DNA from: a virus
Lineage: Duplodnaviria; Heunggongvirae; Uroviricota; Caudoviricetes
Reading direction: 5' to 3' (one strand)
IMG/VR virus record: IMGVR_UViG_3300045988_133230
Length of the DNA: 60,892 bases
The notes under the pieces: generated by a model
The model's input: the letters and a program-made list of their open reading frames with translations, nothing else
What the model was told of the DNA's origin: nothing
The model's database searches: none
Program-made: the position numbers and the translations under genes
In this document: positions 1 to 60,892 of the stretch, one piece after another
How positions within the stretch are numbered: position 1 is the first letter of the stretch
Layout: every line of letters starts with the position of its first letter

Positions 1-33
1 TAACCTATCAGGGCTGCAGCAGAAAATGGTGGG

Positions 34-333
34 GTGGACTGCCAGCCGATAGCGGCTGGTTTCAAGGGACTTTTACCACACGGTAAAAAGTCACGTCTCC
101 AGTGTGATGATGATGAAGGCATCATGATAGACGGTTGTGTGGCTCGGTTGCGAAAGTATAAACCAGAGGAATATGAGCTGATCATAGCTCACTTTGTTAT
201 TGGTATCTCATTACGCACTATTGCCAAGAAGAGAAGATGTTCAGATGGCACAATTAGGAAGGAATTGCAGACTGCCATGGGGTTTATCAGCGGTGTAATA
301 ATAACTATAAACCCCATTATGGTAGTTAATTAA
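34..333 (+). CDS. Q-type late antiterminator, C-terminal part (N-terminus unresolved)
   Basis: Translation parallels the C-terminal two-thirds of the Q protein at 43092-43475 (AAGFKGL, CxxC, CSDG motifs). In-frame TAA at 1-3 and GTG at 34, so upstream part is missing or frameshifted. Confidence 0.55.
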   Translation: MDCQPIAAGFKGLLPHGKKSRLQCDDDEGIMIDGCVARLRKYKPEEYELIIAHFVIGISLRTIAKKRRCSDGTIRKELQTAMGFISGVIITINPIMVVN

Positions 334-901
334 TGTGAATCCTATCACCAAGATAGTATAGTCCAAAAAATGTTGAAACAAGCATTTGCCATGTAAGGAA
401 TAAAAAGATAATGATATAGCACCAGTTTGCTATATCATTATTCAGTATGTTTATTAGTGGTGTGATAAAAGCGTTGAAAATCACTATGCATATGCTGAGG
501 GCAGTTAAAAATGAAAATAACATGCACAGAAATAATCTTCTGGTAAGTTTCTCTTGAGTGTCAACAATTCTACCATTTTCTTTTGTTCGTGTAATTTTAA
601 TAAAAGGAGTGCCATTAGTTCCTATCAGAGGGTAGTCAATTTGTTCTCTGTTGAAAGTGGCTATTGCTGCAAGAGCTGCTATATAAAAACCTGGCAGATT
701 TGATACAAATCCAGATATAGACTTAATAAAGCCGCCATCTTTTAGTAGGTCTGATGTAGGTATTTTAAATAAATAAAAGTAAAAAAAAGAAATCACAGCA
801 AGCCCGGCAGGTGCATAAAAATCGTATGCGCACTTACCACTAATTCCCTTAATGAAAAGGTAACCAAACGGTCTAAATAAATGTGAAAATATACTAATCA
901 T
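326..901 (-). CDS. hypothetical 191-aa integral membrane protein (about 4 predicted TM helices)
   Basis: Four hydrophobic stretches with a central charged loop; GAGG RBS 7 nt upstream of ATG, overlapping the stop of the 342-aa gene. Confidence 0.55.
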   Translation of the reverse strand: MISIFSHLFRPFGYLFIKGISGKCAYDFYAPAGLAVISFFYFYLFKIPTSDLLKDGGFIKSISGFVSNLPGFYIAALAAIATFNREQIDYPLIGTNGTPFIKITRTKENGRIVDTQEKLTRRLFLCMLFSFLTALSICIVIFNAFITPLINILNNDIANWCYIIIFLFLTWQMLVSTFFGLYYLGDRIHIN

Positions 902-908
902 ATTAGCC

Positions 909-1937
909 TCACATGACCTCGATAATCTTATTCACAAACTCCATGTTAATACTATCATAAGAATCCTTTAAGCGCGAAGAAAAACCATTTATTACACTCT
1001 TTTTGATAAATGTTTTTTCCAGCCCATCCAGCCTTACATTTGAAGTTTGAAGGTCAACTTGTCTTGTGAATCCTGTCTCTGGCTCTTTGAATTTTATTTT
1101 TATTAAGTCATAACCTCCATTTTTATCTTCTTTAAAGAAGTTTGAGACAGATTTTATCCATCCAAGGACATTGTTGGGGCCATGGTTTGGTACTAAGCGT
1201 AAAGTACTTTCTTTAGGAATAATAGCCGCGTTAACATCTGGCGCATTAATAGTTCTGTATTCATTCTTTACCAAAACGACATCAGAAAGTCCTTCTTTAT
1301 TTATTTTATTGAACAAATCTTCATCTAACTTTCCAGATATATCAAAGACTGGCTTGTATAATACTTTTATTTTTTTCTTTGTTAAACTTGATACTTCATT
1401 TGTTAAAGTGTTACATGAAAAGATATCTTCATTATCTTTGGCTACGTTAAAGAGAACTTTATTCAGGAAACCATTTATTTTTGCTGTGGAAACTCCTGGT
1501 ATTGGCATAAAACTCATGTCATACGTTCGCATATTTCCGTCTAGAGAAATAATCATATGAGAAGAAACTTCGTAACCTTCACCTTCCTCATGTTTTGGTG
1601 ATATTTCGGTGCGAACATCTGTATTAATGTTTTTTAATACAGTAGTGCTTCCATTTTTATCTACAGCATTAATTAAAAGACCAAGATGGCTGGGTTTTTT
1701 ATCGGCTCTGTTTGATAAGAATATTACATCTTGTAAAGTTAAAACTAAGTCTCCTTTTTCATAACTGTGCATCATTGCTTTACAATGTACTATTTTAGAA
1801 GCAAGTTCACGCATTGTTGGTACTGGGCAAACACAGTTCGATCTGATGCTATCATCAATTTTCTGTGTACGGTATTGTGTATCGATCGTAATAGTATGAT
1901 GAGTTATTACTCTACTGAATGCGTCCAGTGTAGCCAT
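909..1937 (-). CDS. hypothetical 342-aa soluble protein, first gene of cargo operon
   Basis: Long ORF in a visibly AT-rich block between Q and the late leader; no catalytic motif recognised; stop overlaps RBS of downstream gene. Confidence 0.6.
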   Translation of the reverse strand: MATLDAFSRVITHHTITIDTQYRTQKIDDSIRSNCVCPVPTMRELASKIVHCKAMMHSYEKGDLVLTLQDVIFLSNRADKKPSHLGLLINAVDKNGSTTVLKNINTDVRTEISPKHEEGEGYEVSSHMIISLDGNMRTYDMSFMPIPGVSTAKINGFLNKVLFNVAKDNEDIFSCNTLTNEVSSLTKKKIKVLYKPVFDISGKLDEDLFNKINKEGLSDVVLVKNEYRTINAPDVNAAIIPKESTLRLVPNHGPNNVLGWIKSVSNFFKEDKNGGYDLIKIKFKEPETGFTRQVDLQTSNVRLDGLEKTFIKKSVINGFSSRLKDSYDSINMEFVNKIIEVM

Positions 1938-1995
1938 TTCAAAATATCCGCTTCTTTGCTGTTTTTATATGGAGAAAGTTTACATAACCACTAAC

Positions 1996-2076
1996 GCGTA
2001 CGCAAAAACTATTGTATCGTGTTAAGAGTGGTTACTTCGCCACACAGCTTAAACCCGCCGTCGAGCGGGTTTTGTC
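1996..2076 (+). promoter_or_regulatory. late-operon leader (pR'/qut-like) with hairpin terminator 2051-2076
   Basis: About 80 bp near-identical to 45118-45196 upstream of the second lysis cassette; GC hairpin aaacccgc/gcgggttt followed by T-rich tract. Confidence 0.6.
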
Positions 2077-2224
2077 GTCTCTGGGGCTGGGGATTCGTTG
2101 GTCCTGGCCTATTCCGCAGTTATCCATTGGCTCGGCTTCTTTGACGTTTCCGCTTCTGATTTGCGGTACATGATGTTCCCTCAATTTGCACCTGCTGTAT
2201 CAGCGAGGTGAGAGATAACTACAA

Positions 2225-2551
2225 ATGCCTCATAACCCAAATACCTGGCTGGAGTTGGTCCAGAGCTGGTGGCGTGGAGACACACCACTGGGCGCAGTGA
2301 TTATGTCGATTGTTATGGCTGGATTGCGTATTGCCTATTTTGGCGGTGGTGGTGGGTGGAAGCGAAAAACGCTCGAGATTTTGCTCTGTGGTGCTCTGAC
2401 GCTGACTTTTGCATCCGCTCTTGAGTATGTCGGATGGCCTAAATCTCTTTCTGTTGCCATTGGTGGCGGTGTTGGGCTGATTGGTGTCGATGCAATTCGT
2501 GGGGCTGCAATGCGAGTAATCGGTAACAAATTTGGTAGCTCGAAGGAGTAA
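2225..2551 (+). CDS. S: holin, lambda S-like
   Basis: 108 aa, hydrophobic helices and charged C-terminus, directly upstream of endolysin. Confidence 0.8.
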   Translation: MPHNPNTWLELVQSWWRGDTPLGAVIMSIVMAGLRIAYFGGGGGWKRKTLEILLCGALTLTFASALEYVGWPKSLSVAIGGGVGLIGVDAIRGAAMRVIGNKFGSSKE

Positions 2552-2554
2552 TTT

Positions 2555-3031
2555 ATGCAGGCACTAAATTCCCAGCGTAAAGCTTTCCTCGATATGGTGG
2601 CATGGTCAGAAGGAACGGATAACGGACGGCAGAAAACCAGAAATCATGGTTATGACGTCATTGTAGGCGGAGAGCTATTTACTGATTACTCCGATCACCC
2701 TCGCAAACTTGTCACGCTAAACCCCAAACTCAAATCAACAGCCGCCGGACGTTATCAGCTTCTTTCACGCTGGTGGGATGCTTACCGTAAACAGCTTGGT
2801 TTGAAAAACTTCTCCCCCAAAAGCCAGGACGCAGTGGCATTGCAGCAGATTAAAGAGCGTGGCGCTTTACCGATGATTGATCGCGGTGATATCCGTCAGG
2901 CTATTGATCGTTGCAGCAATATCTGGGCGTCGTTACCTGGTGCAGGTTACGGTCAGTATGAACATAAAATCGGTGACCTGATTTCCCGGTTTAAAGAGGC
3001 TGGTGGGGTGGTAAATGAAGTTGAGCTATAA
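2555..3031 (+). CDS. R: endolysin, lambda R-like lytic transglycosylase
   Basis: 158 aa; N-terminal MxALNSQRKAFLDMxAWSEGTDNGRQKT matches lambda R from memory. Confidence 0.85.
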   Translation: MQALNSQRKAFLDMVAWSEGTDNGRQKTRNHGYDVIVGGELFTDYSDHPRKLVTLNPKLKSTAAGRYQLLSRWWDAYRKQLGLKNFSPKSQDAVALQQIKERGALPMIDRGDIRQAIDRCSNIWASLPGAGYGQYEHKIGDLISRFKEAGGVVNEVEL

Positions 3032-3449
3032 GCTGGTTATCTCTGCTTTCTTCGTTACTGTCATTGGTTCTTTCATCTGGTCAGCCAACCACTACTACAG
3101 CAAATATCAGTACGAAAAGAAACGTGCTGATGAAGCTGTACAAAATGCCAAATTGGCAACTGCCATTACCAATAACGTCCTGCAATCACTGCAAATTGTC
3201 AATACAGTACTGGAGGCTAACCAGCATGCAAAACAGCAGATCGCACTGGAGTCACAGAGAACCCAGGAAGATATCAAAATGGCTGTTGCGGATGATGATT
3301 GTGCTTCACGTCCTGTGCCTGCTGCCGCTGCTGACCGGTTGCGGAAGTACGCGGACAGTTTACGTAACAGTACCTCCAATTCCGCTTCCAGCTACTCTGA
3401 CTTTGGAAACACCAGTACCGCACATACCCGATACTCTGACCTATGGTGA
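3015..3449 (+). CDS. Rz: i-spanin Rz
   Basis: N-terminal TM then coiled-coil-like sequence; overlaps endolysin stop; contains embedded lipoprotein ORF. Confidence 0.75.
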   Translation: MKLSYKLVISAFFVTVIGSFIWSANHYYSKYQYEKKRADEAVQNAKLATAITNNVLQSLQIVNTVLEANQHAKQQIALESQRTQEDIKMAVADDDCASRPVPAAAADRLRKYADSLRNSTSNSASSYSDFGNTSTAHTRYSDLW

Positions 3450-3540
3450 CAGTCTGGAGTTGAATGTGAGTCTGATGTCAGCGTTGGAACAGTGTAATCT
3501 TGATAAAGCGACAATAAAAAATATCGACGCTAACAAGTAA
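3292..3540 (+). CDS. Rz1: o-spanin Rz1 lipoprotein (overlapping Rz in +1 frame)
   Basis: MMIVLHVLCLLPLLTGC lipobox followed by proline-rich sequence; start assigned by me at 3292. Confidence 0.55.
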   Translation: MMIVLHVLCLLPLLTGCGSTRTVYVTVPPIPLPATLTLETPVPHIPDTLTYGDSLELNVSLMSALEQCNLDKATIKNIDANK

Positions 3541-3602
3541 AAGGGCATGTAATTTCATAGAGATGATTCCATGTTAATATTGCTCTTTTAACTGGAGGTA
3601 TT

Positions 3603-4091
3603 ATGATTGATTGGAATATGTGGTCTGCTATTGGGGCTTGTGGTTCGGCTATCGCGTCTTTGGGGGCGTTGTGTTATGCACGCAAGGCGTTAAACACATG
3701 GAATAGACAAGAGCAATTTAAAGTAAAGTTAGAGTTTAAAAGAGCTTTACTTGAGCTGGAGGATGCCTTTGAGGCAATGCCCGATAATTGGGATTCCACA
3801 CAATATAGAATAGCTAAAACAAGAGTTAAACAGCAGTATAATGCTGTTGTTCACCGAGTTGATGATGAAGCACAACTATATTTCATGAAAGAAAACCTTG
3901 AATCAGCATACCAGAATGCAGTGAGAGCATGGGTTTTATGTGAAGGGGGGATTAAAGATAAAAGTATACATGATGAATGGAGACAACTCAGGACTGATTA
4001 TAGTCAATATATTCTGACTGGTGGAAATAAAAAGTGCTACTTATCAAAAATAGAAAAAATATATTCTAGAATTGTAGTGTTCATAGATTGA
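3603..4091 (+). CDS. hypothetical 162-aa protein with N-terminal membrane anchor
   Basis: AT-rich ORF between lysis and packaging genes; one N-terminal hydrophobic helix then helical soluble region. Confidence 0.5.
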   Translation: MIDWNMWSAIGACGSAIASLGALCYARKALNTWNRQEQFKVKLEFKRALLELEDAFEAMPDNWDSTQYRIAKTRVKQQYNAVVHRVDDEAQLYFMKENLESAYQNAVRAWVLCEGGIKDKSIHDEWRQLRTDYSQYILTGGNKKCYLSKIEKIYSRIVVFID

Positions 4092-4137
4092 TTTTTATAT
4101 GAGAGAGACAAGTACTCTCTCATTATGGATATTTTAC

Positions 4138-4488
4138 ATGCCACCACGAACCCCAAAAGCCTGCCGCGTTCGCGGCTGCCGCGATACCACTACTGATCCG
4201 TCAGGCTATTGCGAAAGCCACAAAAGCGAGGGCTGGAAGCAATACAAGCCAGGACAATCCCGTCATCAGCGCGGTTATGGTTCTAAGTGGGATGTTATTC
4301 GCGTGCGTGTGCTGCAACGTGACAAAGGCCTGTGTCAGTTATGTCTGCGTGCTGGTGTGGTACGTGAGGCGAAAACCGTTGACCACATCATTCCTAAAGC
4401 GCATGGCGGCACAGATGCCGACAGCAATCTGCAGAGTCTGTGCTGGCCGTGCCACAAGGCGAAGACGGCCCGTGAACGGCTAAAGTGA
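4138..4488 (+). CDS. HNH endonuclease (packaging-associated)
   Basis: CxxC...DHIIPKAHGG...N...CWPCH HNH motif; immediately upstream of terminase small subunit. Start taken at ATG 4138 (ORF track 4099). Confidence 0.75.
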   Translation: MPPRTPKACRVRGCRDTTTDPSGYCESHKSEGWKQYKPGQSRHQRGYGSKWDVIRVRVLQRDKGLCQLCLRAGVVREAKTVDHIIPKAHGGTDADSNLQSLCWPCHKAKTARERLK

Positions 4489-4613
4489 TAATAATTCTCA
4501 ACTGTCTGAGGGGAGGGGCGGGTCAAATCTCTGCGGCCTGACGTCTTCCGGACTGCCCGCCCCATCGTTTTTTTATACCCGCGAAAAATGAAATTTAACC
4601 AGGAGTGCCGCAT

Positions 4614-5108
4614 ATGGCTGGAACGGCGGGGCGTTCCGGGCGTCGCCCCAAGCCAACGGCGCGCAAGGCGCTGGCCGGAAACCCCGGCAAGCGAGCCCTG
4701 AATAAAGATGAACCTGTTTTTACGCCCATCAAAGGTGTTGAGCCACCGGAGTGGTTCGCTGAAGAAGATCTCCCTCTCGCCACGATCATGTGGCAACTGA
4801 CAACCAAAGAACTCTGCGGTCAGGGCCTGCTGTGCGTGACTGACCTCGCGGTGCTTGAGCGGTGGTGCGTGGCCTACGAGTTCTGGCGACGTGCCGTGAA
4901 AAATATTGCCATACAGGGCAACACCATCACCGGTGCAATGGGCGGCAGGGTCAAAAATCCGGAGCTGACCGCCAAAAAAGAACAGGAGTCCGAGATGAGC
5001 AGCACGGGGGCAATGCTCGGACTCGACCCCAGCAGCCGCCAGCGTCTGATTGGCCTGGCGGGGCAGAAGAAAGCCACTAACCCGTTTCTGAAAATCATCG
5101 AGTCATGA
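4614..5108 (+). CDS. terminase small subunit (P27-family like)
   Basis: Basic N-terminus [14 protein letters not shown]; AGGAG RBS 9 nt upstream of ATG 4614; overlaps large subunit start. Confidence 0.7.
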
Positions 5109-6838
5109 GCCGGAAATCTTACCCCAACGTAAATGCTGCCAATCAGTATGCCCGTGATGTTGTGCGCGGAAAGATTGTGGCCTGCCAGTTTGTGATTCAG
5201 GCCTGCCAGCGCCATCTTGATGACCTGATGGCGGAAAAAAGTAAGTCGTTTCGTTACCGCTTCGACAAGGACCTGGCTGAACGGGCCGCCAAATTTATTC
5301 AGCTGTTGCCGCACACCAAGGGTGAGTGGGCATTCAAGAGGATGCCCATCACGCTGGAGCCGTGGCAGCTATTTGTGGTCTGCTGTGCGTTTGGCTGGGT
5401 CAATAAAGGGTCCCGGCTGCGCCGCTTCCGGGAGGTGTATACCGAAATCCCCCGTAAGAACGGCAAATCGGCAATCTCTGCCGGTGTTGCCCTGTATTGT
5501 TTTGCCTGTGATAACGAGTTTGGCGCGGAAGTGTATTCCGGTGCCACGACAGAGAAACAGGCGTGGGAAGTCTTTCGCCCGGCGCGACTGATGTGTAAAC
5601 GCACACCCATGCTGACGGAAGCGTTCGGGATTGAGGTTAACGCCTCAAACATGAATCGTCCGGAGGATGGCGCGCGGTTTGAACCGCTGATCGGTAACCC
5701 CGGTGATGGTTCATCACCCCACTGTGCGGTGGTGGATGAATATCACGAGCACGCCACCGATGCGCTTTACACCACGATGCTTACCGGGATGGGGGCGCGA
5801 CGTCAGCCACTGATGTGGGCCATTACTACTGCCGGGTACAACATTGAGGGGCCGTGCTACGACAAGCGACGGGAAGTTATCGAGATGCTCAACGGGTCGG
5901 TACCCAACGATGAACTGTTCGGGATCATCTATACCGTTGACGAAGGCGATGACTGGACCGACCCGCAGGTGCTGGAAAAAGCTAACCCGAATATTGGCGT
6001 GTCGGTTTATCGCGAATTTTTGTTAAGTCAGCAGCAGCGTGCGAAAAATAACGCCCGTCTGGCAAACGTCTTTAAAACAAAACACCTCAATATCTGGGTG
6101 TCGGCGCGTTCGGCGTATTTCAACCTGGTGAGCTGGCAGAGCTGCGAGGATAAATCACTGACTCTTGAGCAGTTCGAGGGGCAGCCGTGCATTCTGGCCT
6201 TTGACCTGGCGCGTAAGCTGGATATGAACAGCATGGCGCGACTTTATACCCGCGAGATTGACGGTAAAACGCATTACTACAGTGTGGCCCCGCGTTTCTG
6301 GGTACCGTATGACACGGTGTACAGCGTCGAGAAAAATGAAGATCGCCGGACAGCCGAACGCTTTCAGAAATGGGTGGAAATGGGCGTTCTGACCGTTACC
6401 GATGGTGCGGAGGTGGATTATCGCTACATCCTCGAGGAGGCCAAAGCGGCGAACAAAATCAGTCCGGTCAGTGAGTCACCCATCGACCCCTTCGGGGCGA
6501 CCGGGTTGTCACATGACCTTGCTGATGAAGACCTGAACCCCATCACTATCATTCAGAACTACACCAACATGTCCGACCCGATGAAAGAGCTGGAAGCGGC
6601 AATTGAATCGGGGCGCTTTCATCATGATGGCAATCCCATCATGACCTGGTGTATTGGCAACGTGGTCGGCAAAACCATTCCGGGTAACGATGATGTGGTG
6701 AAGCCCGTCAAAGAGCAGGCGGAAAACAAAATCGATGGTGCAGTTGCGCTGATTATGGCGGTTGGCAGAGCCATGCTGTACGAGAAAGAAGACACGCTGT
6801 CTGACCACATTGAGTCCTATGGGATCCGCTCGCTTTAA
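5105..6838 (+). CDS. terminase large subunit
   Basis: 577 aa; ATPase and nuclease regions typical of HK97-type large terminases; position between small subunit and portal. Confidence 0.85.
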
Positions 6839-6849
6839 CTGAGGTAATT

Positions 6850-7032
6850 ATGATCATGCTGATTCTCGCGCCTCTGGTGGGCGTGCTGGGGGCGCTTTTG
6901 CTGGCGTATGGTGCCTGGCTGATTTATCCCCCGGCGGGGTTTGTTGTTGCCGGGGCGTTGTGCCTGTTCTGGTCGTGGCTGGTGGCGCGATATCTCGACC
7001 GTACACAGCCGTCTGTCGGCGGAGGTAAATAG
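6850..7032 (+). CDS. small hydrophobic protein
   Basis: 60-aa ORF with two hydrophobic segments between terminase and portal. Confidence 0.35.
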
Positions 7033-8273
7033 TGTTCTTTTCGGGATTATTTCAACGAAAAAGTGACGCACCGGTGACCACGCCAGCAGAGCTGGCGGAT
7101 GCCATCGGGTTGTCCTACGACACCTATACCGGAAAGCAGATCAGCAGTCAGCGGGCCATGCGACTGACGGCGGTTTTTTCCTGCATCAGAGTGCTGGCAG
7201 AGTCGGTCGGGATGTTGCCCTGCAATCTGTATCACCTGAATGGCAGCCTGAAGCAGAGAGCCACCGGCGAACGTCTGCATAAGCTGATCTCCACGCATCC
7301 CAATGGCTATATGACGCCGCAGGAGTTCTGGGAGCTGGTGGTCACCTGTCTGTGCCTGAGGGGAAACTTTTACGCCTACAAAGTGAAAGCATTTGGCGAA
7401 GTGGCTGAACTGCTGCCCGTCGATCCTGGCTGTGTGGTACCGAAGCTTAACAGTAGCTGGGAGCCGGTCTATCAGGTCACATTCCCGGACGGCTCCACGG
7501 ATGTGCTGAGCCAGGAGGATATCTGGCATGTGCGCACGCTGACGCTGGACGGACTGGTGGGGCTGAATCCCATCGCCTATGCCCGCGAGGCAATATCGCT
7601 GGCGGCAGCGACTGAAGAGCACGGGGCCAGACTGTTCAGCAATGGTGCGGTGACGTCGGGTGTGTTGCGTACAGAGCAGACGCTGTCAGATCAGGCTTAT
7701 GAGCGCCTGAAGAAAGATTTTGAGGAGCGTCACACCGGGCTTGGCAATGCTCACCGCCCGATGATCCTTGAGATGGGGCTGGACTGGAAGTCGATGGCGC
7801 TGAACGCCGAGGACAGCCAGTTCCTGGAAACCCGCAAGTTTCAGCTTGAAGAAATCTGTCGTCTGTTCCGGGTACCGTTGCACATGGTGCAGAACACCGA
7901 TCGCGCCACCTTCAACAATATCGAAGAACTGGGGCTCGGATTTATCAACTATTCACTGGTGCCGTATCTGACCCGCATCGAACAGCGGATCAACACCGGA
8001 CTGGTACGAAAAAGTAAGCAGGGCGTTTATTACGCCAAATTTAACGCCGGGGCGTTACTGCGCGGGGATATGAAGTCCCGTTTTGAAGCCTACGCCACCG
8101 GGATCAACTGGGGAATTTACTCTCCCAATGACTGCCGCGACCTGGAAGATATGAATCCGCGTCCCGGTGGTGATGTCTATCTCACACCGATGAACATGAC
8201 CACGAAACCCTCCGATGGCAGTAAAGCCGGTAAGCAGAAGGATAACGCCAATGCAGACGAAACAACGTCTTGA
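7032..8273 (+). CDS. portal protein (HK97 family)
   Basis: 413 aa; gene order terminase-portal-protease-capsid; GTG start after GGAGG. Confidence 0.8.
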   Translation: MFFSGLFQRKSDAPVTTPAELADAIGLSYDTYTGKQISSQRAMRLTAVFSCIRVLAESVGMLPCNLYHLNGSLKQRATGERLHKLISTHPNGYMTPQEFWELVVTCLCLRGNFYAYKVKAFGEVAELLPVDPGCVVPKLNSSWEPVYQVTFPDGSTDVLSQEDIWHVRTLTLDGLVGLNPIAYAREAISLAAATEEHGARLFSNGAVTSGVLRTEQTLSDQAYERLKKDFEERHTGLGNAHRPMILEMGLDWKSMALNAEDSQFLETRKFQLEEICRLFRVPLHMVQNTDRATFNNIEELGLGFINYSLVPYLTRIEQRINTGLVRKSKQGVYYAKFNAGALLRGDMKSRFEAYATGINWGIYSPNDCRDLEDMNPRPGGDVYLTPMNMTTKPSDGSKAGKQKDNANADETTS

Positions 8274-8901
8274 TGTACCGCTGAGTCTGAAATCTGTCAG
8301 TGACTCCGGTGAGTTTGAAGGGTATGGCTCCGTCTTTGGTGTAAAGGACAGCCACGATGATGTGGTGATGTCCGGGGCATTTGCTGCTTCCCTGCGGGCG
8401 TGGAGTGACAGAAAAGCGTTACCTGCGCTGCTCTGGCAGCACCGCATGGATGAACCCATCGGTGTTTACACCGAAATGAAGGAAGACGATGTCGGGCTTT
8501 ACGTCAGGGGACGGTTGCTTATTGATGATGATCCCCTCGCAAAACGCGCACATGCACACATGAAGGCCGGTTCGTTAACCGGCCTTTCTATTGGGTACGT
8601 CCTGAAAGACTGGGAATACGACCGGAGCAAAGAAGCCTTTCTGTTGAAAGAAATCGACCTCTGGGAAGTCAGCCTAGTGACGTTCCCGTCTAACGACGAG
8701 GCGCGGATCAGCGACGTCAAGAACGCACTGGCCCGCGGGGAAATCCCCGAACAGAAAAAAATCGAAAGAGTCCTGCGTGATGTCGGACTCTCCCGTACCC
8801 AGGCCAAAGCATTCATGGCCGGGGGCTATGGCGCACTGTCCCTGCGCGACGCTGAGGATGTGGGCTCTGCACTGAATGCACTGAAAAATCTGAACTTCTA
8901 A
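8251..8901 (+). CDS. prohead protease (HK97 family)
   Basis: Follows portal, precedes capsid; alternative upstream ATG at 8215. Confidence 0.7.
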   Translation: MQTKQRLDVPLSLKSVSDSGEFEGYGSVFGVKDSHDDVVMSGAFAASLRAWSDRKALPALLWQHRMDEPIGVYTEMKEDDVGLYVRGRLLIDDDPLAKRAHAHMKAGSLTGLSIGYVLKDWEYDRSKEAFLLKEIDLWEVSLVTFPSNDEARISDVKNALARGEIPEQKKIERVLRDVGLSRTQAKAFMAGGYGALSLRDAEDVGSALNALKNLNF

Positions 8902-8915
8902 TCAGGAGAAATACG

Positions 8916-10120
8916 ATGGCGGTTGATATTAAAGATGTCGAACAGGTCGCGCAGGAGCTGCAGCAGAAGTTTGACGACTTCAAAGCAAAGAACGACAAGC
9001 GCGTGGATGCGATTGAGCAGGAAAAAGGCAAACTTGCCGGGCAGGTGGAAACCCTGAACGGGAAACTCAGCGAGCTGGAAAACCTCAAAAGCGATCTTGA
9101 AAAAGAGCTGCTTGAGCTGAAACGTCCGGCAGGTGGAGCGCAAAATAAACTGGCCACCGAGCATAAAGAGGCGTTTGTGGGCTTCCTGCGTAAAGGCCGT
9201 GAAGACGGTCTGCGCGATCTGGAGCGTAAGGCATTGCAGGTGGGCACCGATGAAGACGGTGGCTACGCCGTGCCGGAAGAACTGGATCGCAACATTCTTA
9301 ACCTGCTGAAAGATGAAGTGGTGATGCGTCAGGAAGCCACGGTGATCACCGTTGGCGGTTCCGACTACAAAAAACTGGTGAATCTGGGCGGTACGGCTTC
9401 CGGATGGGTGGGGGAAACGGATACGCGATCCCAGACTGCCACCTCCAGACTGGAGCTGATTGAACCTCTCATGGGGGAAATCTACGGCAACCCGCAGGCT
9501 ACCCAGAAAATGCTGGACGATGCCTTCTTCAACGTGGAGGCCTGGATCAACAGCGAGCTGGCAACCGAATTTGCCGAACAGGAAGAAATTGCCTTTACCT
9601 CAGGCGATGGTACCAAGAAGCCGAAGGGTTCCTGGCGTATGAATCCACCGATGAAACCGATAAGGTCCGGGCGTTCGGCAAACTTCAGCATATTGTATCC
9701 GGCGAAGCGACGGGGGTGACCGCAGACGCCATTATCAAACTGATTTACACGCTGCGAAAGGCACACCGCACCGGCGCGAAGTTCATGATGAACAACAACA
9801 GCCTGTTTGCCATCCGTTTGCTGAAAGACACCGAGGGTAACTATCTGTGGCGTCCGGGGCTGGAACTGGGGCAGCCGTCCTCTCTGGCGGGTTACGGTAT
9901 CGCTGAAAACGAACAGATGCCGGATATCGCCGCTGATGCGAAAGCCATTGCATTTGGTAACTTCAAACGGGGTTACACCATCGTTGACCGTATCGGCACC
10001 CGCATTCTGCGCGACCCGTACACCAATAAACCGTTTGTCGGTTTTTATACCACCAAGCGCACCGGCGGGATGCTGGTCGATTCGCAGGCCATCAAACTGC
10101 TGAAGATTGCAGCGGCGTAA
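8916..10120 (+). pseudogene. major capsid protein (HK97 fold) interrupted by a 1-bp frameshift near 9629-9631
   Basis: ORFs 8916-9719 and 9716-10120 form one capsid gene; reading continues in the +1 frame through ggtt/cctgg where ggtttcctgg would keep frame (KKPKGFLAYESTDETDK...). Confidence 0.7.
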
Positions 10121-10168
10121 TCACTCAGGGGCGCTGAACCGCGCCCCTGTTCTGAAGGGTGAAGAATC

Positions 10169-10369
10169 ATGATCCTGAAACAAGATCTGAAATGGTCACC
10201 GGACGGTATGCGTGTTGAGGTCATTCGGGCCGGTGAGTATGACGACGGGGCGCTTCCTGCCCGGGTGCAGGAGATTGCACTTCAGGCCGGGTTAGCAGAG
10301 CGCGGAACCAGTGCAAAAAGCAGTAAAGCGACAAAAGAGAAAAAAGCCACGACCAGTAAAGAGGGCTGA
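10169..10369 (+). CDS. hypothetical small head-module protein
   Basis: 66-aa ORF with RBS between capsid and connector genes. Confidence 0.4.
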   Translation: MILKQDLKWSPDGMRVEVIRAGEYDDGALPARVQEIALQAGLAERGTSAKSSKATKEKKATTSKEG

Positions 10370-10371
10370 GT

Positions 10372-10695
10372 ATGCTTCTGACAATGGAAGAGATTAAAGC
10401 CCAACTCCGGCTGGATGAGGATTTCGATGCTGATGACCGCCATCTGCAACTGCTGGCCTGTGCGGCGCAAAAGCGGACGGAAACGTATCTGAACCGGAAG
10501 CTCTATGCACCGGATGAAACCATTCCGGACAGCGACCCGGACGGACTACACCTGCCGGATGATATTCGTCTGGGGATGCTGATGCTTATCAGCCATTTTT
10601 ACGAAAACCGCTCGTCGGTTACGGAAGTGGAGAAACTCGACATGCCGCAGAGTTTTGGCTGGCTTGTTGGCCCGTACAGGTACTTTCCGCAATGA
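10372..10695 (+). CDS. head-tail connector (gp6-like)
   Basis: 107 aa; position and sequence character typical of head-tail connector proteins. Confidence 0.65.
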   Translation: MLLTMEEIKAQLRLDEDFDADDRHLQLLACAAQKRTETYLNRKLYAPDETIPDSDPDGLHLPDDIRLGMLMLISHFYENRSSVTEVEKLDMPQSFGWLVGPYRYFPQ

Positions 10696-11102
10696 AAATT
10701 CGTCAGGCGCAGACCAGCGCAACCTACATTCTGCCGGACCCCGGCGAACTGAATAAACGCGTCCTGATCCGCCAGCGGGTGGATATGCCCGCGGATAACT
10801 TTGGCGTGGAGCCTCAATACCCGGTTGCGTTCCGGGCATGGGCGAAGGTTGTCCAGACCAGTGCCACCACCTGGCAGGAAACCGCGCAGACCGGAGACGC
10901 CATCACCCATTACATCACCATTCGCTACCGCCGGGGGATCACCGCTGATTATGAGGTGGTCTGCGGTGACAGTGTGTACCGGGTGAAACGTCAGCGCGAT
11001 CTGAACGGTGCGCGGCGCTTTCTGCTGCTGGAGTGTACGGAGCTGGGCGAATTTACGCAGAGTCACGGAGGCAGCAATGGCGACTCCCTTTTTTCACGTT
11101 GA
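10692..11102 (+). CDS. head-tail adaptor / head closure protein
   Basis: 136 aa, overlapping start/stop with neighbours in head-tail joining block. Confidence 0.6.
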   Translation: MKIRQAQTSATYILPDPGELNKRVLIRQRVDMPADNFGVEPQYPVAFRAWAKVVQTSATTWQETAQTGDAITHYITIRYRRGITADYEVVCGDSVYRVKRQRDLNGARRFLLLECTELGEFTQSHGGSNGDSLFSR

Positions 11103-11583
11103 TGTTCAGCAGCCCGCGGAGATGCGCTTTAACCGCGCCCGTGTCCGGCGGGCGTTTGTCACGATTGGGCAGCGTCATATGCGTGATGCTCGTCGGCTGG
11201 TGATGCGCCGTGCGCGGTCGGCACCGGGTGAAAACCCCGGTTATCAGACCGGACGCCTGGCTCGTTCGATTGGTTACATGGTGCCGGGAGCCAGTAAAAA
11301 GCGAGCCGGTTTTATGACACGCATTGCCCCTAACCAGCGCAACGGGAAGGGGAACCGGATGATCTCTGGTGACTTCTATCCGGCGTTTCTGTTTTTTGGT
11401 GTCCGGGGAGGAGCAAAACGTCGTCGTAGTCATCATCGTGGTGCATCCGGTGGCAGCGGCTGGCGGCTGGCTCCACGTAATAACTTTATGGTGGAAACTC
11501 TTGAAAAGAACCGCAGCTGGACACGCTATTTTCTGGCGCGGGAATTACGTAAATCACTGAAGCCGGAGCGACGACGCAGATGA
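11077..11583 (+). CDS. tail completion protein (HK97 gp10-like)
   Basis: Start placed at ATG 11077 preceded by GGAGG; basic C-terminus. Confidence 0.55.
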   Translation: MATPFFHVDVQQPAEMRFNRARVRRAFVTIGQRHMRDARRLVMRRARSAPGENPGYQTGRLARSIGYMVPGASKKRAGFMTRIAPNQRNGKGNRMISGDFYPAFLFFGVRGGAKRRRSHHRGASGGSGWRLAPRNNFMVETLEKNRSWTRYFLARELRKSLKPERRRR

Positions 11584-12140
11584 AACTGACGCCTGTTATT
11601 GCTGCGCTGCGTGCCCGCTGCCCGTATTTTGAAAACCGGGTGGCAGGCGCGGCACAGTTCAAAAATCTGCCGGAGGTCGGAAAGCTGAGACTCCCGGCGG
11701 CGTATGTGGTACCGGGTGATGACTCTCCGGGAGAAAACAAAAGCCAGACCGACTACTGGCAGGAGCTGAAAGAGGGCTTCTCCGTGGTTGTCATACTGAG
11801 TAACGGGCGTGATGAGCGCGGTCAGTTTGCCTCGTATGATGTGGTGGACGATGTCCGGCAGATGCTCTTTAAGGCTCTGCTGGGCTGGAACCCGGAAGCG
11901 TGCGGTAACCCGATTACCTATGACGGCGGCACGCTGCTGGATCTGAATCGTCATGAGCTGATTTATCAGTTCGATTTTTCGATCATCAGCGAGCTGACCG
12001 AAGACGATACCCGCCAGCAGGATGATCTGAACAGTCTGGATGAACTGCAAACGCTGGCGATTGATGTTGATTATCTCGAGCCCGGTAACGGGCCTGACGG
12101 CGATATCGAACATCACACCGAAATAACCCTTCCTTCCTGA
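11580..12140 (+). CDS. tail-associated protein
   Basis: 186 aa between head-tail joining genes and sheath. Confidence 0.55.
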   Translation: MKLTPVIAALRARCPYFENRVAGAAQFKNLPEVGKLRLPAAYVVPGDDSPGENKSQTDYWQELKEGFSVVVILSNGRDERGQFASYDVVDDVRQMLFKALLGWNPEACGNPITYDGGTLLDLNRHELIYQFDFSIISELTEDDTRQQDDLNSLDELQTLAIDVDYLEPGNGPDGDIEHHTEITLPS

Positions 12141-12148
12141 GGATCCTC

Positions 12149-12319
12149 ATGTTTGTCAAACCTGTTAAAGGGCGGTCAGTTCCTGACCCTGCCCGCGGCG
12201 ACCTTTTGCCCGCCGAAGGGCGAAATGTTGACGAGAACAACTACTGGCTGCGCCGTGAAGCAGCGGGTGATATCCGGCGCGTGAATAAAAAGGTGAATAC
12301 CGATGACGATAAGCTTTAA
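12149..12319 (+). CDS. small conserved protein preceding tail sheath
   Basis: 56-aa ORF (MFVKPVKGRSVPDP...) found by me, not in ORF track; GAGGA RBS; overlaps sheath start. Confidence 0.45.
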   Translation: MFVKPVKGRSVPDPARGDLLPAEGRNVDENNYWLRREAAGDIRRVNKKVNTDDDKL

Positions 12320-13799
12320 CACCATTCCGTCGAATACGCTGGTTCCGTTGTTTTATGCGGAAATGGATAACCAGGCGGCGAATACTGCACAGGACAGCGG
12401 GGCATCGTTGCTGATTGGTCACGCCAATAACGGTGCAGAGATTGTTGCCAACAGTCTGGTGTTGATGCCGTCGGCAGACTATGCACGCCAGATTTGTGGT
12501 GCGGGAAGTCAGCTGGCGCGTATGGTCGAGGCTTATCGCCAGACCGACCCGTTTGGCGAGCTGTATGTGATTGCCGTTCCGGAAGCCACAGGCGCGGCGG
12601 CAACGGTTACGCTGACGGTGACCGGAGCAGCAACCGAAACCGGCACGGTGAATGTTTATGTGGGACGTACCCGCGTGCAGGCACCGGTGACTAACGGCGA
12701 TAACGTCACGACGATTGCCAGCAGTATCCAGGATGCCATTAATGCCGTTCCGGCCCTGCCGTTTACGGCCTCATCTTCGGCAGGCGTGGTCACACTGACC
12801 GCGCGTCATAAGGGGCTTTGCGGGAATGAAATTCCTGTCAGCCTCAATTACTACGGCTTCGGTGGGGGCGAAGTGCTGCCAGCGGGCGTACAGATTGCCG
12901 TGGCGACGGGGACCGCCGGAACGGGCGCTCCGGTTCTCACCGGTGCGGTGGCTGCAATGGCGGATGAGCCGTTTGATTATATCGGTCTGCCGTTCAACGA
13001 CACGGCCTCCGTTAACACGCTGGTGACCGAGATGAACGATACCAGCGGTCGCTGGAGCTATGCGCGTCAGCTGTATGGTCATGTGTATACGGCAAAGATC
13101 GGCACGCTGTCAGAACTGGTGACCGCAGGTGACCAGTTTAACCAGCAGCACATCACCCTGGCGGGGTACGAAAAAGAGACCCAGACGCCTGCCGACGAGC
13201 TGGCGGCAAGCCGTACCGCCCGCGCAGCGGTGTTTATCCGCAACGATCCGGCACGTCCCACGCAGACCGGTGAGCTGGTGGGTATGTTGCCTGCGCCGAA
13301 GGGGAAACGGTTCACGATGACCGAACAACAGACCCTGCTGTCTCATGGCGTGGCAACGGCGTATGTCGAAAGCGGGGTACTGCGCATTCAGCGTGATGTC
13401 ACCACGTACAGGAAAAACGCTTACGGGGTTGCGGATAACAGCTACCTCGACAGCGAGACGCTGCATACCAGCGCGTATGTACTGCGCAAACTGAAATCCG
13501 TCATTACCAGTAAGTACGGGCGTCACAAGCTTGCCAGTGACGGTACCCGCTTTGGTCCCGGTCAGGCGATTGTCACCCCGGCGGTGATCAAAGGGGAACT
13601 GCTGGCAACCTACCGTCAGCTCGAGCGTGCGGGGATCGTGGAAAACTACGAACTGTTTAAGCAGTACCTGGTTGTGGAGCGTGATGCCAGCGATCCGAAC
13701 CGCCTGAACACGCTGTTCCCGCCTGACTATGTTAACCAGTTGCGTGTCTTTGCCGTGGTTAACCAGTTCCGTCTTCAGTATTCAGAGGAGTCTGCATAA
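12303..13799 (+). CDS. contractile tail sheath protein (Mu-type)
   Basis: 498 aa, followed by tube, chaperone with frameshift, tape measure: Mu-like tail order. Confidence 0.8.
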   Translation: MTISFNTIPSNTLVPLFYAEMDNQAANTAQDSGASLLIGHANNGAEIVANSLVLMPSADYARQICGAGSQLARMVEAYRQTDPFGELYVIAVPEATGAAATVTLTVTGAATETGTVNVYVGRTRVQAPVTNGDNVTTIASSIQDAINAVPALPFTASSSAGVVTLTARHKGLCGNEIPVSLNYYGFGGGEVLPAGVQIAVATGTAGTGAPVLTGAVAAMADEPFDYIGLPFNDTASVNTLVTEMNDTSGRWSYARQLYGHVYTAKIGTLSELVTAGDQFNQQHITLAGYEKETQTPADELAASRTARAAVFIRNDPARPTQTGELVGMLPAPKGKRFTMTEQQTLLSHGVATAYVESGVLRIQRDVTTYRKNAYGVADNSYLDSETLHTSAYVLRKLKSVITSKYGRHKLASDGTRFGPGQAIVTPAVIKGELLATYRQLERAGIVENYELFKQYLVVERDASDPNRLNTLFPPDYVNQLRVFAVVNQFRLQYSEESA

Positions 13800-14155
13800 T
13801 GGCCCGTATCGGGGGAACCTGTTATTTCAAAATTGACGGTCAGCAGCTATCGCTGACCGGCGGCATTGAGGTGCCCATGAACAGGACGGTCAATGATGAC
13901 ATCATCGGCCTGGACGGTTCAGTGGACCGCAAGGAAACTCACCGTGCGCCCTATGTCAAAGGGACCTTCAAGGTGCCGAAGAATTTTCCGGTGAGCAAAA
14001 TCACCTCGTCTGATGAGATGACCATCACTGCCGAGCTGGCGAACGGTCAGGTCTATGTACTGTCGTCTGCCTGGCTGCACGGCGAAGCGAACCATAATGC
14101 CGAAGAAGGCACGGTCGATCTTGAGTTCCACGGTGAAGAAGGGGATTACCAGTAA
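13799..14155 (+). CDS. tail tube protein
   Basis: 118 aa directly after sheath. Confidence 0.75.
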   Translation: MARIGGTCYFKIDGQQLSLTGGIEVPMNRTVNDDIIGLDGSVDRKETHRAPYVKGTFKVPKNFPVSKITSSDEMTITAELANGQVYVLSSAWLHGEANHNAEEGTVDLEFHGEEGDYQ

Positions 14156-14424
14156 TGAAAGAGCTTGAGTTAAAGAAACCGATTACCGCTCATGGCGAGA
14201 CACTCTCCGTACTGGAGTTTGATGAGCCCACCGGGAAAGATGTCCGCGAGCTGGGGTATCCCTACCAGATGAATCAGGATGAGTCCGTCAGACTTCTGGC
14301 GCATGTGGTATCGAAATACATTGTGCGGCTGGCGAAAGTGCCGCAAAACTCTGTCGACCAGATGTCTCCGGCAGACCTGAATGCAGCGGCGTGGCTTGTG
14401 GCTGGTTTTTTCCTCCAGGCCTGA
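14155..14424 (+). CDS. tail assembly chaperone
   Basis: Short ORF ending at a TTTTTTC slippery heptamer, upstream of tape measure. Confidence 0.6.
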   Translation: MKELELKKPITAHGETLSVLEFDEPTGKDVRELGYPYQMNQDESVRLLAHVVSKYIVRLAKVPQNSVDQMSPADLNAAAWLVAGFFLQA

Positions 14425-14573
14425 CGGCTGAATACCTCACTGATCGCTTCTTTGACTGCGCCAGCTACTGGCGCATTAATCCCTTCGAATTGCTGAATAT
14501 GCCGATCAGTGAAATTCCCTTACTGGTCAGTCAGGCAAACAGGATAGAGCAGGAGAAACGCACACATGGCTGA
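14391..14573 (+). CDS. tail assembly chaperone -1 frameshift extension
   Basis: ORF in the -1 frame relative to 14155-14424, reachable by slip at T_TTT_TTC 14406-14412. Confidence 0.5.
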   Translation: MACGWFFPPGLTAEYLTDRFFDCASYWRINPFELLNMPISEIPLLVSQANRIEQEKRTHG

Positions 14574-16401
14574 ATTTGAGCTTAAGGCGTTGATCACCGG
14601 TGTCGACAGGCTTTCTCCCGCGCTGTCGAAAATGCAAAAGAAAATCCGGGGATTTAAACGCCAGGCGGAAGAAGCGTCACAGGGTGGGCTGGCGCTTGGT
14701 GGCGGACTGGCTGCGGGTCTGACGCTTTCCCTGAAATCTTATGCCGATCAGGAAAACGCCGCCACCGGGCTGAAAGTTGCCATGATGGATGCGAACGGTG
14801 AGGTCGGAAAGCGCTTTCAGGACATCAATAAACTGGCTATTGGCCTGGGTAACCAGCTACCCGGTACAACGGCTGATTTCCAGAACATGATGCAGATGCT
14901 GGTGCGTCAGGGGATCCCGGCAGAAAACATTCTGGGTGGTGTGGGTAAAGCGACAGCCTATCTTGCGGTACAACTGAAAAAAACACCGGAAGCGGCTGCT
15001 GAGTTTGCTGCAAAGATGCAGGATGCTACCGGAACGGCGTCAGAAGACATGATGGGGCTGTTCGACACTATCCAGAAGGCGTTTTATCTGGGCGTTGACG
15101 ATACCAACATGTTGTCCTTCTTCACTAAAACCAGTTCTGTTCTGAAGATGGTGAACAAGGATGGTCTTCAGGCTGCACAGAGCCTTGCCCCCATCAGCGT
15201 CATGATGGATCAGATGGGGATGAACGGGGAGTCGGCAGGTAATGCCCTGCGAAAAGTTATCCAGTCCGGATTAAGCGTTAAGAAAATCAGGGACGTTAAT
15301 AAAGTTATGGCCCGCCAGAAACTCGGAGTGCAGCTCGATTTTACTGACGGCAAAGGGAGTTTTGGCGGTCTTGATAACATGTTCAGGCAACTGGCAAAGC
15401 TGCGAAAACTGACCGACGTTAAGCGAACAGGTGTACTTAAGGCAATATTTGGTGATGATGCCGAAACCCTTCAGGTGGTCAATGCTCTGATCGATAAAGG
15501 GAAGGATGGTTACGATCAGATCCAGCAGAAGATGAATAAACAGGCCAGCCTGAATAAACGTGTTCAGGCACAGCTTGGTACGCTGTCCAACCTGTGGGAG
15601 GCAATGACGGGGACCGCAACTAACGGTCTTGCAGCTATTGGCGGCGCATTTTCTGGTGACGCTAAAAATATCACGCAATGGCTGGGGGAGTTGGGGGAGA
15701 AATTCACGAAGTTTGCGGATGAAAATCCCCGGGTTATTCGCGGCGTCGTCGGGCTTGCTGCCGGTCTTGCGATTCTGAAACTGGGATTGATGGGCGTTGG
15801 CGGTGCCATCAGTATTGTCAGCAGGATCATGTCGATGACGCCGATTGGCATGATTGCGACGGCGATAGCCCTGGCTGCGGGATTAATTATCACTAACTGG
15901 GATGTTGTCGGACCTTATTTTAAGAAACTCTGGGAAACCATTGGTCCTTATTTTGAGGCCGGCTGGGAACTCCTTAAGAAAGTTTTTGCCTGGTCGCCGC
16001 TGGGGATGGTGATCAATAACTGGGGGCCGGTTGTTAAGTGGTTTCAGGATATGTGGGACAAGCTGAAGCCAATTATTGAGTGGTTTACCGACAGTTCCGG
16101 TGACACGGTCGATGCCATTAACTCTGCGCAGTGGGGCGCGGGTGCTTATGATGCTTATGGGACGGGAATACCGGCGCGGGGATACACACCTTATCCGGCG
16201 GTGGATCCGGCTCAGTCAAACAACGCCTCCGATGCCACAGGCCCGAATCCCTTCATGATTAACAAAGCTTCTGCGCCAAAAGTTGATGGTGAGATCAAGG
16301 TCTCTTTTGTGAATTCGCCTCCGGGTATGCGGGTTATGGAAACGCGATCCAGCGGTTTTGATGTCAGCCATGATGTTGGCTATACGCGCTTTGGCAGGTA
16401 A
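14566..16401 (+). CDS. tail tape measure protein
   Basis: 611 aa, Ala/Gly-rich helical protein with central hydrophobic segment. Confidence 0.85.
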   Translation: MAEFELKALITGVDRLSPALSKMQKKIRGFKRQAEEASQGGLALGGGLAAGLTLSLKSYADQENAATGLKVAMMDANGEVGKRFQDINKLAIGLGNQLPGTTADFQNMMQMLVRQGIPAENILGGVGKATAYLAVQLKKTPEAAAEFAAKMQDATGTASEDMMGLFDTIQKAFYLGVDDTNMLSFFTKTSSVLKMVNKDGLQAAQSLAPISVMMDQMGMNGESAGNALRKVIQSGLSVKKIRDVNKVMARQKLGVQLDFTDGKGSFGGLDNMFRQLAKLRKLTDVKRTGVLKAIFGDDAETLQVVNALIDKGKDGYDQIQQKMNKQASLNKRVQAQLGTLSNLWEAMTGTATNGLAAIGGAFSGDAKNITQWLGELGEKFTKFADENPRVIRGVVGLAAGLAILKLGLMGVGGAISIVSRIMSMTPIGMIATAIALAAGLIITNWDVVGPYFKKLWETIGPYFEAGWELLKKVFAWSPLGMVINNWGPVVKWFQDMWDKLKPIIEWFTDSSGDTVDAINSAQWGAGAYDAYGTGIPARGYTPYPAVDPAQSNNASDATGPNPFMINKASAPKVDGEIKVSFVNSPPGMRVMETRSSGFDVSHDVGYTRFGR

Positions 16402-16461
16402 TGAAAAATTAATCTGTTAATGAGTCCCACTCCGGTGGGATTTTTTATGTACGGAGTTTAT

Positions 16462-17790
16462 ATGACGTGGAAAGACAGACTTCAGGACGCGTCATTTCGC
16501 GGTGTGCCGTTTAAGGTTGAAGAAGAAAGTGCGGGAACCGGTCGTCGTGTGGAAACGCACGAATACCCGAACTGCGACAAACCCTATACCGAAGACCTGG
16601 GGAAAATCACTTTCCGCCCGTCCATCACAGCTTATGTGGTGGGAGATGACTGCTTTGACCAGCGCGATCGCCTGATTGACGCGCTGAATAAACCCGGTCC
16701 CGGCACGCTTGTCCATCCGACTTACGGTGAGCTGAAAGTCTGTGTTGACGGAGAAGTTCGGGTCAGCACATCGAAGAGTGAAGGGCGTATTGTCCGCTTT
16801 GACCTGAAGTTTGTCGAAGCGGGAGAACTCTCTTACCCCACTTCAGGTGCGGCGACGGCGCAGACGCTGATGTCATCCTGTTCTGCACTGGATGACTGCA
16901 TCAGTGACAGTTTCAGTGGTTTCAGTATCGATGGCGTGGCGGATTTTGTGCAGAACGACGTCGTCGGTAATGCCAGCACAATGCTTGGGTATGTTTCTGA
17001 TGCGATGAAAGTGGTGGATTCTGCCGTATCGGATGCCGCCAGACTGTTGCAGGGGGATATCTCGGTACTTCTGCCTCCGCCATCGTCAGGCAAAAACTTC
17101 GTTGAGCAGGTGCAAAAAATGTGGCGTACCGGGAAACGCCTTTATGGTAACGCCAGCGACCTGGTCACCATGATCAAAACGCTTTCCGGTGTCAGCCTCG
17201 GCAGCGATCTGCAACCGCGCGGCGTCTGGAAAACGGACAGTAAAACCACCGCCACGGCGACGCAGCAGCGTAACGTGGTTGCCAGCACCCTTCGTACGAC
17301 CGCAATCAGCGAAGCGGCGTATGCCGTCACCCGATTGCCTGCGCCAACAACTTCCGCGGTGATGCAGAATTCCGCAGTGGGGCAGGCAACAACACCCGCG
17401 CAGAGCACTGGCTGGCCTTCCGTCACGCATCCGGCACTGAACAATGCACCGGCGGTGAAAAACACGGTTGACCTGCCGACGTGGGAAGAACTGACTGACA
17501 TTCGCGACACACTGAATACGGCAATTGATAAGGAGTTGTCCCGTACAACCAGCGATGCGCTGTTTCTGGCGCTGCGCCGGGTGAAAGCAGATCTGAATGC
17601 GGATATCAACACGCGCCTTGAACAGTCTGCACGGATCATTCAGCGCACACCGGATGAGGTTTTACCCGCGCTGGTGCTGGCGGCGACCTGGTTTGATAAC
17701 GCGGCGCGTGACGCGGACATTATCCGGCGTAATGCCATTACGCATCCCGGCTTTGTGCCGGTGATCCCTCTGAAGGTGCCAGTGCAATGA
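16462..17790 (+). CDS. DNA circularisation protein (Mu gp43-like)
   Basis: MTWKDRLQDASFRGVPF N-terminus typical of this family; start set at ATG 16462. Confidence 0.7.
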   Translation: MTWKDRLQDASFRGVPFKVEEESAGTGRRVETHEYPNCDKPYTEDLGKITFRPSITAYVVGDDCFDQRDRLIDALNKPGPGTLVHPTYGELKVCVDGEVRVSTSKSEGRIVRFDLKFVEAGELSYPTSGAATAQTLMSSCSALDDCISDSFSGFSIDGVADFVQNDVVGNASTMLGYVSDAMKVVDSAVSDAARLLQGDISVLLPPPSSGKNFVEQVQKMWRTGKRLYGNASDLVTMIKTLSGVSLGSDLQPRGVWKTDSKTTATATQQRNVVASTLRTTAISEAAYAVTRLPAPTTSAVMQNSAVGQATTPAQSTGWPSVTHPALNNAPAVKNTVDLPTWEELTDIRDTLNTAIDKELSRTTSDALFLALRRVKADLNADINTRLEQSARIIQRTPDEVLPALVLAATWFDNAARDADIIRRNAITHPGFVPVIPLKVPVQ

Positions 17791-18866
17791 ACGATAACGT
17801 CACGCTACGGGTAAATGGCCGGGAGTGGAATGGCTGGACATCGGTGCGCATCGGTGCCGGTATTGAACGGCTGGCGCGGGATTTCAGCGTGGAGATCACC
17901 CGCCAGTGGCCGGGAGATGAGGGTATCACCACGCTTCAGCCGCGCATTAAAAATGGTTCAAAAGTGGAAGTGCTGATTGGTTATGAGCTGGTGATCACCG
18001 GCTGGGTGGAGGCGACCCCCGTTCGTTACGATGCCCGTTCGGTCAGCACCGGTATTGCCGGACGTAGTCTGACTGCTGACCTGATTGACTGTGCAGCCGA
18101 ACCGACACAGTTTAACGGACGATCGCTGGTACAGATTGCGCAGGCGCTTGCTGCGCCTTTCGGCATTGAGGTGGTGAACAGCGATGCGCCGTCGGGTGTT
18201 ATTCCGGATGTCCAGCCTGATCACGGTGAAACGGTGATTGAGGTGATCAACAAAATACTCGGTCAGCAGCAGGCGCTGGCTTATGACGACCCGCACGGCA
18301 GGCTGGTGATTGGTGGTATTGGCTCAACGCGGGCACATACCGCGCTGGTACTTGGGGAAAACATCCTTTCCTGTGATACGGAGAAGAGTATCCGGGATCG
18401 GTTTTCAGTTTACCAGGTGGCGGGGCAGCGTGCCGGAAACGACGATGATTTCGGTGAGGCCACCACCACCGCGCTGCGGGCCCGCACAGAGGACGCATTT
18501 ATTGCCCGTTACCGTCCGATGTATATCAGGCAGACAGGGCAGGCTACGGGGGCAGGCTGTATTGCCCGTGCGGACTTTGAAGCCCGGCAACGGGCGGCGC
18601 GGACGGATGAAACCACCTATGTGGTGCAGGGCTGGCGACAGGGTAACGGTACGCTGTGGCAACCCAACCAGCGGGTGATTGTCTTTGATCCGGTCTGTGG
18701 TTTTGACAATACCGAACTGCTTGTTTCGGAAGTCACGTTTACTCAGGACCAGAACGGCACCCTGACGGAAATCCGTGTCGGCCCGCCTGATGCTTATCTG
18801 CCTGAACCTGAAGACCCCGGCGCGCGGAAAAAGAAAAAAGCCAGAGTACAGGAGGACCCGTTCTGA
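17787..18866 (+). CDS. baseplate hub / tail protein (Mu gpP-like)
   Basis: 359 aa in baseplate block. Confidence 0.65.
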   Translation: MNDNVTLRVNGREWNGWTSVRIGAGIERLARDFSVEITRQWPGDEGITTLQPRIKNGSKVEVLIGYELVITGWVEATPVRYDARSVSTGIAGRSLTADLIDCAAEPTQFNGRSLVQIAQALAAPFGIEVVNSDAPSGVIPDVQPDHGETVIEVINKILGQQQALAYDDPHGRLVIGGIGSTRAHTALVLGENILSCDTEKSIRDRFSVYQVAGQRAGNDDDFGEATTTALRARTEDAFIARYRPMYIRQTGQATGAGCIARADFEARQRAARTDETTYVVQGWRQGNGTLWQPNQRVIVFDPVCGFDNTELLVSEVTFTQDQNGTLTEIRVGPPDAYLPEPEDPGARKKKKARVQEDPF

Positions 18867-19414
18867 TGAGGACGATTGAAGCCATGCAGCGACAACTTCT
18901 CGGCCTGATTGGGCGGGCAGTGGTGAAAAGCATCAGTGCCGCCACGAAATGTCAGACCGTGGATGTGTCCCTGATTGCCGGTGAACCCAAAGCCGGGGTT
19001 GAACATCTTGAACCCTACGGTTTTACCGCAAGGGCAAACAGCGGTGCGGAAGCGGTGGTGTTGTTTCCGGATGGCGACCGTTCTCATGCGGTGGTTGTTA
19101 CGGTGTCGGACCGGCGCTACCGCCTGAAAGGGCTGCAGACGGGTGAGGTGGCTGTCTATGACGATCAGGGGCAGTCTGTGACGCTGACCCGGGAGGGGAT
19201 CGTGGTGGACGGTGCAGGTAAAACGATCACGTTTCGCAATGCGCCCAGAGCACGTTTTGAAATGGACCTGGAAGTGACCGGACAGGTGAAAGACCTGTGC
19301 GACTCCGGCGGCACCACCATGTCAGCGATGCGGCTTGCCTATAACGGCCATCGTCACAGAGAGAACGGTCAGGGCAGTAACACCGACAAACCGGATAAAG
19401 CGATGGAGGCATGA
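18866..19414 (+). CDS. baseplate assembly protein V (spike)
   Basis: 182 aa, position upstream of W/J-like genes. Confidence 0.65.
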   Translation: MRTIEAMQRQLLGLIGRAVVKSISAATKCQTVDVSLIAGEPKAGVEHLEPYGFTARANSGAEAVVLFPDGDRSHAVVVTVSDRRYRLKGLQTGEVAVYDDQGQSVTLTREGIVVDGAGKTITFRNAPRARFEMDLEVTGQVKDLCDSGGTTMSAMRLAYNGHRHRENGQGSNTDKPDKAMEA

Positions 19415-19839
19415 TGGAACTGTGGCTGACGGTGAACGGTAAACGCACCTGCGCCAGCGCACCGCTGGATCCGCTGACCCGCGCCGTGGTGATTTCCCTG
19501 TTCACCTGGCGGCGGGCGGAGCCTGATGACAATGCCGACGTCCCGATGGGATGGTGGGGGGATACCTGGCCTGCGGTACAGAATGACCGTTACGGCTCCC
19601 GGCTGTGGCTGCTTCAGCGCGGCAAACTGACCAATCAGCTGGTGCAGACGGTAAGGGGGTATATCCGCGAATGCCTGCAATGGATGATTGATGACGGTGT
19701 GGTGTCCCGTATTGATCTGGATATCCGCCGCACCGGGATTAATGAACTGGGTAACAGTATCACTCTCTGGCGTCGTGACGGACCGGTAATGATTTCTTTT
19801 GATGATCTGTGGAGTGCGATAACGCATGGCGGACAGTGA
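19411..19839 (+). CDS. baseplate protein (gp46 / W-like)
   Basis: 142 aa between V and J homologs. Confidence 0.6.
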   Translation: MMELWLTVNGKRTCASAPLDPLTRAVVISLFTWRRAEPDDNADVPMGWWGDTWPAVQNDRYGSRLWLLQRGKLTNQLVQTVRGYIRECLQWMIDDGVVSRIDLDIRRTGINELGNSITLWRRDGPVMISFDDLWSAITHGGQ

Positions 19840-20884
19840 ATTTCAGCGCCCGACGCTGGCAGAAAATATCAGTATGCTCCGTAACGATTTATTCGCCAGG
19901 CTGGACGTCAGCGACACGCTCCGGCGCATGGATGAAGACGTGCGGGCAAAGGTGTATGCGGCGGCGCTGCATACGGTTTACGGTTACATCGATTATCTGG
20001 CAATGAACATGCTGCCTGACCTGTGCGATGAGTCCTGGCTGGCGCGACATGCTGCGATGAAACGGTGTCCGCGCAAGGGGGCCACGGCTGCCAGCGGGTA
20101 TATGCGCTGGGAAGGTGTCAGCGATGGCCTGAAGGTGACCGCCGGGAGTGTTATTCAGCGCGATGACCTGGTTCAGTACACGGCAACTGCCGATGCAACC
20201 AGCGCCGGTGGTGTCCTGCGCGTGCCGATCGCCTGCTCAAGTGCAGGAGCGGTCGGTAACGCTGACGACGGTACGTCATTAATCCTGGTCACGCCGGTGA
20301 ATGGTCTGCCGTCTTCCGGCGTGGCAGACACTCTGACAGGTGGATTTGATACTGAAGAGCTGGAAACGTGGCGCGCCCGCGTCATTGAGCGGTATTACGG
20401 GACGCCTCAGGGCGGGGCTGACGGGGACTATGTAGTCTGGGCTAAAGAAGTGCCCGGCATTACCCGTGCATGGACATACCGCCACTGGATGGGAACGGGG
20501 ACTGTCGGTGTGATGATTGCCAGCAGTGACCTGATTAATCCCATTCCGGAAGAATCAACGGAAACGGCGGCAAGACAACACATTGAGCCACTGGCCCCGG
20601 TGGCAGGCTCTGATTTGTATGTATTCAGGCCGGTGGCGCATAAAGTGGATTTTCATATCCGCGTGACGCCGGACACACCGGAAATACGGGCTGCCATCAC
20701 CGCCGAGTTGCGTTCGTTCCTGCTGCGTGATGGTTATCCGCAGGGAGAACTGAAGGTGTCGCGTATCAGTGAGGCGATTTCCGGTGCGAACGGGGAATAC
20801 AGCCATCAGTTGCTTGCACCGGCGGACAATATCTCCATTGCAAAAAATGAACTGGCGGTACTGGGGACGATTTCATGGACGTGA
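19826..20884 (+). CDS. baseplate J-like protein
   Basis: 352 aa; corresponds to the e14 jayE region. Confidence 0.75.
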
Positions 20885-21459
20885 CAAACGATGATTACAT
20901 CCATCTGTTGTCGGCACTGTTGCCCCCCGGTCCGGCGTGGTCAGCCAGCGATCCGGCGATTGCCGGTGCGGCACCGTCATTAACCCGCGTTCATCAGCGT
21001 GCGGATGCCCTGATGCGGGAGCTGGATCCGCGCACCACCACCGAACTGATAAATCGCTGGGAGCGTCTGTGCGGCCTGCCGGATGAATGTATTCCCGCAG
21101 GGACACAGACCCTTCGCCAGCGTCAGCAACGACTGGATGCGAAGGTTAACCTGGCGGGCGGCATCAATGAGGATTTTTACCTTGCACAGCTTGCTGCCCT
21201 GGGCAGACCAGACGCCACCATCACGCGATACGACAAAAGCACGTTCACCTGCTCATCGGCCTGTACTGACGCGGTGAATGCGCCGGAATGGCGGTATTAC
21301 TGGCAGGTCGACATGCCAGCCGCCACCAACACCACCTGGATGACATGTGGCGATCCCTGTGATTCCGCACTGCGTATCTGGGGCGACACCGTTGTCGAGT
21401 GTGTGCTTAACAAACTCTGCCCGTCGCATACCTACGTAATTTTTAAATATCCGGAGTAA
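20875..21459 (+). CDS. tail protein (YmfQ / Mu gp48-like)
   Basis: 194 aa preceding tail fibre. Confidence 0.65.
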
Positions 21460-21462
21460 TCC

Positions 21463-22047
21463 ATGCATCGTATAGACACGAAAACCGCGCAGAAGGATAA
21501 GTTCGGCGCGGGTAAGAACGGTTTTACCCGTGGTAACCCCCAGACCGGCACACCTGCCACCGATCTGGATGATGACTACTTTGACATGTTGCAGGAGGAA
21601 CTTTGCAGTGTTGTGGAGGCATCCGGTGCCAGCCTGGAGAAGGGGCGGCATGACCAGCTGCTTACAGCGCTTCGTGCGCTGCTGTTAAGCCGCAAGAATC
21701 CGTTTGGCGATATCAAATCGGATGGCACGGTGAAAACGGCTCTCGAAAACCTTGGTTTGGGAGAAGGTGCTAACTGGGTTATGTTACCTGGAGGAATGAT
21801 AATTCAGCGTGTTTATCTTGGATTTCCTATTGGCACTAATGTAAGACATATAACTTTCCCCCGGTCGTTTACAACAACGAACTATTCCATCTCAATTAAC
21901 TGGAATGATATCGGTACTGTAACAACTGAAACACAATCACCAGCAAATGTGGCGGTTGTTCATCAAACAAAATCATTAACAGGGGCCAGCATCTGGCAGG
22001 CAGGTCCCGGGGGATTTAATGTGGACATTATAGCGGTGGGGTATTGA
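21463..22047 (+). CDS. tail fibre protein (constant N-terminus plus variable tip)
   Basis: 194 aa; contains the gix-like crossover site within ENLGLGEGA coding sequence. Confidence 0.7.
21740..21765. promoter_or_regulatory. candidate Hin/Gin-family crossover site (12-2-12)
   Basis: CTCTCGAAAACC-TT-GGTTTGGGAGAA; both half-sites fit the TTxTCxAAAACC pattern of gix/hix sites. Confidence 0.5.
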
Positions 22048-22048
22048 T

Positions 22049-22477
22049 ATGTACGTATGGAGCGCTAAAGCAAATGGCTTTTTCCCCATATCGGAGAAAG
22101 AAAAATTTGAGGCATCAGGTCTGTGGCCTGATGATGGTGTAATAGTCAGTGAGGAAGAACATAAAAAGTTATTTATGGATATTCCACCAGGAAAACAGAT
22201 TGGAACACTGAATGGAAAACCAGCACTGATAGATATTCCTCAGCCGACCAAAAAGGAATTAATAGCTATTGCTGAAGTTAAAAAATCCCAATTACGGGAA
22301 AAGGCTGACAGTGAAATATCCTGGCGTCAGGATGCTGTTGATGCTGATATCGCAACTGATGAAGAAGCTACAACTCTCACCCAATGGAAGAAATACCGTG
22401 TGCTGCTGATGCGTGTTGATACGTCAACAGCACCCGATATTGAATGGCCTACGCCTCCGGCAGTTCAGGCCAGATGA
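22049..22477 (+). CDS. tail fibre assembly protein
   Basis: 142 aa with C-terminal TSTAPDIEWP motif shared with the convergent copy. Confidence 0.7.
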   Translation: MYVWSAKANGFFPISEKEKFEASGLWPDDGVIVSEEEHKKLFMDIPPGKQIGTLNGKPALIDIPQPTKKELIAIAEVKKSQLREKADSEISWRQDAVDADIATDEEATTLTQWKKYRVLLMRVDTSTAPDIEWPTPPAVQAR

Positions 22478-23042
22478 CATCCGGCGCGGTGCTGGTATCT
22501 GTTGCCGTCACCGCGTCAATGTAATCCAGCACGGCGTTAAGTCGGGTTGTTTCTGCCTGAGTCAGTTTCCGTCCGGCCTGTAATTTCAGCTGAATCAGAC
22601 TAATGGAAGCCATTGCTGCATCAATCAGTGACTGGCGCTGTGCTTCTGCCGCGTCTACTGCGGCACTGTGTTGTGCCTCAGTGTCTGTCACCCATTTCTC
22701 ACCATCCCATTTATCGTATGGCGTTAACGGTGAAAGCGTGACATAACCGTCTTTGATGGCACCGATATAATCCACTGTAACAGCTGCACCATTTTCGATT
22801 GAGTAAACAGTCTCATTGCGATGGTCTTCCTCATGGCTCCATCCCTTACCTGTAAATACCGTCACTCTTCCCAGAATGTTTTCGCCCGGGTCAATACCAG
22901 TTGAACAGGCGGGCATACTTACGCCAGTATTAATATATTCATCAGACCAGCCCGTATACTCAGATGTTTCAGCATCATAATAAAAACAACGCATATCGCC
23001 CGGCACTGTAGCCAGCCCATTTTCATCAAAAACAGGTTTCAT
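22449..23042 (-). CDS. tail fibre assembly protein (alternative, inverted orientation)
   Basis: 197 aa, C-terminal TSTAPDVIWPELP; convergent with 22049-22477. Confidence 0.7.
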   Translation of the reverse strand: MKPVFDENGLATVPGDMRCFYYDAETSEYTGWSDEYINTGVSMPACSTGIDPGENILGRVTVFTGKGWSHEEDHRNETVYSIENGAAVTVDYIGAIKDGYVTLSPLTPYDKWDGEKWVTDTEAQHSAAVDAAEAQRQSLIDAAMASISLIQLKLQAGRKLTQAETTRLNAVLDYIDAVTATDTSTAPDVIWPELPEA

Positions 23043-23524
23043 TATTTAGCCCTCACCAGAAAGTTAAATGCAATATTTCGCGGTCTGACAGCAACAAAAT
23101 TCACACCATCACCCACAGAGTTACTGGTGAAATTAAATCGTGAAAATCCTGGCTGATTTCCGGCGATGCCATCATGAAAGTTAATTGCGTGTCCCGCACC
23201 TTCGCCTATATTCCCGGCAAACTGAGAAAAGTTTGTAGCTGCCTGCCAGCTTAATAATTCGCGACCACCATCTGCACCTCGCCCGTCATCCCAGACACGA
23301 ATGAAATCACCGCGTGCGTCAGGTAATGCCAACGCCGGAAACACTTTCGCCAGCACAGGGTAATCAGTGGCAGAAAATTTCGCCCCGTTGAACTTCAAAA
23401 ACACCATACTGGACCAGCTGTCGATTACAGTATTTGGCATTGCAGCGGACGCCCAGAAGAACGGAACGCCAATAGCTGGAGCACCTTCTCCCAAACTGCG
23501 ATGGCTCACTGCTGATATGTGCAA
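23042..23524 (-). CDS. alternative tail fibre C-terminal segment (promoterless variable tip)
   Basis: Begins ...SLGEGAP matching the junction residues of the plus-strand fibre; inverted 17-bp identity at 23480-23496. Confidence 0.6.
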   Translation of the reverse strand: MHISAVSHRSLGEGAPAIGVPFFWASAAMPNTVIDSWSSMVFLKFNGAKFSATDYPVLAKVFPALALPDARGDFIRVWDDGRGADGGRELLSWQAATNFSQFAGNIGEGAGHAINFHDGIAGNQPGFSRFNFTSNSVGDGVNFVAVRPRNIAFNFLVRAK

Positions 23525-23718
23525 TCGACGGGGAGTTCAGGATCAAGCGATATCGGACTCATCCTCAACACCACCTGATTAATTTGGAGAGCGGGAGAAG
23601 GGAGATGCTACCAGTAGATGATGACGGTTACGGTTCTGCTCCCGCGATATTCGGGGTGATTACTTACATCATTAATGATGCGAGGAACGCGGAGTTTGAT
23701 GATTGTCCGGTGATGTAA

Positions 23719-24387
23719 TCATATTGGCGTTATTAGTTCGGCGCCCTGATTTTTCACATTCCCGACGGCACGCGTTACGGCGTGCCATATAAATTTATCA
23801 GCCGGTACAACACCGTCGGCTGCAATTTCCGCTGCTTCTTTCCCTCCAACATCCTGCCTCATCCATTCACGCGCGGCTTCCGGTAGCAGTACCAGTGGTC
23901 GTCTGTCGTGAATATCAACCAGTCCTTTGTCAGCTGCAGCTGTAACTATCAGGAAACCTTCTGCTTCATCTCCACGTTCGAATGGTGTGCTGCCGATCGC
24001 CGCCATAAAAATCGGCTGACCGTCTGCCCGGTGAATAAAGTAGGGTTGTTTTTGGTCGCCTTCCTTTTTCCACTCATACCATCCATCAGCAAAGCAAATT
24101 GCGCGGCCATGCTGCCAGAGTGGTTTAAACATTCTGCTGGTGGCAGCAGTTTCAGACCGTGCATTAATGAGCGGCGGTTTATCCCACCAACCGGGGGCGT
24201 ATCCCCAGATAACTGGATCAAGATGCAACTGCTCATCACGTTCGCTCAGAAGCAGAACTTTTGTTCCTGGCGCTACGTTGAATCTTCCGATGGGTTCTGG
24301 ATCGTATGGAATATCGCGTTCTGATTCATCAGCGAGAAGGGCAAGATAATCTTCACGGGTCATTGACTGTGAAAAGCGTCCACACAT
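23719..24387 (-). CDS. SOS response-associated peptidase (SRAP/YedK family)
   Basis: 222 aa starting MCGRF with catalytic Cys2; family features recognisable by eye. Confidence 0.8.
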   Translation of the reverse strand: MCGRFSQSMTREDYLALLADESERDIPYDPEPIGRFNVAPGTKVLLLSERDEQLHLDPVIWGYAPGWWDKPPLINARSETAATSRMFKPLWQHGRAICFADGWYEWKKEGDQKQPYFIHRADGQPIFMAAIGSTPFERGDEAEGFLIVTAAADKGLVDIHDRRPLVLLPEAAREWMRQDVGGKEAAEIAADGVVPADKFIWHAVTRAVGNVKNQGAELITPI

Positions 24388-24586
24388 AGAAACCTCCAGC
24401 CGTATGTCAGACTGAAAGTATAGGGCAGTTAGAAAAAGTGGTGCACACCGTTAAAGATTTAAAAGGAGCATGTAAGGTAAATCGGAATGATGGTTTTGTG
24501 AATTGATGAATTCCGAAAGTGAAAAAGATACTTAATCATTGTGTGCTAGCGATACGGGGGCAACATTTGACGGGGTTTTTCCCCTG

Positions 24587-24708
24587 TAATTCCCCATTGC
24601 TTCCCCGTTCAGAAAACAGGCAAAAAAACCAGCCGTAACAGGCTGGTTCTTCGAGGATTTTTGGTCGGCACGAGAGGATTTGAACCTCCGCCCCCCGACA
24701 CCCCATAG
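24587..24708. repeat. 122-bp direct repeat copy 1 (tRNA 3' fragment plus terminator)
   Basis: About 97 percent identical to 25757-25879 by manual alignment. Confidence 0.85.
24662..24708 (-). other. tRNA-Pro-like 3' fragment (att-type remnant, not a complete gene)
   Basis: Reverse complement reads ...GGAGGTTCAAATCCTCTCGTGCCGACCA: T-arm, G72, A73 discriminator, CCA; no D-arm or 5' acceptor strand present. Confidence 0.65.
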
Positions 24709-24784
24709 TGTCGTGCTAATATTCTGATGGCCTATATGCGTCTACAGTAAGTTGATAGCATCATTCGTCGGTCGCTTCGTAGTC

Positions 24785-25600
24785 TCACATACGGATAAAA
24801 TTTTTTCTATTGATTTTGTCTCTATCAGAGCCATAAATGATGGTTGCAAAAAAACGACCTAATTCAAGATGGTGGAAGTGATTATCTTTTGCTTGAACTG
24901 TCATTGAGTCTAATATGTTATAGATGCATTCTATGATATGAATAACTAATAAAGTGCGATAACCAGCAAGCATTTCACTTCTTTTAAGTAAATAATTTAA
25001 ATCCCCTGCAGAGTTTATATGGTTTCTGTCTTCATCATAATATCCAAGCACATAGCATGGCAGTGTTTCACCATAGCTTCGGTATTGCTCGCATTTTTTA
25101 TCAATTATATTTTTTTGTCTTTTTGTTAATATTTTATCGTAAATGCTCTTATCGATTTCATTATACCATTGCTTCATGGGATCATTGTCGTTGTCATTAG
25201 TAATGAAATCAATATTACTATATCTTGATGAATTTGCAAAATTAGTTAACAACTCCATCACTCTGTAGTGAATTTCATTTAAGCCAGAGGGAGAATCAAC
25301 TCTCTCAATGACTAGGTTGAATAACTTGCTTAAGTTATGACCGTAATCTCTTAATTTTTTGCGTGATGTATATTTTCCATTTTTATTATAATCATCAAGC
25401 ATAAGGCAAAGTTTCATAAGCCTTTCTAATCCTAAACTGATGCCGGATAATGCTTGAAAATACAATCCTCTACTTGCAAAATTTGCTTTCCTTAGGGAAG
25501 TGAGCCCTATGCCTAATAATTGTCTTGAAAAGTCAACCTCATCAACAAATCTTCTGTATTTTTCATCCATAAAAACCTCAGTCAGCCAATTAATATTCAA
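24785..25600 (-). CDS. hypothetical 271-aa protein (cargo, possible abortive-infection type)
   Basis: AT-rich ORF lying between the two 122-bp direct repeats; no recognisable motif. Confidence 0.55.
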   Translation of the reverse strand: MNINWLTEVFMDEKYRRFVDEVDFSRQLLGIGLTSLRKANFASRGLYFQALSGISLGLERLMKLCLMLDDYNKNGKYTSRKKLRDYGHNLSKLFNLVIERVDSPSGLNEIHYRVMELLTNFANSSRYSNIDFITNDNDNDPMKQWYNEIDKSIYDKILTKRQKNIIDKKCEQYRSYGETLPCYVLGYYDEDRNHINSAGDLNYLLKRSEMLAGYRTLLVIHIIECIYNILDSMTVQAKDNHFHHLELGRFFATIIYGSDRDKINRKNFIRM

Positions 25601-25756
25601 GAATGATTTCTATAAAGAACTAATCTAGTTAAATCATCTGATGTAATTAGTATTACAATACCATCAGACGACATTGAAGCAGTATTGTGCCTTATCTACC
25701 CTATGTACGTCCATTGATAAAAATCTGCGCTTTTCGCAGTGGGGTCAATCGTAAGC

Positions 25757-25879
25757 TAATTTCCCCATTGCTTCCCCGTTCAGAAAACAGGCAAAAAAAA
25801 CCAGCCGTAACAGGCTGGTTCTTCGAGGATTTTTGGTCAGCACGAGAGGATTTGAACCTCCGCCCCCGACACCCCATAG
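25757..25879. repeat. 122-bp direct repeat copy 2, includes tRNA-Pro-like 3' fragment 25834-25879
   Basis: See copy 1; four point or length differences. Confidence 0.85.
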
Positions 25880-26073
25880 CGGTGATCTACCTTCTCATCA
25901 AGGGTAACCATGTGCCAGAAGCAGCCCTTGCGCACATTGGATGGGTATCAAATAATGAAGTAGGTCAACTTTATTAAATAAAATTGTGTTGGTTCAGATG
26001 ATCGAATGGGAATGAATAGTTTATTACTTTTGGTGACCGCAAGCGCGATCACCTTCGATTTGGTGGCAATTAC

Positions 26074-27042
26074 CTAGAATGATGCACAATCTTTAAGCTC
26101 TTTTTCTAGTTGTTCAACCAAGTCACAGCATTTTTTGATAACATCTTTAACTGACTCTGAATCTAACTTATGAAAATTACCATTTTTTGTTTTACCTGCT
26201 CGATGAACTAAGTCATGCCTAATTAACACGCTTTTATAAACTTCTGTGAAAACAGGGAATTTAATACCAAAGGTATCTCGATACATGCCACTTACTTTTG
26301 GCAGATTATGATAAAGAACACTCTTCATAGACTCTATCGCTTGAGACTCTATTTGTTCATGCCTTATAAATAATTCAGAAAGTAAGAATTTTTCTGTATT
26401 GTAATCTTTGAAGGTTTCAACAAAATTTCTCAAATTAGTTTGGCTACCATGAATTAGGGAAATAAATCTGTCACATAAATATGTTTCCAAGGAAGTTATT
26501 GTATTGGCATATAGCATATACGACATTTGTATTTGTAAAGTGCTATCAATTTTTAACTGAGCATCATTTAGTTTTATGGCGTTCTGCATACTATTTTGGA
26601 ATGTCATATAGACATCTCGTTCAGATAGCGTTCGATCATCAGAGTACTGCATATCAATAACATCTAGAATGCGCTGTTCAATTAATGAAGGTCTATTCAA
26701 CTGTAATATATCTATAGTCGCATGTCCTCGCTCAGTTAAACCTTCTAAATATCCATTTTTATTTTGTTTTATATGTTCTGAAAAACTTTCATTTAAAGGA
26801 TTTAGAAGTAATGGTTTGCCATTTTCATCGAGAGGAAACTGATCTTTTTTAATCATGCTACATGCCTTACAAGCGATGAGCAGGTTGTCTGTAGCATCTT
26901 GGAAGTCAGTATACTTTGATTTTGGGAAAAAACGATCAACATCCGCCATCAATGGTTCATAAAGTTTAGTGCCACAGTAAGCACATTGATGCTTAAACTT
27001 CTCCCATAGTTCAAGTTTAAACGTTTTATAATTCTTATTCAT
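26074..27042 (-). CDS. HNH-domain protein, 322 aa (N-terminal HNH-like nuclease, C-terminal unknown domain)
   Basis: CAYCG...DVDRFFPKSKY...NLLIACKACS resembles a Zn-finger HNH core; AT-rich; located where e14 carries mcrA. Confidence 0.6.
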   Translation of the reverse strand: MNKNYKTFKLELWEKFKHQCAYCGTKLYEPLMADVDRFFPKSKYTDFQDATDNLLIACKACSMIKKDQFPLDENGKPLLLNPLNESFSEHIKQNKNGYLEGLTERGHATIDILQLNRPSLIEQRILDVIDMQYSDDRTLSERDVYMTFQNSMQNAIKLNDAQLKIDSTLQIQMSYMLYANTITSLETYLCDRFISLIHGSQTNLRNFVETFKDYNTEKFLLSELFIRHEQIESQAIESMKSVLYHNLPKVSGMYRDTFGIKFPVFTEVYKSVLIRHDLVHRAGKTKNGNFHKLDSESVKDVIKKCCDLVEQLEKELKDCASF

Positions 27043-27486
27043 TGAATAGTTCCTTTATATTCTTGACTTGATTGTTTGTTTGCCAATTTAAGCCAAAGAC
27101 ACACGACTTTAATTGGGCTTGAATCATAGTTATATGTAATCTATTAAGCAAACACTTTTCATTAATAGCATGAGATAACGCTCAATTCTTTATTTTCCGG
27201 GAGTGTGTAACTTCATATCCACCTCTCACTCACAGCGTACGTTATTGGCGAAAAATTTAGTTAAGCCATTGATAGTTTGTGAAAACACGCATGATTTAAA
27301 ATCCCTTTGCCGTGAAGGGGCTGATAGGTACAGGCACTTGTTTTTGCCCTCTAAAACGGTTATCAAAACCAAAAAACATACATTGATAATCAATAGGTTA
27401 GGGGAAAGATAAAAGCCAGTTGATTTACAATAAAATTATAGGATTATTTTTATTTATCATGCGGTTGTATATGAACCATCTAACTA

Positions 27487-27651
27487 CTGCTGCGCCATAT
27501 GGGCTGGACTGAAGCCGCAGACCTGATTGTTAAAGGTATGGAAGGCGCGATCAACGCGAAAACCGTAACCTATGACTTCGAACGTCTGATGGAAGGCGCT
27601 AAACTGCTGAAATGTTCAGAGTTTGGTGACGCGATCATCAAGAACATGTAA
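27487..27651 (+). pseudogene. icd: icd 3' fragment (duplicated attachment segment, icdC-like)
   Basis: Encodes ...[53 protein letters not shown], the C-terminus of isocitrate dehydrogenase; upstream sequence is unrelated and AT-rich. Confidence 0.85.
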
Positions 27652-27717
27652 TCTCTACATGTGTTAAATATTGAAACGGGCGTATAACACGCCCGTTGTT
27701 TTATGATGATGTAAAAT

Positions 27718-27753
27718 CTTCCCCAAAACTTTCCCCAAAACCCTTCCCCAAAA
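27718..27753. repeat. three tandem TTCCCCAAAAC repeats (candidate integrase arm-type sites)
   Basis: Direct repeats between icd fragment/terminator hairpin (27674-27700) and int stop. Confidence 0.5.
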
Positions 27754-27764
27754 CTGGCTATTTT

Positions 27765-28907
27765 CTATGCTGTTTTGATATCTACGATAATCCAGTCTTT
27801 ACCACGATCATCATTGTATCGGTCGGTCATTTTTCTGGATTTATGGCCTAACAACTTTTGCGTATCCAGACCCTGTTCCCGATATAACCGTTCTGACAGA
27901 GATCGCTGCTCATGAAATGTGGGCGCAGTTCCTTGCTCCCATTTTATGCCACATTTTTCCCTGGCCTTTTTAAAAGCCGTTGTCAGAGTATTCGCAGAAA
28001 CCTGGTCTCCTCTGTTTGCTTGAGAGGTTGTGTGACGGTAATGGACCAGATATTTACTAACAACAGCATCCCTGCACTGAGATATAACTTCACGAAGGGT
28101 AATATTCAGAGCATCGCATTTCAGGTTAAGCGGAATAGCAAGTTTTGAACCGGTTTTTTCCTGAGTAATGTGCAACATGTCGTCCCAGATATCAGAGAAT
28201 TTCAAATTGCAGATATCGCCTAAACGTTGTCCAGTGACAAGAGCAAGTAGCATCCCACATTTTAAATAGGGCTGCCGTCTGCTTACGCTGTCAAATATTG
28301 CCTGCCATTCGGGCAGTGATAATCTTTGGCGGTTTACTCGATTTCGCGGTTGTTTTGTTGCCTGCGCTGGGTTAAATCCTGGCGGAACATGTCCTGCGTG
28401 TTGTGCTTCTTTGAAGACGTCGATTAACACCATTCTCACGACTTGCGCCATCCTGTTATGACCTTCAGCCTTTACAGCATCAATTATTTCGGCAATATCA
28501 AGTGCGGTAATATCCTTGAGGTGTTGCATTCCACAATGCTCACGGAAAAGACGAATGGGTTTGCCTTTTTGCCGATAGGAGTTGGGTCTTAGTTCATTAT
28601 GTTGCAGCCTGTCCTCCTGGATAGAAATATATTTATCAAGCCATTCTGTCACCGTAATGTCTGAGCGCCTGCCTTTCATTCTTTCCAGACGCTCATTGAC
28701 GCTTAATATTTGTCGGGTACGTTGTTCAGCAATAATGATATTTGCTTCAGTAGCAACTTGTTTTGCTTCATTCTCATCAGTTCCTAAGCTATGAAAACGA
28801 CCGGATAGTGGATGTTTGTATTGCCAATATACCTTTCCGGTTCGCTTATCTAATTTGCAATATAAATTGGGTATAGAGATTTTGTGAGATCGGGGTCTAG
28901 CAGCCAT
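27765..28907 (-). CDS. int: tyrosine integrase (e14 IntE-like, icd-targeting)
   Basis: 380 aa with C-terminal R...HxxR...Y catalytic region (LLGHKSRKMTDRY); adjacent to icd fragment. Confidence 0.9.
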   Translation of the reverse strand: MAARPRSHKISIPNLYCKLDKRTGKVYWQYKHPLSGRFHSLGTDENEAKQVATEANIIIAEQRTRQILSVNERLERMKGRRSDITVTEWLDKYISIQEDRLQHNELRPNSYRQKGKPIRLFREHCGMQHLKDITALDIAEIIDAVKAEGHNRMAQVVRMVLIDVFKEAQHAGHVPPGFNPAQATKQPRNRVNRQRLSLPEWQAIFDSVSRRQPYLKCGMLLALVTGQRLGDICNLKFSDIWDDMLHITQEKTGSKLAIPLNLKCDALNITLREVISQCRDAVVSKYLVHYRHTTSQANRGDQVSANTLTTAFKKAREKCGIKWEQGTAPTFHEQRSLSERLYREQGLDTQKLLGHKSRKMTDRYNDDRGKDWIIVDIKTA

Positions 28908-29133
28908 CAGCGATTATCCGTTGGAGTTTTGGGTTTGCGTTTATTGGGAGTTGCGGTTCTGCAAGCGTTCCTACAAAACGGGAATTTCGGTCAATCATCC
29001 AGTAGCGACCAACTTTTATAGCGGGTGGGGCCATCATTTTCCCTTGCGCGTATTTTTTCAGAACTCGCTCACTTGGTGCTAAGTCCCCAAATTCTTCTTT
29101 AGCCCAGTCCTGTAAAGTGATTAGTCGAGACAT
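28897..29133 (-). CDS. xis: excisionase
   Basis: 78 aa, overlaps int start; MSRLITLQDW... Xis-like winged helix. Confidence 0.7.
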   Translation of the reverse strand: MSRLITLQDWAKEEFGDLAPSERVLKKYAQGKMMAPPAIKVGRYWMIDRNSRFVGTLAEPQLPINANPKLQRIIADGC

Positions 29134-29272
29134 TTGTCCTCCTCTTAGCTGCTGAGGGAGTTTGTGACCGATATATCTGACATGATATTAAGCTCATGGC
29201 AGGTACATCTCTTGACTGGTCATAGAGATAAATTTAATGCTGAGAAATGCAGTATTGAATTTATCAATTTTT

Positions 29273-29512
29273 CTATTTCCTGCGTATGGCACGTAACTTC
29301 TTAATGTGTTCTGCCGTTTCGATCTCTTCTGCTATCCGATCTGCATCAGCTTTATTCACAGGTTCAAAGTCATGATTAAAGCGGAACATGCTGGCGATAC
29401 ATGTTCTGCCTTTTCGGATGTAGTGAACTTTGTTGTGGGTAGAACGCAGGATTTTGCAGGGAGTGCCGTGGTGGTCGACGTACCAGGTGTTAGGAAAAAT
29501 GATTCTGAACAT
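29273..29512 (-). CDS. hypothetical protein
   Basis: 79-aa ORF in early-left region. Confidence 0.4.
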   Translation of the reverse strand: MFRIIFPNTWYVDHHGTPCKILRSTHNKVHYIRKGRTCIASMFRFNHDFEPVNKADADRIAEEIETAEHIKKLRAIRRK

Positions 29513-29559
29513 TTTTACACCTCAGTTGGACGATGTTGAAATTTGCTGCTTTGAGGCCA

Positions 29560-29778
29560 TCACAGTCCCCATTGTTTGTTCTTAAGTTCGATCTCCTCCT
29601 GGCAACTTGCACAAGTCCGACAACCCTGAACGGCCAGGCGTCTTCGTTCATCTATCGGATCGCCACACTCACAACAATGAGTGGCAGATATAGCCTGGTG
29701 GTTCAGGCGGCGCATTTTTATTGCTGTGTTGCGCTGTAATTCTTCAATTTCTGATGCTGAATCAATGATGTCTGCCAT
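29560..29778 (-). CDS. TraR/DksA-family C4 zinc-finger protein
   Basis: CCECG...x17...CRTCASC four-Cys motif. Confidence 0.6.
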   Translation of the reverse strand: MADIIDSASEIEELQRNTAIKMRRLNHQAISATHCCECGDPIDERRRLAVQGCRTCASCQEEIELKNKQWGL

Positions 29779-29876
29779 CTTTCATTAATCCCTGAATTGT
29801 TGGTTAATACGCTTGAGGGTGAATGCGAATAATAAAAAAGGAGCCTGTAGCTCCATGATGATTTTGTTTTTCATGT

Positions 29877-30158
29877 TCACCGTTCCTTAAAGACGCCGTT
29901 TAACATGCCGATCGCCAGGCTTAAATGAGTCGGTGTGAATCCCATCAGCGTTACCGTTTCGCGGTGCTTCTTCAGTACGCTACGGCAAATGTCATCGACG
30001 TTTTTATCCGGAAACTGCTGTCTGGCTTTTTTGATTTCATAATTAGCCTGACGGGCAATACTGCGAAGGGCGTTTTCTTGCTGAGGTGTCATTGAACAAG
30101 TCCCATGTCGGCAAGCATAAGCACACAGAATATGAAGCCCGCTGCCAGAAAAATGCAT
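29877..30158 (-). CDS. small early protein (lambda orf61-like); true start possibly ATG at 30092
   Basis: Position and size in lambda b-region equivalent. Confidence 0.45.
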   Translation of the reverse strand: MHFSGSGLHILCAYACRHGTCSMTPQQENALRSIARQANYEIKKARQQFPDKNVDDICRSVLKKHRETVTLMGFTPTHLSLAIGMLNGVFKER

Positions 30159-30168
30159 TCAGTGGTTG

Positions 30169-30360
30169 TCATACCTGGTCTCTCTCATCTGCTTCTGCTT
30201 TCGCCACCATCATTTCCAGCTTTTGTGAAAGGGATGTGGCTAACGTATGAAATTCTTCGTCTGTTTCTACTGGTATTGGCACAAACCTGACTCCAATTTG
30301 AGCGAGGCTATGTGCCATCTCGATACTCGTTCTTAACTCAACGGGAGATGCTTTGTGCAT
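30169..30360 (-). CDS. small early protein (lambda orf63-like)
   Basis: 63 aa [19 protein letters not shown]...; recalled similarity to lambda orf63. Confidence 0.5.
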   Translation of the reverse strand: MHKASPVELRTSIEMAHSLAQIGVRFVPIPVETDEEFHTLATSLSQKLEMMVAKAEADERDQV

Positions 30361-30521
30361 ACAGCCCCTCGTTTATTATTTATCTCCTCAGCCAGCCGCT
30401 GGGCTTTCAGTGGATTTTGGATAACAGAAAGGCCGGGAAATACCCAGCCTCGCTTTGTAACGGAGTAGACGAAAGTGATCGCGCCTACCCGGATATTATC
30501 GTGAGGATGCGTCATCGCCAT
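30333..30521 (-). CDS. small early protein (lambda orf60a-like)
   Basis: 62-aa ORF immediately upstream of exo stop. Confidence 0.4.
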
Positions 30522-31192
30522 TGCTCCCCAAATACAAAACCAATTTCAGCCAGTGCCTCGTCCATTTTTTCGATGAACTCCGGCACCATCTCGTCAAAAC
30601 TCGCCATGTACTTTTCATCCCGCTCAACCACGACATAATGCAGTCCTTCACGCTTCATACGCGGGTCATAGTTGGCAAAGTACCAGGCATCTTTTCGCGT
30701 CACCCACATGCTGTACTGCACCTGGGCCATGTAAGCCGACTTTATGGCCTCGAAACCACCGAGCCGGAACTTCATGAAATCCCGGGAGGTAAACGGGCAT
30801 TTCAGCTCAAGGCCATTGCCGTCACTGCATAAACCATCGGGAGAGCAGGCGGTGCGCATACTTTCGTCGCGATAGATGATCGGGGATTCAGTAACATTCA
30901 CGCCGGAAGTGAATTCAAACAGGGTTCTGGCGTCGTTCTCGTACTGTTTTCCCCAGGCCAGCGCCTTAGCATTAACTTCCGGAGCCACACCGGTGCAAAC
31001 CTCAGCCAGCAGGGTGTGGAAGTAGGACATTTTCATGTCAGGCCACTTCTTTCCTGAGCGGGGCTTTGCTATCACGTTGTGAACTTCTGAAGCGGTGATG
31101 ACGCCGAGCCGTAATTTGTGCCATGCATCATCCCCCTGTTCGACAGCTCTCACGTCGATCCCGGTACGCTGCAGGATAATGTCCGGTATCAT
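30512..31192 (-). CDS. exo: lambda exonuclease (Red alpha)
   Basis: 226 aa, near-identical to lambda Exo as recalled. Confidence 0.95.
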
Positions 31193-31974
31193 GCTGCCGC
31201 CTTCTGCTCAGTGGCTTTCTGTTTCAGGAATCCAAGAGCTTTCACTGCTTCGGCCTGTGTCAGTTCTGACGATGCGCGAATGTCGCGGCGAAATATCTGG
31301 GAACAGAGCGGCAATAAGTCGTCATCCCATGTTTTATCCAGGGCGATCAGCAGAGTGTTAATCTCCTGCATGGTTTCATCGTTAACCGGAGTGATGTCGC
31401 GTTCTGGCTGACGTTCTGCAGTGTATGCAGTATTTTCGACAATGCGCTCGGCTTCATCCTTGTCATAGATACCAGCAAATCCGAAGGCGAGACGGGCACA
31501 CTGAATCATGGCTTTATGCCGTAACATCCGTTTGGGATGCGACTGCCACGGGCCGGTGATTTCTCTGCCTTCGCGGGTTTTGAATGGTTCGCGGCGGCAT
31601 TCATCCATCCACTCGGTAACGCAGATCGGATGATTACGGTCCTTGCGGTAAATCCGGCATGTACAGGATTCATTGTCCTGCTCAAAGTCCATGCCATCAA
31701 ACTGCTGGTTTTCATTGATGATGCGGGACCAGCCATCAACGCCCACCACCGGAACGATGCCGTTCTGCTTATCAGGGAAGGCGTAAATTTCTTTCGTCCA
31801 CGGATTAAGGCCGTACTGGTTGGCGACGATCAACAATGCGATGAACTGCGCATCGCTGGCATCGCCTTTAAATGCTGTCTGGCGAAGAGTGGTGATCAGT
31901 TCCTGTGGGTCGACAGAATCCATGCCGACACGTTCAGCCAGCTTCCCTGCCAGCGTTGCGAGTGCTGTACTCAT
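31189..31974 (-). CDS. bet: Red beta single-strand annealing protein
   Basis: 261 aa, near-identical to lambda Bet as recalled. Confidence 0.95.
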
Positions 31975-31979
31975 CCGTT

Positions 31980-32276
31980 TTATACCTCTGAATCAATATC
32001 AACCTGATGGTGAGCAATGGTTTCAACCATGTACCGGATGTGTTCTGCCATGCGCTCCTGAAACTCAACATCGTCATCAAACGCACGGGTAATGGCTTTT
32101 TTGCTGGCCCCGTGGCGTTGCAAATGATCGATGCAGAGTGATTCAAACAGGTGCTGGGACAGACCCTTTTCCATGTCGTCTGCCAGTTCTGCCTCTTTCT
32201 CTTCACGGGCGATCTGCTGGTAGTGACGTGCCCAGCTCTGAGCCTCAAGACGATCCTGAATGTAATAAGCGTTCAT
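31980..32276 (-). CDS. gam: Gam (RecBCD inhibitor), short form
   Basis: 98 aa [21 protein letters not shown]...; in-frame stop upstream precludes the long form. Confidence 0.9.
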
Positions 32277-32351
32277 GGCTGAACTCCTGAAAATGGCTGT
32301 GAAAATATCGCCCGCGAAATGCCCGGCTGATTAGGAAAACAGGAAAGGGGA

Positions 32352-32762
32352 TTAGTGATTGAGGCCGTTACCGCGTCCGTCGAGAAAAACTTCCACGAGC
32401 AAATCACGGGTATAAGTGCGCTCGATGCCGCGATGCAGATAAAGCCGTCCGCGTAAATTAGCTGATGCAGTCCAGGTACCATCTTTGTGTTTGACCAGCA
32501 TTCCTGGCATGACCGCACCTCGATTAACGGTCTGCGTTCCGTAATGTTGATGAACCATAAAAACTCCTGCCCGTAAGCTGGGCTGCTGAACATATAGAGA
32601 CTTCTGCGCGTATTCAGGCGGTGGATGGCCGCCGGTTGTCATAACTAAGCCGCCTCGTTGAAGCGACTGAGGTATGAGGTGTTGAGTTGATTTCAGCTGG
32701 TCACACCGACGTTCACGCGTCCGCTTCACCCCTCGCACTCCCCGGAGCCTGCTGAAATTCAA
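32352..32762 (-). CDS. hypothetical early-left protein in N position (start uncertain)
   Basis: Frame opens with TTG; first ATG at 32642 (MTTGG...); arginine-rich stretch KRTRERR upstream of that ATG. Confidence 0.4.
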
Positions 32763-33000
32763 GCTGCGGATCTAAGCGGTCATCGCAACGGTGAATCAGG
32801 TGATTGCCGTATCGTTGTGTTGTTGCGACATGGTGATAATAGCTATTGCTATTGACTATATCAATACTTATTGCTATTGATTGATGTGTTTTGATATTAA
32901 CTGTTTGATAGCAAAAAGAATTAATTTTGTGACTTGCATCGCATAGCGATAACTGAAGCGAGGTCGTGGTGGTTTTTTGAACGGTTTATGTGATGAGGGG
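32763..33000. promoter_or_regulatory. OL/pL-type control region
   Basis: Non-coding; three GCTATTG heptamers (32842, 32848, 32873), the same motif as in the cI-cro intergenic region. Confidence 0.5.
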
Positions 33001-33002
33001 AG

Positions 33003-33032
33003 GCAAAAGAAAACCCGGCACGACGGCCGGGG
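33003..33032 (-). terminator. intrinsic terminator after the cI-linked ORF
   Basis: Minus strand CCCGGC-CGTCGT-GCCGGG hairpin followed by TTTTCTTTT. Confidence 0.6.
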
Positions 33033-33035
33033 AAA

Positions 33036-33899
33036 TCATTTCGCATCTACAATAAATAACCTGTTTATCTGGCCTTTTTTAACAGTAGCCTTTGCGGTTA
33101 TAGTGAATACTGCAGATGGATCACCTTTGGTTGATATATATGCACTAAGAGCTCTAATATACGGGTTATTCTTCTTTCCTGCAGCTGGATCGCTAATTTC
33201 AGCAGTGATTCTCTTTTTTGAGTCATCACCATCTAAAATTATTTTAGCTGTCATATTTTGTGCATCAAATTCTGTAAGAAAAGCACGATACTCACGAAGA
33301 CCGAGAACTTCATCATCATCAAGCCTATCAATTTCAGCTTTATCTCTCTCGTTAACTTTTAGAAGGCAGCCGTCAACATTTGTTGCAACACTTATCTGAT
33401 CGCAAGTATTACCAATAGGTGATACTGCCTGCCTTACAGAGGGGCGAAGCTCTACAGCCATTCGGTCAATCAAAGAGATCAACTTATCAATGGTTCCAGC
33501 ATCCTTGTTTCCTAGTGCCTCTATGGCCTTTTCAAGTGACTGCTGCAAAGCTTTCATTTCATCTTTCTTGTTAGAATTTCTCGCAAAAATATATTGTAGT
33601 ATTGCGCCAAGTATAGTTGCGGCGATCCCCGAGAACAACTGGTTCTGAGTGGCGAAGTTAAGAACTGCTTCAAGAGTAAAGCAGTTAGCTTTTGCTTCGC
33701 GTGCGTAAACCTTAACTTCCTGATAATTAATGTATTTACTATATTTTTGTGTAACAGAGAAAGAAGCTGCTGTTGAGAGAACTTTAGAAAAACCCTTTAG
33801 GGATTCTCCTAGGCAGTTCAAATCTATTTCATGATTTAAAGCATCTTTTCCGTCATACCTAAGAGAGATTTTTATATCCTGTAAAGCGTCACAATCCAT
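33036..33899 (-). CDS. hypothetical 287-aa protein downstream of cI (rexAB slot)
   Basis: AT-rich ORF 66 bp downstream of cI stop, same strand, own terminator; one internal hydrophobic segment. Confidence 0.55.
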
Positions 33900-33965
33900 A
33901 AATCGCTCTCGTCTAATTCTAATTAAATTTACTATCCCCTAAACGACTCATCAGCACAGTACTGA

Positions 33966-34658
33966 TTATCCATGTTTCCTGTACGTCTGGGGCATGCTCC
34001 CAATAACCTTACCGAAGATGAACACCCGGTTCATCTCGTCTTTCTCGATCGGGTCCCACGGTGAGTAGCTCTTGTTATCAGAGATAACCAGCAGCTTATC
34101 CTTCATCATTTGCAGGCGCTTTACATGGGCGGTGTCGTCGTACAGAAACGCATAGATGCCATCACCGTCGAAAGATTTAACCGTGATATCAACGAACAGA
34201 AGATCACCAGGTTCAATCGTTCCTGACATGCTGTCACCGCGTACGTTAATGATGCGGATATTTTCTGCCTTCCTACCATCGAACATGTGACGAGCATCGT
34301 CAAACGAGTACTCAACCGAGCGTAGAACTTCTACAAACTCACGGTTGATGACTCCCGGCCCGGCACTCACTTCTATATCAAGAACGTCAATCTTGAAGTA
34401 TTTGGGATGGTTGGCAGTAGGCTTCCCTAATTGTTGACCGTCATTTCTCATCGGGCCTATGCCTGATGAGAGCCACTCTGTTCGAACACCCAATGCATTA
34501 GCTATTTCAACAATTTTTGTTGAGCCGCGCGCGTTGCCGCTTGTCAGTCTCCAGATTGTGGGTTGAGCTACGCCAGACGCCTTTGCAAGAGCGCCTTGAG
34601 ACATTCCAGATTGTTCCATCGCTAGGTTTAAGCGATCAGCAAGAGTTTCTTTTTTCAT
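33966..34658 (-). CDS. cI: CI-type repressor (HTH plus S24 LexA-like peptidase domain)
   Basis: HTH (QGALAKASGVAQPTIWRL), Ser-Lys dyad (GDSM...K); start placed at ATG 34658 (ORF track TTG at 34694). Confidence 0.85.
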   Translation of the reverse strand: MKKETLADRLNLAMEQSGMSQGALAKASGVAQPTIWRLTSGNARGSTKIVEIANALGVRTEWLSSGIGPMRNDGQQLGKPTANHPKYFKIDVLDIEVSAGPGVINREFVEVLRSVEYSFDDARHMFDGRKAENIRIINVRGDSMSGTIEPGDLLFVDITVKSFDGDGIYAFLYDDTAHVKRLQMMKDKLLVISDNKSYSPWDPIEKDEMNRVFIFGKVIGSMPQTYRKHG

Positions 34659-34768
34659 AAGTTTTAATTTATACGCTTGCGTATTGATGGTCAAAACACG
34701 TTTTGCTATTGCTGTGATTAATACGCATTGCTATTATTTATTCATTGTAATACCAATAGGAATTAATA
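34659..34768. promoter_or_regulatory. OR / pRM-pR divergent control region
   Basis: 14-bp perfect palindrome ATACGCTTGCGTAT (34671-34684) and GCTATT(G) repeats at 34705 and 34730 between divergent cI and cro. Confidence 0.6.
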
Positions 34769-34996
34769 ATGACAAATCAAACCATTCAACTCGCAATCAG
34801 TATTACAGGTAGTCAAAAACGACTGGCAGATCTATGCGGTGTAGCCCAGCCCACTGTTTGGCGTTGGCTACACGGTGGCGGAATTGATGCCCGCTATGTA
34901 ATGAAAATTGTCTCAGCCACTGGTGGAAAGATTAAACCAGCAGATATTCGTCCCGACCTCGCACCATTGTTTAACGCGAGTAATTCTGCCGCCTAA
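34769..34996 (+). CDS. cro: Cro-type HTH regulator
   Basis: 75 aa, HTH, divergent from cI. Confidence 0.75.
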   Translation: MTNQTIQLAISITGSQKRLADLCGVAQPTVWRWLHGGGIDARYVMKIVSATGGKIKPADIRPDLAPLFNASNSAA

Positions 34997-35020
34997 TCTG
35001 CGGCGTTAACTGATAAGGCA

Positions 35021-35566
35021 ATGACTATGCAACCACTTACATACCAACAGACTAGCGGATTTAGCCCGACTGCGGTGATAAATCGTTCTCAAACAAAACA
35101 GGCGCCAGGCCACGAAAAAATCCGTGATGCCGTTCGCGCCTGGTCGGCTGCAGATAATCAGGATGTTGTTGCCGCACTCATTGTGAATGAGTATCGGGAG
35201 CAGGGCGGCGGCACCATCGATTTCCCTGATGATGTCAGCCGTGCACGCCAGAAGCTGTTCCGCTTCCTCGATAACAAATTCGATTCTGAAAAATACCGAA
35301 ATAACGTGCGTGAACTGACCCCGGCAATTCTGGCGGTACTACCGCTGGAATATCGCGGCCACCTGGTTGAGCAGGATAGCTTCATGGCTCGGCTGGCTGA
35401 AATGGAAAAGGAACTCAGTGAGGCAAAACAGGCTGTCATTCTCAACGCACCACGCCACCAGAAACTGAAGGAGATGAGTGAAGGCATTGTGTCGATGTTT
35501 CGTGTGGACCCGGATCTGGCTGGTCCACTGATGGCGATGGTCACCACCATGCTGGGGGCAATATGA
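35021..35566 (+). CDS. regulatory protein in cII position (181 aa)
   Basis: Gene order cro - this ORF - O; longer than lambda cII. Confidence 0.5.
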   Translation: MTMQPLTYQQTSGFSPTAVINRSQTKQAPGHEKIRDAVRAWSAADNQDVVAALIVNEYREQGGGTIDFPDDVSRARQKLFRFLDNKFDSEKYRNNVRELTPAILAVLPLEYRGHLVEQDSFMARLAEMEKELSEAKQAVILNAPRHQKLKEMSEGIVSMFRVDPDLAGPLMAMVTTMLGAI

Positions 35567-35652
35567 CAGGTTCGGAAATGGCGAAAGCCGGTCTGCGCGA
35601 ACAGAACCGACTTTCAGGTGCAAATCGTAACACACTCATTGCGGGAGGAATT

Positions 35653-36582
35653 ATGGCAAACACTGCTGAGATATTCAATTTTCCAGTGCCGGATGTGGCA
35701 CAAAAGGAGCCGCGCGTGGCAGATCTCGATGATGGTTATACGCGCATTGCAAATGAGTTGCTGGAAGCTGTGATGCTGGCCGGATTAACACAGCACCAGC
35801 TTCTGGTCTTCCTGGCTGTCATGCGCAAAACATATGGCTTTAATAAAAAACTGGATTGGGTGAGCAACGAGCAACTTTCCGAGTTGACCGGGATATTGCC
35901 GCACAAGTGTTCTGCTGCAAAAAGTGTTCTGATAAAGCGTGGGATTTTTATTCAGAGCGGGCGGAATATCGGCATTAATAATGTGGTCAGTGAATGGTCA
36001 ACATTACCCGAATCAGGTAAGAAAAATAAAGTTTACCTGAAAGAGGTAAATTTACCTGAATCAGGTAAGAAAAGTTTACCCAAATCAGGTAAAGACGTTT
36101 ACCCGAATCAGGTAAACACAAAAGACAAACTAACAAAAGACAATATAAAACCTTTTTCGTCCGAGAATTCTGGCGAATCCTCTGACCAGCCAGAAAACGA
36201 TCTTCCTGTGGTGAAACCGGATGCTGCAATTCAGAGCGGCAGCAAGTGGGGGACAGCAGAAGACCTGACCGCCGCAGAGTGGATGTTTGACATGGTGAAG
36301 ACCATCGCGCCATCAGCCAGAAAACCGAATTTTGCAGGGTGGGCTAACGATATCCGCCTGATGCGTGAACGTGACGGACGTAACCACCGCGACATGTGTG
36401 TACTGTTCCGCTGGGCATGCCAGGACAACTTCTGGTCCGGTAACGTGCTAAGTCCGGCCAAACTCCGCGACAAGTGGACCCAACTCGAAATCAACCGTAA
36501 CAAGCAACAGGCTGGCGTGACAGCCGGAAAATCAAAACTCGACCTGACAAACACTGACTGGATTTATGGGGTGGATTTATGA
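35653..36582 (+). CDS. O: replication initiator O
   Basis: MANTAEIFNF...ADLDDGY resembles lambda O N-terminus; contains iterons; upstream in-frame ATG at 35563 possible. Confidence 0.8.
   Translation: MANTAEIFNFPVPDVAQKEPRVADLDDGYTRIANELLEAVMLAGLTQHQLLVFLAVMRKTYGFNKKLDWVSNEQLSELTGILPHKCSAAKSVLIKRGIFIQSGRNIGINNVVSEWSTLPESGKKNKVYLKEVNLPESGKKSLPKSGKDVYPNQVNTKDKLTKDNIKPFSSENSGESSDQPENDLPVVKPDAAIQSGSKWGTAEDLTAAEWMFDMVKTIAPSARKPNFAGWANDIRLMRERDGRNHRDMCVLFRWACQDNFWSGNVLSPAKLRDKWTQLEINRNKQQAGVTAGKSKLDLTNTDWIYGVDL
36004..36115. repeat. origin iterons (four TTACCCGAATCAGGTAA-type 17-mers plus one degenerate) within O
   Basis: Copies at 36004, 36052, 36076, 36099 (degenerate 36032), followed by an A-rich tract. 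Confidence 0.8.
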
Positions 36583-37280
36583 AAAACATCGCCGCACAGA
36601 TGGTTAACTTTGACCGTGAGCAGATGTGCCGGATCGCCAATAACATGCCGGAACAGTACGACGAAAAGCCGCAGGTACAGCAGGTAGCGCAGATCATCAA
36701 CGGTGTGTTCAGCCAGTTACTGGCAACTTTCCCGGCGAGTCTGGCTAACCGGGACCAGAACGAACTGAACGAAATCCGCCGCCAGTGGGTTCTGGCTTTC
36801 CGGGAAAACGGGATCACCACAATGGAACAGGTTAACGCAGGAATGCGCGTAGCCCGTCGGCAGAATCGACCATTCCTGCCATCACCCGGGCAGTTTGTTG
36901 CCTGGTGTCGGGAAGAAGCATCCGTTACCGCCGGGCTGCCAAACGCCAGCGAGCTGGTTGATATGGTTTACGAGTATTGCCGGAAGCGTGGCCTTTATCC
37001 GGATGCAGAGTCTTATCCATGGAAATCAAACGCGCATTACTGGTTGGTTACCAACCTGTATCAGAACATGCGAGCCAATGCGCTGACTGACGCGGAATTA
37101 CGGCGCAAGGCTGCCGATGAACTGACCTGTATGACAGCGCGAATTAACCGTGGTGAGGCTATACCTGAACCAGTAAAACAAATTCCTGTCATGGGCGGTA
37201 GACCTCTAAATCGTGCACAGGCTCTGGCGAAGATCGCAGAAATCAAAGCTAAGTTTGGGCTGAAAGGAGCAAGAGTATGA
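36579..37280 (+). CDS. P: replication protein P (DnaB loader)
   Basis: 233 aa, near-identical to lambda P as recalled. Confidence 0.9.
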   Translation: MKNIAAQMVNFDREQMCRIANNMPEQYDEKPQVQQVAQIINGVFSQLLATFPASLANRDQNELNEIRRQWVLAFRENGITTMEQVNAGMRVARRQNRPFLPSPGQFVAWCREEASVTAGLPNASELVDMVYEYCRKRGLYPDAESYPWKSNAHYWLVTNLYQNMRANALTDAELRRKAADELTCMTARINRGEAIPEPVKQIPVMGGRPLNRAQALAKIAEIKAKFGLKGARV

Positions 37281-37579
37281 CGGGCAAAGAGGCAATTATT
37301 CATTACCTGGGGACTCATAAGAACTTCTGTGCGCAGGACGTTGCCGCGGTAACAGGCGCAACCGTAACCAGCATAAATCAGGCTGCGGCTAAAATGGCGC
37401 GGGCAGGAATCCTGGTCGTTGATGGTAAGGTCTGGCGAACGGTGTATTATCGGTTCGCTACCAGAGAAGAACGGGAAGGAAAGGTGAGCGCGAATTTGAT
37501 TTTTAAGGAGTGTCGCCAGAGTGCCGCGATGAAACGGGTATTGAGGGTATATAAAAGAACATCAATGGGTACACAATGA
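37277..37579 (+). CDS. ren: Ren
   Basis: MTGKEAIIHYLGTH... matches lambda Ren. Confidence 0.8.
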   Translation: MTGKEAIIHYLGTHKNFCAQDVAAVTGATVTSINQAAAKMARAGILVVDGKVWRTVYYRFATREEREGKVSANLIFKECRQSAAMKRVLRVYKRTSMGTQ

Positions 37580-37646
37580 TGAAACAGGTGAGTTGAGTTC
37601 AAACTGTAGTACAATTCTCTCCAGTTTGAACAGGAAAGAATATGCT

Positions 37647-37979
37647 ATGAACCCTTATATTTATCTTGGTGGTGCAATACTTGCAGAGGTCATTGGTACA
37701 ACCTTAATGAAGTTTTCAGAAGGTTTTACACGGTTATGGCCATCTGTTGGTACAATTATTTGTTATTGTGCATCATTCTGGTTATTAGCTCAGACGCTGG
37801 CTTATATACCTACAGGGATTGCTTATGCTATCTGGTCAGGAGTCGGTATTGTCCTGATTAGCATACTATCATGGGGATTTTTCGGCCAACGGTTGGACCT
37901 GCCAGCCATTATAGGCATGATGTTGATTTGTGCCGGTGTGTTGGTTATTAATTTATTGTCACGAAGCACACCACATTAA
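37647..37979 (+). CDS. emrE: small multidrug resistance efflux protein EmrE
   Basis: 110 aa MNPYIYLGGAILAEVIGTTLMKFSEGF... matches EmrE (a DLP12 prophage gene in K-12); start at internal ATG 37647. Confidence 0.9.
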   Translation: MNPYIYLGGAILAEVIGTTLMKFSEGFTRLWPSVGTIICYCASFWLLAQTLAYIPTGIAYAIWSGVGIVLISILSWGFFGQRLDLPAIIGMMLICAGVLVINLLSRSTPH

Positions 37980-38234
37980 AAATAATTTATTTTTAAACGA
38001 CTAAAATATGGAGGTTCGTATATTTGTATGGGCCTCGTTTTATGCTTTTTGTTAATGTCTTTAGTTTTTATTCATTCTTTTGAACTTTCAAGATTATGGT
38101 GTAAGAAAATTGCAATACGATTATTGTTGTATATTCAAGATAATGTGACCTTAATTGTCTTTTTAAATAAAAATTAAACAAAAATCATATCTCACCACTA
38201 AGGTTTATAAAAGCATACTTTAGCAGGTGTCACC

Positions 38235-39761
38235 ATGAAAAAAGCCATAGCATATATGCGATTTTCATCACCAGGTCAGATGTCTGGTGATTCATTAAAC
38301 CGCCAGAGAAGGCTTATTACTGAATGGCTAAAGGTAAATAGTGATTATTACCTTGATACCGTAACGTATGAAGATTTGGGGTTAAGCGCATTCAATGGAA
38401 AGCATGCACAATCAGGAGCTTTTTCGGAATTTTTAGATGCTATAGAACATGGTTACATATTGCCAGGGACTACATTGTTAGTTGAAAGTCTGGACAGACT
38501 TTCAAGAGAAAAAGTCGGTGAAGCGATTGAGCGTCTGAAATTGATTTTGAATCACGGTATTGATGTTATAACTCTTTGCGATAATACAGTCTATAATATA
38601 GACTCATTGAATGAGCCATATTCATTAATAAAAGCCATACTTATAGCACAAAGGGCAAATGAAGAAAGCGAGATAAAGTCAAGTCGGGTTAAATTATCAT
38701 GGAAGAAAAAACGGCAGGATGCACTGGAATCAGGCACGATTATGACGGCGTCTTGTCCGAGATGGCTCTCATTGGATGACAAAAGAACAGCTTTTATTCC
38801 AGACCCCGACAGGGTGAAAACGATTGAGCTAATTTTTAAACTCAGGATGGAAAGGCGATCATTGAATGCAATAGCTAAGTATTTAAATGATCATGCTGTA
38901 AAAAATTTTTCAGGAAAAGAAAGTGCATGGGGGCCTTCTGTAATTGAAAAATTATTAGCGAATAAAGCTCTGATAGGTATATGCGTACCTTCATATCGTG
39001 CAAGAGGGAAAGGGATAAGTGAAATCGCTGGCTATTATCCCAGAGTCATATCAGATGATTTGTTTTACGCTGTACAGGAAATTCGGTTGGCACCTTTTGG
39101 TATTAGCAATAGTAGCAAGAATCCTATGCTAATAAATCTACTTCGAACAGTTATGAAGTGTGAGGCTTGTGGTAATACCATGATTGTTCATGCGGTATCT
39201 GGACGTTTGCATGGCTATTATGTTTGTCCGATGAGAAGATTACATCGATGTGACAGGCCATCAATAAAAAGAGATTTGGTTGATTATAATATCATTAATG
39301 AATTGCTTTTTAATTGTAGCAAAATTCAACCAGTTGAAAACAAGAAAGATGCTAATGAAACTTTAGAGTTAAAAATTATTGAGCTTCAGATGAAAATTAA
39401 TAATTTAATCGTTGCATTGTCTGTCGCGCCTGAAGTTACCGCTATAGCAGAGAAAATAAGACTATTAGATAAGGAATTACGAAGGGCTTCGGTATCATTA
39501 AAAACTTTGAAGAGTAAAGGGGTGAGTTCACTTGGTGATTTTCATGCTATTGATTTAACTAGTAAAAATGGGCGAGAGCTATGTCGTACACTTGCCTATA
39601 AAATATTCGAAAAAATTATAATTAATACAGATAATAAAACCTGTGATATCTATTTTATGAATGGCATTGTTTTTAAACACTATCCTTTAATGAAAGTAAT
39701 ATCCGCCCAGCAGGCGATAAGCACTCTTAAATATATGGTTGATGGTGAGATTTATTTTTGA
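38235..39761 (+). CDS. ybcK: large serine recombinase (YbcK-like)
   Basis: Resolvase N-terminal catalytic region (YMRFSSPGQ...SLDRLSR), Cys-rich zinc ribbon; AT-rich. Confidence 0.75.
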   Translation: MKKAIAYMRFSSPGQMSGDSLNRQRRLITEWLKVNSDYYLDTVTYEDLGLSAFNGKHAQSGAFSEFLDAIEHGYILPGTTLLVESLDRLSREKVGEAIERLKLILNHGIDVITLCDNTVYNIDSLNEPYSLIKAILIAQRANEESEIKSSRVKLSWKKKRQDALESGTIMTASCPRWLSLDDKRTAFIPDPDRVKTIELIFKLRMERRSLNAIAKYLNDHAVKNFSGKESAWGPSVIEKLLANKALIGICVPSYRARGKGISEIAGYYPRVISDDLFYAVQEIRLAPFGISNSSKNPMLINLLRTVMKCEACGNTMIVHAVSGRLHGYYVCPMRRLHRCDRPSIKRDLVDYNIINELLFNCSKIQPVENKKDANETLELKIIELQMKINNLIVALSVAPEVTAIAEKIRLLDKELRRASVSLKTLKSKGVSSLGDFHAIDLTSKNGRELCRTLAYKIFEKIIINTDNKTCDIYFMNGIVFKHYPLMKVISAQQAISTLKYMVDGEIYF

Positions 39762-40110
39762 GTAATAATCACTTTTTCAACCGTGCTATGGTATGAAAGT
39801 AAAGTAACTACTATGATATTAACTATCTTGAACGAAGCGCCCTGAGCTATAGTTTTACTATAGGCACTGCCACTGGATGTTGGCATTCTCGCTCTAGTAG
39901 CTCAACAATACCCAATCACAAAACAATTCACTGATAACAAACTTTGTGCACGTGCTTAGTTATGGCGAACAGGTGATGTTAACCTCCTGCCAGAATGCCA
40001 CTCCACTTCATTAAGTATCTGAGCACCGAGAGGCTGGTCACGCCCCCATTAAAAATAATTTCTTTTGAATCGAGTGAAATAGGTTAGCCCGCATAAGTGC
40101 GGGCTGCTTT

Positions 40111-41154
40111 TTACAGGTCAGCGTTTGTTTTTTGTTGTTGGGTAGCGGTTTTTATGGGGGTTCCCAGGTTTTTAGTAAACCACTCAACAACTCTGTTTAT
40201 AATAATTGGCTGATACCATGTATTATCACCATGCTCAGCCCCTTCTACCAGAACGTACTCAGCGTTATCGCCGTTCTTCTTCAACATCCTGAATAGTTTG
40301 GCGCTTTGCTCAGGTGAAACCAGAGTGTCTTTGCTACCATGCATAATAAGAAATGGGGGTTTTACTCCTTTCATATGTCCGATTGGACTGGCGTTTAGCG
40401 CTTTTTCTTTTGACGCTGTGATGGGGGCTCCCGCAAAATTTCTGAATGCAGGGCCATTGATCATTAAGGCTTCGGTTACGGCAGGAGAGCGATGAACCTC
40501 CTGCACTGATTCAGGGAACCCCTCGCCAATATTCAACAAGTCAGAAATCCCATAAAGTGTGGCAACTGCCTGAACATCTGAGGATTGCTGAAGAAAGTCA
40601 CCTTTATCAAAGGTTTTGTCACCATTTGTAGTTCCCATCATCTGAGCAAGCCATCCACCGGCAGAGTCACCCAGAACTCCGATTCTTTGAGGATCAATCC
40701 CATAATTGCTGGCATGCTCTCTCAGGTAACGTATTGCAGCTTTTCCATCCTCAACTGGTGCTGGAAATGTATCAGGAATTGTTCTGTATTCTACAGCGGC
40801 CACAACAAAACCAGCTTCTGCCAGAGCCATTCTCATTTCAATAAATTTGTCATGTTCAGAAGACATGAATCCGCCGCCGGGATAATAAATAATGGCTGGT
40901 TTTAAATCATTTGTTCGCGGGACAAGAACTGACATGTGAAGCTGTCTGACAGAACGAGTTCCTTTTATCTGGGAATAAACAACATCACCAATGAGATCGA
41001 CCTGGTTTCTGGTCGGTGAAACACTAATGATATCTGCACCCGGGGTGTAACCAGGAAGATTAGTCTGGACAGGTGTTGCACAACTCCCGACCGACATGGC
41101 CATTGACATACCATACAATAGTGTTGCAGATGATAATATCTTGTTAATTTTCAT
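40111..41154 (-). CDS. alpha/beta-hydrolase esterase/lipase, predicted lipoprotein
   Basis: Signal peptide ending VGSC, oxyanion motif YPGGGF, nucleophile elbow GDSAGG. Confidence 0.7.
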   Translation of the reverse strand: MKINKILSSATLLYGMSMAMSVGSCATPVQTNLPGYTPGADIISVSPTRNQVDLIGDVVYSQIKGTRSVRQLHMSVLVPRTNDLKPAIIYYPGGGFMSSEHDKFIEMRMALAEAGFVVAAVEYRTIPDTFPAPVEDGKAAIRYLREHASNYGIDPQRIGVLGDSAGGWLAQMMGTTNGDKTFDKGDFLQQSSDVQAVATLYGISDLLNIGEGFPESVQEVHRSPAVTEALMINGPAFRNFAGAPITASKEKALNASPIGHMKGVKPPFLIMHGSKDTLVSPEQSAKLFRMLKKNGDNAEYVLVEGAEHGDNTWYQPIIINRVVEWFTKNLGTPIKTATQQQKTNADL

Positions 41155-41601
41155 GTTTTACATGCCTTGACTTATCGGATGAAATTCTCTTACTGAATTT
41201 AACGGCAGTTTAATAGCCGTACAACTCGTGGTAGCCAGGGAAATATCCCAGTCGTGGTTAAGGTTGTACTTGACGGCTATTATTTCAACAATGCTTAAAG
41301 TGAGAGCTTAAGGTTATGCGTATGTTTTACAGTCCGAGTAGATTCTGACCAATAGCTTCTTTGTATAATTCTGTCAGAAATAAATCTTGGCTTGCATGAA
41401 GTTTGAGACCTTATCTTGTTTGATTATGAATAATCAATTCGCCATAATTGTATCACCGGAGCCTGAACAACTCCGGTGACTTCTGCGCTAAACGGGGACG
41501 TTTATGCGCACACACAATCCAAACTCTCTTCTCCCTTCACAGATGCAGAAATGCACCTGCGTTTTTTTGCATCCAGCGTCTGACCTCTGTGGAGGTGAAG
41601 C

Positions 41602-42057
41602 GTGAACCTACCACAAGATGGCATCAAACTGCATCGCGGTAACTTCATCGCTATCGGCCAGCAGATCCAGCCTTATCTGGAGAACGGAAAATGCTTTCGC
41701 ATGGTGCTTAAACCGTGGCGTGAGAAACGCAGTCTTTCCCAGAATGCACTCAGCCACATGTGGTACAGCGAAATCAGTGAATACCTCATCAGCAGGGGGA
41801 AATCGTTCGCTACCGCAGCATGGGTAAAAGATGCTCTCAAACACACATACCTCGGTTATGAAACCAAGGACCTGGTTGATGTCGTAACCGGCGAAATCAC
41901 TACTATCCAGTCGTTACGCCATACCTCCGATCTCGATACCGGAGAGATGTATGTCTTCCTGTGTAAGGTTGAAGCCTGGGCGGTGAATATTGGCTGCCAC
42001 CTGACTATTCCGCAGAGCTGCGAGTTCCAGCTGCTGCGCGACAAGCCGGAGGCGTAA
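41602..42057 (+). CDS. ybcN: YbcN-like nin-region protein
   Basis: 151 aa in nin region upstream of ninE. Confidence 0.6.
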
Positions 42058-42228
42058 TGGCTACACCGCTTATTCGTGTCATGAACGGACACATCTACAG
42101 AGTACCAAATCGTCGTAAGCGTAAGCCTGAGCTGAAACCATCCGAAATACCAACACTGCTCGGATATACCGCCAGCCTGGTTGATAAAAAATGGTTGCGA
42201 CTGGCAGCAAGGAGGAATCATGGCTGAT
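42058..42228 (+). CDS. ninE: NinE
   Basis: 56-aa [27 protein letters not shown]... found by me (below ORF-track size cutoff). Confidence 0.6.
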
Positions 42229-42510
42229 TTGAGAAAAGCAGCACGTGGTCGGGAATGCCAGGTAAGAATCCCTGGCGTATGTAATGGCAATCCTGAAACG
42301 TCAGTACTGGCACATATCCGGCTGGCTGGATTGTGCGGCACCGGTATTAAACCGCCAGACCTTATTGCCACCATTGCATGTTCTGACTGTCACGACGAGA
42401 TCGACCGTCGCACGCATTTTGTTGACGCTGGATATGCAAAAGAATGCGCGCTGGAAGGTATGGCGAGAACGCAGGTTATCTGGCTGAAAGAGGGGGTAAT
42501 TAAGGCGTGA
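42220..42510 (+). CDS. ybcO: YbcO-like Cys-rich nin-region protein
   Basis: 96 aa from ATG 42220; Cys/His cluster. Confidence 0.65.
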
Positions 42511-42869
42511 ATACTTACCATATCACACTACCCTGGCCGCCGAGCAATAATCGCTATTACCGCCATAATCGTGGGCGCACGCACGTCAGCGCAGAGGGGC
42601 AAGCATACCGCGATAATGTCGCCCGAATCATTAAAAACGCAATGCTGGATATCGGCCTGGCTATTCCTGTGAAAATCAGCATTGAGTGCCACATGCCGGA
42701 TCGCCGTCGCCGTGACCTTGATAATCTGCAAAAGGCCGCTTTTGACGCACTCACCAAAGCAGGTTTCTGGCTGGATGATGCTCAGGTCGTTGATTACCGC
42801 GTTGTGAAGATGCCCGTTACCAAAGGTGGGAAGCTGGAGCTGACCATCACCGAAATGGGGAATGAATGA
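42507..42869 (+). CDS. rusA: Holliday junction resolvase RusA
   Basis: 120 aa [18 protein letters not shown]... Confidence 0.9.
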
Positions 42870-43006
42870 TATTTGAGTTTTATATGGCAGAACGTCTTCG
42901 CCACCGCTGGATGCGCCTGCGCTTATATCGTTTTCCTGGTTCTGTTTTGGCCGATTACCGGATACTGAAGAATTACGCCAAAACACTGAAAGGAGCATGT
43001 GTATGA
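42866..43006 (+). CDS. ylcG: YlcG-like small protein
   Basis: 46-aa ORF overlapping rusA stop (ATGA). Confidence 0.45.
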
Positions 43007-43091
43007 AGTCAGAGATAACAATCGACTAATACTGTTTTGTTGATTTTTGCTTGTAATTGGCGTTCTGGCCTAATTTTTGTGGAGTAAGTTG

Positions 43092-43475
43092 ATGCGTGAT
43101 GTTCAGATGGTTCTTGAGCGTTGGGGGGCGTGGGCAGCTAATAATCATGAAGATGTGACCTGGTCGTCCATTGCTGCCGGTTTTAAGGGATTAATTCCTT
43201 CAAAAGTAAAATCTCGCCCGCAATGTTGTGACGATGACGCGATGATCATTTGCGGGTGCATGGCCCGTCTGAAAAAGAACAACAGCGATTTACACGATTT
43301 ATTAGTAGATTATTATGTATGTGGTATGACATTCATGTCACTGGCAAGTAAGCATTGCTGCTCGGATGGTTATATCGGGAAAAGGTTACAGAAGGCTGAG
43401 GGCATAATTGAAGGGATGTTAATGGCATTAGATATCCGGTTAGATATGGATATCGTTGCTAATAATTCTAATTGA
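43092..43475 (+). CDS. Q: late antiterminator Q (QuuD-like)
   Basis: 127 aa from ATG 43092 with GGAG RBS; Cys-rich zinc-binding region. Confidence 0.85.
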
Positions 43476-43612
43476 TATGCAATTGTTTACTAAAAGTTAT
43501 TAAAAATGGGGCGTGGAAACGCCCCCAAAATAAAGGGTAATATATAACAGAAGGTTTATATAGTAAGAAGCAAGGTAGTGCTTCTAAAGGAAGTGGCTTG
43601 AGGGCTCCACTT

Positions 43613-43655
43613 ATATGTTGCGGAGGCAAAGCCTCCCGCAACATATCTTTTTCGT
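43613..43655 (+). terminator. intrinsic terminator downstream of Q
   Basis: TGTTGCGGAGGC-AAA-GCCTCCCGCAACA hairpin followed by TATCTTTTTCG. Confidence 0.6.
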
Positions 43656-43663
43656 AAGTCAGA

Positions 43664-44746
43664 TTAGAACTGATAAACCAGACCTACAGCGACGATGTCG
43701 TCGGTATCAATACCAGCTGTTTTGGTAAACTTACTATCGTCAATTAAGTTGATTTTGTAATCAACAAAAGTGGACATGTTTTTATTAAAGTAGTAAGTAG
43801 CACCGACATCGACATACTTGACTAAGTCTCGGTCACCATGAACACCAAGGTCTTTACCTTTTGACTGAAGGTAAGCAACAGATGGGCGCAGACCGAAGTC
43901 AAACTGATATTGTGCTACTGCTTCAAAGTTTTGTGCTTTGTTTGCAATATGGTTATTACCAAAAACGGTCATATTCTGAGTTTCAGAATATGTGGTAGCC
44001 AGATAGATATTGTTCGCATCATATTTCAGGCCTGCAGCCCATACTTCCGCATTTTTGCCGGAGGCATTGAATTTGCTCTTACCATAGGCGACCTGACCGT
44101 CAGTGCGATCTGATTTAGCATAGGTTGCACCCACGCCGAATCCTTCATACTCATAAGTAGTGGAGAAACCGAAACCATCACCATTGGCTTCAGTTACGTC
44201 AGTGCGGTCATTTTTACCCTGATACTGAGCAGCAAAGTTCAGGCCATCGACCAGACCAAAGAAGTCGTTGTTACGATAAGTTGCAACACCAGTAGTGCGA
44301 CCAGTCATGAACACATCTGTTTGGGTCCAGGTATCACCACCGAATTCTGGCAGAACGTCAGTCCACGCACCGATGTCGTATGCTACACCGTAGTTACGGC
44401 CGTAATCGATTGAGCCGTAATCACCAAATTTCAGGCCTGCAAATGCAAGACGGGTTTTGTCTTTGGAAGAACCTTGAGATTCAGCACGGTTGCCTTTGAA
44501 TTCATATTCCCACTGACCGAAACCAGTCAGTTGATCGTTGATTTGGGTTTCACCTTTGAAGCCAAGACGGGCATAAGTAGTATCACCATCATCTGCATCA
44601 TTAGAGGAGAAGTAGTGCTTGGCATTAACTTTCCCGTATAGATCCAGCTTGTTACTGTCTTTATTATAAATTTCAGCTGCCTGAGCAGACATCGCCATCA
44701 GTACTGATGCAGCTACAGCAGAAATTGCCACTGTTAATTTTTTCAT
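43664..44746 (-). CDS. outer-membrane porin (OmpC/NmpC/Lc family)
   Basis: Signal peptide [23 protein letters not shown], beta-barrel porin sequence ending ...GLVYQF; start at ATG 44746. Confidence 0.85.
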
Positions 44747-45117
44747 TGTACGCCCTTTTTTTGAACTATTATTAAAAAATGATGTCACTGCGCGATAAAT
44801 ATTCATCTAATCAATGTGATTATTTCAAGATGTAAGTTTTAGTTTCTCATTTAATTTGTGAAGTAGATCTCTATTTTTATCTGAACCTTTTCTATCTAAT
44901 CCTATTCATGGCTCTTGTTTGAACGAAAATAAATCTATTAGCTAATTTATATTAATGGCACTTATTTATAAGCGCTCTATAATTCTTTAGCTTAATTTAA
45001 ACAAACTAAAAATAACATCGGAAATTATTCATTGGTTATTTGTTGAAGTTTTCTTATGTATTTGTGGTGGTGTTTTGAACACTCGGTGGCATTCTCACAA
45101 ATATCATTTAGTAGTTT

Positions 45118-45206
45118 ACGTACGTAAAAAATTGGTTATGCTGTTAAGAGTGGTTACTTCGTCACACAGCTTAAACCCGCCGTCGAGCGGGTTTTTCCAT
45201 TTTTTG
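45118..45206 (+). promoter_or_regulatory. late-operon leader (pR'/qut-like) with tR' hairpin 45173-45206
   Basis: Near-identical to 1996-2076; hairpin followed by T-run. Confidence 0.65.
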
Positions 45207-45334
45207 AGTCTCGATATTAGCTGATAACCCAATACCTGAGTTATTCACTGACTCCGAATCTGTTACGTTTCTGCCTTTATTGCGATACGTAGTATCCCCT
45301 TAATTTACACCCGCTTTGTCTGCGAGGTGGGGTT

Positions 45335-45550
45335 ATGAAATCCATGGATAAGTTAACAACGGGTGTCGCCTATGGTACCTCAGCAGGTAGTGCCGGGTAC
45401 TGGTTTTTACAGTTGCTCGATAAAGTCACGCCCTCACAGTGGGCGGCAATAGGTGTGCTGGGTAGTCTGGTATTTGGCTTGCTGACGTATCTGACAAACC
45501 TTTATTTCAAGATTAAAGAAGATAAGCGTAAGGCTGCGAGAGGTGAATAA
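45335..45550 (+). CDS. pinholin (phage 21 S-type) with dual start
   Basis: 71 aa [26 protein letters not shown]...; Met1 and Met4 starts. Confidence 0.85.
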
Positions 45551-46047
45551 TGTCGCCATCATTACGCAAGGCTATTGCTGCTGCTATTGGTGGTGGGGCT
45601 GTTGCCATAGCGTCTGTGCTCATCACTGGTCCGAGTGGTGACGATGGCCTGGAAGGTGTCAGCTACATACCATACAAAGATATCGTTGGCGTATGGACTG
45701 TATGTCACGGACACACCGGAAAAGACATCATGCTCGGTAAAACGTATACCGAAGCAGAATGCAAAGCCCTCCTGAATAAAGACCTTGCCACTGTCGCCAG
45801 ACAAATTAACCCGTACATCAAAGTCGATATACCGGAAACAACGCGCGGCGCTCTTTACTCGTTCGTTTACAACGTGGGCGCTGGCAATTTCAGAACATCG
45901 ACGCTTCTTCGCAAAATAAACCAGGGCGATATCAAAGGCGCATGTGATCAGCTACGGCGCTGGACATACGCTGGCGGTAAGCAATGGAAAGGGCTGATGA
46001 CTCGCCGTGAGATTGAGCGTGAAGTCTGTTTGTGGGGGCAACAATGA
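45550..46047 (+). CDS. SAR endolysin (T4-lysozyme-like muramidase)
   Basis: N-terminal signal-anchor-release segment then lysozyme catalytic region; overlaps pinholin stop. Confidence 0.85.
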
Positions 46048-46487
46048 GCAGAGTAACCGCGATTATCTCCGCTCTGGTTATCTGCATCATCGTCTGCCTG
46101 TCATGGGCTGTTAATCATTACCGTGATAACGCCATCGCCTACAAAGAGCAGCGCGACAAAGCCGCATCTACTATCGCTGACATGCAGAAGCGTCAACGTG
46201 ATGTAGCAGAACTCGACGCCAGATACACAAAGGAGCTTGCTGATGCTAACGCGACTATCGAAAGTCTACGTGCTGATGTTTTTGCTGGTCGTAAGTGGCT
46301 GCGCGTCAAAGCAGTCTGTCCGGACATGCATAAAACCACCGCCGCCTCCGGCGTGGATGATGGTGCCAGCCCCAGACTTACTGACACCGCTCAACGGGAT
46401 TATTTCGTTCTCAGAGAGCGCATCGAAACCGTAACTAACCAATTGAATGGTCTGCAAGAGTATGTGAGATCACAGTGTTCATATTAG
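46044..46487 (+). CDS. Rz: i-spanin Rz
   Basis: [30 protein letters not shown]... matches lambda Rz. Confidence 0.85.
46237..46434 (+). CDS. Rz1: o-spanin Rz1 (embedded in Rz)
   Basis: Lipobox LVVSGC followed by PPPPPAW proline tract, as in lambda Rz1. Confidence 0.75.
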
Positions 46488-46525
46488 AAAAGTCTTATCA
46501 TAAGATTTTTGTATATGGATGCATT

Positions 46526-46900
46526 ATGTCTCAATACGCTCAAGCCGCTTTAAATGCTTATCAATTGGTTGCTCATAACTCAATGTCTCCTCGTGATGCA
46601 TGGGAGGCTGCTGTCGCTGAGGTTACAGAAAGCGAATCGGCAAGAAAGAAGGGATGCCCAAGGGCAACGTTTCTCGCTCTGGCGGATAGCGGTTATCTGA
46701 AGAATGTAAAACAACATCATGGGGAGAAAAAGATCGGTAAGTTGTACCAAAGGGCAATTGAAGTTGCGAATCTGATTCTTGATTTACCCGGAATTAGCAA
46801 AGCTGAGCTAGTTGATAAAACTTGCTATAAAGACAGGCAAGGATCTTATGACATTGCTCTAACTCTCGCTCAGCACGGATTACTCCAGCGTCCTCAATAA
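46526..46900 (+). CDS. hypothetical protein
   Basis: ORF after lysis cassette; start chosen at ATG 46526. Confidence 0.45.
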   Translation: MSQYAQAALNAYQLVAHNSMSPRDAWEAAVAEVTESESARKKGCPRATFLALADSGYLKNVKQHHGEKKIGKLYQRAIEVANLILDLPGISKAELVDKTCYKDRQGSYDIALTLAQHGLLQRPQ

Positions 46901-46998
46901 GATATTAAGTGATTTATGGCCTCGCTTTTAGCGGGGCTTTTTCATATCTGAATCTCACCATGCATATCATCACCTGACTGGAACGTCAGGAGAATTCG

Positions 46999-47250
46999 TT
47001 ACCGGGATTCGATAAAGGTATTCAAGCCTGACACATTATGCGCTGTATCGTCGCCGTATTCCTGCATTAACCATGACCGTAGCCCGACGGGGAATTCCTT
47101 CTGCGCGAGTGTGCGGGAATAATCAAAAACGATGCACACCGGGTTTTTACCGCGTTTATTATTCGCGGGTTTGTCCCTCATGCTCGCCAGTCCTGTGCGG
47201 GGGTGGAAGAAACAGGACGTGTATTCAGGTCTGTCAGATATTGAATTCAT
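46999..47250 (-). CDS. hypothetical protein
   Basis: 83-aa ORF between lysis genes and cos. Confidence 0.35.
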   Translation of the reverse strand: MNSISDRPEYTSCFFHPRTGLASMRDKPANNKRGKNPVCIVFDYSRTLAQKEFPVGLRSWLMQEYGDDTAHNVSGLNTFIESR

Positions 47251-47269
47251 TGCGAATAAACCAGAACGC

Positions 47270-47490
47270 CTGCGGGTCCTTTCCGGCGATCCGACAGGTT
47301 ACGGGGCGGCGACCTCGCGGGTTTTCGCTATTTATGAAAATTTTCCGGTTTAAGGCGTTTCCGTTCTTCTTCGCCGTAACTTAATGTTTTTATTTAAAAC
47401 ACTCCCTGAAAAGAAAGGAAACGACAGGTGCTGAAAACGGGCTTTTTGGCCTCTGTCGTTTCCTTTCTCTGTTTTTGTCCGTGGAATGAA
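47270..47490. other. cos site (cosN 47304-47315 GGGCGGCGACCT, plus cosB region)
   Basis: Sequence ...GTTACGGGGCGGCGACCTCGCGGGTTTTCGCTATTTATGAAAATTTTCCGG matches lambda cos as recalled; directly upstream of Nu1. Confidence 0.85.
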
Positions 47491-47492
47491 CA

Positions 47493-48012
47493 ATGGAAGT
47501 CAACAAAAAGCAGCTGGCTGACATTTTCGGCGCGAGTATCCGTACTATTCAGAACTGGCAGGAGCAGGGAATGCCCGTTCTGCGAGGCGGTGGGAAGGGT
47601 AATGAGGTGCTTTATGACTCTGCCGACGTCATAAAATGGTATGCCGAAAGGGATGCTGAAATTGAGAACGAAAAGCTGCGCCGGGAGGTTGAAGAACTGC
47701 GACAGGCCAGCGAGACAGATCTCCAGCCAGGGACTATTGAGTACGAACGCCATCGACTTACGCGTGCGCAGGCCGACGCACAGGAGCTGAAAAATGCCAG
47801 AGACTCCGCTGAAGTGGTGGAAACCGCATTCTGTACTTTCGTGCTGTCGCGGATCGCAGGTGAAATTGCCAGTATTCTCGACGGGATCCCCCTGTCGGTG
47901 CAGCGGCGTTTTCCGGAACTGGAAAACCGACATGTTGATTTCCTGAAACGGGATATCATCAAAGCCATGAACAAAGCAGCCGCGCTGGATGAACTGATAC
48001 CGGGGTTGCTGA

Positions 48013-48038
<26 letters not shown>
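47493..48038 (+). CDS. nu1: terminase small subunit Nu1
   Basis: MEVNKKQLADIFGASIRTIQNWQEQGMPV... matches lambda Nu1. Confidence 0.95.
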
Positions 48039-51719
<3,681 letters not shown>

Positions 51720-51739
<20 letters not shown>

Positions 51740-53051
51740 TCTCCCGCATATTGCCAGCATGGCCTTTAATGAGCCGCTGATGCTTGAACCCGCCTATGCG
51801 CGGGTTTTCTTTTGTGCGCTTGCAGGCCAGCTTGGGATCAGCCGCCTGACGGATGCGGTGTCCGGCGACAGCCTGACTGCCCAGGAGGCACTCGCGACGC
51901 TGGCATTATCCGGTGATGATGACGGACCACGACAGGCCCGCAGTTATCAGGTCATGAACGGCATCGCCGTGCTGCCGGTGTCCGGCACGCTGGTCAGCCG
52001 GACGCGGGCGCTGCAGCCGTACTCGGGGATGACCGGTTACAACGGCATTATCGCCCGTCTGCAACAGGCTGCCAGCGACCCGATGGTGGACGGCATTCTG
52101 CTCGATATGGACACGCCAGGCGGAATGGTGGCGGGAGCATTTGACTGCGCTGACATCATCGCCCGTGTGCGTGACATAAAGCCGGTATGGGCGCTGGCCA
52201 ACGACATGAACTGCAGTGCAGGTCAACTGCTTGCCAGCGCCGCCTCCCGACGTCTGGTCACGCAGACCGCCCGGACAGGCTCCATCGGCGTCATGATGGC
52301 TCACAGTAATTACGGCACTGCGCTGGAGAAACAGGGCGTGGAAATCACGCTGATTTACAGCGGCAGCCATAAGGTGGATGGCAACCCCTACAGCCATCTA
52401 CCGGATGATGTCCGGGAAACACTGCAGTCCCGGATGGATGCAACCCGCCGGATGTTTGCGCAGAAGGTGTCGGCATATACCGGCCTGTCCGTGCAGGCTG
52501 TGCTGGATACCGAGGCAGCAGTGTACAGCGGTCAGGAGGCCATTGATGCCGGACTGGCTGATGAACTTGTTAACAGCACCGATGCGATCACCGTCATGCG
52601 TGATGCACTGGATGCACGTAAATCCCGTCTCTCAGGAGGGCGAATGACCAAAGAGACCCAATCAACAACTGTTTCAGCCACTGCTTCGCAGGCTGACGTT
52701 ACTGACGTGGTGCCAGCGACGGAGGGCGAAAACGCCAGCGCGGCGCAGCCGGACGTGAACGCGCAGATCACCGCAGCGGTTGCGGCAGAAAACAGCCGCA
52801 TTATGGGGATCCTCAACTGTGAGGAGGCTCACGGACGCGAAGAACAGGCGCGCGTTCTGGCAGAAACCCCCGGAATGACCGTGGAAACGGCCCGCCGCAT
52901 TCTGGCTGCAGCACCACAGAGTGCACAGGCGCGCAGTGACACTGCGCTGGATCGTCTGATGCAGGGTGCACCGGCACCGCTGGCTGCAGGTAACCTGGCA
53001 TCTGATACCAATAAAGAATTACTTAATACACCTGAAGCTTTACCGGTATAA
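51720..53051 (+). CDS. C: capsid assembly protease gpC (with nested scaffold Nu3)
   Basis: TAELRNLPHIASMAFNEPL... matches lambda C; GTG start at 51720 assumed. Confidence 0.85.
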
Positions 53052-53060
53052 GAGGCAGTT

Positions 53061-53393
53061 ATGGCGACAAAAGAAGAGTTTAACCATTACCAGCCGCTGG
53101 GTAACAGTGATCCGGCTCATACAGCAATTGCGCCTGGCGGATTGAGTGCGAAAACGCCTGCAATGACCCCGCTGATGCTGGATGGCACTACCCGTAAGCT
53201 GGTTGTGTGGGATGGCACCACCGACGGTGCAGCCGTTGGCATTCTGGCGGTTGCTGCTGACCAGACCAGCACCACACTGACGTTCTACAAGTCCGGCTCG
53301 TTCCGTTATGAGGATGTGCTCTGGCCGGAGGCTGCCAGCGACGAGACTAAAAAACGGACCGCGTTTGCCGGAACGGCAATCAGCATCGTTTAA
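53061..53393 (+). CDS. D: head decoration protein gpD
   Basis: 110 aa lambda D-like. Confidence 0.95.
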
Positions 53394-53448
53394 TCTTCCC
53401 CTTCATCAACAAAGGCCGCCTGTGCGGCTTTTTTTATGGAAATAATTT

Positions 53449-54474
53449 ATGTCTGTATATACAACCGCAGAATTACTGGCATCGACCCAGCATCACTTTA
53501 AGTTCGATCCGCTGTTTCTGCGCCTGTTTTTCCGTGAAACCTATCCTTTCACCACGGAAAAAGTCTATCTCTCACAAATTCCGGGACTGGTAAACATGGC
53601 GCTGTACGTTTCGCCGATTGTTTCCGGTGAGGTTATCCGATCCCGTGGCGGCTCCACCTCTGAATTTACGCCGGGTTATGTCAAACCCAAGCATGAGGTG
53701 AATCCGCAGATGACCCTGCGTCGCCTGCCGGATGAAGATCCGCAGAACCTGGCTGACCCGGCTTACCGTCGTCGCCGTATTATTCGGCAGAATATGCTGG
53801 ATGAAAATCTGGCGATTGCCCAGGTCGAAGAGATGCAGGCAGTTTCTGCCGTGCTTAAGGGCAAATATACCATGACCGGTGAAGCCTTCGATCCGGTTGA
53901 GGTGGATATGGGCCGCAGTGAGGCGAATAACATCACGCAGTCCGGCGGCACGGAGTGGAGCAAGCGTGACAAGTCCACGTATGACCCGACCGACGATATC
54001 GAAGCCTACGCGCTGAACGCCAGCGGTGTGGTGAATATCATCGTGTTTGATCCGAAAGGCTGGGCGCTGTTCCGTTCCTTCAAAGCCGTCAAGGAGAAGC
54101 TGGATACCCGTCGCGGCTCTCATTCCGAGCTGGAGACAGCGGTAAAAGACCTGGGCAAAGCGGTGTCCTATAAGGGAATGTATGGCGATGTGGCCATCGT
54201 CGTGTATTCCGGACAGTACGTGGAAAACGGCGTCAAAAAGAACTTCCTGCCGGACAACACGATGGTGCTGGGGAACACTCAGGCTCGCGGTCTGCGCACC
54301 TATGGCTGCATTCAGGATGCGGACGCACAGCGCGAAGGCATTAACGCCTCTGCCCGTTACCCGAAAAACTGGGTGACCACCGGCGATCCGGCGCGTGAGT
54401 TCACCATGATTCAGTCAGCACCGCTGATGCTGCTGGCTGATCCTGATGAGTTCGTGTCCGTACAACTGGCGTAA
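53449..54474 (+). CDS. E: major capsid protein gpE
   Basis: 341 aa lambda E-like. Confidence 0.95.
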   Translation: MSVYTTAELLASTQHHFKFDPLFLRLFFRETYPFTTEKVYLSQIPGLVNMALYVSPIVSGEVIRSRGGSTSEFTPGYVKPKHEVNPQMTLRRLPDEDPQNLADPAYRRRRIIRQNMLDENLAIAQVEEMQAVSAVLKGKYTMTGEAFDPVEVDMGRSEANNITQSGGTEWSKRDKSTYDPTDDIEAYALNASGVVNIIVFDPKGWALFRSFKAVKEKLDTRRGSHSELETAVKDLGKAVSYKGMYGDVAIVVYSGQYVENGVKKNFLPDNTMVLGNTQARGLRTYGCIQDADAQREGINASARYPKNWVTTGDPAREFTMIQSAPLMLLADPDEFVSVQLA

Positions 54475-54514
54475 TCATGGCCCTTCGGGGCCATTTCTCT
54501 CGGTGGAGGAGTCC

Positions 54515-54910
54515 ATGACGAAAGATGAACTGATTGCCCGTCTCCGCTCGCTGGGTGAACAACTGAACCGTGATGTCAGCCTGACGGGGACGAAAGAAGA
54601 ACTGGCGCTCCGTGTGGCAGAGCTGGAAGAGGAGCTTGATGACACGGATGACGCTGCCGGTCAGGACACATCTGTCAGCCCGGAAAATGCGCTGACCGGA
54701 CATGAAAATGAGGTGGTATCAGCGCAGCCGGATACCGTGACTGATACGGCTGATCTGGTCACGGTTGTGGCACTGGTGACGCTGCATACTGATGCACTTC
54801 ACGCCACGCGGGATGAACCTGTGGCATTTGTGCTGCCGGGAACGGCGTTCCGTGTCTCTGCCGGTGTGGCAGCTGAAATGACAGAGCGCGGCCTGGCCAG
54901 AATGCAATAA
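54515..54910 (+). CDS. FI: DNA packaging protein FI
   Basis: MTKDELIARLRSLGEQLN... ; start at ATG 54515. Confidence 0.85.
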   Translation: MTKDELIARLRSLGEQLNRDVSLTGTKEELALRVAELEEELDDTDDAAGQDTSVSPENALTGHENEVVSAQPDTVTDTADLVTVVALVTLHTDALHATRDEPVAFVLPGTAFRVSAGVAAEMTERGLARMQ

Positions 54911-54921
54911 CGGGAGGCGCT

Positions 54922-55275
54922 GTGGCTGATTTCGATAACCTGTTCGATGCTGCCATTGCCCGCGCCGATGAAACGATACGCGGGTACATGGGAACGTCAG
55001 CCACCATGACATCCGGTGAGCAGTCCGGTGCTGTGATACGTGGTGTTTTTGATGACCCTGAAAATATCAGCTATGCCGGACAGGGCGTGCGCGTTGAAGG
55101 CTCCAGCCCGTCCCTGTTTGTCCGGACTGATGATGTGCGGCAGCTGCGGCGCGGCGACACGCTGACCATCGGTGAGGAAAACTTCTGGATAGACCGGATT
55201 TCGCCGGATGATGGCGGAAGCTGTCATCTCTGGCTTGGGCGGGGCGTACCGCCTGCCGTTAACCGTCGCCGCTGA
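54922..55275 (+). CDS. FII: head-tail connector FII
   Basis: 117 aa lambda FII-like. Confidence 0.9.
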   Translation: MADFDNLFDAAIARADETIRGYMGTSATMTSGEQSGAVIRGVFDDPENISYAGQGVRVEGSSPSLFVRTDDVRQLRRGDTLTIGEENFWIDRISPDDGGSCHLWLGRGVPPAVNRRR

Positions 55276-55286
55276 AAGGGGGATGT

Positions 55287-55865
55287 ATGGCCATAAAAGG
55301 TCTTGAGCAGGCCGTTGAAAACCTCAGCCGTATCAGCAGAACGGCGGTGCCCGGTGCCGCCGCAATGGCCATTAACCGCGTTGCTTCATCCGCGATATCG
55401 CAGTCGGCGTCACAGGTTGCCCGTGAGACAAAGGTACGCCGGAAACTGGCAAAGGAAAGGGCCAGGCTGAAAAGGGCCACGGTCAAAAATCCGCAGGCCA
55501 GAATCAAGGTTAACCGGGGGGATTTGCCCGTAATCAGGCTGGGTAACGCGCGGGTTGTCCTGTCCCGACGCAGGCGTCGTAAAAAGGGGCAGCGTTCATC
55601 CCTGAAAGGTGGCGACAGCGTGCTTGTGGTGGGAAACCGTCGTATTCCCGGCGCGTTTATTCAGCAACTGAAAAATGGCCGGTGGCATGTCATGCAGCGT
55701 GTGGCCGGGAAAAACCGTTACCCCATTGATGTGGTGAAAATCCCGATGGCAGTGCCGCTGACCACGGCGTTTAAACAGAATATTGAGCGGATACGGCGTG
55801 AACGTCTTCCGAAAGAGCTGGGCTATGCGCTGCAGCATCAACTGAGGATGGTAATAAAGCGATGA
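55287..55865 (+). CDS. Z: minor tail protein Z
   Basis: 192 aa lambda Z-like. Confidence 0.9.
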   Translation: MAIKGLEQAVENLSRISRTAVPGAAAMAINRVASSAISQSASQVARETKVRRKLAKERARLKRATVKNPQARIKVNRGDLPVIRLGNARVVLSRRRRRKKGQRSSLKGGDSVLVVGNRRIPGAFIQQLKNGRWHVMQRVAGKNRYPIDVVKIPMAVPLTTAFKQNIERIRRERLPKELGYALQHQLRMVIKR

Positions 55866-56257
55866 AACATACAGAACTCCGTGCAGCCGTACTGGATGCA
55901 CTGGAAAAACATGACACCGGGGCGACGCTTTTTGATGGTCGCCCCGCTGTTTTTGATGAGGAGGATTTTCCGGCAGTTGCCGTTTATCTCACCGGCGCTG
56001 AATACACGGGCGAAGAGCTGGACAGCGATACCTGGCAGGCGGAGCTGCATATTGAAGTTTTCCTGCCTGCTCAGGTGCCGGATTCAGAGCTGGATTCGTG
56101 GATGGAGTCCCGGATTTATCCGGTGATGAGCGATGTCCCGGCACTGTCAGATTTGATCACCAGTATGGTGGCCAGTGGCTATGACTACCGGCGCGACGAT
56201 GATGCGGGCCTGTGGAGTTCAGCCGATCTGACTTATGTCATTACCTATGAAATGTGA
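55862..56257 (+). CDS. U: tail terminator protein U
   Basis: 131 aa lambda U-like. Confidence 0.9.
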
Positions 56258-56264
56258 GGACGAT

Positions 56265-57005
56265 ATGCCTGTACCAAATCCAGTAATGCCGGTGAAAGGG
56301 GCCGGGACCACACTGTGGGTTTATAAGGGGAACGGTGACCCTTATGCGAACCCGCTTTCAGACGTTGACTGGTCGCGTCTGGCTAAAGTTAAAGACCTGA
56401 CGCCCGGCGAACTGACCGCTGAGTCCTATGACGACAGCTATCTCGATGATGAAGATGCGGACTGGACTGCGACCGGGCAGGGGCAGAAATCTGCCGGAGA
56501 TACCAGCTTCACGCTGGCGTGGATGCCCGGAGAGCAGGGGCAGCAGGCGCTGCTGGCGTGGTTTAATGAAGGGGATACCCGTGCCTATAAAATCCGCTTC
56601 CCGAACGGCACGGTCGATGTGTTCCGCGGCTGGGTCAGCAGTATCGGTAAGGCGGTGACGGCGAAGGAAGTGATCACCCGCACGGTGAAAGTCACCAACG
56701 TGGGACGTCCGTCGATGGCAGAAGATCGCAGCACGGTGACGGCGACAACCGGCATGACGGTGACACCCGCCAGTGCTTCCGTAGTGAAAGGGCAGAGCAC
56801 TACGCTGACCGTGGCATTCCAGCCGGAGGGCGCAACCGACAAGAGCTTCCGTGCGGTGTCTGCGGATAAAACAAAAGCCACCGTGTCGGTCAGCGGTATG
56901 ACCATCACCGTGAACGGCGTTGCTGCAGGCAAGGTCAACATTCCGGTTGTATCCGGTAATGGTGAGTTTGCTGCGGTTGCAGAAATCACCGTCACCGCCA
57001 GTTAA
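56265..57005 (+). CDS. V: major tail tube protein V
   Basis: [22 protein letters not shown]...; start at ATG 56265. Confidence 0.9.
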
Positions 57006-57020
57006 TCCGGAGAGTCAGCG

Positions 57021-57443
57021 ATGTTCCTGAAAACCGAATCATTTGAATATAACGGCGTGACCGTCACGCTTTCTGAACTGTCAGCCCTGCAGCGTATTGA
57101 GCATCTTGCCCTGATGAAACGGCAGGCAGAACCGGCGGGATCCGACAGCAACCGGCAGGTTACTGTGGAAGACGTCATCAGAACCGGCGCGTTTCTGGTG
57201 GCGATGTCCCTGTGGCATAACCATCCGAAGAAGACGCAGATGCCGTCCATGAATGAAGCCGTTAAACAGATTGAGCAGGAAGTGCTTACCACCTGGCCCA
57301 CAGAGGCAATTTCTCATGCTGAAAACGTGGTGTACCGGCTGTCCGGTATGTATGAGTTTGTGGTGAATAATGCCCCCGAACAGGCAGAGGACGCCGGGCC
57401 TGCAGAGCCTGTTTCTGCGGGAAAGTGTTCGACGGTGAGCTGA
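57021..57443 (+). CDS. G: tail assembly chaperone G
   Basis: 140 aa; ends just after GGGAAAG slippery site. Confidence 0.9.
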   Translation: MFLKTESFEYNGVTVTLSELSALQRIEHLALMKRQAEPAGSDSNRQVTVEDVIRTGAFLVAMSLWHNHPKKTQMPSMNEAVKQIEQEVLTTWPTEAISHAENVVYRLSGMYEFVVNNAPEQAEDAGPAEPVSAGKCSTVS

Positions 57444-57859
57444 GTTTTGCCCTGAAACTGGCGCGTGAGATGGGGCGACCCGACTGGCGCGCCATGCTTG
57501 CCGGGATGTCATCCACGGAGTATGCCGACTGGCACCGCTTTTACAGTACCCATTATTTTCATGATGTTCTGCTGGATATGCACTTTTCCGGGCTGACGTA
57601 CACCGTGCTCAGCCTGTTTTTCAGCGATCCGGATATGCATCCGCTGGATTTCAGTCTGCTGAACCGGTGTGAGGCTGACGAAGAGCCTGAAGGTGATGTG
57701 CTGATGCAGAAAGCGGCAGGGCTTGCCGGAGGTGTTCGTTTTGGTCCGGACGGGAATGAAGTTATCCCCGCCTCCCCGGATGTGGCGGACATGACGGAGG
57801 ATGACGTAATGCTGATGACAGTATCAGAAGGGATCGCAGGAGGAGTCCGGTATGGCTGA
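57425..57859 (+). CDS. T: tail assembly chaperone T segment (expressed as G-T by -1 frameshift)
   Basis: ORF in -1 frame; slippery heptamer G_GGA_AAG at 57419-57425. Confidence 0.8.
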   Translation: MFDGELSFALKLAREMGRPDWRAMLAGMSSTEYADWHRFYSTHYFHDVLLDMHFSGLTYTVLSLFFSDPDMHPLDFSLLNRCEADEEPEGDVLMQKAAGLAGGVRFGPDGNEVIPASPDVADMTEDDVMLMTVSEGIAGGVRYG

Positions 57860-60413
57860 ACCGGTAGGCGATCTGGTCGTTGATTTAAGTCTGGATGCGG
57901 CCAGATTTGACGAGCAGATGGCCAGAGTCAGGCGTCATTTTTCCGGTACGGAAAGTGATGCGAAAAAAACAGCGGCAGTCGTTGAACAGTCAATGAACCG
58001 ACAGGCGCTGGCTGCACAGAAAGCGGGGATTTCCGTCGGGCAGTATAAAGCCGCCATGCGTATGCTGCCTGCACAGTTCACCGACGTGGCCACGCAGCTT
58101 GCAGGCGGGCAAAGCCCGTGGCTGATCCTGCTGCAACAGGGTGGTCAGGTTAAGGACTCCTTCGGCGGGATGATCCCCATGTTCCGGGGGCTTGCCGGTG
58201 CGATCACCCTGCCGATGGTCGGGGCCACCTCGCTGGCGGTGGCGACCGGTGCGCTGGCGTATGCCTGGTATCAGGGTAACTCAACCCTGTCCGATTTCAA
58301 CAAAACGCTGGTCCTTTCCGGTCATCAGTCGGGTCTGACGGCAGATCGTATGCTGGTCCTGTCCAGAGCCGGGCAGGCGGCAGGGCTGACGTTTAACCAG
58401 ACCAGCGAGTCACTCAGTGCACTGGTTAAGGCGGGGGTAAGCGGTGAGGCTCAGATTGCGTCCATCAGCCAGAGTGTGGCGCGTTTCTCCTCTGCATCCG
58501 GCGTGGAGGTGGACAAGGTCGCTGAAGCCTTCAGGAAGCTGACCACTGACCCGACGTCGGGGCTGACGGCGATGGCGCGCCAGTTCCATAACGTAACGGC
58601 GGAGCAGATTGCGTATGTTGCTCAGTTGCAGCGTTCCGGCGATGAATCCGGGGCATTGCAGGCGGCGAACGAGGCCGCAACGAAAGGGTTTGATGACCAG
58701 ACCCGACGCCTGAAAGAGAACATGGGCACGCTGGAAACCTGGGCAGACAGGACAGCACGGGCATTCAAATCCATGTGGGATGCGGTGCTGGATATTGGTC
58801 GTCCTGATACCGCTCAGGAGATGCTGATTAAGGCAGAGGCTGCGTTTAAGAAAGCGGACGACATCTGGAATCTGCGCAAGGATGATTATTTTGTTAACGA
58901 TGAAGCGCGGGCGCGTTACTGGGATGATCGTGAAAAGGCCCGTCTTGCGCTTGAAGCCGCCCGAAAGAAGGCTGAACAGCAGAGTCAACAGGACAAAAAT
59001 GCGCAGCAGCAGAGCGATACCGAAGCATCACGGCTGAAATATACCGAAGAGGCGCAGAAGGCTTACGAACGGCTGCAGACACCGCTGGAGAAATATACCG
59101 CCCGTCAGGAAGAACTGAACAAGGCACTGAAAGACGGGAAAATCCTGCAGGCAGATTACAACACGCTGATGGCGGCGGCGAAAAAGGATTATGAAGCGAC
59201 GCTGAAAAAGCCGAAACAGTCCGGCGTGAAGGTGTCTGCGGGCGATCGTCAGGAAGACAGTGCTCATGCTGCCCTGCTGACGCTTCAGGCTGAACTCCGG
59301 ACGCTGGAGAAGCATGCCGGAGCAAATGAGAAAATCAGCCAGCAGCGCCGGGATTTGTGGAAGGCGGAGAGTCAGTTCGCGGTACTGGAGGAGGCGGCGC
59401 AACGTCGACAGCTGTCTGCACAGGAGAAATCCCTGCTGGCGCATAAAGATGAGACGCTGGAGTACAAACGCCAGCTGGCTGCACTTGGCGACAAGGTTAC
59501 GTATCAGGAGCGCCTGAACGCGCTGGCGCAGCAGGCGGATAAATTCGCACAGCAGCAACGGGCAAAACGGGCCGCTATTGATGCGAAAAGCCGGGGGCTG
59601 ACTGACCGGCAGGCAGAACGGGAAGCCACGGAACAGCGCCTGAAGGAACAGTATGGCGATAATCCTCTGGCGCTGAATAACGTCATGTCAGAGCAGAAAA
59701 AGACCTGGGCGGCTGAAGACCTGCTTCGCGGGAACTGGATGGCAGGCCTCAGGTCCGGCTGGAGCGAGTGGAAAGAGAGTGCCACGGACAGTATGTCGCA
59801 GGTTAAAAGTGCTGCCACGCAGACCTTTGATGGTATTGCGCAGAATATGGCGGCGATGCTGACCGGCAGTGAACAGAACTGGCGCAGCTTCACCCGTTCC
59901 GTGCTGTCCATGATGACAGAAATTCTGCTTAAGCAGGCAATGGTGGGGATTGTCGGGAGTATCGGCAGCGCTATTGGCGGGGCTGTTGGTGGCGGCGCAT
60001 CCGCGTCAGGCGGTACAGCCATTCAGGCCGCTGCGGCGAAACTCCATTTTGCAACCGGAGGATTTACGGGAACCGGCGGCAAATATGAGCCAGCGGGGAT
60101 TGTTCACCGTGGTGAATTTGTCTTCACGAAGGAGGCAACCAGCCGGATTGGCGTGGGAAATCTCTACCGGCTGATGCGCGGCTATGCCACCGGCGGTTAT
60201 GTCGGTGGCACCGGAAGTCCGGCGCAAATGCGGCGTTCAGAGGGTATCAGGTTTGAGCAGAACAACAACGTGGTGATTCAGAACGACGGTACGAATGGTC
60301 TGCCAGGTCCACAGATGATGAAGGCGGTGTATGACATGGCCCGCAAGGGTGCCCGTGATGAAATCCAGGCACAGATGCGCGATGGTGGTCTGTTCTCCGG
60401 AGGTGGACGATGA
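57852..60413 (+). CDS. H: tail tape measure protein H
   Basis: 853 aa lambda H-like. Confidence 0.95.
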   Translation: MAEPVGDLVVDLSLDAARFDEQMARVRRHFSGTESDAKKTAAVVEQSMNRQALAAQKAGISVGQYKAAMRMLPAQFTDVATQLAGGQSPWLILLQQGGQVKDSFGGMIPMFRGLAGAITLPMVGATSLAVATGALAYAWYQGNSTLSDFNKTLVLSGHQSGLTADRMLVLSRAGQAAGLTFNQTSESLSALVKAGVSGEAQIASISQSVARFSSASGVEVDKVAEAFRKLTTDPTSGLTAMARQFHNVTAEQIAYVAQLQRSGDESGALQAANEAATKGFDDQTRRLKENMGTLETWADRTARAFKSMWDAVLDIGRPDTAQEMLIKAEAAFKKADDIWNLRKDDYFVNDEARARYWDDREKARLALEAARKKAEQQSQQDKNAQQQSDTEASRLKYTEEAQKAYERLQTPLEKYTARQEELNKALKDGKILQADYNTLMAAAKKDYEATLKKPKQSGVKVSAGDRQEDSAHAALLTLQAELRTLEKHAGANEKISQQRRDLWKAESQFAVLEEAAQRRQLSAQEKSLLAHKDETLEYKRQLAALGDKVTYQERLNALAQQADKFAQQQRAKRAAIDAKSRGLTDRQAEREATEQRLKEQYGDNPLALNNVMSEQKKTWAAEDLLRGNWMAGLRSGWSEWKESATDSMSQVKSAATQTFDGIAQNMAAMLTGSEQNWRSFTRSVLSMMTEILLKQAMVGIVGSIGSAIGGAVGGGASASGGTAIQAAAAKLHFATGGFTGTGGKYEPAGIVHRGEFVFTKEATSRIGVGNLYRLMRGYATGGYVGGTGSPAQMRRSEGIRFEQNNNVVIQNDGTNGLPGPQMMKAVYDMARKGARDEIQAQMRDGGLFSGGGR

Positions 60414-60739
60414 AAACCTTCCGCTGGAAAGTGAAACCCGGGATGGATGTGACATCGGCTCCTTCCGTCAGGGAGGTGCGCTTTGGTGATGGCTATTCCC
60501 AGCGTGCGCCTGCCGGGCTGAACGCTGACCTGAAAACGTACAGCGTGACGCTGTCTGTCTCCCGTGAGGAGGCCACGGCGCTGGAGTCGTTTCTGGCTGA
60601 GCACGGGGGCTGGAAGGCCTTTCTGTGGACGCCGCCTTATGGTTACAGGCAGATAAAGGTGACCTGCGCAAAATGGTCGTCGCAGGTCAGTATGTTGCGT
60701 GTTGAGTTCAGCGCAGAGTTTAAACAGGTGGTGAACTGA
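60410..60739 (+). CDS. M: minor tail protein M
   Basis: 109 aa lambda M-like. Confidence 0.9.
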   Translation: MKTFRWKVKPGMDVTSAPSVREVRFGDGYSQRAPAGLNADLKTYSVTLSVSREEATALESFLAEHGGWKAFLWTPPYGYRQIKVTCAKWSSQVSMLRVEFSAEFKQVVN

Positions 60740-60892
60740 TGCAGGATATCCGGCAGGAAACACTGAATGAATGCACCCGTGCGGAGCAGTCGGCCAGCGT
60801 GGTGCTCTGGGAAATCGATCTGACAGAGGTCGGTGGAGAACGTTATTTTTTCTGTAATGAGCAGAACGAAAAAGGTGAGCCGGTCACCTGGC
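60739..60892 (+). CDS. L: minor tail protein L (3' truncated by window end)
   Basis: MQDIRQETLNECTRAEQSASVVLWEIDLTEVGGERYFFCNEQNEKGEPVTW... Confidence 0.85.
   Translation, partial: MQDIRQETLNECTRAEQSASVVLWEIDLTEVGGERYFFCNEQNEKGEPVTW

Follow-up and report, generated by a model that had tools for sequence, protein, structure and literature searches.

A prophage cargo gene encoding a PtuB-type HNH domain fused to a HEPN domain, a candidate single-protein defense gene of Escherichia coli

PtuB is the HNH nuclease of both the Septu system (PtuAB) and the type I-A retrons (Retron-Eco7/Ec78), and to our knowledge it has otherwise been known to work only together with the PtuA ATPase. McrA combines an N-terminal domain that binds modified cytosine with a C-terminal active HNH domain, and HEPN RNases are metal-independent enzymes that act through a dimeric composite site. 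PtuB-type HNH domains target DNA (Septu) or, in vivo, tRNA-Tyr (Retron-Eco7) (PMC12673091). In the survey by Anantharaman et al. (2013), HEPN fusions to HNH and other DNase domains are a recurring theme. The same survey treats the Ribo L-PSP-HEPN family as a distant relative of AbiF/AbiD (Abi_2), with mRNA cleavage as its predicted activity (PMC3710099).

Several HEPN proteins have been placed in defense systems. RAZR (ring-activated zinc-finger RNase) acts by abortive infection and is activated by portal or recombinase rings (PMC13017515); it is encoded on mobile elements beside integrases (PMC13017515, PMC9519451). DS-33 is a validated E. coli anti-phage system that provided 3 to 4.7 logs of protection against T7, T3, and Bas26, and a construct from which the HEPN domain was deleted gave near-zero protection against T7 (PMC13092281 supplements). 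PD-T4-2_B is labeled a RiboL-PSP-HEPN protein in the tables of the DefensePredictor paper (PMC13092281).

Here we describe a gene whose product consists of a PtuB-type zinc-finger HNH domain of ~160 residues followed by a RiboL-PSP-type HEPN domain with an intact Rx4H motif. It was found in a 60,892-nucleotide stretch of DNA, the whole of which we refer to as the window.

26074..27042, minus strand: PtuB-like HNH and HEPN fusion coding sequence, 322 aa from an ATG start, taken from the open reading frame list (stop codon included in the coordinates)

The encoded protein is identical to WP_032162444.1 of E. coli strain C1, which PGAP labels “HNH endonuclease,” and loci 99.4 to 99.6% identical to the gene are present in 8 of 5,426 complete E. 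coli genomes, making it rare in the species. Its cluster in the protein collection contains 64 sequences, and about 60 homologs were recovered, with identities down to ~37%. Compared with the Serratia gene, dN/dS was 0.20 overall, 0.19 in the HEPN half, and 0.35 in the HNH core (72 codons only). Because of these homologs, the low dN/dS, the identical annotated protein in C1, and the near-identical loci in eight genomes, we conclude that this is a real gene under purifying selection and not a chance ORF. Upstream promoter predictions were not above chance (7 sites versus 12.7 expected), and the same was true of the terminator scan. Searches of the literature, of the accessions WP_032162444 and WP_032162445, and of the DefensePredictor supplements for sequence motifs found no published test of the protein or its family, and the literature search found none of the HNH-HEPN combination.

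The gene lies at the attR end of an e14-like prophage, in the slot where K-12 carries mcrA, and is most likely mobile-element cargo. Two neighboring features define its surroundings.

27499..27651, plus strand: 3′ fragment of icd, a 50-aa ORF recognized from its translation; this att-site duplicate lies at the prophage boundary, just to the right of the 322-aa gene
24785..25600, minus strand: AT-rich cargo gene of 271 aa when read from a TTG start; the annotated product, WP_032162445.1, has 261 aa

A first-pass annotation had described an AT-rich ORF left of an icd fragment at the mcrA-equivalent position, and the coordinates, the GC content, and the gene orders of C1 and K-12 all agree with that description. 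GC content is 0.324 in the gene and 0.32 to 0.34 in the surrounding region, versus 0.5 to 0.6 in the prophage structural genes. The order in strain C1 is tail fibers, pinE, DinI, S24, SRAP, a hypothetical gene, the 322-aa gene, the icd fragment, and the chromosome, and that in K-12 is stfE, pinE, mcrA, and icdC. The icd fragment is annotated by PGAP in C1 as a partial isocitrate/isopropylmalate dehydrogenase, and icdC occupies the same position in K-12. The gene sits among att-site debris, and in C1 it is surrounded by IS-disrupted and frameshifted genes. The attR-proximal slot of e14-type prophages, occupied by mcrA in K-12, can thus be seen as a swap site for unrelated defense-type cargo, here with two different HEPN-fold genes stacked between att-site remnants.

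The second of these HEPN-fold genes, encoding the 271-aa neighbor, is independent and is not a conserved partner of the 322-aa gene. The two always co-occur in E. coli, and an att-like repeat separates them in the window. By tblastn, the 271-aa gene was absent from 13 non-E. coli homolog loci in four other lineages, whereas its own homologs occur in P2-like prophages that have no HNH-HEPN gene; hhalign detected no relationship between the two families. An obligate two-gene system was rejected on these grounds.

The N-terminal half contains the features listed below.

26563..27042, minus strand: PtuB-type HNH domain, aa 1-160, a zinc-finger beta-beta-alpha-Me core plus a helical extension that matches residues 1-152 of Retron-Eco7 PtuB
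26833..26991, minus strand: HNH core, aa 18-70, with the Cys4 ligands C20, C23, C58, and C61 and with N53, all invariant columns in a 30-sequence alignment
26932..26934, minus strand: codon 37, CGT, which encodes Arg in place of the general-base His of the HNH motif (IEHFxPKS in the family consensus)
26857..26859, minus strand: codon 62, AGC, which encodes Ser in place of the consensus Asn of the family (CxxCN)

The Cys-pair HNH-like core reported earlier at the N terminus is present in full, as CAYCG (C20 and C23), DVDRFFP (R37), and IACKAC (C58 and C61), and the predicted structure has a beta-beta-alpha-metal fold with a Cys4 zinc knuckle (AF2 model of the whole protein, mean pLDDT 86.7). 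The profile searches that had been proposed identified the type of HNH domain, although not through the suggested family: Pfam HNH_4 matched aa 20-70 with an E value of 0.034 and 14.5 bits, below its cutoff of 22, while the PADLOC PtuB models matched at 1e-23. A PDB profile search matched PtuB over profile positions 5-158, and many homologs carry precomputed PF01844/PF13395 matches. PADLOC mREase_IV also matched aa 19-123, at 2.3e-11, a far weaker match that covers only the HNH part.

The observation that the first His of the motif is replaced also holds. Position 37, which aligns to the IEHF motif of PtuB, is His in 28 of the 29 other aligned family members and Arg in the window and in every E. 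coli copy examined; the codon in the Serratia ortholog is CAC (His), and among close relatives only the E. coli allele has lost it. The E. coli core also carries P45T, at a conserved Pro, and N62S. From a comparison of spacing with SpCas9, we take position 62 to be the metal-ligand position of the H-N-N/H motif; it is variable (S, Y, D, C, or H in ~6 other members), whereas N53 is invariant. Replacement of the general-base His inactivates the HNH nuclease of SpCas9 (H840A). In Retron-Eco7, the H57A change at the conserved His of PtuB abolishes defense (PMC12673091). Because both the general base (H37R) and the putative metal-ligand Asn are substituted, the HNH module of the E. coli allele is probably catalytically dead, as judged from its sequence.

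The His is kept in ~44 of 51 full-length family copies. It is replaced by Arg in Minicystis and by Gln in Algoriphagus and in two further lineages (P0013 and P0045), and Faecalimonas has no matching His. All of these lineages retain the Cys4 ligands, and the HEPN motif is present in every one that includes the C terminus. The general base thus appears to have been lost independently in several lineages besides E. coli.

The C-terminal region had been considered to be of unknown function. It proved to comprise the remainder of the PtuB-type HNH domain, followed by a putative HEPN RNase; the suggestion of a stand-alone candidate defense nuclease survives this revision.

26083..26550, minus strand: HEPN domain, RiboL-PSP-HEPN family (PF18735), aa 165-320, from PF18735 matches of homologs and the predicted fold
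26200..26220, minus strand: RHDLVHR, the Rx4H catalytic motif, aa 275-281 (R275 to H280), from sequence and alignment

In the 30-sequence alignment of close relatives, R275, H276, D277, V279, H280, R281, and G283 are invariant. Across 126 distant relatives of the C-terminal domain, H276, H280, R281, and G283 are invariant and R275 is conserved in at least 90%, and the motif occurs in every homolog that includes the C terminus. The protein itself scores 16 bits against PF18735, below the gathering threshold of 28.4, in a match that spans profile positions 23-190 of 191; 68 of the 126 relatives match this family (best E value, 3.3e-12), and many close homologs carry precomputed matches. The model of the 322-aa protein has an all-alpha HEPN fold, and it is from this predicted fold and from the homologs that the HEPN assignment is drawn. 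Scanned alone against PADLOC (E ≤ 10), the C-terminal half gave only a weak match to RTasHEPN (E = 0.019) and did not match the PD-T4-2 model. Pfam searches at E ≤ 1 did not detect DUF4145 in the protein.

Full-length copies were found in only ~5 of 185,579 species-representative genomes, yet they span five phyla. In Serratia, the homolog, which is 83% identical to the E. coli protein and retains the His, lies at the end of a P4-like satellite beside type I restriction-modification (R-M) genes. The P4 psu-int hotspot (Rousset et al.) was checked and rejected as the location, as the gene lies beyond the alpha-primase, at the opposite end of the element. The Vibrio homolog lies within a cassette-array-like (integron-like) region, and the Pantoea homolog is between cI and xis-int of a lambdoid prophage. 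In another lineage (the P0009 locus), the homolog adjoins an integrase in an island that also has SIR2 and HerA-like genes. Neighboring genes differ at each locus, and no conserved small partner, such as an MNT (nucleotidyltransferase) gene, was found beside the homologs in the Serratia, Vibrio, Pantoea, and integrase-island loci. Phage and plasmid collections yielded no full-length homolog; there, only the HEPN module was found, with other N termini. A homing endonuclease, which had been named as an alternative, was rejected because of the lack of a conserved flanking target gene, the varying cargo contexts, and the HEPN fusion.

No ORF with a Walker A motif lies within ~6 kb of the gene in the window, no ATPase is annotated nearby in C1, and none adjoins the homologs of the Vibrio, Pantoea, and P0009 loci; in Serratia, an AAA_21 gene lies ~2.4 kb away on the other strand, beside the type I R-M genes. 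Rfam searches detected no retron or other relevant RNA family, and the accompanying scan found no tRNA genes. Membership in Septu or the retrons was rejected for want of a PtuA-like ATPase and of an Rfam retron RNA. Since PADLOC v2.0.0 recognizes the PtuB-like half alone and the surroundings lack a PtuA gene, we would not expect such tools to make a Septu call at this locus.

Our preferred explanation, which we consider reasonably probable, is that the 322-aa protein is a stand-alone two-module protein carried as mobile cargo, with the HEPN domain as its effector, and that it acts as a single-protein system for abortive infection or inter-phage competition. Genomic context and domain precedent are what suggest a role in defense. 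For dimerization, RNase activity, substrate, and trigger, we reason by analogy with established HEPN biology and with RAZR and DS-33. The HEPN domains of at least two protomers would pair to form a composite RNase site, which upon infection would cut cellular and phage RNA, so that translation stops. The HNH domain, probably dead, would then keep only a zinc-dependent role, binding a nucleic acid or a phage trigger and so gating the HEPN RNase. Most other family members have an intact HNH site, which may cut DNA as well, or tRNA as has been reported for PtuB of retrons. Since the E. coli allele lacks the general base, its effector is likely to be the RNase, and it is therefore unlikely to restrict modified DNA.

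We also speculate, more tentatively, that the family represents a Septu/retron-type HNH domain that was freed from PtuA, fused to a HEPN domain, and repeatedly turned into a catalytically dead zinc-finger sensor, with E. coli H37R as a natural dead-HNH form; we regard this as possible but doubtful. Here, the PtuB-like module would recognize a phage-derived nucleic acid or protein and thereby license RNA cleavage by the HEPN domain. Were this speculation correct, the protein would be a single-polypeptide relative of Septu that needs no PtuA and whose output is RNase activity.

The general-base His and its loss also bear on two other explanations, both of which we judge unlikely. The protein could be a fully active dual nuclease in which the HNH domain cuts DNA or tRNA, through another residue or with Arg37 as the base, together with the HEPN domain. 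Most members keep a canonical HNH site, with N53 and the Cys4 ligands invariant in the 30-sequence alignment, and the ancestral protein therefore probably had two active nucleases; moreover, the HNH core remains somewhat constrained, and both DNA and tRNA-Tyr are known targets of PtuB-type domains. However, substitution of the general base inactivates HNH nucleases (PtuB H57A and SpCas9 H840A), and the E. coli core carries N62S and P45T as well. The E. coli copy could instead be degenerating, a nonfunctional remnant hitchhiking at the prophage end. H37R and P45T would fit such decay, as would the rarity of the gene, its position among att-site debris and the disrupted genes of C1, and an E. 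coli lineage that is evolving ~2 times faster than its sister clade (relative-rate test, chi2 of 3.9 to 5.1). Yet the additional substitutions fall in all three segments of the protein without clustering in the HNH core, C1 has the same intact ORF, the cluster to which the protein belongs is sizable, every invariant HEPN residue is kept, and dN/dS against the Serratia gene indicates purifying selection. Several other His-less lineages also keep intact ORFs, so loss of the His is tolerated and is not itself a sign of gene death.

We give very little weight to two further readings. A toxin of an addiction or toxin-antitoxin module that stabilizes the prophage, possibly paired with the 271-aa HEPN-fold neighbor, would account for their constant association in E. 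coli; against it stand the absence of that neighbor from all 13 other loci, its separate contexts in P2-like prophages, the att-like repeat between the two genes, and the lack of an MNT gene or other conserved small partner beside homologs. A McrA-like type IV restriction enzyme, with modified phage DNA as the substrate of its HNH domain and the C-terminal region as the reader of the modification, is just as improbable despite the shared prophage slot and the mREase_IV match, which does not extend beyond the HNH part and falls far short of the PtuB matches. BLASTP against EcoKMcrA gave an E value of 0.15 and aligned only 28 core residues, the E. coli allele has Arg in place of the general-base His, and the fold of the C-terminal half, with its invariant Rx4H motif, is that of a HEPN RNase and not of a modified-base reader.

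If the protein defends, it would be a compact, 322-aa single-gene system that unites two well-known defense modules. The E. coli allele and the His-retaining Serratia allele form a natural pair with which the role of a noncutting HNH domain can be tested directly, and “HNH endonuclease” is a misleading label for the former.

EcoKMcrA, a type IV restriction enzyme, occupies the same attR cargo slot and likewise has a zinc-knuckle HNH motif, but the two proteins differ in domain order and in partner domains. The active HNH of McrA has a His-His pair in its core (EVHHVIP); the 322-aa protein has Arg at that position and, in addition, a HEPN RNase domain. The earlier comparison with McrA was apt for the slot and the domain order, but BLASTP and fold ranking led us to reject any relationship beyond the ~30-residue HNH core. 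PtuB is much closer. The two proteins have homologous HNH domains, including the helical extension, and both families have a Cys4 zinc site and, in consensus, an IEHF-type catalytic motif, although the catalytic His position is Arg in the E. coli allele. Residues 153-216 of PtuB, a three-helix C-terminal domain that docks to PtuA (PMC12673091), are replaced by the HEPN domain of ~160 residues, and the protein scores far below the NCBIfam cutoffs for PtuB (NF041761, 32.7 versus 150 bits; TIGR02646, 17.7 versus 52.15 bits).

On the HEPN side, the C-terminal domain belongs to the Ribo L-PSP-HEPN family as defined by Anantharaman et al. Its founding members carry an endoRNase L-PSP domain or are encoded in operons with ParB; a fusion to a PtuB-type HNH domain was not found among those described in the available part of the survey (PMC3710099). 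RAZR (PD-T7-4) has an analogous layout on one polypeptide, with an N-terminal zinc-binding specificity domain and a C-terminal HEPN RNase (PMC13017515). Its zinc finger is not described as an HNH domain, however, and its HEPN domain is DUF4145, which the 322-aa protein does not match; PD-T7-4 was not among the 25 PADLOC matches listed, and, as far as sequence comparison could test, the two appear not to be homologous. DS-33 (DefensePredictor working name “GNAT”) comprises two genes, encoding the HEPN protein WP_014639476.1 and WP_000354965.1, the latter of which is absent from the window (best tblastn E value, 0.22). The N-terminal half of the DS-33 HEPN protein is unrelated to that of the 322-aa protein, and DS-33 contains no HNH domain, but the C-terminal HEPN domains are homologous (28% identity over 181 columns, E = 6e-13) and have the motifs LYxNxITxLET and RxxLVHRxGK in common.

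Domain searches leave us in almost no doubt that the protein encoded beside the icd fragment joins an N-terminal PtuB-type HNH domain to a C-terminal HEPN domain. The ORF is a real gene, with the boundaries and the motifs (CAYCG, DVDRFFP, and IACKAC) reported in the first-pass annotation:

26074..27042, minus strand: HNH-HEPN ORF, ATG start, 322 aa
26200-26220, minus strand (aa 275-281): RHDLVHR, canonical HEPN Rx4H motif, seen in the sequence

An identical protein, WP_032162444.1 ("HNH endonuclease"), is encoded in E. coli strain C1, and about 60 homologues were found with identities down to about 37%. Comparison with an 83%-identical Serratia gene gave a dN/dS of 0.20. The gene (GC, 0.324) is part of an approximately 3-kb block with a GC content of 0.31 to 0.34, versus 0.5 to 0.6 in the adjoining phage structural genes. 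Among 5,426 complete E. coli genomes, only 8 contain the entire 3.3-kb locus.

The C-terminal region previously described as being of unknown function comprises the remainder of the PtuB-type HNH domain and, in the C-terminal half, a RiboL-PSP-HEPN domain, as judged by its PF18735 relatives and Rx4H motif. The Pfam HEPN_RiboL-PSP match is subthreshold but nearly full length (aa 166 to 317 on profile positions 23 to 190 of 191; E = 0.011), and PF18735 matches are precomputed for many homologues. A phmmer search of 1.84 billion cluster representatives with aa 130 to 322 returned 1,388 relatives at an E value of ≤1e-3 and 756 at ≤1e-10. Among the 150 matches listed, nearly all of those longer than about 200 aa carry the domain at the C terminus. 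PF18735 matched 68 of 126 relatives of this domain, the N-terminal regions of which vary widely (HEPN/RES-NTD1, HNH, HEPN/Toprim-N, HARE-HTH, winged helix, zinc ribbons, and NTPases). RHDLVHR is invariant in our 30-sequence family alignment; across the 126 distant relatives, H276, H280, R281, and G283 are invariant, and R275 and D277 are at least 90% conserved. According to Anantharaman et al. (PMC3710099), who defined the Ribo L-PSP-HEPN family, these proteins are distantly related to AbiF/AbiD and are predicted to cleave mRNA.

PADLOC PtuB models matched aa 6 to 156 of the N-terminal half, with E values down to 1.1e-23, and the 30-member family profile matched solved PtuB structures (Septu, Retron-Eco7/Ec78, and retron I-A) over profile positions 5 to 158. 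NCBIfam PtuB/TIGR02646 models gave weak matches far under their cutoffs. In Eco7 PtuB, residues 1 to 152 form an HNH domain with a Cys4 zinc finger and catalytic His57, and residues 153 to 216 form a C-terminal domain that docks onto PtuA; defence was abolished both by H57A and by a Cys-to-Ala mutation (PMC12673091). The window protein has this HNH domain but not the PtuA-docking domain. The reported degradation targets of PtuB-type HNH domains are phage DNA for Septu and, in vivo, host tRNA-Tyr for Retron-Eco7 (PMC12673091), so by analogy the intact HNH domains of other family members could act on either DNA or RNA.

The family consensus, ..IEHFxPKS..DNLL..CxxCNxIK, contains a canonical D/E-H...N...N site and Cys4 zinc ligands. 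Only three substitutions in the window protein fall in columns conserved at 85% or more: H37R, P45T, and F308L; its close relatives also carry F308L. The earlier observation that the first HNH histidine is replaced was borne out, with Arg at position 37 where the family consensus is His. In addition, the consensus CxxC-Asn is Ser62 here; a few other members also differ at this position. All of these changes are common to every E. coli copy examined, and the codons CGT (Arg) and AGC (Ser) correspond to CAC (His) and AAC (Asn) in the Serratia orthologue.

Loss of the histidine is not confined to E. coli. It is kept in about 44 of 51 full-length members but is replaced by Gln in two homologues (P0013 and P0045) and in Algoriphagus and by Arg in Minicystis rosea, and the Faecalimonas copy has no matching His. 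All of these members keep the four cysteines, and all those that include the C terminus keep the HEPN motif. Judging from these alignments, HNH catalysis appears to be usually kept but repeatedly dispensable, with a HEPN site in every full-length copy and a zinc site that is never lost. This pattern points to HEPN as the obligatory effector, and the HNH module may serve a structural, binding, or sensing role that outlasts the loss of catalysis. The E. coli lineage has evolved at roughly double the rate of its sister clade, with the excess spread across the whole protein rather than confined to the HNH core. The dN/dS values of 0.35 for the 72-codon HNH core and 0.19 for the HEPN half are suggestive, not decisive, of weaker constraint on the core.

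The proposal that the gene occupies the place of mcrA in e14 also held. The order in strain C1 is YmfQ, tail fibres, pinE, DinI, S24 peptidase (frameshifted), SRAP (split by IS421), a hypothetical protein of 261 aa, the HNH-HEPN gene, the icd fragment, and chromosomal ymgL/ycgX/bluR; that in K-12 is ymfQ, stfP, tfaP, tfaE, stfE, pinE, mcrA, icdC, and iraM/ymgL/ycgX/bluR. The gene therefore fills the attR-proximal cargo slot that holds mcrA in e14. Further features mark this end of the prophage:

23719-24708: SRAP (SOS-response-associated peptidase, YedK-like) and downstream region through the first tRNA-Pro fragment
24590-24708: 119-nt direct repeat, copy 1, tRNA-Pro part on the minus strand
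25761-25879: 119-nt direct repeat, copy 2, tRNA-Pro part on the minus strand

Each repeat copy comprises the last 47 nt of a tRNA-Pro (anticodon loop to CCA), a terminator hairpin, and about 35 nt more; a single substitution and two one-base indels distinguish the copies, and ARAGORN found no complete tRNA in the window. The copies are att-site-like remnants of a proL-integrating element. The 271-aa HEPN-fold gene is bracketed by the two copies. The segment at 23719-24708 is about 92% identical to a junction between SRAP and proL that lies next to yejM in E. coli GE3, where a Y-family DNA polymerase gene comes after SRAP; this match suggests that the SRAP module was brought in from the end of an element integrated at proL. 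Given the repeats and the junction match, three att-proximal cargo modules are stacked at the prophage end. SRAP and one proL fragment make up the first, the 271-aa HEPN gene and the other proL fragment the second, and the HNH-HEPN gene and the icd fragment the third.

The gap between the inverted tail-fibre genes and SRAP is only about 200 nt (23524-23719). It contains no ORF of pin size, whereas C1 and K-12 carry pinE here (and C1 also DinI and the S24 peptidase); in this strain, the invertible segment that holds the tail-fibre genes may be frozen. A full-model Rfam "IS009" match at 22245-22428 on the plus strand (47.8 bits versus a gathering score of 117; E = 1.3e-8) falls within the tail-fibre assembly gene region.

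The icd fragment and the terminator after it are followed directly on the right by a second, lambdoid prophage, giving tandem prophages at icd, a layout that recurs in other E. coli assemblies (loci L015-L017 and L020):

27499..27651, plus strand: icd 3' fragment

27675-27697: icd fragment terminator
27765..28907: lambda-type integrase of the second prophage
28897-29133: small ORF of the second prophage, matching the Exc (excisionase) gene of related loci

The integrase is followed by xis, exo/RecT-type, and Gam-type genes, with a YqaJ-type exonuclease gene coming after the small ORF; related loci also have RecT, Gam, and KilR genes. Between the terminator and the integrase 3' end, at 27713-27755, are three tandem TTCCCCAAAAC-like units spaced about 12 to 13 nt apart, which could serve as arm-type sites for integrase binding in the attL of the second prophage.

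Elsewhere, the gene is stand-alone cargo with different neighbours at every locus. The Serratia homologue (83% identity) lies at the end of a P4-like satellite, in the order Ogr/Delta, AlpA, Ash, DUF5375, alpha-primase, DUF6404, and homologue, beyond which lies either the chromosomal flank or an integrase fragment with type I R-M genes. This site does not match the definition of the psu-int hotspot of Rousset et al., and we therefore describe it only as element-terminal cargo. In Vibrio parahaemolyticus (loci L006-L009, about 1500-10000), the homologue sits amid small unrelated ORFs split by mini-ORFs of 29 to 30 aa, in a setting that resembles a chromosomal integron cassette array. Directly upstream of the homologue there is always a 406-aa ORF that is unannotated. 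The Pantoea ananatis homologue belongs to a lambdoid prophage, with the cI/DUF1317 region on one side of it and xis-int on the other, and in another lineage (P0009) the gene adjoins an integrase on an island with SIR2 and HerA-like genes. The 271-aa neighbour is absent from all 13 Serratia, Vibrio, Pantoea, and P0009-lineage loci. Among 185,579 species-representative genomes, only about 5 were found to have full-length copies, and these span Pseudomonadota, Bacteroidota, Myxococcota, Saccharibacteria, and Firmicutes; phage and plasmid collections yielded none, only the HEPN module on other N termini. An accessory gene that stands alone and is horizontally mobile, typically one of defence, would be expected to show such a distribution.

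We propose that the protein is a factor in abortive-infection-type defence or in inter-phage competition. At least two protomers would bring their HEPN domains together into a composite RNase site that is held off until infection, and the PtuB-like zinc-finger module would bind a trigger or a nucleic acid and gate the RNase; in the E. coli allele, this module would no longer cut. We consider a defence role likely. The fuller reading, of mobile-element cargo encoding an HNH-HEPN fusion that has lost its HNH histidine and acts as an abortive-infection-type factor through HEPN, is slightly less so.

Among known systems, the protein belongs to the HEPN superfamily (RiboL-PSP-HEPN) and the HNH fold, with a degenerate HNH catalytic site. 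It is not McrA, RAZR, or DS-33, and it is not a Septu/PtuB member, having neither PtuA nor the docking domain and scoring under the family cutoffs. Its HEPN domain is homologous (28% identity over 181 columns; E = 6e-13) to that of WP_014639476.1, the 320-aa component of a two-gene E. coli system validated by DefensePredictor (working name "GNAT"; DS-33 in the strain table) (PMC13092281). DS-33 protected by 3 to 4.7 logs against T7, T3, and Bas26, and its delta-HEPN construct gave almost no T7 protection (PMC13092281 supplement). The DefensePredictor tables also label PD-T4-2_B a RiboL-PSP-HEPN protein (PMC13092281); PD-T4-2 protected against T4 in its native strain (PMC9519451). In the single-protein RAZR (PD-T7-4), specificity is set by an N-terminal zinc finger, which binds rings of phage portal or recombinase, and a divergent C-terminal HEPN cleaves ssRNA nonspecifically, leading to abortive infection (PMC13017515). 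The window protein had no Pfam DUF4145 match and no PD-T7-4 among the PADLOC matches listed; as far as testable it is not homologous to RAZR, but it shares the logic of a zinc-binding N terminus with HEPN. A relative with the same HEPN in Sediminicola luteus (locus L044, 6001-6876) has CxxC...CxxC zinc-ribbon-like motifs in place of HNH, a zinc-binding module on the same effector that is reminiscent of the RAZR layout. Our literature search found no published test or name for the PtuB-type HNH-HEPN architecture, and PADLOC v2.0.0 recognises only the PtuB-like half; we therefore regard the window protein as a probable HEPN effector that works as a single protein and whose N-terminal module is swappable. 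Many comparable candidates exist; this one is distinguished by a PtuB module without PtuA and by natural alleles with and without the catalytic His.

Follow-up and report, generated by a model that had tools for sequence, protein, structure and literature searches.

Why does the end of the isocitrate dehydrogenase gene (icd) of Escherichia coli stand in the middle of phage DNA, next to an integrase gene? The question is raised by a stretch of 60,892 nucleotides of viral DNA (hereafter the window, by which we mean this whole stretch), near whose center a first-pass annotation, made from the letters alone, had noticed a C-terminal icd coding fragment, a terminator hairpin and three tandem repeats beside int. 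It had proposed that two icd-targeting phages were integrated here one behind the other.

Phages that integrate in icd carry a replacement for the 3' end of the gene, so that icd stays intact (PMC10111431); the gene survives integration because the phage brings its last 164 nt together with the terminator. The displaced original end of icd persists as a pseudogene on the far side of the element, like icdC in K-12 (PMC13626634), and tandem arrays of integrative elements have been described, icd included (PMC7192596). The answer that we reach, with a probability of roughly 0.9, is that positions 27340-27755 of the window are a recombinant attachment site lying inside an array of two prophages in E. 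coli icd. The prophage to its left (1-27487) is called prophage A below and the one to its right (27488-60892) prophage B; both are described on the plus strand.

The icd fragment and its terminator

To delimit the fragment, K-12 icd and its downstream flank were compared with the window by BLAST. Nucleotides 1088-1251 of icd and 54 nt downstream of the gene matched 27488-27705 with 86.7% identity, while nucleotides 1-1087 were absent from the whole window, where 27488-27651 was the sole icd match. No intact icd is thus found immediately adjacent to the fragment or anywhere else in the window.

The fragment (27488-27651, plus strand) comprises 53 codons from 27490, with the stop codon at 27649-27651, and the translation of 27490-27651 is that of the final 53 residues of isocitrate dehydrogenase followed by the stop. 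The annotated 165-bp piece is therefore present but needs two corrections. Base 27487 lies outside the match because it is a C in the window and an A in icd, which leaves 164 nt, inside the conventional 165-nt fragment that is the size of K-12 icdC. Moreover, the homologous block runs ~53 nt beyond the stop codon, to a total of ~217 bp. The recombination core is somewhere within the 27488-27651 fragment.

The allele is that of a phage-21-type replacement copy. Only 2 mismatches separate it from the 21-like copy that completes icd in strain Z0117EC0036, compared to 9 for phage 21 itself, 12 each for K-12 icdC and the K-12 e14 copy, and ~11 differing positions in the alignment with the attR allele of strain fEC.1. 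The block is purely of the 21 type from end to end, with no mosaic inside.

Downstream, 27652-27704 (plus strand) is a copy of the icd 3' untranslated region that includes a rho-independent terminator, and it is shared with the DNA downstream of chromosomal icd up to ~27704. The terminator (27675-27704) consists of a 9-bp G+C-rich stem, in which 27675-27683 pairs with 27689-27697, then GTTTTAT and a T-run to 27704. Its hairpin folds at -20.6 kcal/mol (z = -3.7), and none of 200 shuffled sequences folded as well. The same element is labelled 'terminator' in the phage 21 record OL657228. A scan of 22000-36000 against Rfam returned no RNA family. The small RNA svsR, from the icd prophage of strain NC101, was considered as a candidate at the junction and rejected, as it sits in cI.

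Two unrelated prophages flank the fragment

Prophage DNA had been claimed for both sides of the fragment, with the cargo end of a Mu-tailed prophage on the left and int-xis of a lambda-like prophage on the right, and the matches bear this out: the late operon of an SfII/SfI-like myovirus lies to the left, and lambda-like early and late genes, starting with int and xis, lie to the right.

Prophage B is a lambda-like siphovirus with the integration module of phage 21, cut off in its tail genes by the end of the window. Its DNA is 98.3% identical to attP-int-xis of phage 21 (OL657228; 1991 record M61865) from 27485 to at least 29200. The int gene (27765-28907, minus strand) encodes a phage-21-type tyrosine integrase of 380 aa, of which 376 residues are those of phage 21 Int; it carries the N-terminal arm-binding domain Arm-DNA-bind_1 (PF09003, E = 1e-28) and the Phage_integrase domain (PF00589, E = 9e-24), and it is 60% identical to IntE of e14. 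Overlapping it by 11 nt, xis (28897-29133, minus strand) encodes a 78-aa protein with a Pfam Exc match (E = 6.7e-6), labelled excisionase in phage 21 and in RefSeq relatives. Further right, the prophage carries exo/bet/gam, replication genes and a lambda-type terminase, portal and tape measure, and 36000-60892 shows 95-97% identity to the lambda-like phages Turner and PhiR47_2.

The beginning of prophage B also occurs without prophage A. Many genomes have a single icd prophage that matches 27488-32000 with 99.2-99.6% identity. The same int-xis directly adjoins an intact icd in numerous strains, Z0117EC0036 and NC101 among them, and there the homology to the window starts exactly at 27488.

Prophage A is represented by its late operon through to the cargo end. 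Between 2200 and 23500, it is 96.6-97.6% identical to phages vB_EcoM-689R6, SfII and SfI, with terminase, portal, capsid, sheath, tape measure and baseplate among the genes that match these myoviruses. Its right part, 20000-27704, shows 99.6-99.8% identity to the right end of a single icd prophage in strain fEC.1. There, the prophage ends with an icd fragment that is followed by the chromosomal genes iraM, ycgX and bluR, and its left end has a 375-aa e14-type integrase and xisE adjoining an intact icd. Together with the type of its att site (see below), the fEC.1 match identifies prophage A as a full-length relative of the e14 remnant of K-12, using an e14-type att. On the model of such relatives, its early region, int and xis, and the intact icd, would lie beyond the left edge of the window.

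Two further features of prophage A may be mentioned. At 23496/23497, the window is without 1,502 bp that are found in fEC.1 (locus L003, 8498-9999), where they carry a pin-type invertase, dinI and part of an S24 peptidase pseudogene; owing to this 1.5-kb deletion, the tail-fibre inversion switch of prophage A is gone. In the cargo region, a direct repeat of ~120 bp (24590-24708 and 25761-25879, 97-100% identical), also present in fEC.1, reads on the minus strand as the 3' half of a tRNA ending in ...GGAGGTTCAAATCCTCTCGTGCCGACCA, followed by a hairpin terminator. It resembles tRNA-Pro; ARAGORN detected no full tRNA in the window. Between the two copies is a 271-aa open reading frame (24785-25600, minus strand) with no Pfam hit. 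The two copies resemble the duplicated att of a further small integrative element within the cargo of prophage A.

A hybrid attachment site

Exact copies of TTCCCCAAAA begin at 27719, 27731 and 27744, in agreement with the three tandem repeats first noticed beside int, and there are no others in the 60.9-kb window. Tandem Repeats Finder describes them as 3 copies with a period of 12-13. They belong to three 12-mers YYTTCCCCAAAA, at 27717-27728, 27729-27740 and 27742-27753, which together form a set of tandem arm-type sites of the phage-21-type P' arm (27717-27753, plus strand). The repeats are identical in phage 21, in strain 82.0311 and in Z0117EC0036.

Both the repeats and the hairpin had been suggested as arm-type integrase sites. 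This suggestion holds for the repeats, which the GenBank record of phage 21 annotates as "attP subsites P1P2P3, consensus YYTTCCCCAAAA", but not for the hairpin, since it is a copy of the icd terminator. Judging from this annotation and from what Wang et al. 1997 reportedly found, the repeats are probably bound by Int.

The other side of the icd block has an arm of a different type. The segment 27340-27487 (plus strand) is the P arm of an e14-type att site, on the attR side of prophage A. It is identical to the attR arm of fEC.1, and the alignment shows it to be homologous to the mcrA-icdC spacer of K-12 e14 and to the junction in 82.0311. Within it, GTTATCAAAAC (27359-27369, plus strand), which contains TTATCAAAA, is a predicted candidate for an e14-type arm-type integrase site.

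The spacing of the motifs places the window between two known arrangements. In the attP of phage 21, TTCCCCAAAA occurs once 128 bp before the icd block and three times from 68 bp after the stop codon, whereas in K-12 e14, TTATCAAAA occurs once 127 bp before the block and three times from 70 bp after the stop. The window combines the two, with one e14-type TTATCAAAA at 27360, 128 bp before the block, and three 21-type motifs from 68 bp after the stop; the span between the outermost motifs is 394 bp, compared to 395 bp in phage 21. The e14 and 21 att sites have a core in common and the same arm geometry, with a single site near -128 bp and a group of three near +68 to +70 bp; their arm motifs, TTATCAAAA and TTCCCCAAAA, differ in central bases only.

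To find where one type gives way to the other, a seven-way alignment was made of the window, phage 21 attP, both attL and attR of K-12 e14, attR of fEC.1, a single 21-like attL and the 82.0311 junction. This includes the comparison with the e14 attL and attR that the first-pass annotation had recommended as a check. The window follows the fEC.1 arm without a difference up to 27487 and has 21-type sequence from 27488 rightward. With an e14-type motif on the left and a 21-type motif on the right, the site is therefore a hybrid, made of an e14-type P arm, a shared icd block and a 21-type P' arm, as had been supposed when the fragment was described as a shared hybrid att.

The hybrid nature of the site also accounts for a missing element. 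No 21-type arm site is found ~128 bp upstream of the icd block in the window, where TTATCAAAA occupies the spot, because this is a prophage-prophage junction and not an attP. A 21-type P arm is present at the far end of the 21-like prophage in 82.0311 (locus L008, 25379), and that of prophage B should likewise sit at its far end, beyond the window.

The last ~60 bp of the e14-type P arm (27427-27487) recognisably resemble the P arm of the 21 type. On account of this likeness, the two types of att site seem to have diverged from a common ancestor and not to have arisen independently. A search of the phage collection with the left arm found no phage with an e14-type attP, and only these last ~60 bp resembled 21-type P arms.

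A simpler description of the window would be that of one phage genome in packaging order, with the icd fragment as its own attP. The succession of tail fibres, cargo, att, int, xis and exo/bet/gam is indeed that of lambda and phage 21. However, the window contains two complete and unrelated sets of packaging, head and tail genes, one of a myovirus and one of a siphovirus; the left arm has an e14-type motif where phage 21 has a 21-type one; and each half is found alone at icd in other genomes. We consider the single-phage description ruled out, and the junction of two prophages is the reading retained.

Tandem arrays at icd in complete genomes

The proposal of two icd-targeting phages in tandem is supported by further observations. 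Independent gene sets flank the fragment (myovirus terminase, portal, sheath and tape measure on the left, and a lambda-type terminase, portal and tape measure on the right), each half occurs alone elsewhere, and a full array of the same kind is present in strain 82.0311. This array runs from rluE and an intact icd through cargo, intE, xisE and an e14-like myovirus to a second icd 3' end (icd'), and continues with a 21-type int and xis and a lambda-like phage carrying sitABCD to a third (icd''), followed by ycgX and bluR. It thus has three icd 3' blocks, and its junction is of the window's type (e14-type arm, icd fragment, 21-type int). The same junction, covered end to end, is found in 82.0312, PEC131 and PEC165.

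These genomes bear on the possibility that the window was misassembled across the ~217-bp block, in which case the true order or linkage of the two prophages would differ. The block is longer than typical short-read k-mers, and a strain carrying two icd elements would have three copies of it; the reverse order of elements exists in other genomes, and this possibility was assessed from assembled sequence. A mis-join is nevertheless highly improbable, because at least four complete genomes, independent of one another, have the same type of junction, and the switch from A to B falls exactly at the left edge of the block, within which the allele is uniformly of the 21 type.

This exact pair of prophages is absent from the complete E. 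coli collection, in which no locus covered ≥80% of 20000-32000. The site itself is widely occupied. The 217-bp block was found at 8,155 places across 5,426 complete E. coli genomes, an average of 1.5 per genome, and in a small sample of 60 evenly spaced complete records, it was present once in 31, twice in 27 and three times in 2. By these counts, icd is a heavily used landing site, sometimes with more than one element.

Other combinations are found as well. FXCREC028 has two 21-type elements at icd, and the reverse order (21-type P arm, icd', e14 P' arm) is present in an engineered K-12 with luxR cargo, in MS1657 and in VTB96929v. We considered deducing the order of arrival from the order of elements in the array but dropped this approach, as both orders occur in genomes and the crossover point could be placed only within the block.

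In NZ_CP174267, a K-12 MG1655 derivative, the engineered luxR insert lies between icd and e14 and is bounded by a phage 21 P arm joined to an icd fragment and an e14 P' arm. By this layout, a 21-type attP construct landed on the icd-proximal side of a resident e14, opposite to the order in the window.

In CFT073, Nissle 1917 and related genomes, the attR of the 21-type prophage matched a chimeric query up to position 402, a position within the e14-type TTATCAAAA repeats, and then continued into ymgL. An e14-type element could once have lain downstream of the 21-type prophage and have left this attR as a scar when it was lost.

Some arrays carry traces of later change. The junction icd fragment of 82.0311 (locus L001, 20135-20302) differs from the window's at 8 of 164 positions and is apparently mosaic, its first ~50 nt being a K-12 icdC/e14-like allele and the rest 21-like, which points to exchange between the three repeated blocks, by recombination or gene conversion. 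In fEC.1, a third, older element seems to have left a remnant at the site. There, the DNA between the intact icd and the e14-type prophage (locus L011, 7037-8091) contains three copies of TTATCAAAA, a gene of hypothetical function, part of an integrase gene interrupted by a stop codon, and a decayed icd 3' fragment of 81% identity. The mosaic and the decayed fragment show that icd arrays are reshaped over time.

The array in the window might then be real and yet have been inherited, or built by homologous recombination between the icd blocks of different lysogens, for example after transduction, so that one or both prophages might not excise. In favor of such an origin are the same mosaic in 82.0311, the decayed third icd fragment and integrase remnant retained by fEC.1, and the loss from prophage A of 1.5 kb including the pin invertase. 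Its end product would, however, be identical to that of site-specific integration, and int-xis of prophage B and the arm sites are intact. We judge this origin improbable and prefer two site-specific integrations as the source of the array.

Proposed formation of the array and excision of its members

Two integrations in icd would leave three blocks. The first block would complete icd and would have been supplied by the icd-proximal element, the middle one would be the copy brought by the distal element, and the last would be the original chromosomal end of icd. On this scheme, the block in the window is the middle one. The working icd would be completed by the copy of prophage A itself, beyond the window, and the copy at the junction should be silent, being cut off by prophage A from the 5' part of icd and having no promoter. 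As the ends of the array (the intact icd, the integrase of prophage A and the attR of prophage B) lie outside the window, they are drawn here from relatives.

At the junction, the adjacent 21-type integrase would recognize the three repeats as its P' arm-type sites by means of its N-terminal arm-binding domain. Excision of prophage B would use this junction, as its P' arm, together with the far end of prophage B, and excision of prophage A would use its icd-proximal end together with this junction as its P arm. Each prophage would keep both of its own arms, with the sites needed for its own excision, and should be able to excise by its own Int and Xis without the other.

Most of what the locus contains is familiar. 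The layout, the integrase sites of phage 21, the difference in specificity between the e14 and 21 types and the biology of tandem lysogens at icd are already described, and every element is known; the particulars that are local to the window are this specific prophage pair and the 1.5-kb deletion in the invertase region of the left prophage. For annotation, the window is to be treated as two prophages, an SfII-like myovirus and a lambda-like siphovirus with the boundary exactly at 27487/27488, and not as one 60-kb element, and this explains the stray icd fragment between them.

A broader speculation, to which we give little credence, is that the e14-type and 21-type att sites form a natural matched pair, whose hybrid junctions could swap arms between unrelated phages and so give new att/int combinations, and that the order of elements in icd arrays might record their order of arrival.

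Comparison with known systems

The closest counterpart of the right side of the junction is phage 21 (OL657228), which has the same order and spacing of an ICDH-like icd pseudogene, a terminator, three YYTTCCCCAAAA subsites, int and xis. Its fourth TTCCCCAAAA, upstream of the icd block, is the one element replaced in the window, where an e14-type arm with TTATCAAAA stands instead.

The left side has its counterpart in the attR of K-12 e14 (mcrA-icdC), where a homologous P arm with the same TTATCAAAA at the same distance precedes a 165-nt icd 3' fragment. In K-12, this fragment is the original chromosomal end of icd and is followed by iraM, whereas the window has a phage-21-type copy here, with a second prophage behind it. 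Moreover, K-12 e14 is a 15-kb remnant, while the left prophage of the window is an SfII-like myovirus of full length.

The location of e14 in icd was reportedly established by Hill et al. 1989. According to Wang et al. 1997 (J Bacteriol 179:5705), phage 21 and e14 reportedly share one attB and form adjacent prophages, with ~209 bp of icd homology, and the minimal attP of phage 21 is reported to be between 366 and 418 bp long and bounded by repeated dodecamers. That case likewise has two heterologous elements with related integrases side by side in icd, with specificity residing in the arms. Cross-excision between the two was reportedly poor, and the 60% identity of the integrases and the differing arm motifs fit this report. 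The laboratory pair is K-12 e14 and phage 21, and in the engineered K-12 the 21-type element stands between icd and e14, whereas in the window the e14-type element comes first.

Finally, the attP of lambda likewise has three tandem arm-type sites (P'1-P'2-P'3) in its int-proximal arm and a heterobivalent integrase with Arm-DNA-bind_1. Compared to lambda, the sites in the window differ in sequence, the core lies within a ~217-bp copy of the end of a host gene, and the att site extends over ~395 bp between its outermost motifs.

Follow-up and report, generated by a model that had tools for sequence, protein, structure and literature searches.

The window analysed here, a 60,892-nt stretch of tailed-phage (Caudoviricetes) DNA, contains on its plus strand a replication initiator gene O (35653–36582; 309 amino acids), a homologue of lambda O (Pfam Phage_rep_O, 6.6e-34), followed directly by gene P for the helicase loader (36579–37280; Phage_lambda_P, 9e-62). 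Both are intact ORFs. Relatives are annotated with a longer O of 339 amino acids that begins at ATG 35563 and overlaps the upstream stop codon. The ATG at 35653 has a Shine–Dalgarno sequence (GGAGGA) 5 nt upstream and aligns with Met1 of lambda O; because of these two features, and of a pO-like promoter at this point, 35653 is likely to be the true start of O, and the first 30 residues of the 339-residue annotation are probably not translated. The promoter (TTGAAT-17-CATAAT with TG; 35650–35678, minus strand) was found by a promoter scan and overlaps the start codon. In the same scan the ATG of lambda O was overlapped in identical register by TTGAGT-17-CATAAT, at the position of pO. A stable hairpin (35585–35617, minus strand; z = −2.8) lies ∼30–60 nt downstream of the promoter; it has no T-run and the terminator scan reported none, so that an oop-like terminator was rejected. 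Promoter and hairpin could specify an antisense RNA that resembles oop and is directed at the 3′ end of the YdaT-like gene described below. A gathering-threshold Rfam scan of the whole window matched no RNA family, at this candidate (35585–35678) or elsewhere.

These genes belong to a lambdoid prophage that begins at about 27488 and runs from its integrase gene (27765–28907, minus strand) to beyond the end of the window; it matches a prophage adjoining icd in E. coli CU42ET-1. Upstream of O are a minus-strand gene for an S24/HTH CI-type repressor and, in the cro and cII positions (34769–35566), genes for a YdaS-like Cro (PF15943) and a YdaT-like protein (PF06254). Pfam calls YdaS and YdaT 'toxins', and in phage records these genes appear as hypothetical or as CII. 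Downstream of P a renD-like gene is followed directly by emrE (SMR efflux) and a gene for a ybcK-like large serine recombinase (both within 37593–39761), cargo in the nin-region position, as in DLP12 and Perceval. The layout is that of the Bievrevirus/DLP12-like phages. A second, unrelated prophage of myovirus type (1–27400) precedes the lambdoid one in tandem, with genes for the large terminase (5105–6838), portal (7032–8273), tail sheath (12303–13799), tape measure (14566–16401) and baseplate J (19826–20884).

Within O, the repeat finder recovered a 17-mer family in five direct copies on the plus strand: iteron 1′ at 36004–36020 (TTACCCGAATCAGGTAA), iteron 1 at 36033–36049 (TTACCTGAAAGAGGTAA), iteron 2 at 36052–36068 (TTACCTGAATCAGGTAA, a near-perfect palindrome), iteron 3 at 36076–36092 (TTACCCAAATCAGGTAA) and iteron 4 at 36099–36115 (TTACCCGAATCAGGTAA). 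They occupy codons 118–155 of the 309-residue protein, between the N- and C-domains. Each copy is internally dyad-symmetric, with TTACC and GGTAA as arms, and many inverted pairs were listed among the copies by the repeat finder because each copy is itself a palindrome. The core is AATCA in four of the five; iteron 1 has a variant core (AAAGA) between two perfect arms, and AAAAA or AAAGA is also found at this position in relatives from several genera. When the whole window was scanned with the degenerate pattern TTACCYRAAWSAGGTAA, allowing one mismatch, the plus-strand matches were the five iterons only; the sole additional match was iteron 2 read on the reverse strand, that copy being nearly palindromic. 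No match of any kind occurred in 100 dinucleotide-preserving shuffles, and the array is therefore far beyond chance expectation (five copies against none). TRF reported the same array at 36004–36115/6 with periods of 23 and 47.

The sequence-only reading of this DNA had described four 17-bp direct repeats and one degenerate copy inside the coding sequence of the replication initiator, and had proposed self-comparison as a check. The location was confirmed, since the ORF concerned (35563/35653–36582) is the Phage_rep_O match, and the repeats were reproduced by the repeat finder, the pattern scan and TRF as one five-copy family at 36004–36115. Two details needed refinement. The start-to-start distances are 29, 19, 24 and 23 bp, so that the spacing of about 24 bp given in that reading holds for the mean (23.75) but not for single gaps. 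A degenerate copy does exist (36033), but the copy that is extra in comparison with lambda is the perfect one at 36004.

Iteron 4 abuts a strand-asymmetric A-rich tract of 43 nt (36116–36158, plus strand), which is presumed from its composition and its homology to the AT-rich segment of the lambda ori to be the DNA-unwinding element; the A-rich tract noticed earlier after the repeats was thus located directly 3′ of the last copy. It comprises 24 A, 8 T, 9 C and 2 G (74% A+T; GC 0.25; AT skew up to 0.69) and contains two 15-bp ACAAAAGACAA repeats detected by the repeat finder. A ACACAAAAGA tract comes after the last iteron in every iteron type examined, P22 included. Next to it, an imperfect palindrome around GAATTC (36159–36186) aligns with the right-hand palindrome of the lambda ori. 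The homologous sequence is present, but its predicted DNA fold has z = −1.9 in the window compared with −3.1 in lambda, and the value of −1.9 is by itself not significant for a hairpin. No DnaA box was found near the ori: the nearest match to TTWTNCACA is >6 kb away, and the count of such matches across the window is below chance.

The lambda RefSeq record annotates four iterons inside O (39034–39118). In a pairwise DNA alignment the window copies at 36033, 36052, 36076 and 36099 fell over lambda iterons 1–4, iteron 1 of the window being the positional equivalent of lambda iteron 1, whereas the copy at 36004 lies within a 30-bp insertion relative to lambda that corresponds to a 10-residue gap in the O protein alignment. 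The two origins share (i) a central location in O, between its two domains, (ii) the order of elements and the dyad symmetry of the iterons, (iii) the last three spacings (19/24/23 in the window and 20/24/23 in lambda), (iv) a homologous A-rich tract, with ACACAAAAGAC...ACAAAAGA in both and (v) a pO-like promoter over the start of O. From 36160 onward the DNA sequences are almost identical, and the C-terminal ∼140 residues of O and the whole of P are ∼99% and 97% identical to their lambda counterparts. There are also differences. The window iteron is TTACCCGAATCAGGTAA and the lambda consensus is ATCCCTCAAAACGAGGGA, so that the window iterons fall outside the lambda specificity class; there are five iterons rather than four; and the palindrome on the right is weaker. 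Identity to lambda O is 67% over the whole protein, but only 47% over the first 117 residues and 36% over residues 71–117. On these alignments, a non-lambda N-domain/iteron module meets a lambda O-C/P module at the A-rich tract.

Of the features that characterize an origin of the lambda type, four were found here: at least three to four dyad-symmetric iterons of roughly 18 bp, about two helical turns apart; their position inside the coding sequence of a Phage_rep_O-family initiator; an AT-rich, strand-asymmetric tract to the right of the last iteron; and, directly downstream, a P gene matched to the O C-domain. The locus is very probably a lambda-style origin from which a lambdoid prophage replicates, and it lies within the gene for its own initiator. 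The sequence-only reading had called it a lambda-type ori and had suggested comparison with lambda as a check. Aligned column by column, the region and the lambda ori are colinear, with iterons, A-rich tract and palindrome region in the lambda order and O followed by P; the likeness extends to the anatomy but not to the sequence of the iterons, which implies an ori specificity different from that of lambda.

Of the classical phages compared, the one with the most similar N-domain is P22 (61% identity over the first ∼115 residues). The ori in P22 gene 18 shares with the window the half-site arms TTTACC and GGTAAA and the GAATC centre, and consists of four iterons at spacings of 20/24/23 followed by ACACAAAAGACAATA. 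Its iterons are, however, shorter by 2 bp, the arms being 5 nt apart instead of 7, and its putative recognition motif is TKCSTAKN compared with HKCSAAKS in the window; with each half 1 bp longer and a different motif, the window iterons stand outside the P22 specificity class (17-nt TTTACC-GAATC-GGTAAA). The C-domain of gp18 is unrelated, and its partner is the DnaB-type helicase gp12 and not a loader of the lambda P type. For the number of iterons, Stx phages such as 933W and P27 offer a parallel, since they too have extra iterons away from the AT-rich tract and an O lengthened accordingly; they differ in having lambda-type iteron sequences and two extra iterons instead of one. Six lambda-type iterons have been described in Stx phages, of which the four proximal ones are bound strongly while the additional two are needed for plasmid replication (PMC7466680).

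Relatives were collected by scanning species-representative genomes for the O N-domain. This led to 29 loci, of which 12 carry the iteron type of the window (type A): two each from Enterobacter, Xenorhabdus and Pantoea and one each from Pseudocitrobacter, Kluyvera, Klebsiella, Providencia, Arsenophonus and Sodalis. A first question is whether the repeats are kept for the sake of the protein, as a flexible LPESGKK-like linker between the O N- and C-domains with no role in cis. The repeat region does lie between these domains, and the sequence-only reading had pointed to LPESGKK-like peptide repeats. This is correct for three of the five copies, whose first base is at codon phase 1 and whose translations are LPESGKK (twice) and LPKSGKD. 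In the remaining pair, which begins at phase 3, the peptides are VYLKEVN and VYPNQVN; since two phases occur among the copies, the same DNA word is kept in two frames. In the 12 type-A relatives, moreover, the TTACC/GGTAA arms are 94–100% identical to the consensus and whole iterons 89–99%, whereas across the 117 codons of the adjacent N-domain the third positions are only 24–56% identical to the window. Because the arms are kept to this degree while third-codon positions are not, the comparison provides strong evidence that the iterons have been selected as DNA and not as peptide. Internal palindromes would also be meaningless for a peptide, and different O clades have wholly different repeats at the same place and with the same spacing. 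We therefore regard the linker explanation as extremely unlikely.

The number of iterons varies among the relatives. There are four in Xenorhabdus, Pantoea and Providencia; five in the window and in Pseudocitrobacter, as in Klebsiella if a weak first copy is counted (four by a stricter criterion); eight in Arsenophonus (locus L016); and ten in Sodalis (L018). Iteron 1′ is missing from the four-copy relatives (L008–L012). In Kluyvera sichuanensis (L006, 1854–2062) nine iterons are arranged with three tandem 48-bp (29+19) units, and the unit stays in frame because 48 bp correspond to 16 codons. The last three spacings (19–24–23) are constant among type-A relatives, and both lambda and P22 have 20–24–23.

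At the level of E. coli, the ori segment 35960–36200 was found at ≥80% coverage in about 2369 of 5426 complete genomes (∼44%). Among the sampled rows covering the whole 241-bp query, all had the length of the query except one plasmid copy, which is without 23 bp (one iteron) and belongs to an O gene annotated as a frameshifted pseudogene. This 23-bp-deleted O is part of an IS-flanked O-P remnant (L034, 2212–3099) on the 195-kb E. coli plasmid p23AR0151A. The deletion illustrates the constraint that the reading frame places on changes in copy number.

The phages Perceval, 4A7, Lambda_4C10, 1W and 3W (Bievrevirus/DLP12-like) share with the window its O allele (99.1% identity) and its five iterons, with YdaS/YdaT-like genes in the cro/cII positions and P, renD, emrE and ybcK downstream; in the ori there is essentially no difference from the window. 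The record of Perceval, the only one of a close relative whose features were listed, annotates the gene but neither the iterons nor an ori. DLP12 in K-12 is defective, and the origin of the window could likewise be a fossil, its iterons and O being relics of a defective prophage that no longer fires. Consistent with this are the DLP12-like cargo (emrE and ybcK), the weakened right-hand palindrome and the fact that the prophage extends past the end of the window. Against it, O and P are intact, and the region is essentially identical to that of isolated viable phages (the five named above and PhiR47_2), of which Perceval is an active prophage isolated as plaques (PMC9928086). The strong conservation in about 2369 E. 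coli genomes, with no change of length in the sampled full-length rows bar the plasmid pseudogene, also speaks against decay. A fossil origin therefore appears very unlikely, and we infer origin function here from homology, together with the fact that near-identical phages are viable.

Other O clades have different repeats in the same place. Besides the lambda type (ATCCCTCAAAACGAGGGA), these are the P22 type (P22, L014 and L017; TTTACC-GAATC-GGTAAA, with arms and centre as in the window and each half 1 bp shorter), type B (L020–L026, with L019 probably belonging; ATTAGCCAAnnCAGCTAAT) and an Aeromonas type (AACCCnAAAACAGGGTT). Residues 25–70 of O are conserved across all iteron types. For residues 71–117, in contrast, identity to the window is 0.57–0.81 in type-A loci and ≤0.53 in every other locus. 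Identity over the whole N-domain was discarded as a predictor of iteron type, as L013 and L015 (70–74%) differ in type while L018 (59%) keeps type A. Within the 71–117 segment, (P/S)HKCSAAKS occurs in 12 of 12 type-A proteins and differs in every other type, the corresponding motifs being TKCSTAKN (P22), HHTHVC(K/T)AKN (type B), VKRCNEAKL (lambda) and ENKARDVVR (Aeromonas). In the window the motif is PHKCSAAKS (O residues 83–91; codons at 35899–35925, plus strand), which varies along with iteron type and may belong to the recognition helix, and residues 83–95 read PHKCSAAKSVLIK.

We infer from the co-variation that O residues ∼83–95 form the recognition helix of an HTH. A PDB sequence search with O returned no homologue at E ≤ 1, and a single-sequence AlphaFold2 model of the N-domain had a pLDDT of 42, too low for use. 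There is one exception to the co-variation: L013 and L015 have a P22-like 71–117 segment but the iteron TTTCnnCCGTnnGGGAA, in four copies with the usual 20/24/23 spacing. In these two loci (L013, 1501–2622, Enterobacter sichuanensis; L015, Klebsiella grimontii) a T5orf172 domain is located between the Phage_rep_O domain and the iterons. The partner in L013, which is not type A, is a DnaC/IstB-like loader.

The co-variation also bears on whether the repeats are bound not by O but by another protein (a host factor or a phage repressor, for instance) and regulate expression of O rather than initiation. Palindromic 17-mers do resemble operators in general. However, the position, number and spacing of these are those of the O-binding iterons of lambda, the type of repeat and a segment of O itself vary together and no other copy was present in the 60.9-kb window, immunity region included. 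The probability of this alternative is, in our estimate, close to negligible.

The two modules are not always found together. Among type-A relatives, a lambda-type O C-domain with P was seen only in the two Pantoea loci, and Arsenophonus has a P homologue; the remaining ones combine the same N-domain and iterons with other C-domains. The A-rich tract sits at the junction between the N-domain/iteron and O-C/P modules.

In lambda, O dimers bind the iterons and form an O-some, which opens the AT-rich tract and recruits P-DnaB. This mode of initiation has been summarized (PMC7466680, PMC8022706). Since the mechanism is taken over by homology with lambda, binding, unwinding and origin firing are predictions for the locus described here. 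A dimer of O would bind each dyad-symmetric iteron, with its TTACC/GGTAA arms, via the N-terminal domain, and the likely reading element is the helix around residues 83–95 that carries PHKCSAAKS. The four iterons beside the A-rich tract (36033–36115), ∼two helical turns apart, would assemble the O-some, which would destabilize the adjoining tract (36116–36158). The lambda-type C-domain of O would then recruit P bound to host DnaB, so that the helicase is loaded. The upstream iteron at 36004, the fifth, may serve as an accessory site, as the extra iterons in Stx phages suggest.

At the least, then, we consider this a real and unexceptional ori of the lambdoid kind, with P22-like arms and a specificity other than that of lambda. 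We also put forward a more specific proposal, though only tentatively, as it seems to us slightly more apt to fail than to hold: that TTACCCGAATCAGGTAA and PHKCSAAKS together mark a distinct and undescribed class of O-family ori, related to that of P22 by a symmetric 1-bp expansion of the half-sites, in which arrays range from 4 to 10 copies by way of in-frame 48-bp (29+19) duplications (Kluyvera, Arsenophonus and Sodalis) and the copy at 36004 functions as an accessory iteron. Phage 82 combines an ori of non-lambda type with a P that is compatible with lambda. The exact iteron string was found in no paper of the searchable literature, a scope outside which the 1979–1981 papers on the phi80/82 origins fall, and a literature search on phage 82, its O gene and origin gave no matches. 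It is possible that the iteron type of the window was described earlier in those papers.

The array marks the ori of a very common type of E. coli prophage, and taken singly it has little meaning beyond annotation. Its interest lies in the comparison with relatives. Iteron types at the fixed spacing of 20/24/23 form a natural series that co-varies with one short segment of O, and this co-variation proposes a recognition helix for an initiator that has no solved structure. If the distinct specificity class is real, the co-variation would show precisely which residues read the iterons in an initiator without a PDB homologue detectable by sequence. Among the relatives, iteron numbers of 4, 5, 8, 9 and 10 likewise form a natural series, within limits set by the reading frame of the gene in which the origin lies.

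Follow-up and report, generated by a model that had tools for sequence, protein, structure and literature searches.

What is a second site-specific recombinase gene doing inside a lambdoid prophage that already has an integrase? A sequence-only reading of the window, by which we mean the whole 60,892-nt stretch analysed here (IMG/VR virus record IMGVR_UViG_3300045988_133230, Caudoviricetes), pointed to a low-GC stretch between ren and ybcN–ninE–rusA that encodes EmrE, a 508-aa large serine recombinase, and a convergent secreted esterase, and proposed either a nested or fossil mobile element or a recombinase-based regulatory switch. All three genes are present by open reading frame and Pfam/NCBIfam match, and the recombinase is indeed a second, independent one beside a tyrosine integrase on the opposite strand. 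That reading did not name ylcJ, an antirepressor fragment, a 38-nt direct repeat, or the true extent of the slot. With these included, the stretch is probably, if by no means certainly, a mosaic moron island in the ren–ninB slot of a Perceval/DLP12-type lambdoid prophage and not a discrete mobile element.

The variable slot runs from the ren stop codon, which is its left edge, to about position 41418, so that ~3.8 kb lies between ren and ybcN/ninB (Table 1). Homology with an emrE-only locus (L002) begins at ~37570, and backbone homology with L016, L018, L006, L007, L004, and L005 picks up again at the right edge. The low GC content holds up: it is 0.387 over 37580–41418, against 0.50–0.51 in the O–P–ren and ybcN–rusA backbone, and by cassette it is 0.382 for emrE, 0.348 for ylcJ–ybcK, and 0.443 for the hydrolase. 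Immediately before the prophage come the late genes of another prophage.

Table 1. Features of the ren–ninB slot and its surroundings (window positions).
Feature	Position	Strand	Basis
Lambda-type tyrosine integrase, same prophage, outside the block	27765..28907	-	Pfam Arm-DNA-bind_1 1e-28 and Phage_integrase 8.9e-24
ren-like gene, final backbone gene left of slot	37277..37579	+	PHROG 142 Ren-like exclusion protein, 2.6e-41
emrE cassette (leader, CDS, 29-nt AT-rich tail)	37580..38008	+	EmrE profile match
emrE CDS, 110 aa	37647-37979	+	NCBIfam SMR_efflux_EmrE, 239 bits (cut-off 226 bits)
Left repeat copy (final emrE codons, stop, tail)	37971..38008	+	Repeat search
ybcK leader	38009..38234	+	Hairpin and ylcJ ORF
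ylcJ, 49-aa ORF	38028-38177	+	Pfam YlcJ 1.6e-29
ybcK, intact large serine recombinase, 508 aa	38235..39761	+	Pfam Resolvase, Recombinase, and Zn_ribbon_recom
3′ flank accompanying ybcK in E. coli	39762..39868	+	Kept to ~39827-39833 in all architectures
Decayed internal P22AR-C/Bro-N antirepressor-like fragment	39869..40043	+	blastn to P22AR C-terminal domain genes
Right repeat copy, emrE 3′ tail of B-type (emrE–esterase) parent	40044..40081	+	One mismatch vs single copy of L005
GC-rich hairpin, predicted bidirectional terminator between ybcK segment and esterase	40085..40106	.	Promoter/terminator scan
Predicted lipoprotein alpha/beta-hydrolase, 347 aa, convergent with ybcK	40111..41154	-	Pfam BD-FAE 5.5e-45 and Abhydrolase_3
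Esterase-cassette upstream region, right edge of slot	41155..41418	-	Backbone homology restarts at 41419
ybcN (NinB/Orf family), first backbone gene right of slot	41602..42057	+	PHROG 72 NinB/Orf 1.2e-50; NCBIfam PRK09741, 271 bits

The emrE–ybcK block is known accessory cargo of DLP12/Perceval-type lambda-like E. coli prophages. Perceval (prophage 2 of the AIEC strain E. coli LF82; OV696612, genus Bievrevirus) matches window 33967–45537 at 98.7% identity, with a few per cent of nucleotide divergence, and has the same gene order, RenD–EmrE–large serine recombinase–alpha/beta hydrolase (convergent)–Orf/NinB–NinE–YbcO–RusA–Q–porin, the first five annotated as RenD, EmrE, Large serine recombinase, alpha-beta hydrolase, and Orf. 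Like the window prophage, it carries a tyrosine Int/Xis; Perceval and the siblings grouped alongside it (4A7, Lambda_4C10, D2, 1W, and 3W) are viable, virion-forming phages. DLP12 of K-12 (renD–emrE–ylcJ–ybcK–ybcL–ybcM–ybcN) shares ren–emrE–ylcJ–ybcK at ~96% nucleotide identity (YbcK, 98% amino-acid) in the slot preceding ybcN–ninE–ybcO–rusA–quuD. It differs in that ybcL–ybcM replace the ant remnant, emrE tail, and esterase, and in that it is defective, IS-ridden, and located at argU rather than icd.

Comparison with DLP12 and with lambdoids lacking the insert, as the sequence-only reading had suggested, bears out that the block is accessory, since many relatives do without it. The slot holds two hypothetical genes in L018, DUF4041/ant/hypothetical in L020, hypothetical/ant/HEPN in L019, an inverse autotransporter with the esterase in L003 (where neither emrE nor ybcK is present), and emrE–esterase in L005. 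The emrE cassette is found joined to ybcL–ybcM (L002), to the esterase (L005), or to ylcJ–ybcK, and emrE–ylcJ–ybcK in turn stands alone in L016, with ybcL–ybcM in K-12, and with ant′–BstA in L006. Whichever cargo the slot holds, the shared backbone restarts at 41419. Among 80 IMG/VR loci, the order ren>emrE>ylcJ>ybcK was seen in all 76 with enough left flank, followed by at least six kinds of right-hand architecture. Near-full-length matches to emrE–ybcK occur in 1399 of 5426 genomes; a further ~2300 genomes with a match have emrE at ~92% identity and no ybcK, the example we examined lying at fliE. Such low-GC, independently transcribed genes, swapped at a fixed position, recall the morons and defence hot spots of the lambdoid ren–ninB interval (e.g., BstA, BTP1-type), and in relatives BstA, HEPN, DUF4041, and SIR2 genes are found in this very slot. 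None of the genes in the window block matched a known defence family in PADLOC, however, and large serine recombinases are unusual among morons.

EmrE retains E14; the start at 37593 given earlier is a TTG in an upstream extension of the emrE frame. A terminator-like hairpin (38011–38036) overlaps the start codon of ylcJ, and L006, L007, and L016 have a frameshifted or truncated ylcJ, with ybcK intact in L006 and L016. Between the ybcK segment and the esterase gene, the predicted terminator is a stem of 9 pairs (6 GC) ahead of a T run. The hydrolase also matches the PHROG 3341 esterase (1.3e-129), has GDSAG at residue 162 and PGGGF at 92, and begins with MKINKILSSATLLYGMSMAMSVGS|C, which agrees with the lipobox rule, so that "lipoprotein esterase" is a reasonable name. 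It is predicted to be a BD-FAE/hormone-sensitive-lipase-like esterase carried as lysogenic-conversion cargo.

A repeat search uncovered a 38-nt direct repeat, 84% identical between its copies, that brackets only ylcJ–ybcK and the decayed antirepressor fragment. The left copy includes a 21-bp AT palindrome, TTAAAAATAATTTATTTTTAA, and is the ylcJ-type version common to K-12, L006, and L007, while L005 has a single copy (5001–5038) that aligns with both and identifies the right copy as the B-type version. B-type phages have diverged and occur on two different left backbones, and thus represent a real parental type. The antirepressor fragment has in-frame stops and a frameshift on translation and alignment with L006, L007, L019, and L020, and appears to be a relic of the resident ant gene of the slot. 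The joint falls exactly where ant homology stops; its sequence, GGTCAC|GCCCC|CATTAA, is not clean microhomology and leaves ~5 nt without an explained origin. This exact right-copy junction is common to 14 IMG/VR contigs, and it is identical in all window-type loci.

We propose that three independently circulating cassettes were brought together through recombination among related phages: emrE with its own 29-nt tail; ylcJ–ybcK, which would earlier have displaced the 5′ half of the resident antirepressor gene; and the convergent esterase with its terminator. The window arrangement would have a single origin, in which illegitimate joining within the ant remnant connected an A-type phage (ren–emrE–ylcJ–ybcK–ant′) to the final few bases of emrE from a B-type phage (ren–emrE–esterase), leaving the direct repeat as a scar. 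Only short emrE tails would survive because larger emrE duplications would quickly be lost via homologous recombination. In this reading, emrE and the esterase are lysogenic-conversion genes, and published RNA-seq of the 98.7% identical LF82 block shows their transcription in the lysogen, with emrE, the recombinase gene, and the hydrolase gene above the level of O and P, which are silent (PMC9928086 supplementary tables). The prophage itself would integrate and excise by a lambda-type Int/Xis, judging from gene content and position in near-identical prophages, in whose records Int/Xis are annotated.

The same repeat could instead mean that ylcJ–ybcK, with or without ant′, is a nested or fossil element that YbcK had inserted at the emrE stop, within the AT-rich palindrome, with the repeats as attL and attR and the emrE–esterase phages as empty sites or excision products. 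We consider this quite unlikely, and the case for an active element is weak, but the arrangement does have a recombinase gene bracketed by a direct repeat and single-copy relatives without the insert (2 genomes and 4 viral contigs). K-12 and the fliE locus offer a second with/without pair, an 11-mer of the emrE tail lying at the right edge of the K-12 ybcK segment (P ~0.008 by shuffling), and YbcK is intact and under selection. Yet the two supposed insertions share no homology at their right ends, ...GGTCACGCCCC in the window and ...GAATGGTAGG in K-12, and the palindrome, already degraded in K-12, is missing from the fliE-type tail. The repeat copies are still 76% alike past any plausible crossover, which fits homologous emrE tails and not P′/B′ arms, and the B-type phages are diverged and on different backbones. 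In other genera only the gene is shared, from 10–68 nt upstream to the stop, with no conserved flanks. In a parallel case from another genus, one homologue (L187) has its segment bracketed by a 181–229-nt direct repeat of the 5′ end of a neighbouring gene, which is much longer than a serine-recombinase site and cannot be att; it is missing from the 90% identical L023. The likeness to Tn4451 (TnpX) and Tn5397 (TndX), which combine a large serine recombinase with resistance-type cargo, short flanking direct repeats, and a deletion form, breaks down at the ends: the transposons form circles and are conserved at their defined termini, which are joined at a GA dinucleotide, whereas the ends here differ between independent contexts and the circle junction was not found in IMG/VR or JGI metagenome contigs. 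The 38-bp repeat is thus best read as an unequal-recombination scar. As for the earlier proposal, no repeats bound the whole of 37593–41160, which comprises three cassettes rather than one element; what survives of it is a repeat around the ylcJ–ybcK–ant′ sub-segment.

Several observations sit awkwardly with the mosaic reading, among them the unclean joint and the failure to find a YbcK target. The window and K-12 architectures, which are independent, both end the ybcK segment with an emrE-tail fragment, which a scar accounts for only via survivorship, and ybcK was never seen apart from emrE in the sampled E. coli loci, a linkage that a site-specific model would account for more directly.

The proposed regulatory switch did not hold. 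If YbcK flipped a segment such as the promoter of emrE, the esterase, or the porin, a 16-nt inverted match (38336–38351/39762–39777) and the core of the direct repeat, itself palindromic, might serve as sites. However, K-12 does not keep the 16-nt pair, one arm of which falls within the coding part of ybcK. No inverted repeat of at least 22 nt involves the non-coding DNA of the block; two such pairs do have an arm in the block, but within coding sequence (emrE and ybcK). Among the 172 genomes (whole block) and 1399 genomes (emrE–ybcK) with near-full-length matches, every full-length match listed is a single collinear piece and none of those listed has the opposite orientation. With conserved inverted repeats absent, we reject inversion as exceedingly improbable.

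What, then, keeps ybcK in place? The catalytic serine, whose alignment the sequence-only reading had proposed as a check, is invariant: R9, S11, Q15, E84-SLDRLSR-R91, E144, and C309/C312/C331/C339 are shared by all 23 homologues aligned, and YbcK, with all catalytic and zinc-ribbon residues kept, is predicted to be catalytically intact. Its profile matches the A118 integrase 4kis (2.6e-16), TP901-1 3bvp (2.7e-5), and PhiC31 Int (4e-3). The gene is under strong purifying selection (dN/dS 0.06–0.08 at dS 0.12–0.18). That it is a functionless hitch-hiker, a dead integrase gene carried with emrE, is therefore very unlikely in our view, even though YbcK has no known function, some alleles, such as that of L007, are frameshifted, and published data indicate low expression in lysogens, attenuated by Rho in the leader, where K-12 has a Rho/NusG-dependent terminator (PMC4150792) that silences it. 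Besides the selection and the intact residues, full-length homologues of 36–61% identity are spread across Enterobacterales, and 6144 full-length proteins make up its 90%-identity cluster.

YbcK shares its catalytic serine domain, recombinase domain, and zinc ribbon with coiled coil with the A118/LI, TP901-1, and PhiC31 integrases. Unlike these phage serine integrases, which adjoin attP at the prophage boundary as the sole integrase, it lies in the nin region of a phage with a separate tyrosine Int. Under the mosaic reading, ybcK would belong to a lineage of solitary prophage recombinase genes acting in trans on a putative pair of sites; because the sequence analysis yielded no cognate site or target, and no sign that YbcK has acted on this block, trans action is something we only infer. 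A more definite role as a secondary integrase or trans-acting recombinase (alternative attB, exclusion of incoming phage, or host-locus rearrangement) is unlikely on present evidence. No conserved attP-like flank was found beside ybcK homologues, PADLOC gave no match, and every sampled E. coli ybcK is in the emrE context of the nin region and never at a prophage end. In favour of such a role are the strong selection, the defence-like neighbours in relatives, transcription in lysogens (the LF82 differential-expression table, a supplement to PMC9928086, marks the gene as up-regulated), and a stress phenotype upon both knockout and over-expression of ybcK (PMC7181518). Homologues also stand at prophage–host junctions where an integrase is expected, for example in Atlantibacter, where one lies 540 nt off the 3′ end of ssrA, and adjoining lepA and nrfA, although the far ends of these prophages are unread, so that an integrase role there stays putative. 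A defined role of this kind, if true, would account for the selection that keeps ybcK.

The block between ren and ybcN/ninB is already known, being annotated both in the cryptic prophage DLP12 of E. coli K-12 and in phage Perceval, and is ordinary as a sequence feature. Most of the stretch that runs from 27485 to the end of the window shows 97.5–98.8% identity to Perceval, a phage of the adherent-invasive strain LF82 whose record labels the block RenD / EmrE / "Large serine recombinase, DLP12 YbcK homolog" / alpha-beta hydrolase / Orf(NinB). DLP12 shares the ren-emrE-ylcJ-ybcK unit with the window and then continues with ybcL-ybcM, and a 99.8% identical YbcK is present in the isolated coliphages 4A7, Lambda_4C10, D2, 1W, and 3W. 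Among 5426 complete E. coli genomes, emrE is found in 3698, emrE-ylcJ-ybcK in 1399 (roughly a quarter), and at least 80% of the exact 4.3-kb arrangement in 172. The best-supported reading is that the block is a DLP12/Perceval-type cargo island built from three cassettes, in which emrE and the esterase are lysogenic-conversion genes. Our analysis adds three things: it separates the block into its three cassettes, it explains the flanking repeat as a probable recombination scar, and it finds ybcK to be conserved and expressed, not a decaying relic.

Genes and repeats of the window discussed in the text
Feature	Position	Strand	Remarks
77-nt direct repeat, first copy	1997-2073		88% identity to second copy, 43 kb apart
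TerL	5105-6838		
Tail sheath	12303-13799		
Mu Gp48-like	20875-21459		
Tail fibre	21463-22047		
Tail-fibre assembly gene	22449-23042	-	orientation opposite to preceding late genes
Direct repeat of ~110 nt	24590-24695 and 25761-25867		99-100% identity, spacing 1171 nt
ORF flanked by the ~110-nt repeat	24785-25600	-	no Pfam match
Tyrosine integrase	27765-28907		lambda-type, the prophage's own
22-nt repeat TTACCCGAATCAGGTAAGAAAA	36004-36120		four copies, within O-like replication gene
emrE	37647-37979	+	ORF call
38-nt direct repeat, left copy	37971-38008		84% identity to right copy, spacing 2073 bp
ylcJ	38028-38177		49-aa ORF; ORF call
ybcK	38235-39761	+	508 aa; ORF call; Pfam Resolvase + Recombinase + Zn_ribbon_recom
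Antirepressor remnant	39869-40043		P22AR-C/Bro-type
38-nt direct repeat, right copy	40044-40081		
Hydrolase	40111-41154	-	347 aa, convergent; BD-FAE/Abhydrolase_3 esterase
Porin gene, nmpC/ompC-like	43664-44806	-	
77-nt direct repeat, second copy	45119-45195		upstream of the porin gene

Every reading frame that the sequence-only reading had placed here (emrE, a 508-aa recombinase, and a convergent secreted esterase) is found in the window; for emrE, the start it gave, 37593, is a TTG lying in frame upstream of 37647. The low GC it had pointed out was also confirmed, at 0.387 across 37580–41418 versus 0.50–0.51 in the O-P-ren and ybcN-rusA backbone, with the cargo units at 0.35–0.44 versus 0.50. 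The family assignments of EmrE, YbcK, and the hydrolase are firm. EmrE scores 239.2 bits on the curated NCBIfam model NF042984 (cut-off 226) and 2.7e-35 on Pfam Multi_Drug_Res, and it has the 110-aa length, four transmembrane helices, and essential Glu14 (E14) of an SMR multidrug efflux protein. The hydrolase has the features of both an alpha/beta-hydrolase esterase and a lipoprotein: it scores 153.9 bits on Pfam BD-FAE (cut-off 26.8), matches Abhydrolase_3 as well, and carries GDSAG at 162 (the GxSxG nucleophile elbow) and PGGGF at 92 (the oxyanion hole), and its N-terminal region (...MSVGS|C) fits the lipobox pattern of the PROSITE PS51257 rule. No NCBIfam equivalog matched the hydrolase at or above cut-off. 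The block also shows presence/absence swapping, low GC, transcription in the LF82 lysogen, and terminator-like hairpins bounding its units, as phage moron or lysogenic-conversion cargo does. A promoter scan gave a result no better than shuffled sequence, and Rfam gave no match in the region at E ≤ 0.1 and none in the whole window at the gathering score. A defence-system assignment was dropped because none of the six proteins tested with PADLOC matched a defence model.

The slot that holds the block is variable, with backbone homology restarting at 41419 in all compared relatives. On the same backbone, one locus (L018) has two small hypothetical genes there, and other loci have DUF4041, an antirepressor, and a hypothetical gene (L020); a hypothetical gene, an antirepressor, and HEPN (L019); an inverse autotransporter with the same esterase (L003); emrE followed directly by the esterase (L005); emrE-ylcJ-ybcK with no further cargo (L016); or emrE-ylcJ-ybcK with a truncated antirepressor and BstA (L006). 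In L006, L019, and L020, the defence-type genes (BstA, a HEPN pair, and a DUF4041 protein) have as their neighbour, on one side or the other, a conserved 202-aa Bro-N/P22AR-C antirepressor-like gene. In its behaviour the slot resembles a hot spot for phage defence or cargo genes. Among 80 IMG/VR contigs with an E. coli-type ybcK, the order ren>emrE>ylcJ>ybcK is kept in all 76 that have enough left flank, and at least six architectures are found on the right side of ybcK. Integron-like capture of this cargo by YbcK was considered and rejected, because ybcK-less phages, too, vary in their cargo at the same edges of the backbone, and because the point where ybcK meets its cargo is not the same from one architecture to the next.

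The emrE cassette (about 37578–38008) also occurs in a prophage remnant between fliE and yedK, where it is joined to ybcL-ybcM without ybcK; in E. coli ZH142 (L002, 6002–8248), 95 nt from the 3′ end of quuD come after emrE-ybcL-ybcM, and LF82 has both emrE copies, the one at fliE-yedK included. Roughly 2300 E. coli genomes have an emrE about 92% identical to that of the window and no ybcK, and these are probably of the fliE-yedK type, of which one example was examined. On the 3′ side of ybcK (39869–40043) lies a decayed piece of the antirepressor resident in the slot, with in-frame stops and a frameshift. In E. coli strain 108 (L016, 7417/7418), which has the O157-type arrangement, this remnant has an internal deletion at a TATC microhomology, just some 5 nt away from where K-12 diverges from the window (window 39827 vs about 39833), and the site just 3′ of ybcK could be a small recombination-prone spot.

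The sequence-only reading had proposed a nested or fossil mobile element. The repeat search found no repeats bounding the whole of 37593–41160, and for the block as a whole the proposal is not supported; it is retained in a weak form, as an unlikely reading, for the sub-segment that the 38-nt direct repeat brackets, namely ylcJ-ybcK with the antirepressor remnant. Each copy of this repeat begins in the last emrE codons and includes an AT-rich palindrome. The single copy in L005 can be aligned to both copies of the window, so that the two loci resemble an empty and an occupied site. This single-repeat form (emrE, one 38-mer, esterase) was found in L005 and Rb-50 (2 of the 5426 genomes) and in four IMG/VR contigs, and it is predicted equally by an element that inserted and by unequal recombination between phages. 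Of the two copies in the window, the right one matches the L005 version and the left one is of the ylcJ type. Several observations argue against att sites. The left part of the right copy starts exactly at the end of the antirepressor homology, and the two copies are 76% alike far past any plausible crossover, like diverged homologous emrE tails. K-12 and the fliE locus form a second pair with and without the segment; there, the sequence that ends the ybcK segment on the right has no relation to its counterpart in the window. In the K-12 copy the palindrome is degraded, and the fliE-type tail lacks it. The emrE-esterase type is not merely a recent deletion product: it occurs on two different left backbones and is itself about 3% diverged. 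Ends conserved between independent insertions, as a discrete element or LSR transposon should have, are not seen: the right ends in the window and in K-12 are unrelated, and across genera the homology is that of the gene alone. The predicted circle junction GTCACGCCCCCATTAAAAATAATTTATTTTTAAACGAC had no match in IMG/VR and JGI metagenome contigs, which is a weak negative as circles are rarely assembled, in contrast to the occupied junction, which was found 14 times. The junction predicted for loss of the ylcJ-ybcK segment is GCACACCACATTAAAAATAATTTCTTTTGAATCGAG.

A further argument comes from L187, an Atlantibacter-like prophage in which a 59% YbcK homologue and two cargo genes are flanked by a 181–229-nt direct repeat. 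This repeat is the 5′ end of the neighbouring DUF1367 gene and is not present in the 90% identical L023; it is far too long for a serine-recombinase site and is what unequal recombination between mosaic phages would be expected to leave behind. Its copies (9623–9851 and 12603–12831) are 82–86% identical and enclose the YbcK homologue, KGG, and DinI; a truncated 81-aa DUF1367 copy is left upstream, and the same nin region has a SIR2-domain gene. From the comparison with L005, K-12, L002, L016, the emrE-esterase contigs, and the L187 repeat, attL/attR was set aside as the main reading of the 38-bp repeat, and this counter-evidence leads us to read the repeat as a scar, which we consider fairly probable. 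A single illegitimate join between an emrE-ylcJ-ybcK-antirepressor phage and an emrE-esterase phage would have left the 38-mer behind. In K-12, an 11-mer of the emrE tail is found at the right edge of the ybcK segment (P about 0.008 by shuffling), which survivorship could explain because longer emrE duplications would be lost through homologous recombination.

Elsewhere in the window, positions 1–23042 contain the late genes of a different prophage, so that two prophages lie nearly back to back. The tail-fibre layout resembles the frozen half of an invertible segment, and there is no invertase gene beside it. The ~110-nt repeat reads, in reverse complement, like a tRNA 3′ end (GGTTCAAATCC...GCCGACCA) followed by a terminator; ARAGORN found no intact tRNA in the window, and the two copies look like att-type scars of a small integrated element. 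At its end the 77-nt repeat has a GC hairpin and a T run; it has no Rfam match and could be a regulatory or terminator module shared by two porin-type cargo cassettes. The 22-nt repeats look like lambda-type ori iterons.

YbcK is no relic. Its Pfam domains (Resolvase, 8.2e-19; Recombinase, 2.3e-14; Zn_ribbon_recom, 4.6e-8) give it the catalytic domain, recombinase domain, and 4-Cys zinc ribbon with coiled coil of the large serine recombinase family. In an alignment of 23 homologues, the motif Y7-x-R9-x-S11-x3-Q15, with the S11 nucleophile, is invariant, as are VESLDRLSR (84–91), E144, and the zinc-ribbon cysteines C309, C312, C331, and C339; the loss of catalytic-serine conservation that the sequence-only reading had allowed for is not seen. 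A single-sequence PDB search found nothing; with a profile of the family, positions 260–474 align with the C-terminal region of A118 integrase including its coiled coil (4kis, 2.6e-16), and further profile matches are to the catalytic domain of TP901-1 and to PhiC31 integrase. Comparison of E. coli alleles gives a dN/dS of 0.06–0.08 at dS 0.12–0.18. RNA-seq of the LF82 lysogen has emrE, the recombinase, and the esterase transcribed with O and P at background, and the differential-expression table marks the recombinase as up-regulated (PMC9928086 supplementary tables). The K-12 ybcK leader has a Rho/NusG-dependent terminator (PMC4150792), and over-expression or deletion of ybcK alters sabinene tolerance (PMC7181518). 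Expression of ybcK is de-repressed in rho or nusG mutants. In the literature on ybcK and on large serine recombinases in lambdoid phages, we found no published recombination assay and no DNA target.

The prophage has its own lambda-type Int/Xis, and the description of YbcK as a second, independent recombinase was right. Rather than occupying an integrase position, ybcK belongs to the nin region; some 9.3 kb separate it from the integrase gene at the left end of the prophage. Sequence comparison found no conserved flanking site beside ybcK or its homologues, and the 38-bp repeats do not have conserved arms. The alternative of a regulatory or inversion switch was rejected, both for the Hin/Gin/Pin-like and for the LSR-driven kind, because there are no conserved inverted repeats and only collinear forms occur among the genomes listed. 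A 16-nt inverted repeat (38336/39762) was considered as switch arms and discarded, since one arm falls within coding sequence and K-12 does not preserve the pair. On the best-supported reading, YbcK is an orphan large serine recombinase, still intact, and is not what integrates this prophage.

Full-length homologues, with 36–61% identity, occur across Enterobacterales as solitary genes, a few of them on plasmids, and none outside E. coli has ylcJ or emrE beside it. Those in Pantoea L012, whose prophage carries a tyrosine integrase of its own, in L187 and L188, and in Atlantibacter L023 are in the nin region, after O/P. Those in Atlantibacter L008, Yersinia L010 and L106, Erwinia L013, Ewingella L015, L025, and L026, and Pantoea L032 are just past the tail-fibre/assembly genes, and a prophage-host junction is visible beside most of them; the L008 homologue is 540 nt from the ssrA 3′ end, and that of L013 adjoins lepA. 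In L008 (11530–12432), L013, L015, and L106, the homologue is the last prophage gene and is transcribed towards the host junction, with ssrA, lepA, nrfA, or an aldehyde dehydrogenase gene as host-side neighbour. An integrase gene would be expected at such a place, and in those phages the homologues may therefore serve as integrases. Records that carry homologues include Atlantibacter DHIB01000016, Erwinia rhapontici JAGGMP010000001, Yersinia rohdei CABIHQ010000022, and Ewingella JALCNN010000002. Between the two Atlantibacter loci L023 and L008, the shared DNA begins 68 nt ahead of the start codon and extends no further than the stop codon, and thus the mobile unit is the gene, with no conserved flanking site. 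Marker-based annotation of 23 genome loci gave sparse labels only. Two RepP-like matches around the recombinase of L043, considered as a split target, both span the same part of P and are two separate genes.

It is quite improbable, in our estimate, that YbcK-type proteins form a distinct class of solitary large serine recombinases, selected as single-gene cargo in Enterobacterales prophage moron slots and acting in trans; the slots could then be the nin region in Escherichia, Pantoea, and Atlantibacter and the prophage edge past the tail-fibre genes in Yersinia, Erwinia, Ewingella, and Atlantibacter. If this were true, YbcK might move the ylcJ-ybcK segment of 2 kb into the tail of emrE, and the segment would then be the smallest element driven by an LSR, carried inside phages; or else the targeting of host or incoming phage DNA would be a new lysogenic-conversion or exclusion function. 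A stress phenotype has been reported for ybcK, a K-12 gene of unassigned function. Learning which DNA it acts on would close a small annotation gap of long standing and could show why integrase-bearing phages keep a second, unrelated recombinase.

Follow-up and report, generated by a model that had tools for sequence, protein, structure and literature searches.

Why should a DLP12-like lambdoid prophage carry a gene for an exported esterase on the strand opposite to its early-right operon, and what would such an enzyme act on? These questions are raised by positions 40111 to 41154 of a 60,892-nucleotide stretch of viral DNA (IMG/VR record IMGVR_UViG_3300045988_133230), which we refer to as the window. 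A first-pass annotation, made from the sequence alone, had described the product as a lipoprotein esterase of lysogenic conversion. On balance we favor the reading that the product is a secreted serine esterase belonging to the lineage that includes BD-FAE and a Dickeya "ferulate esterase," that its gene is carried as an autonomous moron of DLP12-like E. coli phages, and that the enzyme releases hydroxycinnamates.

The coding sequence (40111..41154, minus strand) runs from an ATG start to a TAA stop at 40111-40113 and specifies 347 amino acids, with no longer in-frame alternative in the ORF list. The same CDS is represented in RefSeq by WP_000700204.1 ("alpha/beta hydrolase") and is annotated in phage 4A7, in agreement with the 347-residue reverse-strand frame of the first-pass annotation. 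Comparison with the plasmid paralog gave a dN/dS of 0.09 (0.09-0.10 across paralogs) and the phage 4A7 allele differs by five synonymous and no non-synonymous substitutions; these sequence comparisons indicate that the gene is under purifying selection. Based on both measures, the match to Pfam BD-FAE described below and the 2587 homologs retrieved at E <= 1e-10, a chance ORF can be dismissed. Database names go no further than "alpha/beta hydrolase" or "esterase," with "acetyl esterase/lipase" in some sources, and our literature search found no mention of WP_000700204. A role in a defense system was considered and rejected, as PADLOC returned no match for either the esterase or the neighboring YbcK and the PHROGs label is only "esterase," in the category "other."

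The esterase is the sole CDS of a 1.6-kb cassette (1618 bp; 39801..41418), whose limits were set by blastn against K-12, with homology over 37366-39800 and 41419-43705 and a break between the two. The cassette has a GC content of 43%, vs. 50% for the prophage. The genes of this region run in the order O/P, ren, emrE, ylcJ, ybcK, the esterase on the opposite strand, ylcH, ybcN, ninE, ybcO, rusA, and Q, as expected for the reverse-strand site in an early-right cargo block proposed in the first-pass annotation. In the DLP12 prophage of K-12 the identical insertion point, between ybcK and ylcH-ybcN, is occupied by ybcL-ybcM. The two insertions are alike in specifying an exported protein unrelated to phage propagation, but their sequences are unrelated, their orientations are opposite and their prevalences differ, the ybcLM cassette being present in 3258 of 5426 complete Escherichia coli genomes and the esterase cassette in 681. 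The esterase is thus a moron, a non-phage gene that replaces ybcL-ybcM between conserved phage modules, and its proposed status as prophage cargo is upheld by these conserved flanks.

Eight deposited phage genome records contain the cassette, 99.3-99.4% identical over its full length, with carriers that include the Bievrevirus-type phages 4A7, Lambda_4C10 and Perceval, and its gene is present in 44 IMG/VR contigs. At least three different left-hand contexts were found for the cassette; as far as viral contigs are concerned, the orthogroup hardly extends beyond this single E. coli phage lineage. The commensal E. coli strain SE15 carries the gene, as does the adherent-invasive strain NRG 857C, judging by the UniProt entry name A0A0H3EIG2_ECO8N. 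The region has other cargo related to the envelope, a porin at 43664-44806, and in some phages an inverse-autotransporter adhesin adjoins the esterase gene.

Since the esterase lies on the strand opposite to the early-right operon, it requires a promoter of its own. The putative promoter must lie in the cassette-specific upstream region (41155..41418, minus strand; homology to K-12 DLP12 resumes only at 41419), which is 98-100% conserved in all 44 IMG/VR loci. Within this region are an AAGG Shine-Dalgarno sequence (41165-41168, minus strand), a 10-nt perfect inverted repeat (41211-41220 and 41273-41282) and, by consensus match only, a weak candidate extended -10 element on the minus strand (TG at 41286-41287, AATAAT at 41279-41284). 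A regulatory RNA in the leader was rejected because the upstream region had no Rfam match and the fold of the leader was not significant (z = -1.8). Four nucleotides past the stop codon is a GC-rich hairpin (40085..40106; -14.8 kcal/mol, z = -2.8), detected as a terminator-like site in a scan and by RNA folding. Its T-run is better on the plus strand and its U-tract is poor on the coding strand; it probably serves as a terminator or insulator where the ybcK and esterase transcripts converge.

The precursor begins with a predicted signal peptide (residues 1-24; 41083..41154, minus strand) made up of an MKINK n-region, a hydrophobic core and the lipobox S-V-G-S, followed by Cys25 (codon TGT, 41080..41082, minus strand), the predicted lipidated N-terminus of the mature protein and the only cysteine in the whole protein. 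We applied a PROSITE PS51257-type rule, {DERK}(6)-[LIVMFWSTAG](2)-[LIVMFYSTAGCQ]-[AGS]-C, with the Cys at positions 15-35 and a Lys or Arg within the first seven residues. The stretch GMSMAMSVGS-C25, with K2 and K5 in the n-region, conforms to this rule, so that the lipoprotein signal peptide and lipobox of the first-pass annotation are also predicted here; V-G-S-C is non-canonical at position -2. The AlphaFold model has a pLDDT below 50 over residues 1-27. Members of the sister clade described below share the lipobox Cys; more distant orthologs have signal-peptidase-I type signals in its place. Two database variants (P0001 and P0004) have Tyr at position 25, and the idea of an allele-specific lipobox, suggested by P0001, the representative of a 90% cluster, was rejected because, of 682 E. 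coli records, 677 contain the exact 61-nt context with TGT and none contains it with TAT. All 44 IMG/VR alleles likewise retain Cys25. We infer that the esterase is exported by Sec, and lipidation of Cys25 with anchoring to the outer membrane is probable on the basis of the lipobox.

The catalytic triad is intact. The nucleophile elbow G162-D-S164-A-G-G167 (40654..40671, minus strand), the Asp276 codon in the motif HGSKD (40327..40329, minus strand) and the His308 codon in the motif AEHGD (40231..40233, minus strand) supply a triad that is invariant in an alignment of 32 homologs and that aligns residue-for-residue with the crystallographic Ser128/Asp237/His269 of BD-FAE (6tkx_A). The GDSAGG elbow of the first-pass annotation is therefore present at residues 162-167, and the triad on whose conservation that annotation had staked its esterase assignment is conserved. 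Its oxyanion motif was correct in part. The loop P92-G-G-G-F96 (40867..40881, minus strand), defined by conservation and by alignment to the BD-FAE loop, is of the GGG type, with G93, G95 and F96 invariant and G94 at least 90% conserved in the 32 homologs, but the proposed His is missing; residues 91-96 read Y-P-G-G-G-F and position 92 is Pro throughout the orthogroup. The HGGG motif of hormone-sensitive-lipase family IV (Abhydrolase_3; e.g., E. coli Aes) is thus absent, and NCBIfam scores for two HSL subfamilies fell far below their cut-offs (GTSAG_HSLs, 54.8 vs. 380; GESAG, 47.5 vs. 430).

The Pfam BD-FAE profile (PF20434) matched at 153.9 bits, vs. a cut-off of 26.8 (E = 5.5e-45; profile positions 7-214 of 215), which together with the intact Ser-Asp-His triad bears out the alpha/beta-hydrolase identity; Abhydrolase_3 also passed at 81 bits, well under the BD-FAE score. 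The protein has a hybrid signature in which the N-terminal half resembles Abhydrolase_3 and the C-terminal half Peptidase_S9. In a Foldseek search with the AlphaFold model (pLDDT 89, pTM 0.85) the best PDB matches were 6nkf, 6xyc, 6tkx, and 6mly, and identity to any biochemically characterized, solved protein is 24-32%. By profile score, triad positions and modeled fold the esterase is a member of the Pfam BD-FAE family, with a predicted feruloyl and/or acetyl-xylan esterase activity.

Among solved structures the nearest is Lip_vut4 (6nkf), a goat rumen metagenome "lipase" with 32% identity, a phmmer E of 1e-37 and TM-scores of 0.75 (query-normalized) and 0.86 (target-normalized); unlike the prophage esterase, its crystallized chain has no lipobox-containing N-terminus. 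It is a structural-genomics entry and we know of no published substrate profile for it. BD-FAE (6tkx/6xyc), the founding member of PF20434, is a bifunctional feruloyl/acetyl-xylan esterase from a Bacteroidota polysaccharide utilization locus (PUL) that also removes acetyl groups from birchwood xylan, and the hybrid Abhydrolase_3/Peptidase_S9 signature was described for this enzyme (PMC8165983). It shares with the prophage esterase the Pfam family, the hybrid signature, the exact alignment of the triad and the fold (Foldseek E ~1e-20; TM-score 0.67 query-normalized and 0.80 target-normalized), but identity is only ~24-25%, its oxyanion loop is YGSAWF rather than YPGGGF, and it lacks the conserved N-terminal extension of ~45 residues. 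The contexts of the two also differ, BD-FAE being encoded in a xylan PUL and the prophage esterase in neither a PUL nor a phenolic acid decarboxylase (PAD) operon but a prophage. The enzyme type is ordinary; the carrier is unusual.

A much closer relative is SLM61953 (P0079) of Dickeya aquatica, which is 66% identical to the prophage esterase over 94% of its length and was deposited as "Ferulate esterase," a depositor's annotation. According to its authors, the D. aquatica genome encodes two ferulate esterases and no more, FaeD and FaeT; neither faeD or faeT nor the protein accessions occur in the supplements to the D. aquatica preprint. Our comparison with Dickeya FaeD/FaeT, CAZy CE10 ferulate (feruloyl) esterases studied experimentally in D. 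dadantii 3937, was made through SLM61953, which may be either of the two. The two proteins (343 vs. 347 residues) belong to one orthogroup in our tree and share an N-terminal signal peptide, the N-terminal segment LPGYTxGAxV, the PGGGF loop, the GDSAGG elbow, the triad and a C-terminal [DN]A[NS]L tail. They differ in the type of signal, that of SLM61953 being of the signal-peptidase-I type (..SALA|AD) with no lipobox, and in setting. The SLM61953 gene is chromosomal, in a cluster that also holds a second paralog and genes for an MFS transporter and a LysR regulator, whereas the phage-borne gene has ybcK and ylcH-ybcN as neighbors and no adjacent regulator, in particular no LysR activator of the FaeR type, through which, Hassan and Hugouvieux-Cotte-Pattat are said to have found in 2011, FaeD is induced by ferulate. 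FaeD of Dickeya is a substrate of the Out type II secretion system (PMC9007343).

In a neighbor-joining tree the prophage esterase is sister to a clade of three database proteins (P0002, P0003, and P0005) and a copy on the E. coli IncF plasmid pSCU-105-1, all with a lipobox of like type and 74-80% identical to it. Wherever the context of these sister genes is known, they lie ~10-35 nt downstream of a PAD gene (PF05870), and the two loci with an upstream flank (L002 and the IncF plasmid) have a divergent LysR regulator, interrupted on the plasmid by IS3. Adjacency of PAD and esterase was found in 9 of 80 species-level loci, with representatives in Serratia, Mangrovibacter, Symbiopectobacterium, Aeromonas, Azospirillum, and Pedobacter; in gut anaerobes the ortholog adjoins genes for periplasmic flavocytochrome reductases, partners seen at six of the 80 loci. 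Beyond these PAD/LysR and flavocytochrome partners, the 80 loci have no broadly conserved operon partner, and the orthologs sampled from beyond the E. coli prophages belong to gut and plant-associated bacteria, where their setting on chromosome or plasmid is unremarkable. Our literature search found no description of a PAD-LysR-esterase operon. In these operons, in Enterobacterales and others, the esterase is co-transcribed with PAD and the regulator is divergent, whereas the prophage cassette has the esterase alone and no regulator gene. Homology at the DNA level between cassette and operon copies is confined to the CDS and tblastn found no decarboxylase remnant in the window. The prophage gene was probably captured from an operon of this type with loss of the decarboxylase and regulator, and because these partners were lost its role may have shifted.

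The first-pass annotation had left the substrate open. Based on the characterized relatives, which are carbohydrate, feruloyl or acetyl-xylan esterases (6tkx/6xyc and the GH43-CE 6mly), the Dickeya label and the adjacency to PAD, we infer that it can be narrowed to plant hydroxycinnamates and perhaps acetyl esters; the substrate class is most likely hydroxycinnamoyl (feruloyl/chlorogenate-type) esters of dietary plants. A broad-specificity periplasmic esterase, either a short-chain carboxyl/acetyl esterase or a tributyrin-type "lipase" with no preference for hydroxycinnamates, is possible, if unlikely; its targets would be small esters or acetylated oligosaccharides, for instance acetyl-xylan or the acetyl esters of pectin. 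It is suggested by the activity of BD-FAE on birchwood xylan acetyl groups (PMC8165983), the PDB deposit names (6xyc, "Acetyl xylan esterase"; 6mly, GH43-CE; 6nkf, lipase), the "acetyl esterase/lipase" naming in some sources and a weak NCBIfam similarity to acetyl esterase, PaeX and AxeA1. However, all three equivalog scores were far under their cut-offs (Aes, 57.5 vs. 389; pectin acetylesterase PaeX, 47.3 bits vs. 550; acetylxylan esterase AxeA1, 42 vs. 700), none of the sampled ortholog loci had a glycoside hydrolase or PUL setting, and the recurrent tight linkage to PAD across distant taxa, together with the Dickeya label, favors hydroxycinnamates. If the enzyme is a generic esterase, the gene would be an ordinary moron.

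The envelope deacetylase or lipase proposed in the first-pass annotation found no support, the relatives and PAD adjacency suggesting plant hydroxycinnamate esters instead. Such an enzyme would edit the envelope of the lysogen, by de-O-acetylation of O-antigen, capsule or peptidoglycan or by lipid hydrolysis, altering phage receptors or immune recognition. An exported prophage cargo protein with a probable outer-membrane anchor would be in a fitting compartment for this, and the porin and adhesin noted above are envelope-related. We nevertheless consider envelope editing improbable: no homolog with such a role was found, the sampled orthologs outside E. coli prophages do not lie beside envelope-biosynthesis genes, the orthogroup in viral contigs is restricted to essentially one E. 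coli phage lineage, and PADLOC gave no match. To our knowledge, the known phage deacetylases that destroy receptors have another fold (SGNH) and form part of virion tailspikes. That the gene is a piece left over from a PAD operon, hitch-hiking with the nin region and with no current function in E. coli, is very improbable, as the lost PAD and LysR partners, the weak promoter consensus and the lesions in a few of the 44 viral alleles (one premature stop, two mutated starts) are opposed by the strong purifying selection (dN/dS ~0.09; 5:0 synonymous to non-synonymous), by a triad and Cys25 intact in all 44 and by the retention of the gene and its upstream region across several phage backgrounds.

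If the gene does encode a hydroxycinnamate-releasing esterase, we envisage the following. A promoter of its own, seemingly a weak one, would drive transcription in the direction opposite to the early-right operon, and because this promoter is its own, expression in the lysogen would be possible. The precursor would be exported by Sec, probably receive diacylglyceryl on Cys25, and be cleaved by signal peptidase II and N-acylated; since the residue at +2 is Ala and not Asp (+3 is Thr), the lipobox, read with the +2 rule for E. coli, predicts delivery to the outer membrane by Lol. Ser164, activated by His308 and Asp276, would attack the ester carbonyl, with the oxyanion stabilized by the PGGGF loop and the amide of Ala165. 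Candidate substrates that would reach the periplasm or surface are chlorogenic acid, alkyl ferulates and coumarates, and feruloylated arabino-xylo-oligosaccharides, and the products would be free ferulic, p-coumaric or caffeic acid. A side activity on acetyl esters may occur, as in BD-FAE, and the family is catalytically promiscuous, with activity on feruloyl and acetyl esters in BD-FAE and a "lipase" in 6nkf. The lysogen may benefit by reaching the sugar or quinate part of the ester, or by changing the phenolics around it in the gut.

Hydrolysis of chlorogenic acid was reported for three E. coli isolates from the human colon (Couteau 2001, cited in PMC10340781). It is conceivable, if doubtful, that the cassette is the genetic basis of a strain-variable cinnamoyl/chlorogenate esterase activity in colonic E. 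coli, spread by temperate lambdoid phages. On this view the change of signal peptide to a lipobox form would hold the enzyme at the cell, perhaps displayed on the surface via a type II system like other secreted lipoproteins; the Dickeya homolog, by contrast, is released. A literature search for a feruloyl esterase in E. coli prophages returned nothing relevant, only a paper on E. coli MC3 with automatic CAZy CE1 labels. About one in eight complete E. coli genomes (the 681 of 5426 above) has this intact esterase gene under selection. If hydrolysis of chlorogenate or feruloyl esters is its true activity, the phage would have in it an "auxiliary metabolic gene" directed at plant phenolics, and a temperate coliphage would carry an enzyme for processing nutrients or xenobiotics rather than a toxin or defense system. 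The gut-microbial activity that controls how dietary hydroxycinnamic acids are released, and how bioavailable they are, would then have a concrete gene assigned to it, one that is mobilized by phages.

The reverse-strand ORF at 40111-41154, predicted in the first-pass annotation to encode a secreted alpha/beta-hydrolase lipoprotein, is exact in the ORF listing (ATG start, 347 aa) and is a real, intact and widespread prophage cargo gene. Its product is a new phage-borne member, probably lipid-anchored, of the lineage of BD-FAE (the founding esterase of PF20434) and the Dickeya ferulate esterases, and with moderate confidence we read it as most likely a hydroxycinnamoyl esterase. The expected lipoprotein signal is present, as MKINK, a hydrophobic stretch and S-V-G-S-C25 conform to the PROSITE-type lipoprotein rule, and C25 is the sole cysteine of the protein. 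The GDSAGG nucleophile elbow lies at residues 162-167. The proposed HGGG oxyanion motif is indeed of the GGG type but lacks the His; the loop reads Y-P-G-G-G-F (residues 91-96), compared with YGSAWF in BD-FAE.

The top Pfam family was BD-FAE (PF20434; 153.9 bits, E = 5.5e-45), with weaker matches to Abhydrolase_3 in the N-terminal half and Peptidase_S9 in the C-terminal half, the same hybrid signature as that described for BD-FAE (PMC8165983). All NCBIfam equivalogs, including Aes, PaeX, AxeA1 and LipQ, scored far under their cut-offs. For a confident AlphaFold model built with 32 homologues as input (pLDDT 89.1, pTM 0.85), in which residues 1-27 are disordered, the closest solved structures were Lip_vut4 from goat rumen (6nkf; 32% identity, TM-score 0.75 query-normalised and 0.86 target-normalised), BD-FAE (6tkx/6xyc) and Bacteroides eggerthii GH43-CE (6mly). 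The catalytic triad of BD-FAE is Ser128, Asp237 and His269 (PMC8165983); S164, D276 and H308 of the prophage esterase align with these positions in 6tkx_A (phmmer) and do not vary among aligned homologues of 40-80% identity.

The esterase gene resides in a DLP12-like lambdoid prophage with icd as its integration site. A near-identical region annotated in E. coli CU42ET-1 has the order int - xis - exo/bet/gam - cI - cro - O - P - ren - emrE - ylcJ - ybcK (recombinase), then the alpha/beta hydrolase on the opposite strand, followed by ylcH - ybcN - ninE - ybcO - rusA - ylcG - Q - porin - lysis - terminase. The gene is antisense to the early-right operon, in the block where it had been placed from the sequence. 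Alignment with K-12 showed DLP12 backbone homology at 37366-39800 and again from 41419; the intervening 1618 bp (39801-41418; 43% GC versus 50% for the prophage) stand where K-12 has 1813 bp with ybcL-ybcM (NC_000913.3 570470-572282), making the ybcK/ylcH-ybcN junction a polymorphic cargo slot. Among 5426 complete E. coli genomes, 3258 carry the ybcL-ybcM cassette and 681 the esterase cassette.

Several neighboring features were also noted. The ylcJ-ybcK (large serine recombinase) module at 38009-40043 is flanked by imperfect 38-nt AT-rich direct repeats (37971-38008 and 40044-40081, 84% identical). Two IMG/VR phages (L099 and L103) lack this module, with emrE joined straight to the esterase cassette at one repeat copy, which suggests that insertion or excision involves the whole module at once. 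A 287-aa DUF7946/DUF7947 protein (33036-33899, reverse strand) directly adjoins the cI-like repressor gene (33966-34694), the position of rexAB in lambda, and is thus a candidate exclusion or defence gene. A second, unrelated prophage at 1-27487 abuts the lambdoid one, and homology to the icd-integrated prophage of CU42ET-1 begins only at 27488, within the copy of the 3' end of icd that the phage carries. The late genes of this second prophage are of myovirus type (terminase large subunit, 5105-6838; tail sheath, 12303-13799); it also has an SRAP/YedK-like gene (23719-24387), as well as low-GC ORFs without a Pfam match (326-1937 and 24785-27042).

The census of 5426 complete E. coli genomes used a 61-nt probe spanning codon 25, which matched 681 of them; codon 25 is TGT (Cys), with an exact probe match, in 677 of 682 E. 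coli records. Tyr was found in place of the lipobox Cys (TGT to TAT) in two independent sequences of this clade, P0001 (the E. coli protein representing a 90% cluster) and P0004 (a 75%-identical metagenomic homologue). The TAT version was exact in 0 of 682 records and no complete E. coli genome carries the E. coli variant, which rejects the idea that the lipobox is allele-specific. The full cassette is 99.3-99.4% identical across eight deposited phage genome records (4A7, as LR595864.1 and NC_049946.1, Lambda_4C10, D2, 1W, 3W, PhiR47_2 and Perceval), and occurs in 44 IMG/VR contigs. In all 44, C25, S164, D276 and H308 are unchanged; one allele has a premature stop. The window and 4A7 alleles differ by five synonymous and no non-synonymous changes, and dN/dS is 0.09-0.10 against plasmid and metagenomic paralogues. 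At every one of the 44 viral loci the esterase is found together with its conserved upstream region and the nin genes, but the downstream side varies: ybcK in 13, emrE directly in some (L099 and L103 examined), and in others an unrelated 1302-aa inverse-autotransporter adhesin (L115, L125 and L130 examined). Together, the conserved alleles, selection and variable downstream contexts indicate functional cargo moving among lambdoid backgrounds. In L115, L125 and L130 window homology stops 4 nt past the esterase stop codon; the 1302-aa gene, convergent with the esterase (~5081-8989 in L125), encodes an intimin/invasin-like protein (IAT_beta plus Big_1/Invasin_D3 repeats) and is a further colonisation-type cargo gene.

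Because of its antisense orientation, the esterase needs its own promoter within 41155-41418, where the only candidate was a weak extended -10 (TG-n-AATAAT, 41279-41287); such a promoter would presumably be active in lysogens. A perfect 10-nt inverted repeat, TAATAGCCGT / ACGGCTATTA (41211-41220 / 41273-41282, 52 nt apart), overlaps this element and may serve as an operator or form a stem in the RNA; an Rfam search of the upstream region gave no match. A Shine-Dalgarno AAGG lies 10 nt 5' of the ATG, and a GC-rich 8-bp hairpin (40085-40106; -14.8 kcal/mol, z = -2.8) begins 4 nt past the stop. In proteobacterial orthologues a variable linker leads to a conserved C-terminal hexapeptide, [DN]-P-[DN]-A-[NS]-L (alignment A1), which might direct sorting or secretion or plug the active site. 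The corresponding last six codons are 40114-40131, the C-terminus being QQKTNADL in the window allele versus QQNPNANL in most E. coli alleles; the model is less confident over this tail.

The lipobox is a derived feature: the signals of most orthologues are of the signal-peptidase-I type (..AxA|), and a lipobox ([ST]-G-C or G-S-C) is found in the prophage copy of E. coli and in the clade sister to it. Under the E. coli Lol rule, Ala at +2 predicts outer-membrane anchoring, and the esterase has Ala at this position, so such anchoring is predicted.

Plant-associated Enterobacterales and alpha- and beta-proteobacteria (Dickeya, Pectobacterium, Pantoea, Kosakonia, Rhizobium, leaf Sphingomonas) commonly have homologues at 60-72% identity, as do gut taxa (Sutterella, Parasutterella, Desulfovibrio, Bacteroides/Phocaeicola, Helicobacter). 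D. aquatica SLM61953 (P0079), 66% identical to the prophage esterase, and a 47%-identical paralogue, SLM61950, 3 kb away, were both deposited as 'Ferulate esterase', and the genome's authors list exactly two such enzymes, FaeD and FaeT. FaeD of D. dadantii is known to be a feruloyl esterase secreted through Out (PMC9007343). The nearest non-prophage relatives, P0002 (80%), P0005 (74%) and a copy on E. coli IncF plasmid pSCU-105-1 (76%), all lie ~10-35 nt 3' of a phenolic acid decarboxylase (PAD; PF05870) gene, with a divergent LysR regulator wherever the sequence extends over the upstream flank. Such placement, right after a decarboxylase of free ferulic and p-coumaric acids, is expected of a hydroxycinnamoyl esterase. 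The pSCU-105-1 operon (LysR - PAD - esterase; NZ_CP051739.1 134576-136724), on a conjugative plasmid from a healthy human, has its LysR gene split by IS3, and its esterase has an S-T-G-C lipobox. PAD adjacency recurs at 9 of the 80 species-level loci, dispersed over the orthogroup (Serratia, Mangrovibacter, two Symbiopectobacterium, two Azospirillum, Aeromonas, a proteobacterial MAG and the Bacteroidota member Pedobacter), and a neighbour-joining tree places the prophage gene as sister to the lipobox clade linked to PAD. Its DNA similarity to the operon copies ends at the CDS limits, and no PAD remnant was found in the window. At six gut-anaerobe loci (L031, L042, L045, L047, L076 and L081; Desulfovibrio, Maridesulfovibrio, Parasutterella, Sutterella and Burkholderiales) a FAD_binding_2 flavoprotein with multihaem cytochrome c partners is encoded one or two genes away from the orthologue. 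Cytochrome c3-type proteins lie alongside, and two loci have a sigma-54 activator. Periplasmic flavoprotein/multihaem reductases of this type include cinnamate-type respiratory reductases; as a lead, these modules look like periplasmic respiratory reductases able, perhaps, to use the phenolic acid that the esterase would release.

This evidence on substrate class, indirect but convergent, suggests hydroxycinnamoyl esters. A generic acetyl or short-chain esterase is still plausible because the family is promiscuous. The envelope deacetylase or lipase role proposed in the first-pass annotation draws on compartment and neighbourhood and nothing else, and the linkage evidence points instead to hydroxycinnamates. 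A defence role found no support (no PADLOC match), and a dead hitch-hiker is contradicted by dN/dS and allele conservation. In the hydroxycinnamoyl esterase model, the precursor would be exported by Sec, presumably lipidated at C25 and anchored in the outer membrane, where Ser164/His308/Asp276 would hydrolyse small hydroxycinnamoyl esters reaching the periplasm or cell surface, with acetyl esters as possible secondary substrates and a possible benefit to the host.

The kind of system is already known; what is new here is the phage-borne member of the lineage. Hydrolysis of chlorogenic acid has been reported for three human colonic E. coli isolates (Couteau 2001, as cited in PMC10340781). Our literature searches found no gene assigned to this activity and no paper on the prophage esterase, and the cassette is a candidate for the genetic basis of E. 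coli chlorogenate hydrolysis.
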